This document shows, in pieces, positions 1 through 32,916 of a stretch of DNA of 32,916 nucleotides. Position numbers and translations under genes: made by a program. The notes under the pieces were generated by a model. It had not been told where the DNA came from. It worked only from the letters and a program-made list of their open reading frames with translations, and ran no database searches. Numbering within the stretch: position 1 is the first letter of the stretch; every line of letters begins with the position of its first letter. The stretch comes from Craspedostauros australis (lineage: Eukaryota): the NCBI GenBank assembly GCA_030167865.1, contig JALAGF010001461.1:1-32916 (forward strand), given 5' to 3'.

Positions 1-1793
1 TGTGGAAAATAGCAACAATGGACCCACTTTCTATTCTTTCTGAGTCGCATTTACAAAAAAACGCCGTTTTCCCTTCCCCTCCCATGGTATCGCACTTGGA
101 CGCATGTTTATGTTCAGGTCCCCTCCCGCCAAGCATCGCCACCAAACCATGACCAGACATTTCTCGAAACAATCAAGGTTGCTCCCCACAGCCGTGATGC
201 ATGGTTCGACGACTCAATGGTTGTTAGACAAAACGGAATAAAATAGATTGCCGACATTGATGTTGTTCGTGGTGCTGGTTTGCTTCTCAGCACGTCTCAC
301 GGTGCAGCCGCCGAAGACGACACCTCTCTTCGGATCCAAAAGCAGCCATCAATTTTGTGCGCAATTCGGCCGTACCTCGGCGGCGGCGTCGCCGCGACAT
401 TGCATCCACATGTAGCTATAAGCATGCTGGTATAGCGCAGTATGTCCAAGTGGTTGGCACCGTGTCACACCATACATACGCATGCACAGTTGCCAGGACT
501 TGTCGTGATGCAGAGCGCAAGTAGCCACGTTGAACGTGGCAGAAGGCCGGATCACATGATCCCCTTGACCGCTCCCCGCCTATTTCTCGATCGACGAGCG
601 TGGGATTCAGAAAATAGCATGAAACGACCGTCATCCTGGTGATTTGGCGCACGAAAGCTACTCTTCTGTCTCCAGTTCGAAGAAGGAGGAGTTCGTACGC
701 GTACCCATGATATCTACTCGTATGGTACGTCGGCCGTGGATGCCCGGTTCCCACCAAGCAGAATAGGCATTGCACAGCCACAGCAAGCCGTTCGCACAGG
801 TGACTTTTCTCCTCTTATCCTTGGTTGGGTTAAATACCATGACCGGCTTTTCAGCGCGATGGTCGGTTGCGGTGCTCCTGCCACGATAGTGACCGCCTCA
901 ACATAGCTCGTACATCATCTCTCTTTTGCATCAAAAGGCTGTGGACGCCAGGTCAGCTTTCCAGCAGGGGAGCTTTTGCCAGCATTGATCAAGCAATTTG
1001 CATGTGTGTCATCCCGTGCGTCGTTGCCCCGTGCCTCACTGCGCAGTTCGTGCATTGTGCTTGCACGGTACCTACGAGTACAGCTGTGATACGTTCACTC
1101 TTCTCCAGTAGCCTTCGAATGGCTTTTACTTCCAACAACCAGAGACTTGTGGTATGATATGATAGGATACCTACGAGCAAACGTGAAGACGAGCGCCTTT
1201 TAAAACAACTGGATCGCCAATCTCAGTAGCCAACGGGACACGATTGCAGCGCATTGCGTCTGCCTACATGCACAAGTACTTGAGTCTACATGTTCGAACC
1301 ATGGAGTCGGCATCACGACTATACTCCACCGAGGATGTGATAAAGAACGACATCTTGACCGATCCAGCCAAACAGATCCATGAGGTAGAGCACAAAATGC
1401 TGCCTTGTCCATTTGCACTTGGGTGAGTATGGAAGACTGGCACGATTCGGGTGTTCCTGTACCGCGCGTCGCGCCTACGCCATACAGTATACCTACGTAC
1501 GTACCATCGCTCGTACGAGTACACTTGCGTTCGACGATGGCAAGAGGCATCATTCAACACTCTTCAACCGCAGGGAGGCCAAGCTTTCGGCCTGCGGGCA
1601 CATCGCCCATTGGAGCACTGTATCCGACGCAAAATAGCATCGACGTTGAAGACTGTGCGATAGGTACCACATGCACTTGGGTGTACAGCTACGGAACCAT
1701 GAATAGGAAGGCTGGAAACGGAGTAATACAAGTAGTTGGGCATACGCACAAACGGGCACTCATGCATGCTCCGCAGGCTGTAGTTTTCGTTCG

Positions 1794-1840
1794 CACTACT
1801 CTACTGTACTCTACTCTACTTGACTGTACTCTGCTGTATT
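1794..1840. repeat. Degenerate pentanucleotide microsatellite (CTACT/CTGTA-like)
   Basis: cactactctactgtactctactctacttgactgtactctgctgtatt, lying just downstream of the 2038-2832 gene. Confidence 0.7.
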
Positions 1841-2037
1841 CTTCCCAATACATTGTATTCTATTCCCCAGTATCATCCTACAGTCAGCTAGCTGCTACAT
1901 TCCCATGAACGTTACACAGAATACAGCAATCGAGACATTCACTGCTTTGCGTTGGCAACTCATCATACTGTGTTATGTTCTACAATGCGAATGTCCCCGT
2001 GCTGTAGAATATAGGAGAGTAAGCTGGAACAATATGT

Positions 2038-2832
2038 TCAAGCGCAGCGTGCCACTACAGTCTCCTTGCACGCCAACGTATTTGATGCCACTTTTACTCG
2101 CGGCTCCTTATGTTTTGCTCCAGGCGACGGTGACGGCAACGACGAGGACGGAGGATGGCGTGCACTTGTGAATGATGCATGATGTTGCTGATTTGCAGGC
2201 GCAGCGGTCATAAATTGGCAGCCTGCCTCGATTTCATTGTCTCTCTTTCGCATGGTCGACGGCGCAGAATCTAAGGGCGAGTTGTTATGGTATTCGCTGT
2301 ACACTTCGCCTTGAGTTGACGCTGATGCCCTGAGTGTGCCTGCATACTTCGGGCCGTAGCACCGTTCTGCGATCTTGGCGTCGGCAGCACCTATCAGCGA
2401 TGCTTGTTGTTGGCAGTGAAGCGAAACAGAAGAGTACACGCCGATCATGATGCCTGCCTCATCTCCCATCACCATGTCAGTTTGGTTGCTCGTGAACACT
2501 GCGACGGAGGCAAATTCCCGAACGCGCCGTAGTTGGAACCGCCGTTGCCCCACCAATTTCTCCAGCCCTCGTGTGCAATAACCATTCGCCTTGCCCGCCT
2601 CCATCTTTCGAAGCAGGTTGATTGTCTTGCCGTTGATAGTCTCGTACTCGAGGGGCTGATACCATGTTTGGCTCAGCTCTTGTGATGTGTATTGGTGGAG
2701 AGGGATTGTCCACTGCGTCTGGTGAGTGTCACCAAAGCGTACTTTTCTGCACCCTTTGGTTTTACTCTTTGTGATGCTGGCGCTGTTTCTGTCGCTAGCG
2801 CTGTTTTCGTTCGAGGCCGTTCCAGCGTCCAT
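2038..2832 (-). CDS. Uncharacterised diatom-type 'CxRGLE' family protein (264 aa) with an RVxF (PP1-docking-like) motif
   Basis: ATG-initiated ORF. Its core RKVRF-x-IPLHQYTSQELSQTWY-x-YCTRGLEKL aligns by eye with the paralog at 7132-8058 (RSVHF...LQDYTEKEIEDCWF...YCTRGLEKL, then AxxDAxxx). This layout matches a family I recognise from diatom proteomes. Confidence 0.8.
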   Translation of the reverse strand: MDAGTASNENSASDRNSASITKSKTKGCRKVRFGDTHQTQWTIPLHQYTSQELSQTWYQPLEYETINGKTINLLRKMEAGKANGYCTRGLEKLVGQRRFQLRRVREFASVAVFTSNQTDMVMGDEAGIMIGVYSSVSLHCQQQASLIGAADAKIAERCYGPKYAGTLRASASTQGEVYSEYHNNSPLDSAPSTMRKRDNEIEAGCQFMTAAPANQQHHASFTSARHPPSSSLPSPSPGAKHKEPRVKVASNTLACKETVVARCA

Positions 2833-5800
2833 CTTCTCCTTGAATCTCTGTGCCGATGCAGATTCGTGAGCGGGTTGGCAAATATTGGTGTCCGTTCTTG
2901 CTGGAGTGAGTTATGTTGATGCCCAGAGAAGACGGAGCGAGATTGTTGATTGTTTTCGCTGTGACCTATTTTATGAATGCACCATACGAGTACGAGCATG
3001 GGAGAGGAGGTCAACGTCGCAGGTTGTGGATTTTGTGAGGAATGTTTCGGAGGTTCCAGCTCGGATCCTTGCTCTTCCTGATCGCAGTACCGATGTGCGA
3101 CCCCACTCTTGTGTATCCATGTATTCTATGTACAGTGCAGCATACTGTAGCGTGTTCTGTGCCGTGTGGTATCGGGTGCCATTTTAGGTGCGTGTCACGC
3201 ATGTTGGCATCGCGCTGATTTGCTTTCTATTTGGTCTGCATGCTCTATGGAGAGGAGGATCATGTGTTGTAGGGGGTGGTGGTTTGCTCCCATTGTTGCC
3301 GTTTCTCTCTCGAGGAGGATGAAATTGTGAGGGGCGCTGCGTGAAGAACGTCTACAGGCATTCCACTCTGCGAAGAATAACGATTCGGCATCGCATTTCT
3401 TATCGTAATTCCAAAAACTCAACCACGTCATGTCACGACTTCTCATCCAAAGAGGAAAATATATTCCATCTCCCCACTCATGTTCCTTTCCATGTTGTCT
3501 CCATCTTGTTGGTATCATACCGTGTGTCGCCTTTGTCTCCAGCTGCGGCGTGCAGAACACAATACTCCATGTACTTCGCCCTTCTACCAACTGTGAATCG
3601 ACTCCTCCTTGTTTCACCAGCCGGAAGCCTTTGCCACTTGGCACGTAGATCATAGATCGTACTCGTCCATACCGCAGCTTGTGGTTACGCGTTCGAGTTG
3701 GAGTCTACTCCGCAGATTCGTCTTTGACTCGCTTTGTTGCGACCAGAAGGATGGAGGCAGAGCCATCAGAGGCATCACTATCCTGCGAATACGTGTGTGA
3801 ATGGTGCGTTCACGTGCATTGGCGCCAATCTGCGACCGTGTCGTGGCGCCTTCCGCATTCTGCTGTCCGCGGCGTGGCGTCACGTCACGTGACATTGATG
3901 GCGAGGTCGGTGAAGTCTGGCAACGCCGAAGACGTTGCACACTCGTGCGCATTGCCGAGTCGGCATCCCTTCTCTCCTTGGGTGAGTTCGCTGGTTTCTG
4001 TCCCAGAGGTCCACCGCTGCCGCTTTTTTCGTTCCATCCCAGGGAGCTGTGCACCTGGGCAATCCTCAAGAGTACTTTTATAGTTCGAACAATGAGCAGT
4101 AGCATCCTCTTCTCTGGACGAAACTTGACGTGATACGAATTCAGCGTGCGGTGTACGCACGACTACAGCAGCAATACTTGGTCTGTGGTCCAGCGGTGTT
4201 GCGTTCGAACGTTGTTGGAATCCATTTTCCACTCTCGTGAAACTGTGTGGCACCCTACTCGGACGAGTCAATAGAGCATGGCACCAGGGCGTTTTCACGC
4301 CGTGTCATGCGCATGCGCCATGTTTCCAGTACCTCCCCGCACGCCAAGGGCCGAATGAATCACTAAATACTCGTTGCTTCAGTTTGCTTGATCGAGGGAT
4401 ACCGTACGAGTCGGTGTGTTAGGTCCTGTCTCCTCTCTCTTTGTTTTGGGTTGACTTTTGCAGCCGAAGCGTTTTCCCGGGACTTGTGATGAAGTCCATC
4501 GTTTGGTCGGACTTTTGGCGATCCCTTTGGACATGCAAGGCTGCAAAGTTGCACTTCGTGCTCATTCTCACGCTGGGCCTCTTGGTCGACCTGTGCTGGC
4601 ATTGAGTGGTGCCTGGAGCATAGCGAAGATGGCGAAGTGATCGTATGATGCGATCATGTGACAAAGGATGCTCAATGTTCCATCGGAGCTCGTCGCGCAT
4701 GCTGTTTCCTGACAGTACTGGTACGAATTGGATATGATGCTCATGGACACACAGGCGCCCATGGCGTGAAGCTGACATCAGAACCAGCGTGATCCATCAT
4801 GCGCATGGCCTCGACTTCGTGTGTTGTTTTCGTGCCAGCCCTTTTCGCGTTTTACGATCGTCGCGGCCCCATGGATCTTGGTCTCGCATTCGCAAGATCT
4901 TCGCTCGGAGTATGTTCTGTTGGGGCACGGGGTGGAGAAGCAGGAAGGTACGCATCGGTCGTATAATAGTATTATATGCCACTCCTGTGATGCCATATTC
5001 CACGTGCTCGCCATCCAAGTCGATTGCGAAGCGACAGTCCGCTGTTGGGACGAGCTATTGTAGTATACAAATAGTCCTTCTCTGCATAACGGCGGAGTGT
5101 CCGGGTTTGTTTGTGTTTGTTTGCTCTTCGTTGCGAGCGATTTGTTGTGTTCTTTTGCTGTGCGCTTGTAGGTATGATGTTTGCTGTGTGGGGAGTTTGT
5201 TCCTGTCGATTCTTGTCACTTTTGGCGCCAAAGTCGTGTCAGGTTTCGACTGTTGCCCTTTGTTTGACCGAATCGATTAAGTCATGTTCCGAAACGTTAT
5301 TTACCGTTATATATCGTGTAGAACCATCTATCGTTCACAATTTCAGACACGCATAGCGCAGTGGCGAACAGAAACAAGGGTCGATGCGAAGTCGATGACA
5401 ATATTTGTGGTCGTACAACTGTCGACAGATTCAACCAAGACGAACAAACGCCAAACATCCCGACCCCTCCCATGACATCCAACCAAGCTTCTCCGTCCAT
5501 GGGCATGGTCGCTCCTTGCGACAAATAGATAGATGCGAATAGACGCGAAATCTTGTCTCGTCCCGACAGCACTTGCCTGCCCTGCGTGAAAGCTTGCAGC
5601 CGATGGGGATAGGATCTGGCTGGATGCAATGTGCTCTCCGTGGGTGGGGAGTTTACGAAGCCTTGCCGAACAGAACACTCTGCGGAGAACGTACCTCTCG
5701 CTGGCGCTCCTGTTGTCCTCTCCGCACCACGCGCCACATGCTTTGATGACTGCGAAATGGGCATGCGACCACGTCCTCGAATCATTCTATTTGCAGTTGT

Positions 5801-7131
5801 GGCTCATACCACCTACAAAAGTTTCAGGCACTCCTGTGGGCAGGGGTGTGAGACGTTTGCTGTTGCTCCCAGCAGTGCGGGCGCACAGAGTAGAGTACTC
5901 AACCTATTGTGTTTGCAACTCATTCCGCCAGTGGGACAATACAAGTGCCGCGCTGACTATGTCTGACACAATCCTGACACAACACACGTGCGAAGCGCAT
6001 GACGAAATCTCATTTTCATGGAAAGGATACAGAACAGGAGAAGGTGACATTTCGCCGAAGAAAATGGCCCATAGTCGTACGCGTTGCATTGTCTGATGAG
6101 CTTCACGAACTCAAGACACCGTGGAGTGGCCTTGGATCGCCGCACATCACGTCCTGCACGGTGATACTTATGACAAGGGCTTCTGTGATAGTCCCTCACG
6201 AGGCTTATGTACGGACGCATTTCGAAGCAAGTGGTGGCTTGTGTTGTGAAGTCGCCACATTTTTGCCGCCCAGCAAAGGCAATCTTTTGAGCCAGATCCC
6301 GGTCAATGGAGCTGACAGAGGGTTGTGGTTCCCCTCGTCCACAGGGTACTTGCATCCTGCGGCAATTCAAAGCTGCTTCGCGCGTTGTGATTGCCTCGGT
6401 TTGTCCCGCCACAGCCTGCGGGTCTCATCATCTCATGGATGCGACTGGAGCGATTCTCCTCGTCTTCAACCTGCGTCTCGTTGTGTCCGACACTGGCGCC
6501 AACCGCGACAGAACATGGTGGGAAGTGATGATGTTTCGATGCAAAGTCCGCAATAAAAACGGTCGATCTGTTCTTCGTTGGGCAGCCGATTCTTCCTTGC
6601 TTGTTGCCCCAGCTCTCATTCAGCAGAGTATCCAGACATGCGCGGAAAGTGGAACACTCGCGTGTCTCGTACCTCGGTCGTAGAACGACATTGGCTGATT
6701 GTGGACATCCTCGTTCTTTGGTATGGCGTGCTCGGAACCCACGCAGAGGGCATGCCGCTTCGATCATCCACGAACATGACACAGCAACGCAGGGTACTCG
6801 TGCGCTCTGGTGTGGTGCCATACATACTGATACAAAAATGTTCGTATGTATGATATCATACATGCGTCACATCACGATCACAATTGAGCCTCCTTGTGTG
6901 CTCACACGCTGCCACACATTTCCAACCATCGGGGAACGCGGAGTCCTCGCTAGAGCGTGGTATTCGTACGGTTTGATGCGGTAACCAACCGTGAAGATAT
7001 CCTCAATCGATCATAAAATCACAAACACCAGTAGGGACAACAGAAGCAGCGCTGGACGAAGCAGCGTATCCATAGCAACTCTCAACTGATCTCTCCACGC
7101 ACAACTACATATACTATAATACTATACGATA

Positions 7132-8058
7132 ATGATGCCAAACATGAAGGTGGGGATCCGACGAAGGCGCCCAAAGCAGCAAAAGTCGCAGAAGCAACAA
7201 CGGCGTCATGCCTTGAGCTTGAACGCTGCGATCGTCTCGAACGTCCCGAAGTGTAGACCGGCTTTGCCAGCCTCCTCATCGCATTCTGCACCAACAGCGC
7301 CGACCAGTACGGAATCCTCCCTGCATGACGCTGATACTTACGATTTCAGCCACCACGGAGACGGAAACTGGGATGACACGTTCCATACGTCCACCGACAG
7401 CGACGACGATGATGACGACACGGTCGCGAGCACGAGCACGAGCAGCACCATTTCCATATCGGAAGTCTTCACAAGGTCCGTCCATTTCGCGCCGATGGAT
7501 AGCATCCACCCCATCGCGGGGCTGCAGGATTACACGGAAAAGGAGATCGAGGATTGCTGGTTCCAAACGGAGGACTTCGATTTGGCGCAGAGGAAGGCGA
7601 GGAAGCTGCTGTCCAAGATGCGCCACGGAACGGCGAATCAGTACTGCACGAGGGGATTGGAGAAGCTGTTCGGAGAACGATTGGAGGTCGCACGTGAGAC
7701 CCGCCGGCAAGCGTACGACGCGGTCGCAGAGGCTCAGCTTGAAGAGCGAGCATGGTTGCAACGTGCTGATGCCATTGACCACGTCATTGCCATGGGTGAT
7801 AGGGTAGCCAGAGCGTATTCAGCTGTGGCCACGGCATGCATCGAAAGAGCGAGGATCATGGCGGACAACGACGCTGCCGTTGTCAAGCCGTATCTAAGAA
7901 GGAACGGAAAGAAGAGCAGAAGCTCGAACAAGACGAAGAGGAAGGGGTCGATGGGTCCAAGGACACAACAGCAAACGCCGAGCCCTGCCAAGTCCCCGCG
8001 GGTATCCACCACGAAGCGAGGCAAAAAGGCAAAAGCCGCCAAGCAGCAGCAGCAGTAG
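7132..8058 (+). CDS. Uncharacterised diatom-type 'CxRGLE' family protein (308 aa), paralog of 2038-2832
   Basis: Long ATG ORF with GC3-rich coding bias. Contains an acidic Asp tract, RSVHF (7474-7488), YTEKEIEDCWF, YCTRGLEKL, and a Lys-rich C-terminus ending in polyQ. Confidence 0.85.
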   Translation: MMPNMKVGIRRRRPKQQKSQKQQRRHALSLNAAIVSNVPKCRPALPASSSHSAPTAPTSTESSLHDADTYDFSHHGDGNWDDTFHTSTDSDDDDDDTVASTSTSSTISISEVFTRSVHFAPMDSIHPIAGLQDYTEKEIEDCWFQTEDFDLAQRKARKLLSKMRHGTANQYCTRGLEKLFGERLEVARETRRQAYDAVAEAQLEERAWLQRADAIDHVIAMGDRVARAYSAVATACIERARIMADNDAAVVKPYLRRNGKKSRSSNKTKRKGSMGPRTQQQTPSPAKSPRVSTTKRGKKAKAAKQQQQ

Positions 8059-8698
8059 TAACAATGACAGCTGCAGCGCCACCGCCGAAGCAGGAATGCC
8101 TGTCCCAGGTACCAACGACAGTCGCGACTTCATCGAGAAGACGGGAAGTAGGGTCTGGTCTGGGCATGGCCAGGACGTGTGAGACAGCAATGGAGGGAAG
8201 CGCACATTGCACTCTGCACGAAGAGGATCGCCATGGAGATGGCAATAGATATTACAATAGACAAATCCACAATTTCTCGCACACATTGCAGGACAGCAAC
8301 CGCAATACATATGGCGGGCATGGATGCTATTGATACAACTGAAAGATCCCAAGCACGGCCCGCTGCATTCCAGCGAAGTATAGCAAGCCCGGTGGGCCTG
8401 TCGTGGTATGCTACACGAGGCCATGGCGATGATGGTAACGGGAAGGAGATGAGGACGAGAAGGGGCCGGGACGCAAAGGTTTCGCGCGGATGCAGGTCAT
8501 GGATGCTGGAAGGATAGCCTGAACGACCAAACGCAAAAGCAAAATCAGCCTCTGAACGCGAATCGTCCACGGATCGTCTGTCGACAACTCGTCGCCAGAA
8601 AACGCTAGCCTTCCCGGGTTGTGCCAAATCCACCATGGTGGAGATGATGCTTGGTGTTTACCGAAACATCGTGAAGATGAAGCCCGCGTTGCTTGTCA

Positions 8699-8749
8699 TC
8701 TCCCTCCCTCCTTCCCTCCCTCCCTCCTTCCCTCCTTCCCTTCTCTCTT
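8699..8749. repeat. Polypyrimidine (TCCC/TTCC)n tract
   Basis: tctccctccctccttccctccctccctccttccctccttcccttctctctt. Confidence 0.85.
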
Positions 8750-9735
8750 GCGTCTCCTATCCGGATCTGCGCTGTTGGCTCCCTGAAATTGCGAGGTTGT
8801 TCATTTCTCATCATTTTTCTGTTGTCCCTGAAGAAATGACGTTTGATCAAAAAGCAACCAAAATATGTGGAAAAAGTCATTTTCGGAGAGAAAACACTCC
8901 AGACGTGTTCCCAAATTGGGGATTCCTGTTGATCGTGTGATGAAAATCGTTGCAACACGAGTATTGAGAGAAGGAATATGCAGTCCACAATTGATATTTA
9001 TCGAGCGAAAACGCGCCAAAGCACAAACAGCTCACCCCGATCCTCAGAAGTATTGTGAGGTGCCAAGCTTTCCACTGTTCTGTTTCATCAATTCGAAACG
9101 TGTCATGCTAGGGATAATCATGTTGAGGAATGAAACGACACGTCCATTCGGGCACAAGATCCGACACGGACAACGCTTTCAAAAAACTAGAGGTCACAGG
9201 TGAGAGTCGATGGCTCCAACAAAACGCGCCCACGAGCAGGAACGAACCACCGAGCTGTTGGTGCGGGGGTCACCAAACGGAACCTCCGCTGTGTCGGAAG
9301 GCTGTTGTTCATGGGAGAAAGAGAGAGAGAGCCAAGAGAATCGCGAGGAGGAACACAGGAGGAGACCAGTCATCCCAGAGCACACCACCAGAGACTGCAC
9401 CAACAAAGGGCACCACCACAGTCCGACAGCAAAGTCGCATCGGCGGGGGTTGACTTCTTGTCTTGCATCATCCCATCGACAACAGACGGGTATGTCATAC
9501 TATACTATTATAGAATAGAATACATTGCATAACATTACATAAAACTGTACGACTATACCCGCACGATTACACCCCAGAAAGCCGACAAACACCACGAAGA
9601 GAAAGACGGCGAAGGCCTTCGTCTGGTTGCCCGCGTCTCACAGTTCCATAGAATAGGTCGTAGCTCGTGCGAGGAGAGACAGAGACAGAGAGCAGAGCTG
9701 AAAGAGTGGTGGAGACAGCACAACAAATTGGCACC

Positions 9736-12700
9736 ATGACGGGTTCATCGTCAGCGGAGATCATGGCGTCCCCGCAATCTGCTCTACCGCAGCACATGCA
9801 AACAAAGGCACAAACGCCGTCCTCAGGTCTCCAGAGCAACAGTCGCAACCAAAATCGGCTTCGATCCCACAGACCTTCCACCGACATGGACGTCGCAAAG
9901 CGAAGCGCATCGTTGGACGGTGCTGCGAATGCTGTTCAGCATGCTGATTACTCCGCTCGTGCCAAGGAAAGCACTCACTCGCAGGCGCAGAGGCAGGCGA
10001 AGGCAGATGATGCGGAGGCTGTGATCAGGAGAGATTCGTCGCAGGACATCATGCTTGCAAGTCTTCATGAAGGCGCAGATTTCCATCGCTCGACAAAGGA
10101 GCTATCCGGAAATGCTCGTACAATGCAAGACGATGAACGTAGACGAAAGCAGAAGCAGCTTCAGCAAACGCAACTTCAGCAACAACAACAACAACGCAAT
10201 CGGCTACAAAGACGCGCGCTGGACGAAGTGAAGCGCTCAGGCAATGGGAGCTGCAGATTCATCACGTCCCTCGAAACGCTGTCGCTGTCCACGCCGGACG
10301 CCATTCCAACATCGCATTCCGTCCAGGCCTTTGATGGGACCGTGTTCACCATCCAATCGCCAACGGATGTGCGCCTCATGGGATTCGAACTGTCGATTGC
10401 CTCCACCAGCGTGGGCACGGCGCCCAGCATTAGCATGTTCATCCGTCTGGGCGAATACGATCAAGCCATCGTCGCGGATTCCGAGGGTTGGATCCAGCTG
10501 ATTGACGATCAGGAGCTTGTGCCTGCGCCGGTGGAGTCAGACACCTACTCGATGCCCGTCTTCATAGCCCCCACCCAGAACTTCAAGTCGTTTGGCATGC
10601 AGAGAAATCGCGTGTATTCGGTCTACTTGGTCCTTTCCAGCGACGAAACGACCTCGTTACAGCTCGTGGCACCGCGCAGCCCGCTCAGCACGCCAACTGG
10701 TCCAACCATCCTGCGGCAGGACGACTACTTGCAAGTCAACACAGGCCTCGGCATCTTCGATATCGTGGACAAGACAACACCTTTCTCCAACGCGGTGGCC
10801 TCGCAGCTGCCCCTGTCTTCCGCAACCTCCATGATCGGGCGCTTTCACTACGTCACCACGCAACCCTGTAACGGACTCCGCACGCGGTCCAACATATACT
10901 GGGAATTCGCCATCGACGAGCAGAAGAGCGACAAGACGCGGCAGGAGATACTTGGGGCCATGCAGACGTCCGTGTCCAACGCCATGGGCGCCGTCATCGT
11001 GCTCAATGCCGACCTCATCCGGTACACCAAGTTCCACGGGTTGGAGAAGCAGGGGGAAGTCCGCACGCAACTGCTCATCCCGGGCACTGACGCTGGCGCG
11101 GATGGTGAGTGAATCTCTGCACTCCTTTTCATGTATTCGCCGCATGGAGCACCTGATGCATGTTCCATGGTGTGCGATTGGATGATGCAAGACCACAGAT
11201 GGGTTCTTCGTCGTCTATCATTCCATCATTTGTATCCTTCGTACGAGTGCAACAATAGAGTTCCGGTATGGATTGCATGGATGCTATGTATGTCGCGATG
11301 AGGCATGACATCATCTGATCTTCTTGTCTCACCTTCTTCTTGCGCTCTGCCTACTACCCAATGCTACTCTACATACATATGTACGAGTCCTCTGTTTCAC
11401 TCTCTCTTCTAATCTACCGGACACGTGCATGCATACATGTATATATACCCTCTTCGTCCCCTCCCTCGCGGCATGCCCCTGCAGAATACGAATGCCCGCT
11501 CACCATGCCCCAATGCTCCATCGGGATTGCCACAGTCCCTTACGACCACGCCATCTCATTGCTACCTGGCGAGCTCACCCAAACATTCTTGCAGCAGGCG
11601 GATACCATCGCCAGCAGCGTCACAGCCACCATGTCGTCCAGCTTCGCAGACACGGAGTACATCGGACATCCTCTTGCCACTGGTAAGTTCGTTGTATCCC
11701 TCGTGGGCGTCCCGTCGACGGACCAGCTCTTGAACTCTTTGCAACGCCGGTACGTGGAGCAGATCACGGCGGAGTTTTTTCAACAGTACCACAATCCCAG
11801 CGACTCCTTCAGCACCAACCTCCAACAGCGCCCCGTCGTGCTCATGGCTTCCATCACGGACGCAGTCGCCAGCGACGATACCAACTCGGCAAGCAGCAAT
11901 CGATATCTGCGAGGCACGCAACAACGCTTGTTGCAGGACGCAGCTTCGTCATCGGGGGAGTTGCAACTCGGCGTGGACATCACAGGCCTGGTCGATTCGA
12001 CCGACATCCGCGGTTTGGTGTTGCAAACCATGGAGAGCAATCCCGATGTTCTGCTGCATAAGTACTCGACGCAGTGGTATCGGCCGGGTGAGATCAACGA
12101 ATTGAATTCGGGAGAATTTTTCGGCCAGCTACAGAGCGTCTCTGTTGGACTGCAGCCTGCGGGATTCGGTCAGCCCCCGGCGACCTCGCCACCGGGCACC
12201 AGCAACGGTGGTGACAGCGGTATGGATGTGCAGGACAAATGGAAGATCGTTGCCATCGTCGGTCTCGTCGTTGGCCTGCTGTGGCTGCTGGTGCAGCTTT
12301 GGCGTGATTACATCGGTGACTTCCTGCGCGCGCACAGAATCTTGAAACCGAAGGAGCTGGAGGATTCTGCCACGACGGGCCTCATCTCGTCGTCCGACGA
12401 AGAACCTGACAGTCAGAAGCAACGTCGGATCTTCGGAATGTCGCTGCCGTCCATCCCCAGCGCCCACGCCGGTGGCGCATCGGACGATTGCAAGTCATTG
12501 GACGGCCTGGGCAAGAATTCCTCGCGAGCTCCCAAGCTGGGATCATCCAAGTCAGATCATGTCGCCAGCAAGTTGCAACGTCCGAAGAGCTTGGGAAACC
12601 TGGAGCATTTTCTGTCTGATCACACCTGTCCGTCTCCGGGGCAGCGTGATGGTGGCAGCGTCGACGGCAATAAGCCTCAAAATCGCGCTGGGCAGAATGG

Positions 12701-15041
12701 CCGCGGAGTCCGACCAACGCGCAGCATGGATGATTCCAATCTCGTCCTTCGCAACCGCCCTGGACGTGGCAACTCGCGCTCCAGATCGTTGGAACCGCAG
12801 CGCATGAACGGCCTGCGTCGTACCAAGAGCTTCGATCCCACCGACTCCACCTCGCCGCCATCCCGGAATCGAGCCGGCCAAAATGGACGAGGCGTTCGCT
12901 CCACGCAGAGCATGGACGTCATCTCGAAACGCAGTGCTCGCAGCGCTGCGAGCCATCGGTCACGCAGCCGATCCCCGAATCCTCAACGCCGCGTTATCCA
13001 ATCCACCCGCAGTTTGCCCATGCCCAGTCTGTCCAACTCTTCGCGCGGTCGCAACAAAAAGAAGCGTTCCTCCCAGCATTCCAGCGGGTCGACATCCTCC
13101 ATCGAAAGCGACGATTCCGACCTCGACTCCGACGATGACAGCAGCTCAAACGACAGCGACGATGGAAGTGAATTCGCGTACAACAGCAATCACGCCAAGA
13201 AGGCAATGTCCACATCGGCTCTCGTTCGTAACAGCACCCATTCCAAGGCGAGCATTGGCAAACGCAGCGCGCACAGGCCGCAAAAACCCAACAGTAGCAA
13301 CACCGACAAGGCAGGCAGCGATCGGGTGCTGGCCTCGGGTCGATTCAAATTGGAAGATTTTGAAGAGGAGGGCTCGCAGAGCGATAGTGACTGCAGCAAT
13401 GAATTAGCAGATGACGCGCAGTGCAACCGTTCCGTTTCCAGCGGTGCGCGCCGCGCCAAAAAGGGAACGAAGTTGAAAAAGAAGCGACAGGCCGACGCAC
13501 GATCTGCTGTGCACACCAAGGATTCCGGCAGTGACGTCTCGGGGAACAAGAGATTCAAGCCCAAGCCCATGAAAACGTCGAAGCACTCGCCTGTTCGCAA
13601 CAGTTCCACGGACAGCACCGAGGCCATACCTCGCAAGACGAAGTCACTGGATGATATCCGTTCTCCAACCTCGCAGCCCCCCAAGACCAAGCCAGCGAAA
13701 CCCAACCAGCCGGCAGATGACAAGCCAATGTTCAAAACACCAGGCAACAAGAAGAAGAAAATTGGCAAGGCCGGAACGAAGAAGAAAAAGAAGATCAGGG
13801 CCAAGGCCACAGGCGCTGGCACGGATGATGGCAGCAAGCAATCCAAGTCCACTAGCAACACTAGGGGCAGCGCGTCCGTCGGCAAGGTAAAGCGCAAAAA
13901 GGTGCTCGGCGATGGCAAGCAGCAGCCGAAGAAGTCGCCACCACCGCCCAAGAAGAAGACGAGCAAGGAATCGGTGACTAGCACGACAAGCGCAACCTCC
14001 AGCAGTCACGCTTCCAACCAGCCCGGCGTTGGCAGAGGCCGAGGCCGAGGTCCGAACAACACTGTTCCGCGCAGAGTGCCAAGCAAGGCATCTCAAATGC
14101 AAAAGGTGTCGGGCAAGGAGGATGAAGACAAACAGATCCCACCAAACCCGTCATCCAACAGGTCAGATCCAAAATCACACACTCGTACACATGGCCCCAA
14201 TGCGAGTAGAAGCAGGAGCCGGAGTAGGAGCCGCGGTCGCGGTCGCAGTAGTTCCCGCTCCATCGGCAGCCACGGCAAAGTTGGCCGAAGTGCGACGTCA
14301 TTCGGCGCTGTCGATTCCAACAATTTTGATCCCGAGTTCATGCCGAAGGAAGAAATGGACAAGTACCTGGCATCGCCAAAGTTCGAAAAGGAGTTGCTGC
14401 AAGTCGTTCCAATGAATGCCAACGAAGGCGGCGACGTGCTCAAGACCATGCGAGACAAGAAATACTTGGACCGCCTCGCTGCATCGAACGGGACACATCG
14501 GCTGAGGGGCGGTGCACCGTTGGCACCCAAGCGAAAGCCATCGGACGAGTTTGCCCCGCCTATCGCAGGACCAAGACGCAAGGCACCTGGTCGCAGCAAG
14601 TCATCTGATTTTGTGGAACGTCGCAAACCGCCTGGCCGTAGCAAGTCGTCAGACTTCGTGGAACGTCGAAAGCCACCTCCCAAGACCAAGTCGATGGATT
14701 ATGGCAAGCACGGAAAGATCAAGTTCAGCCGCCGCTTCTCCTCTGGCGGTTCTTCGTTGGGTGGTGATAACAACCACAATCCCGGTAGCAACAACGGGGG
14801 CAATTCAGATGGCCACAACGACGACGACGCCTCTCAAGAGTCCAGCATCTACCAGAAGCCACCGTCTTTACGAAAGGGCGAGAGGAGGAAGGTCGGCTTG
14901 CCGCTACCGTCCACAGGTCGTGGTGCTGTGGGTATCAGCGGCAACAACAGCAATGGGAACAGACTTCATTCGCATCTGGACAAGGGCGGTAAGGCCATGT
15001 CCGATGTTCGCAAGATGAGACTTGGCATCCAGACGAATTAG
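9736..15041 (+). CDS. Large single-pass membrane protein A, join(9736..11104,11485..15041), about 1641 aa: beta-rich N-terminal region, one TM helix, long disordered Ser/Arg/Lys-rich tail
   Basis: ORFs 9667-11112 and 11340-15041 join in frame across a GTGAGT...GCAG intron, giving ...GAD-E-YECPLTMPQC. Homologous throughout the folded part to 16837-22820 (GTVFTI/GAMFTV, RVYSVY/RVYSIY, GRFHY, LIRYT, LATGxFV, LNxLQRRYxEQ, YRPGEIN). TM segment WKIVAIVGLVVGLLWLLVQLW at 12240-12302. The start codon (caccATG 9736) is uncertain. Confidence 0.85.
11105..11484 (+). other. Spliceosomal intron, 380 bp, phase 1
   Basis: Donor G|GTGAGT at 11105 and acceptor pyrimidine-rich ...cccctgCAG| at 11484. Splicing restores the frame, and the paralog has an intron at the same position. 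Confidence 0.85.
14574..14699 (+). repeat. Coding tandem repeat, 45-bp / 15-aa unit x about 2.8 (RRKxPGRSKSSDFVE)
   Basis: Translates as RRKAPGRSKSSDFVE RRKPPGRSKSSDFVE RRKPPPKTKSMD. Confidence 0.9.
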
Positions 15042-16836
15042 CGTACCTCCAAAGCGTGCAGCTAACCAGGCGCGCAGGTGAATGCGTCACATTGACGGAA
15101 GCGGAAGCGGACGCTAGAGGGCGGCTGCATGTGGAGAATCACAGCGACATTCGAGTTTGCAGATTTGACATGGAAGTAGTCTCGCAACTCCTGCGTTTGG
15201 TACCCATATGGTACCACACATACGAGGACATAGAAAGACAGAGAGGAATTGTAGTATGTATTTTATGTCCTTGCGGATACGCACATGATTGCTTCAATTC
15301 TCTGTAAATCGAGGCGTCTGTAGCTAGTGGACTACTACTGATGCGTGCCTGTCGCCGATACTCGCTGGCACGGTGGCCGAGAGGACAAGCGCATCTTTAT
15401 CGAGTAGTTCGTTTTTGTAGTCGTTCTGGTAGCTCGTGCTTGGCGGGAGTCGATTCTGGTTTCGAGGATTCACTCGTGTTCGTCGACGTCGTTTGGAGTT
15501 CTGCGCATTGGTTGGAGCATGTGTGTTGCCGTAGCTCGAAACAGTGCTTTTGTTCGACGTGTTGGCGCGTGTGGTTGGTGGAGAACGCCGAAAGTCGCAA
15601 CAGGCGCAACTGAATTGTTTTTCCGTGATGTCAGTGGGAGAATTGTTGGTCATGACTTCTGTCCGACGGCATCAATGTCACTGTCCTTAGCAGCAGATTT
15701 GAATTTTAGCCATTGTTAGCACGTTTGATTCGACACACGCCAGGGACAATTTTCCTTTCGGACAATAAGTGACAATGCCGCCGTCGGCCATAAGTGGAAC
15801 GTGTGTTTTTCTGGTCACAAAACGAAATGCGAAAATCCACACTGTGGCAGCGTGCAGCGTGGTGGGTTGCGTGGACGATGGATGGAGGAGTTGGCGGGAG
15901 CAAACCGCCTTGATGTCCGGAAAGCAGGACAGGACGGTGTTTGGCAAAGCGGAAACGGGAGAGACCGAGGATGGAGGAAGAGAGAAGAGTTCAGCAAGGG
16001 GGAGGAAGACGGGGGAGCATCGCGAGAGATTGGATGAGGTGAGAAGAAAGGCGGAGGAGGAACCTTGGGAAGAAACCCCACAGAGGTGCAGAGAGAGAGA
16101 GAGAAAGACGCCGAAGGCATAATTGAAGGGCATCGGCGCGGACAGAGATTTCCTCCACAAATCGAGCAAACAAGGGAACCAGATTGGGAAGACCTCTGAA
16201 TCCGCATTGGCATTTCATACCTACCTGTACCCACACCTCATCCTTGTGCCTCCGAATTCCAGCCTCGTGCCACAAACTCTCGTTCCACCGCAAGGGAGCA
16301 AATCAAAAGTCGAGTCGAGCCTGGAACAGAGAGGACTTGAGGTCGCTGCCCCACTTGTGCGAGCACCTGCAGTGTTCACAGAGTCAAGCGCTCTTCACTT
16401 GCTCATCCATCCAAGGGACTTCCGCGCCATCACGGGCGCAATCACGAACACAATCGAAGAGAAGAGCACTCGGGACGTGCTTCATTGCTGGGTTGAGAGA
16501 GAGAGGGAGAAGGCGGGGCCGCCATCCACATCACCATCGCGAAACCGAAAGCGCCGCCGAAGAAGCTATTGCTCAAGCACATCCAACACAAAGTCGAAGA
16601 CTGGAGGAATTCAATTCCTTCGTGGGGTCGATGACCACAGCCGAATACCTTTCTGACAGAGCAATTGCAACCCATCATCTTCATCAGTGTCGAAGAGGTA
16701 GCCAGGAACGAAGGAAAGAAGCAAGTACAGCAAGCAACTCTTTGCTTCTACGAGCCACCAGCATCATTTGCGGACGAGTACAAGTCGCAATCAGAAGAGA
16801 CAAGTCGCACGATCTCAAGGAACACAACGAGCACAG

Positions 16837-19800
16837 ATGGGGCCACGACACCGTCACAATCCACAATCATCAGCACAATCATCAGCATCAGCATTCCATT
16901 CGTCATCGACAACAGACTTGTCAACGATGTCACAGTCCATCGACTCCCTGACAAGTGCCCATCGCACCGACACGGTCATCCCTGCATCAGAACCATCGAC
17001 ATCGACGTCTCATCCCCTCCACGAGGGTTTCGCACAGGATCCACAGCCCGTTTCAGCAACAGAGCCAACCTCGAGCAATAGCATCCATTCCATCAATGCA
17101 ATCAATGCAATCAATGCAATCTCACATGCCCACACACAGACCATCAGCAACTCCAGCACCAAAGGCAACACCAATCCCAATCCCAACAGAAATACAAATA
17201 GCAACTCCGGCATGCACTTGGACGCATCCGATGATGCCCTTAGTGCTGGCGCGGCTACTATGACAGCCCCCAGCAGTCAAACTCCATTGCATGAATACCA
17301 ACAGCAATATGAACCACAGACCAGGAGGCGGCTCGACGAGGTGCAGAAGGTCAATGACGAGAACTGCCGCCTCACGACCTCCATGTCCACCCCATTTCCA
17401 GGGAGCGAAGAGCACTCCGGCGCCATGTTCACCGTGCTCGCTGCCCAAGATATCCGCTTGGTCACTCTGGAGCTGGACGTGGCCATCGAACCCAGCAACG
17501 ATGCTGCCAAAGCCGACGTCCCCATCGAGGTGTACATTCGCAACGGCCCATACTCGGACGCTATTGCACGAAACAGAGCTTCGTGGAAACAGCTCACGTC
17601 ACCGAACACCCGAGTCACACCGGTCATCATGCCGAACGGACCAGGCGTCATCATCCCGCTCTCGAACATCCAATCCTACCCGATCGCCGCTGGTCGGGTG
17701 TATTCCATCTACGTTGCCGCTCCCAACTCCTCCAAGGTCAGGCTCCTGCCTCCGCGCAACCAGAACGACAGACCTGGAACCGTTCACTCCAAAGACGACC
17801 GGCTCACTGTCTACTTCGGCGTGGGCATCAACAACCGTGCCGAGGCCGCTGCATTTCCCGCTACCGTCACAACATCGCCAACGGCAGCGTTCGCCGGACG
17901 GTTTCACTACAACACCATCGAACCTTGCACCGAAGCGCGTGCCAGAACGCAGGTGCAGCTTGAGTTCGCCGTCGACACTTACGCCAGCGCCGCTTTGAAG
18001 CGTCTCAACGAAGCCCTGCAGGACACCCTGGTGGCTATCCAGGTCTTGAACCCCACCCTCATCCGATACACACGTTTCCAAATGCTCGACCTACAGGACG
18101 TCCAGTCAACTTATTGGCCCCGCAACAACAGCAACAAGAGGGATTTTGGTAAGTCGCGTGAAAACATGCTACAGTGTCATCGTTTGCGCATGCGTATCGC
18201 ACTTACGTACATGATATGGCTTGGTATTGTATGGCATGCGCGAAGATATCTCATTTGGGAGAGGCGCTTGATGTACCCGCAGCAAACGCTGGCACCACAT
18301 AACATTCCAAACCATTGGCAGATCCGCCTCTTTCAATTACACAATGCTGTCGCAACTCCCGCAACTCACGAAATATGTCGTGGCAACCACTCTACTACGA
18401 TTGACTTCCTTCCTTTCCACCACGCTGCACCACAACATGCCACGCCACGCTACCTACGTGCCATACGGTAGACAAGAAATGTCCCGAATCATTCACGAGC
18501 TGCGAGTTGATCACAGCGAACATTTCCTACCTGCACTCCGTGTCCTTACCGCCGGGTGATCTGATCGCTGCCATCTTGGAGAACGATGAAATCATCGCTG
18601 ACAGTGTCGTCGCAACGACATCGTCATCCGTCTCGAGATCATCGTCAACCGTGGTGGCCTCTGCGTCATTGCGCGGTGCGGCAAATGACAGCGGCACCCA
18701 AGAGATGGACACAGAGGGCATCGAAAGCCCTGTCATCGTTGAAAAGGCGTCCGGTTCGGGTGCTATTGCTACGTCAAACTCGAAGGCCAACTACGCATAC
18801 GTCGGGGAGTCATTGGCCACGGGGGATTTTGTCTTCACCCTCCAGCCGGTGCCGTACGATTTGCAACTCAATGCCCTGCAAAGACGGTACATGGAGCAGA
18901 CAATCACCAAGTTCTTCATGGAACGATCCGATGCACCCATCTGGAAGACAGCCATCACCGTGCAGGTGCCCGAAAGCGTCGCGGTTTCTGGTCTCGTCTC
19001 TTCCAAATCCCTCGTCACCAATGATGGCGGCAATGAAACCGACAGCAGTGCGGGAGGTGGATTGCGAGGCCGAGCTCGCATTCTGCAAGATGAGTCGACT
19101 CCCGAGTTCGGATACACGCAAATCGGGATGAAGATCACAGCGCAGGGCACGTCGCCGGGGTTGCGTAGCGACGTATTGGAGACCATGAACGATCACAATG
19201 CGTACCTCTCCCAACTCCTTTCGAGAGAATTTTACCGACCGGGTGAAATCAACTCGCTCGATTCAGGCCGTGTCTTCGCCGACATCAACCAAACCAGCGT
19301 CATCATCCAGCCACTGGATTTTGGAAAGAACATTACGGTCGCGACCGTCCCTGAGGATTCTGGTGCGCAAACCTACCCTGCATGGATCTACATCTCGACC
19401 GGTGGGCTCATCGTTGGCATCCTCTGGTTGGCGTACGTGGTTTGGAATGACTTCCTGCGAGACCAGTGGGTTGGAAGGTATCTAAATACTTCCAAGACCG
19501 TTGGCGAACGAACGGATAGCTCGGAAGAGACCGCATCCAAAGATGCAGCCCAGACAACAGCTGGACTCTTGGATCCAAATCGATTCAATCAAGACGACAT
19601 GGCATTGATCAATTCCTCGGCCATCAGGATTACGCGGCCCCATGTTACTCGTTCAAGGTCCATGCAGGGCCTCTTGGACATGAGTTTGGGCCTCAGCGCC
19701 GGCCCGCGAAGCCCGGACGGTTCGCAAGACTTTGCAAGCAACGAAAGTCGCCGACCCCAACTGGTCCGGCGCAAATCCTTCGGCGGAAGCTGCGAAAGCT

Positions 19801-22800
19801 TGCTATCGAATCGTGGACCACCCCCTGGTCGCACACCTGGTCCAAATCAACACCATCACTGCCACCCTCGCCATCACCCAGCGTCAAGATCAGGAATGCA
19901 GAAGCAACGTAGCTTCGATCAGCTCTATCCATCCTCTCGACACATGATAGGGCATGTGGAACCGTCACTGCCTCCGCCCACGGTTGATCACAATCGGCAA
20001 TTCCATCACGACCGCCAGGTCGGAGTACGGAAGGAAGCGGACCGTCGGCGGCCAAGTTTCGATAACTTTCTGAAGGGTATGATGGGCCAAACTAAGGGCG
20101 CGGAAACCACGTCATCGGCACCGCCACCGCCACCACAGCACCATCAGCCAAAGCAGTATCAACAGAAGCAGCATCAACAGAAACAACAAAATAGTCACCC
20201 TCGCCAGTCAATCCAAACCGTGCACGCCCGTTCCTCCGTCGGAGGGCAGTCAATGTTCGCAGCCGCCCCCAACAAGAGCCCTCAATTCGTTGGAGATTGT
20301 GATGACTGGCAAAATCCATCAGCCTTCAATGCCAAGTCCTTGGATCGTCGTAAGCGCAATGCGCGCCGCGACTCGACGGAGTCATCCGACTCGGACAAAA
20401 GCCAGAGCGTGCGACTCATGGATGAACTGTCGTCCAGGTCGCTGTCCACAAAGGGGAGCTTGGTCCAGGATATCGCCTCCCGTGACCTGAACGATAAATC
20501 AAGCCGGCATTCCAACGGCTCCAAACCGGAGCTCGCCAAGGCCCCGAGCTACATGGTCAAAAGCAAGAGCAAGCCTACCATCCATGGTGGCCCGAAGGCA
20601 GCAGGCAAACCGGACAGGTCACGGGGCAAATTGATGGAGCAAATCCCCGCAAAAACGAATCCATCAGCCACTGCGTCAGATTCAGACTACGATAGCGCCA
20701 GCGATGATACCGAAGACAGCGCCATCAATACTCAACTTGACACACTCTCGAGTTGCGAGACTCTGCTGTCACGGGCATCGGGTGGAAAGAAGAATGCTGA
20801 CGTACTGAAGAAGAAGAAGTTGACGTTGAAGATCGTAAAGTCCAGCAAGGAAGCTACCAACGTGAAGGTCAATACCAGGTGGAAATCTGTGTCGAAACTC
20901 GAAGATGCAGGAGTTTCTGTCACCAAGACGCCGATCAGCTCCAGCACCAAGCTGGACAATGAGGCAAAGTCACCCCGAACCTTCCTGGATACAAGCGCAT
21001 TCCAATCAGACGAATTCACGCCATCGGGATCCGTGGCGACAGGCACACATCTTGTCGACTCAGGGCGGTACCTGAAGGTGGGCGACAGCTTTTCCGATTC
21101 ATCATCCTTGATCTACGGCAAGACACCCAGGAACAAGAGGGGCGATGCTTCGATCCGAAGCGATGTCAGCAAGCAAAGTGCGCTACTGATGAACGCTGGA
21201 TCGGGTTCACCGGAGTTGAGTCCAAGGTTGGACTCCTCCGAGCCGCTCATCAAATCGCCTGCCGGGTCCACCAGCACCCACCGAGGCAGACGACACGCTC
21301 ACGAGTCTGCCTCGTCGAATGCGAGGAGCAAATCAAAAGACCGCTTGAGCACACAATCGAAAGCTCCGAAGCGATCAAAATCTCGCGACAAGCTGTCCAA
21401 GTTCCAACCATCGAAGAGTTCGACGGCTGCTGTGGACCCATCCACAGCCACGTCGTCACTCCACTCCAAAAGCGGTGTTTCTGCGAAGGGTAAAAAGAAA
21501 AGTGAGAGCGAGGGCAAGAAGCTCAAGCGGTCGTCATCCAGAGATAGATTGGCGAAGGTCAGGCCCAAATCGTCATCTTCGGTATCGCAGCAATCGCTCG
21601 TTGGGAATTTGGATGAATTCATGAGCGCGGACACGAAGCAGCGTGGTAAGTCCGGCAGGAAAGATGCCCGCAGCGTTGCTAGCATGAGATCGCAACAAAG
21701 CCGTGGCACAGGACGCCCGAGCCACCACCGCCGTGATAAGCCCATGAAGCGAAGCCGTTCGCGGCAAGACATGGACAGCGGGTCTGTTGCACGCTCTGTG
21801 GCCAGTACGGATATGATCCGACGTGACGACAACGCAACATCTCACAGTCGGAGGAGCCTCCAGCCAACGCAGAGCGGCAAGATGCGCCCGCGAGGACGTC
21901 GCGATGCCCGGAGCAAGAGTCCTTCCCGCATGGAACCGCCCCAGATGACTCGCGGTCGCAGCCGAACAGATCTAGCACGCAGCCGAGGCCGTAGCCCCCA
22001 CGACCGATGCCGCAGGCCAAGCCTGGACTCAACAAGGTCATTTGACTTCCAGCAGGATGATCGCACAGTGGGAAGCCGAGCAAGCGTTCAGTCCGGCATC
22101 AGCCGCGATAGTGGAGGGCGAAGTCGCTGCTCGCGCAGCCCGTCGGGGCGACGACGTCGTCCGAGCATCCAGATTGATCTAGCGTTTGGTGATTCCTACG
22201 GGGACCTGAGGGATTCAACTACCCACAGCCGAACTAGCGTTCAGTCTATCGGAGCCAGGCAGAGCTCTGCGGACAATTCCCAAAGACGAGCGCGATCCAA
22301 GAGCCCAGGCCGACAGATATTCCGCCATGGCAACAGCCACGCGCAAGAGCGCAACCAACACGCAAACCATGAGGAGTTCGACTGGAATCCTGGTCGGATT
22401 GGCCGCAGGAGCTCTCATGGTCGGATGGACGAGAGAGATTTCAAACACGCTCATGGTCACAGCCATCACCAAACACAGCAGCAGCAACAACAGCTACAGC
22501 AGTACTCGAGGCCTTCAGGGTCGGGTTCTGGGAGGCCAAGGCAGCATGCAGGTCAAGGATACGGATCTTCCTACGCGACAGCTGCGTCATCTGCCTCAAC
22601 TCGAATTGATATGGCAGGGCTAAGCCATCAATCGAGCCGCGGCTCGGGATCCAGGCACTCTCGCTCTTCCTGGGTGTCCCCGTCGTACCAAGTGTCGGCA
22701 TCATCAGCCCAGCAACCTCAGCTGGACGATAGCGGCACATTCTCATCCGACGATTCTGGCATTCATGAACCGTTCGGATCGTCGTTGGCGGTCATGTCCC

Positions 22801-22820
22801 CAACGTACGAGTACTATTGA
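16837..22820 (+). CDS. Large single-pass membrane protein B, join(16837..18148,18472..22820), about 1886 aa, tandem paralog of protein A
   Basis: ORFs 16768-18471 and 18507-22820 join in frame across a GTAAGT...TAG intron, giving ...KRDF-D-KKCPESFTSCELITANISY, which matches EYECPLTMPQCSIGIATVPY of paralog A. TM segment WIYISTGGLIVGILWLAYVVW at 19383-19445. The start could instead be ATG 16927. Confidence 0.85.
17092..17121 (+). repeat. 9-bp tandem repeat (ATCAATGCA) x3.3, encoding INAINAINAI
   Basis: atcaatgcaatcaatgcaatcaatgcaatc. Confidence 0.9.
18149..18471 (+). other. Spliceosomal intron, 323 bp, phase 1
   Basis: Donor G|GTAAGT at 18149 and acceptor TAG| at 18471. Splicing restores the C-P-x5-C motif shared with paralog A. 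Confidence 0.85.
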
Positions 22821-23095
22821 GAATCTCGCAGTCCCCAGCCAGGTTTCATGCAAGCTTGGAACTGACTGATTTGTTGTGCTCTGCCACTTACCTGTATTAC
22901 AATACAGGATAGGGCCCAACCACAGTTGCGATGCCAACCAATTGAATTAGGTTGGATCGAATTGCAACAGAACGATCCTGTTTCCACTCCGTCGGTGACT
23001 CACATTGACACTTGTTGCTGCTCGCCACTCACGCACAGCACCAGCAAAATACAGCGCAGTGCAGTGCAGCACAGAAAAACAAAACTATACATCGC

Positions 23096-23122
23096 ATAAT
23101 AATAATAATAATAATAATAATA
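23096..23122. repeat. (AAT)8 microsatellite between convergent 3' ends
   Basis: ataataataataataataataataata. Confidence 0.95.
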
Positions 23123-23361
23123 TCGTCCAATAGAAGCTTACCTCATGAGACCGCGTCTTAGTTTGTGAACGGCAGCGCGTGGATCGAGTGCCTGATCTTC
23201 GCTACGATGAGCCCGTCGGGGGTGGTCTTTGCTGGTTGACTATCTGATTGATTCTCTGTGATGATCGATTTCTACATTAGTATTGAACGCCCAGGTGGAA
23301 AAGTGTGAATATGTTCGTCTCGGCGTCGACTGCTGTCGGATGATTTTGGCTTCGATGGCCT

Positions 23362-25185
23362 TCACGGTTTAGGCGGTGCCTTTCGCCGCTTGCGTCCACC
23401 GATCAAGACGAACATCAAATACGGCAGGAGTATGGGAATGCCGCAGCAAACCCCAGGCAACACCAACATGGAGGTAAGCGTGATGCAGACCCCCACAAGT
23501 CGATGCACCGGGTTCGGCGTTCCACGATAATTGTTGCATGTCCAGCTTCCGCTATCAGTTGTGCTGTCAATACCATCGACTTTCGCTTTGTGCTTTGATG
23601 GCACGTGACTGTCAGATAATGCCTGGAAGGACCATGACTGATACAACAACGGCTGTGGTGGCGACGGCGATGCCAATCCATCTTCGTAACTCCCCCAAAT
23701 GCGAGCATGGACGATCTCGCTGTCCCAATCAAATTCCAATTCTCCAAAATTGAGCTCGGTTGCGCACATCTGCGCGTCCGTTGCTTCGTCAGTGACGATG
23801 TCTGTCCACGGGTTGACGAAATTCGCGATAGCTGTGAGCGCATTCACATGAATGTGTAAGATGAGTTTGAGGATCGTCCCGATGGTGCTGTTGCGATCCG
23901 ACAGCAACGGAACGGCACGGCCAAACTTCTCCGATGCTCCCCATGCATGCGTCAGTCCGCTGGTTGTCATTTCCATGAGGGTGCGGCGTTCGAACGCATG
24001 CGGCAGTGTATTGTCCGTGCCCTCAAGCCTGGTGGACGGAGCTCTGAAACAGTCCTTTCTAAGAAACTGCGCGAAGTGGACATCGCCCGAAATGATGATA
24101 TTTGCTGCAGCGCTGTTGTGGGTGTCATCGTCAGCAAGTGAAGATGACATTAGGATGGTGTTGTAGAGTCGAGCTTGCGCGGTTGGGTACTTTCCCCAAT
24201 CCTCGATAATATTGCCATCGTAAATGCGATCGGCGTGGACCTGGACGCCGCTGACAAATACGTGGATGGCAGCGCTCGAACGTCGTACTGACCGCTCCAG
24301 CCATTCCCATTGCTCTTCGCCCAAGAAATCACCTCGCACATCATCCTGCCAACGATGCGGGAGAGTCGTCTTCCACGGTGTTTTGTTGGTGCGCACATCC
24401 AGAACGAATACCGCAACCCGTCTGTTGTTTCTGGATGCCGGAGTCGATGGATTTGACGATGGCATCGCGCAAGTTGCGTTCTTCATTTGCGCGTCTTGGC
24501 TGTGACAGCGTTGTTGCGTGACTTGCAGAATGTCGCTGCCGTCTTCAATCCCAGCTTCCGCATCCGAAAGCGTCTCCTCACCGCTGCGACGATCAAAATC
24601 GTACACTCGCACTCCGTACACACCCCGGCCTTGCTGCGCTCGTCGATACATGGCGGAATCCTCTGGGAGATTCAAGAAATCACGAACGAAAACGAAGCCG
24701 TTCATTCTCCCGTGCTCGAATGTCGCGTCGCCGTTGTTCCTCCCGTAGTCATGGTCGTCGATCGTCCCAAAGACATCGATTCCCGTGTCCACAAAGTGGG
24801 TGTAGTTTGGCTGTGCATGGCGTTGATGCAGCAACAGATGACTCAAATAATCGGGCGTTGCATCCCGATACCGCCAACGATTCCGTGGCTTCTCCCCTCG
24901 CTGTTGCTCCAGGGGATAGGCGTGCCCATCACTGAGATCATCACCGCCGTTGCTGTCGCTGAACTCAGAAGTGCTTTTGCGGTCGTCTGCATAAACAGCA
25001 TCACCGCCCCAAACGAAACCAGCCGCGTCGCGTCGTTCCATGATTGGCCACAGCGGCTGCGGGTGGAGCTGACTGCTGCATGATCCAAACAGCAAACGTG
25101 AGGCTCTTGCACGCTCTGTGGTTGCCGCCGGCATGCCTTGAGTTGTTGGGGGGATGGGGGTATTCGGAGATGAGGATGACCACAT
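23362..25185 (-). CDS. phoD: PhoD-family alkaline phosphatase / metallophosphoesterase (607 aa) with C-terminal transmembrane anchor
   Basis: PhoD motifs appear in the expected order: FGSC, WGGDAVYAD, DDHDYGRNNG, LDVR, LGEEQWEWLE, EDW, ISGDVH, EMTTSGLTH, NFGELEFDW. Ends with the hydrophobic segment LVGVCITLTSMLVLPGVCCGIPILLPYLMFVLIGG followed by RKRRK. Confidence 0.92.
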   Translation of the reverse strand: MWSSSSPNTPIPPTTQGMPAATTERARASRLLFGSCSSQLHPQPLWPIMERRDAAGFVWGGDAVYADDRKSTSEFSDSNGGDDLSDGHAYPLEQQRGEKPRNRWRYRDATPDYLSHLLLHQRHAQPNYTHFVDTGIDVFGTIDDHDYGRNNGDATFEHGRMNGFVFVRDFLNLPEDSAMYRRAQQGRGVYGVRVYDFDRRSGEETLSDAEAGIEDGSDILQVTQQRCHSQDAQMKNATCAMPSSNPSTPASRNNRRVAVFVLDVRTNKTPWKTTLPHRWQDDVRGDFLGEEQWEWLERSVRRSSAAIHVFVSGVQVHADRIYDGNIIEDWGKYPTAQARLYNTILMSSSLADDDTHNSAAANIIISGDVHFAQFLRKDCFRAPSTRLEGTDNTLPHAFERRTLMEMTTSGLTHAWGASEKFGRAVPLLSDRNSTIGTILKLILHIHVNALTAIANFVNPWTDIVTDEATDAQMCATELNFGELEFDWDSEIVHARIWGSYEDGLASPSPPQPLLYQSWSFQALSDSHVPSKHKAKVDGIDSTTDSGSWTCNNYRGTPNPVHRLVGVCITLTSMLVLPGVCCGIPILLPYLMFVLIGGRKRRKAPPKP

Positions 25186-25933
25186 TCACACGTGGTTCCA
25201 TCGCTTCCTTTGTGCGGTGTCTGAAGCGAGTGGGAACTCTTTGTCGACGACTTGCACATCCTGCATCTTACAAATACACATCGCGGTTGCGCGCATGGCG
25301 CCAGAATAGATCGTGCAGATAACGCGCCCTCGCTCCCTCTGTGGAAACCTTCATGGATCTGTCCCGCGATGCGCACAACGCCGTAGTCGTACGACTACAA
25401 GAATTGGTGCACTCCTGACGACGCCAAAGTGTCGCCAGACAATGACTGCGGCTTCTCTTCTTCCATCGCTTCGCGTCACAGTTTCCAAGTGTTCGCTTTT
25501 ATATTTTGTCGATCCAAGATTCGTTGTGACGTTGAGCATCGGACGGCGGACTGTCCAACATGAGACCTGAATGCATGTCCCGTCGGATCTGTATCAGACC
25601 GAATATATGCTTGTTAATGAAGAATCGAATCATGATACGGTCGCCGTACCGACAGATCACTTTTCATTCCCGACAAGTCATTCGGATTCTCGACGGACGC
25701 GAATTGTCCTCGAGTATCGCGCGGGCTTTGGTTGTCCGTCTATCACAGGCTAATGTCGAATCTAGAGACGGTAGTGGGCAGAGAAATCGCCAACAAAATC
25801 GACCAACAAACACAACAACAAGAAACAAGAAACAAAAACAACCGAAATCCACACACAAAAAAGAGACGTCGCAAAACACGCCAGAACCCAAAGATTGACA
25901 GCACCCATCATCGTCCCTTCGCTGGTACACGTC

Positions 25934-28244
25934 ATGGATCATCAACGGGTTGGCGACCAGCCCTCGCCCATGGCCAACGTGGATGGTGATGGAAGTGGTG
26001 CTGGTGCGTCCACTCAGCACCAGGCGTCCCAGAGGCCTCAACAGGAACAACCCCACTCGCAGAGCCCAATGAGGGATGGATCACCAAAAACGCCGCAGAG
26101 GCATCCGCAGAGGCAAGCACGAGCGTCTCAGCAGATCCAACAGCAACAGCAACAGCAACATCAGAAGCAAGAAACAAAGCCAACGATCTTCGGCGCTTAC
26201 GATGATCTCCTCGTCAAACGGCATCAGATCGAAGCTCAGCAGCTGGGTGGTGTCATTCCGCTCCCATCTCACGTGATTGGCAACCCCAGTGATCAAGATA
26301 GCCTCAAGGCGCAAGTCAAGATAAGATGTGACTGTTCTGGCAACGCATGCTTGAAGGTGTGTACAAATATGCTTCCTCTGTTCTGCTCTGCATTGCATTA
26401 CATTACATTACGCGTACTATTGTGCTCCGCTCTTGTCATCACATTGCTTGGCAGTCTCTTTTCGTTCGGTCACGTGCCCAAGCGATCGATCATTGGCTTG
26501 TCTTCGTCCACGCTCACTGAGCCTTGGCTCACGCTCTTTCGTACTACTTTCAGGTTACATGCATGATACATACATGCATGCATGCATGCATGCATGCATG
26601 CAAACGTACTCGCACTCGCGCTATTCTGCCGTACGAGTACTGACTCACCAATGTACATTGCTCTCTTTCTTCATCTCGACACGCCTGGTACCCACGAGAT
26701 AGCTCTACTGCAAGTGCTTTGCCAGTGGAATCCATTGCAAGTCCTGGTCATGCGGATGTTCCGACATGTGGTGCCGCAACAACGCCCTACATGAAGAGTA
26801 CTCCGTCCCGCTGCCACCAAGCATGATGGCCTCAACCACTGAAAACTCATCGACGGCGCCGTCATCCGCTCCACTTTACCGCAACCACGCAGTCCTTCTC
26901 GAGCTGCATCGCAATGTGATTGCGTTTCGATCGCCGCCAGCGTCGTCAAAGACGAGACCTTTCGTCGCTGGTGGGGCTTCGATTTCAACTACGGCGAATT
27001 TGAATTCTCATTTTGCTACTGCTGATGCGGCGGCAGCGGCGGTGGCGAGTACAGCATCCAATCAGATGCCCTCTGGCCAGCAGCAGCAGCAGGAGGCAAA
27101 TCACGAGCAGGGCCGCTCGGCAAACGAGACAGCAACAAATCATGACAAAAAGAAGGTACTGGCGACGGTTGCCACAACGACAACAGCGGCAGGCCCGGCA
27201 ACCAATACGACTCCTATGGCTGCTGTGGCTGCTGATGGTATCTTCGCACCCATGCCAACCAAACGAACAGTGCCATCAGAGGCGAGAGAGAATGTCGCAG
27301 GCAAAGAAGAAACAAGAAAACGCCATCCTTCAGCAGCAGCTGAAGTGTCGAAGGTGCCGCTGAAGTTTCTTCGATCCTCTCTTTATGGCAGGGGCGCTGT
27401 CCCGGAAGGGATGCTGTTCTTCGAGCGTCAGATGGGAAAAAAGCGCAAGCGCCAAGATAGCAAGCACCGACCAGTTACGGGACACGCACCGATCGGGCAA
27501 TGGTTTCATCTTCAGGATTCCCAAAGTCGTGACCCACAGCGACAGCAACAGGCTCCGGTTCTCTCTCAAGAGCATTTGAAGAGCCTGGAGATCAACACAA
27601 CAGTGAATGCAGCGTCTACACTTCAGTCCCAACTCCCACTGACGCAAGCACCACTTTCCTCGTCGTCTTCTGCATCGGTCACATCGTCTCTGAAGGCGAT
27701 TATGCAGCGCATGGCGCAGACGAGAGAGACGTTGAAATGTCACATCAAGGCGCAACAACAACGGCAACGCCGATCGCGACAGGAACCTATCCACACATTG
27801 CTTTGTGACGAAGACATCGACGGTGATCCATCGAGTTCTGTGAACCTTCCGTCACCTTTCAGCGAGATGGATCGCTTGGTGTGTCGGGAAGAGATTGAAG
27901 ATGTTATTTGGCACAATGTCGAAGGCGATCATCTCATCATTGATCAAGCAACAGAACAAGAGGTCTATCCCGAAGGGGCGTTGTTTTGCGACGAAGATCT
28001 GGCAACGATGGATGATCTGAAAGGCAATGAACTCCTTCGGGCAGGGCCGTGCGGAGAACAGTCAGACCCAACAAAGTTTCGTCGCGTTGGCAAAAATGCA
28101 CACATCTGCCAACGAGCCATTCGAACTGCAGAACAGGTTTCGCTACTTCAAGAACTCACGAGCTGTATTCGGAGGAAGGCGCTGGAGCTTGCCAGAAAGC
28201 GACTGCAAATGGATCGACCAGCAGTCCAACCTCGGACAATGTAA
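25934..28244 (+). CDS. CRC/CXC-domain (LIN54/tesmin/TSO1-like) protein, join(25934..26356,26703..28244), about 654 aa
   Basis: Splicing reconstitutes a 9-Cys CXC domain, CDCSGNACLK|LYCKCFASGIHCKSWSCGCSDMWCRNN. It is followed by RNHAVLLELHRNVIAFRSP, which resembles the CRC linker RNPxAFxPK. Also has a basic NLS-like KKRKR, three LxCxE motifs and a C-terminal helix (AEQVSLLQELTSCIRRKA). Confidence 0.88.
26357..26702 (+). other. Spliceosomal intron, 346 bp, phase 0, interrupting the CXC domain
   Basis: Donor AAG|GTGTGT and acceptor gaTAG|CTC. The join gives the conserved CLKLYC motif and is in frame with ORF 26766-28244. Confidence 0.88.
26558..26602. repeat. (CATG)n microsatellite inside the CRC-gene intron
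   Basis: catgcatg-atacata-(catg)7-ca; the unit is self-complementary. Confidence 0.95.
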
Positions 28245-28525
28245 AATGGGTGGTACGAGCATGACGCGTAAGCGTCCGTGCATGTTGCAGAGCGCGATTC
28301 CCCTCGAGTATGGCCACGCAACGTACTCGTACTAAGAATATTGTACTACTAACATGTATTGTACTATTATATGTGCAGTTGGCATCTCAGCACGAGAATA
28401 CAGTGCCACAGAGGACGTCCGCACACACAGCATGCATTGCTTCACGATTCGTACTCTACTCGTATGCAGTTTGCGAGTATTCCTAGCACATCATGTCATC
28501 GGACATACTCGCATTGCAGAATTCT

Positions 28526-29995
28526 CTAGGAATTGACACCCAAACCAGCGAATTCACAGCATTGGTGCCAACGATCAATCTGCGTCTTCACAGCTGCCAC
28601 CATTGCGTGTGCGGGGGCGCACACCAGAGACTTGCGCACAAACATTTGATCGTCAAATGATGCCATGCTTGCGGCTTCCGCGGCGATATCTGTCCCCAGG
28701 TAGATGTAGGAATGATTGACACCAGCGATTGCTGCCAACCGTCCGAAAAATTCGCTCCAATCGTAGGCACGCGGCAACACTTCGATCACCGAACTGCAAC
28801 GATGCATGAATGGGATCAATGTGAGTTGAGCGCCATGCGGCGTCAACAAGATGTCTACGGTATTGAATGCCTCCACTTGTTGCTCGAACGACATGTTTTC
28901 AATGAAGAAAACAGGCGGTCTGTATGGCAACTGAAGGTCCTTCTGGAAGAAAATGGCAACCTTGTGCGCACCCAACATCCGTCTCGTGCCGTTGCGGTTG
29001 GCGATGGCGATGCGGGGTGGGCGGAATTTACTTCCTGGGATGCTCGAGGCAACGCCTCCATTCGCTTCACCAGTGCCCGCAGCTGTGCTCGTCGTCTGGG
29101 ATGTGCTCATTCCATCGCCTGGTTGAGTCCTTCCACAAGACTGGTCGATATGATGACCCATGCCAAGGGCAGCCAATGTTCGCCGTCTCAGGTATTGCAA
29201 GTCATCATCGTACACTGTCTGGTAGCCCTCGATACGATGCGCGTGCGCTATGAGAAGTTCGTCAAGGTGTGATCTGTGGTCACCTTTGAAGAACTTTACG
29301 TGCTGTTGAATCAAGGTGACATTGCTGGCCTTCAACACTTTGACCATGCCCTCGGTGAAAGCGGAACCTTCAGTCATCTGGCCAAAGAAGGGCTTCCGAG
29401 CTATGAATACGTGGTTGGCGTCAGGGAAATGCCGCCACAACGACCAGCACGGGAAAATCTGTTGCATCTGGTGTGGGAAGTGATGGACATACGTGTGGTT
29501 TTTCACGGTGCATACGACCGTCTTGATTTGCTTCTGCCGACCATTCTCGGTCCCAACAACCTTCGTTTCAGCGCCATGAATCGTCGCGGCGTCGACTTGA
29601 TTCCAGGCCTCGGTGAGGTTGCCGTAGATGTCCCCGAAGACGCTCAGCAAATCGTACGATGTGGGATAGTTCGTGACATTGAAGGTGTGCGGTATTGAGA
29701 TATTCAGGATGTTGCATCCGTTGGCATCAAAAGGATCAGTCGGCCACTGCAACATGAAGGCAGGGAATTCTGTGATGTTGCGCGTCCATCGATCCGGATG
29801 CTCAGCAAGTAGACCAGTTGGATGTTTGAACGCATTGCCCAATGTGAATGGATCATCGGCGTATTTGGAACTGTTCAGCATCCGCAAAGAGATGGTCCAG
29901 GTCATCAGGCTGAAACCGAAAATGGAAAGGGCCACGATGAACCTCACGGCTTTCAAGCTGCATGGAATACCAGAGTTCGCGCTCCGAGACGACAT
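28526..29995 (-). CDS. Glycosyltransferase family 61-like (DUF563) type II membrane protein, 489 aa
   Basis: N-terminal signal-anchor (FIVALSIFGFSLMTWTISL), HHFPH motif, PRIAIANRNGTRR, and MSFEQQVEAFNTVDILLTPHGAQLT...VIEVLP, which matches the GT61 C-terminal signature (Q...F...D..I.PHGAxLT...VIE). Several N-x-S/T sequons. Confidence 0.85.
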   Translation of the reverse strand: MSSRSANSGIPCSLKAVRFIVALSIFGFSLMTWTISLRMLNSSKYADDPFTLGNAFKHPTGLLAEHPDRWTRNITEFPAFMLQWPTDPFDANGCNILNISIPHTFNVTNYPTSYDLLSVFGDIYGNLTEAWNQVDAATIHGAETKVVGTENGRQKQIKTVVCTVKNHTYVHHFPHQMQQIFPCWSLWRHFPDANHVFIARKPFFGQMTEGSAFTEGMVKVLKASNVTLIQQHVKFFKGDHRSHLDELLIAHAHRIEGYQTVYDDDLQYLRRRTLAALGMGHHIDQSCGRTQPGDGMSTSQTTSTAAGTGEANGGVASSIPGSKFRPPRIAIANRNGTRRMLGAHKVAIFFQKDLQLPYRPPVFFIENMSFEQQVEAFNTVDILLTPHGAQLTLIPFMHRCSSVIEVLPRAYDWSEFFGRLAAIAGVNHSYIYLGTDIAAEAASMASFDDQMFVRKSLVCAPAHAMVAAVKTQIDRWHQCCEFAGLGVNS

Positions 29996-31596
29996 GATGT
30001 CTCGGTCTCTGAGCAGAGCACCCTGAGTCTACGGTGTGCTCGATTATGTTATGATGTCTGGTGCGGATTGTCGTATGATACGGTCAATCTTAGTTGATCC
30101 CGACAAGTGGGTACATCAACGACCCACCAATGTGGGAAGGAATTGGTTGTCGATTCATCGGCATGCTCCAAGTACTCGGACAGCAGAACACGCCAGCATG
30201 GTCGATCGAGTGAGCCATGGAACCGACATGTCATGATGATGTCGGATGGGTTTTATGACTTGTCCTGACTTAGTGCCAATTTCCGAGTTGGGCCTAGTTA
30301 GGACACACTATCTCCACCAGCGCGTTAGAGCCGCGAGTCCAAACAAGTGAGTCCTTGCGTGAGCGAAATTAATGCGCTCATTCGACACCAGGATCCACTA
30401 ACATGCACAAAACGTACAACAAGGACACAGTGGATAACCAAGCAAGACGGGGCGCAAAATCAGACACTTGCCATGTTCTCATGACGATCCGATCTTGCAT
30501 TCCGCTTGTCACCATCTGATCTGACGCAAACAACACTCCATCTGCAAGTGCATTGCCTCCTTCTGTCATCCGTTGCTGCAACCAATCAGATTGTAGCTCT
30601 CAACAAGGCCGAATTGGCTCTTCCTTGCTCTGGATCAGAAGATTCGGGTCAGATCTCCAAGGAAAGGATATACATCGACTGCTCCACAGGAGCAGGAGGT
30701 GTCCTGTTTGGTTCTACCAAAGAACAGCTTATCCCATGGCTCTGCATGCTTGACTTTTGTATGACTCCTCAAGTTGGACAACCTTTCATCATAATCCACT
30801 TCGATTGTAATTCACAACCTATTGCAATTACTCTACAGTTTACATCTATCAAGTTCACCTTGCCCTGCCTGGTTCTCAACAACAAGCGGTCTCAAGCCGG
30901 TTGGGAACAGGCCATCTCAGGGAACATGTCCCCGAAAGGCACGAAACATTCACTGGCCTCATCTTGACGAGACCTGTCGACGGACAGGCGGCACCACGAG
31001 TCCAATTCGACAAGCAGTTTCGAAACCGAAACGACGATGCGCGTCTGGCTGAGCAGCTTCTCATTCGTGGTGCACCAACCGCGAAGCTGAAGCGATGTTG
31101 TTGTTGTTCATGAGAACGGGCTGGTCTTCCCACGCCATCGAACTCGGCACGTGCTCGAGGCACCATGCGCACAACGACCTTCCCTTACGAGCTATTCCAT
31201 GAACATATAATATAATATTATATTCTAATCGCCTATTCAATGCTACAATACAATGCTCGTTCGTGAGAATACGACAAGAGGGTCGCTGCAACTGCTGGAC
31301 TCCATCTGTGACGATTGCCATCTTTCTTCACCAACGACCGGAGACGCACGTCATATTATTGCATGAACTGATGGTGCACGAAAATTCGCGCTCTACGAAA
31401 CCATGATCTGAAGTCAGCGTCACAATTATCAATACTCTAAATAGCATCTGATAAAGTTGTCAGTATCTGAGGGGGGATGATTACTAATGTGATTTATGAC
31501 CGGGAGGGACGATCTTTTCTGTGCTGTCCTGTGGTTGCCACGGCATCTGTCATTGTCCGTGGGCAGTATGCCAACAGAAGTGGCCCCACCAGTTGC

Positions 31597-32916
31597 TCAA
31601 TCAGTGAATCCGCAGCACTGGTGCCATCGATCGATCTGCACCTTGACGGCTTCCACCATCGGATGCACTGGGGCGCAAACATTGTACGCCCGCGGAATCT
31701 TCTGCCCCTCGAATGAATTGAAAGGCTCCGTCTCCGCCACCACATCGGTCCCAAGGTAAATGTAGGAATGGTTGACACCGGACAGCGCTGCCAGCCTCCC
31801 AAAAAACACTTGCTCCGAATAGGCGCGTGGGAATACTTCGATCACCGAGCTGCAACGATGCATGAACGGAATCAACGTGAGTTGCGCACCATGCGGCGTC
31901 AGTAATATGTCGACGTTGTTGAATGCCTCGATCTGCTGCTCGAACGTCATGTGCTCGAGAAAAAAGACCGGCGGTCTATACGGCAGATGGAGCTCCTCCT
32001 GCAGCAGCGTGGAAATATTGCGGCCGCCAAACATTCGCCTCGTGGTGTTGCGATTGGAAATGGCGATGCGAGGTGGGCGAAGGATCTGGTTGTTCAGAAC
32101 CTTCGCCGCGCCGCTTGCTGTTGTGTTGGCGTCGGCTATCAATGGTATGAGCAGGTTGGTATGCTCCGTATTGGGCGAGGGAGGTACTCCGCAGGACGGT
32201 TCGAGGTAGCGCTCCAAGCCAAAGACAGGCAAGGCATGCCGTCTCAGATGATCCAGGTCGTCCTCGTAAACTGTCCGATAGCCATCAATGAGGGTCGTGT
32301 TCGGGTACACGTAGAGGAGGTCGCCTGGGCGAGCACTAAATTCGTATTTGAACCTTTTCACGGTTCTTCGTTGGATTGTGATGTTGTTCGCATTCAATAC
32401 CTTGACCATGCCCTCCGTGAAGGCGCTGCCACTTGTGAACCAGTCATAGTAGAGCTTTCCAACAACGAAGACATGTTCAGCGTCTGGAAAGTGCCGCCAG
32501 AACGACCAGCAGGGGTATATGTTTTGCATCTGATGCGGAAAGTGATGTAGGAACCAGTTGCGAGAAATGCCACACGCGGCCGTCTTGACTTCCGTGACAG
32601 GGGCTTTCCGACGCCGCCGTCGAGTGTTGTTCGTGTGAACAGCATGAACTGTTCGGACCGTCCTACTGCCATTTGCAGCGCCGGCATGTTTCCATGCCCT
32701 CTTGAGATTCCCATGAATGACAATGAAGACGTCCTTGATGTTATACGATTTTGGATAGCGAGTGACGTTGAAGGTGTGCGGCAGCGAAGTGTTGAAAACG
32801 CTGCATCCTTCGGGTCCAAAAGGATCGGTTGGCCAATCCATCATGAACGAGGGGAATTCTGTGATGTTCGTGTTCCACCGGTGGGAATGATCGGGGGTTG
32901 GCTCTCTTGGGGGGCT
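31597..32916 (-). CDS. Glycosyltransferase family 61-like protein, paralog of 28526-29995, 5' end outside the window
   Basis: The frame stays open from the window edge (SPPREPTPDHSHRWNTNITEFPSFMMDWPTDPF), matching HPDRWTRNITEFPAFMLQWPTDPF of the paralog, so ATG 32844 is internal. Shares the identical block DILLTPHGAQLTLIPFMHRCSSVIEV and the QIDRWHQCC terminus. Confidence 0.87.
   Translation of the reverse strand, partial: SPPREPTPDHSHRWNTNITEFPSFMMDWPTDPFGPEGCSVFNTSLPHTFNVTRYPKSYNIKDVFIVIHGNLKRAWKHAGAANGSRTVRTVHAVHTNNTRRRRRKAPVTEVKTAACGISRNWFLHHFPHQMQNIYPCWSFWRHFPDAEHVFVVGKLYYDWFTSGSAFTEGMVKVLNANNITIQRRTVKRFKYEFSARPGDLLYVYPNTTLIDGYRTVYEDDLDHLRRHALPVFGLERYLEPSCGVPPSPNTEHTNLLIPLIADANTTASGAAKVLNNQILRPPRIAISNRNTTRRMFGGRNISTLLQEELHLPYRPPVFFLEHMTFEQQIEAFNNVDILLTPHGAQLTLIPFMHRCSSVIEVFPRAYSEQVFFGRLAALSGVNHSYIYLGTDVVAETEPFNSFEGQKIPRAYNVCAPVHPMVEAVKVQIDRWHQCCGFTD

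Follow-up and report, generated by a model that had tools for sequence, protein, structure and literature searches.

Three clustered LxCxE motifs in a LIN54/TCX-like protein of the diatom Craspedostauros australis, a candidate retinoblastoma-docking subunit of a DREAM-type complex

Does the diatom Craspedostauros australis recruit its retinoblastoma-family protein (RBR) through a LIN54-type subunit, and what would such a subunit do with three docking motifs? The question is raised by a gene in contig JALAGF010001461.1, which was analysed over its whole length of 32,916 nt (hereafter the window) and for which an original prediction had proposed a LIN54/TCX-like CRC protein with three LxCxE motifs shortly before a C-terminal helix. 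For the control of diatom G1 arrest by light, nutrients and sex pheromone via RBR, the gene supplies a concrete candidate RBR partner with three mutable sites; one diatom study states, in its accessible part, that RB regulation was not assessed (PMC8027222).

The gene was modelled with two exons, and the N-terminal part of its product comprises the following features:
25934-26356, plus strand: exon 1, 141 aa, with a presumed ATG at 25934, encoding a Gln/Pro-rich low-complexity N-terminus and then the first half of a CXC subdomain.
26357-26702, plus strand: putative phase-0 GT-AG intron of 346 nt, splitting the CXC.
26558-26602: (CATG)n microsatellite inside the putative intron.
26640: CTRAC branch-type site, one in the putative intron.
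26703-28244, plus strand: exon 2, 513 aa plus stop.
26327-26780, plus strand: one CXC subdomain (TCR/tesmin), N-terminal in type and with 9 Cys, dependent on the predicted splice.
26880-26936, plus strand: remnant of the inter-CXC helix and of the RNPxAF linker (RNVIAF), with a weak BLASTP match to the oomycete LIN54 protein P0069 (E 0.02).
27438-27452, plus strand: KKRKR basic cluster, a possible nuclear localisation signal.

The predicted splice joins ...CDCSGNACLK to LYCKCF... and yields a two-exon protein of 654 aa. Seven AG sites occur in the intron, of which only the last leads into a long open frame, and this same site completes the CXC. It is through this predicted splice that the CXC and the LxCxE motifs are joined in one protein, sequencing run X1 being without coverage of the intron. 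In a search of positions 25000-29000, X1 contigs end at 25219, 28332 and 28403, near where the gene is predicted to end on either side, as would be expected of transcripts (a single study, taken as RNA by guess only).

The Cys of the CXC lie at residues 132-165 of the spliced model, and the LYC motif retains its minor-groove Tyr. The exon-2 half of the CXC matched Pfam TCR (PF03638) with E 0.0059 and 17.3 bits, below the cut-off of 23.5, and the spliced CXC aligned to plant, oomycete and diatom CXC with 28-33 bits. Together with the BLASTP match of the linker, these comparisons bear out the predicted LIN54/TCX-like character. A second CXC is missing, with no Cys from residue 166 to 486 of the spliced model, and no other CXC-like frame was found between 24000 and 30000 of the window. 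The designation as a CRC protein thus holds for one CXC subdomain, split by the putative intron, but not for a full tandem CRC. The linker remnant reads RNVIAFRSP versus RNPxAFxPK and stands about 28 residues farther from the CXC than usual (spacing 68, versus 38-43 in 181 of 188 counted cases). We therefore describe the protein, from its sequence, as LIN54/TCX-like but not as a canonical LIN54, which would carry two CXC; the missing subdomain lowers the case for the latter and leaves that for a protein working like the RB-docking part of LIN54 unaffected.

Upstream of the gene, and divergent to it, lies a PhoD-like phosphatase (23362-25185, minus strand), and downstream are two tandem genes of glycosyltransferase family 61 (28526-30028 and 31597-32916, minus strand). 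At 9664-15041 and 16702-22820 (plus strand) the window holds a tandem pair of paralogous units for which Pfam gives no convincing match. Each is composed of a first frame (31% identical over 300 aa between the units) followed by a long one that encodes a hydrophobic segment and a long tail rich in Ser/Arg/Lys; they are probably two spliced genes for membrane proteins. Frames at 2038-2910 (minus strand) and 7120-8058 (plus strand) have a common YCTRGLEK block and are seemingly paralogous, with no confident Pfam match.

The motifs, found exactly where the original prediction had placed them, fall within 62 codons and all lie in the plus-strand open frame 26703-28244:
27798-27818, plus strand: motif 1, LLCDEDI, with its LLCDE core at 27798-27812 (residue 507 of the 654-aa spliced model).
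27876-27896, plus strand: motif 2, LVCREEI, with its LVCRE core at 27876-27890 (residue 533).
27981-28001, plus strand: motif 3, LFCDEDL, with its LFCDE core at 27981-27995 (residue 568).

They are spaced by 26 and 35 residues and have the extended form L-x-C-x-E-[DE]-[IL] in common. The downstream acidic residues that had been predicted are present, three per motif at +5 to +14 in all three, although these patches are modest. With the L, C, E core, a hydrophobic residue at +2/+3 and an acidic tail, 3/3 motifs have the features of RB-cleft ligands; a hydrophobic +2 residue and an acidic tail mark higher-affinity binders of the cleft, according to the accessible part of a recent preprint (10.1101/2022.06.10.495386). 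Only motif 2 has an upstream Ser-Pro site (-8/-7), and it carries Arg at -1 and at the second wild-card position. An SP in the plant and oomycete register, six residues before the motif Leu, is absent; in motifs 1 and 3, a Pro occurs at -4 but lacks an accompanying Ser/Thr.

By chance, 0.06 LxCxE would be expected in the whole protein. In composition shuffles of the whole protein, three motifs arose in 3 of 100,000 cases and three within 70 residues in 0 of 100,000; when the shuffling was confined to the final 160 residues, which are acid-rich, three motifs appeared in 1 of 200,000 cases, and when it was confined to the 91-residue motif segment, in 0 of 200,000. Across the long open frames of the window and ten loci of the same genome (25,547 residues), five LxCxE occur, three of which are these. 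A DNA pattern of the extended motif, built from these three motifs and hence post hoc, matched 230 times on both strands of the 65.9-Mb genome, and among the first 100 of the 230 matches listed only these three adjoin within 1 kb. The 21-nt cores are identical to each other at 12-16 of 21 positions and the upstream 30 nt at only 4-8 of 30, which fits selection on each copy of the core. A recent tandem duplication was ruled out, the flanks being unalike and the motifs free of tandem repeats. An X1 contig spans 27431-28332 with 0 differences to the window, which makes an assembly error an unlikely source of the motifs (X1 possibly stems from the same sample). The triple LxCxE cluster is a real, non-random feature.

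The tail was further described by a single-sequence AlphaFold2 model, no Pfam family covering it:
27681-27782, plus strand: predicted helix before the motifs (fragment residues 28-61, pLDDT about 50-56).
28101-28211, plus strand: C-terminal helix, from AlphaFold2 (fragment residues 168-204, pLDDT 50-69) and hhalign.
28131-28175, plus strand: core of the C-terminal helix, EQVSLLQELTSCIRR, a candidate contact to LIN9/MuvB.

The model, of low quality as a whole (mean pLDDT 43), has the order helix, low-confidence segment with the three motifs, helix. The pLDDT is below 50 over fragment residues 56-183, a weak indication from a single-sequence model, which places the three motifs in a predicted disordered stretch. 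The motifs thus stand before a predicted C-terminal helix, as had been proposed, and a motif-plus-helix tail is also conserved in oomycete LIN54.

A diatom ortholog was found by none of the searches. Exon 2 gave no relative among 8,000 scored candidates from 5.8 billion proteins, and phmmer no match among 1.84 billion representatives; an Atlas search returned no usable match for the tail and, for P0139, plant TCR clusters only. Two ORF versions of the gene were absent from the protein collection, and 0 of 8 candidates from viral contigs proved related. Two metagenome loci (L021, L022) were rejected as spurious, as the match runs antisense to an unrelated long frame and comes without CXC or LxCxE.

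A profile search with the CXC yielded 2,972 proteins. Among the 120 listed, 17 carry one LxCxE and none carries two; 6 of the 17 have it inside the CXC, 1 is unrelated, and 10 have SP-x4-LxCxE near the C-terminus. Of these last ten, found by the CXC alone, nine are named oomycetes. The 120 listed proteins include 7 CRC proteins of named diatoms, all without LxCxE, and these, where placed, fall in families of the genome's other TCX paralogs. A profile of the tail matched 48 of 7,995 candidates, comprising 37 named proteins, all from oomycetes ranging from Peronosporales to Saprolegniales, and 11 unnamed ones. Exactly one LxCxE and a terminal helix were counted in 48/48 and a hydrophobic +2 residue in 48/48, with an upstream SP/TP in 45/48; the motif count is partly circular, since the profile contains the motif, although the first ten came from the CXC alone. 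As to copy number among CRC relatives, on which the original prediction also touched, a single LxCxE is the rule in the oomycetes sampled, and no relative with two was seen among the 120 listed. In its commonest form, the oomycete motif is preceded by an SP at the same distance as in SPxTxALMCDE, the ALM consensus of plants. That every oomycete LIN54 sampled has an LxCxE in the plant register suggests that stramenopiles, too, have the LIN54-RB contact which has been described as a plant shift. The oomycete homologues (P0049-P0161) have one LxCxE and a near-invariant terminal helix; one of them, P0129, carries the source label 'RxLR effector candidate', yet reads as the C-terminal part of a LIN54 and is probably mis-annotated.

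These relatives also bear on whether the Cys-acidic repeats could serve otherwise, in metal binding or as an acidic activation domain, the LxCxE match being incidental. Acidic-hydrophobic stretches like those of the tail are typical of activation domains; against this, the motif is invariant in oomycetes, and plant members of the family bind RBR through an identically placed copy of it (PMC8500230, accessible part). We regard such an incidental match as very improbable.

Comparison of the tail with that of oomycetes was mixed in strength. With an oomycete-only profile, hhalign placed both motif 3 and the C-terminal helix in register at E 0.0023 and a probability of 12.7%; among 149 tiles, other TCX paralogs included, the same profile put the tail of the diatom protein in 1st and 2nd place. 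An HMM of 10 oomycete tails gave E 4.7 for the motif-bearing frame, which a two-block PSSM ranked 4th of 92,860. The C-terminal helix resembles the oomycete LIN54 terminal helix QERAVLQEFSVWLRN; taken alone, it scored weakly, coming 15th-33rd among 125,230 positions and 1st-2nd among the 3,526 that lie within CXC-bearing frames. From motif 3 to the helix core there are 54 residues, versus 20-64 (median 51) in oomycetes. Judged by the whole architecture, the tail of the diatom protein is likely homologous to the oomycete tail, although statistically this is not secure.

Motif 3 is the copy aligned with the single oomycete motif, and, occupying what would be the ancestral position, it might be the only one at work, with motifs 1 and 2 as recent, strain-level or neutral by-products of a fast-evolving acidic linker. 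This would agree with its being the sole copy at the usual distance from the helix, with the two Arg of motif 2, and with the fact that no ortholog shows extra copies. Two further full-consensus cores are, however, very improbable by chance, and their flanks bear no trace of recent tandem duplication, so that we consider a lone functional motif 3 distinctly unlikely.

For RBR docking, a partner has to be encoded in the same genome. One RB-family gene was found there, as the original prediction had presupposed, at a single RB_A locus (G000:C3316); it matched the human RB pocket with E 8.6e-22, its own pocket spanning frame residues 757-1196 approximately, and its YGICK and FYN cleft segments align with human RB (the second alignment being short and weak). 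In human RB numbering, we take the cleft positions to be Y709 and Y756. K713 and N757 are named residues of the RB cleft, N757 being essential for LxCxE binding (10.1101/2022.06.10.495386, accessible part). The genome also encodes LIN9 (LIN9/DIRP, E 1.9e-17) and E2F/DP (E2F_TDP, 5 matches at 4 loci). For LIN52 and LIN37, the genome search gave no match and was equally silent for the positive controls. At least four other TCX loci are present, and LxCxE is absent from the CXC-bearing frames of four of them; five is a minimum for the TCX loci of the genome, as this intron-split gene itself escaped the genome searches run with TCR and an oomycete LIN54. No paralog of the protein tail or of exon 1 was found in the genome. 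The CXC of one TCX paralog shares 79% identity with proteins of Seminavis and Pseudo-nitzschia. The TCX paralog on G000:C4090 (L011:1763-4525, plus strand) has a terminal segment that we presume, by eye, to be F-box-like.

Our preferred reading, to which we assign a probability of roughly 0.55, is that the protein is the RBR-docking LIN54 subunit of a diatom MuvB/DREAM-type complex, like TCX5/6 in Arabidopsis. At least one motif very probably binds RBR, and we think it reasonably likely that all three are functional; that the protein belongs to MuvB is favoured to a similar degree. It probably works mainly as a retinoblastoma-recruiting adaptor. Each motif would be able to insert into the single B-box cleft of RBR, such that the three might act as alternative, partly redundant docking sites for one RBR, with a gain in local concentration and in rebinding; they may be tuned separately, as only motif 2 has kept an upstream Ser-Pro. 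The C-terminal helix, which we take to resemble the animal LIN54/MTL5 helix, would join LIN9 by analogy with mouse MTL5. In that protein, the last helix binds LIN9 (PMC8386835, accessible part).

Human LIN54 needs both CXC for tight binding to the CHR, with 430 nM versus about 500 μM for one (PMC4974476, accessible part), for which reason the diatom protein, with its one CXC, probably binds DNA weakly as a monomer. With weak DNA binding, promoters would be targeted either by E2F-DP, by way of RBR, or with the help of a second TCX as partner; TCX dimerisation has been reported in Arabidopsis. Counting against the preferred reading are that no search found a diatom ortholog, the weak likeness of the tail to that of oomycetes and the loss of the conserved SP register, as well as the absence of LxCxE from the 7 named diatom CRC proteins listed, the search without match for LIN52 and LIN37, the joining of CXC and motifs by a predicted splice only, and the meiotic function of Arabidopsis TCX5/6 without their motif.

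The same weak DNA affinity could be made good differently if one chain held two or three RBR at once, as a multivalent scaffold that bridges or clusters E2F-DP-RBR units on a promoter, where avidity via E2F sites replaces the lost DNA affinity. Separate pockets could be accommodated by spacings of 26 and 35 residues in predicted disorder, each of the three cores has the full consensus, and it is the same protein that lacks the second CXC; on the other side, the low-confidence AlphaFold2 model puts motif 2 inside a helix, and the HCMV UL97 kinase has three LxCxE that are individually dispensable, which fits redundancy (PMC2636798, accessible part). Such a scaffold appears doubtful to us. Its furthest extension, a DREAM rewired in this diatom lineage, is just as speculative: a LIN54 that had given up sequence-specific DNA binding would be a clamp on two or three RBR-E2F-DP, targeting MuvB via E2F sites only. 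The motifs of plants and oomycetes, alike in their SP register, would then go back to a single ancient link between LIN54 and RB, older than the LIN52 solution of animals.

The missing half of the DNA-binding unit, the high motif density, the strong divergence and the lack of detectable relatives would also suit a LIN54 derivative that acts outside the complex, titrating RBR from its LxCxE partners in the manner of viral oncoproteins, for example during sexual or diel arrest. However, the terminal helix-like segment, the nine CXC Cys and the Tyr are all retained, no viral relative was found among the eight viral-contig candidates, and none of the other TCX found in the genome bears an LxCxE, which suggests that this one is a working subunit. 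Moreover, E2F uses another surface of the pocket than LxCxE, and LxCxE binding alone leaves E2F in place. We therefore rate an RBR decoy or inhibitor as quite unlikely.

In the literature searched, which mostly excluded subscription papers and comprised the accessible parts of PMC6927116 and PMC8027222 among others, the triple LxCxE, the loss of the second CXC and the conservation of LxCxE in oomycetes are unreported, and the search found no publication joining oomycete, LIN54 and retinoblastoma. RB docking via LxCxE in LIN54 is already known from plants, and a triple LxCxE, too, has a precedent in an RB binder: like the diatom protein, HCMV UL97 has three LxCxE in one RB-targeting protein, but as an unrelated viral kinase without family relationship.

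A close parallel is provided by Arabidopsis TCX5/TCX6, type 2 TCX proteins with the ALM motif SPxTxALMCDE, in which the single C-terminal LxCxE expected for some plant TCX is indeed present and is required for binding to RBR1 in yeast two-hybrid (PMC8500230, accessible part); in Arabidopsis meiosis, TCX5/6 function without the LxCxE motif (PMC13674485, accessible part). Like these, the diatom protein is of the CXC family, carries LxCxE and is encoded in a genome with RBR, LIN9 and E2F/DP, and the context of motif 3, GALFCDE, resembles their ALMCDE. It differs from them in its three motifs, where they have one, in its one CXC, where they have two, and in the absence of SP at -6/-5; their RBR binding was demonstrated by two-hybrid, that of the diatom protein being a prediction. 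With oomycete LIN54 (Phytophthora, the Pythium group, Aphanomyces, Saprolegnia) it has in common the order of CXC, helix, LxCxE with +2 hydrophobic residue and predicted terminal helix with LQE core, as well as the motif-to-helix spacing, while the overall likeness of the tails is weak and the oomycete proteins differ in their one motif (48/48), their 2-3 CXC if full-length and their upstream SP/TP (45/48). Like human LIN54 and mouse MTL5/tesmin (PDB 5fd3), it combines a CXC bearing the DNA-reading Tyr with two predicted C-terminal helices; these differ in their tandem CXC, and human LIN54 also in having no LxCxE, the human contact to pocket proteins being the LxSxExL of LIN52 (PMC8500230, accessible part).
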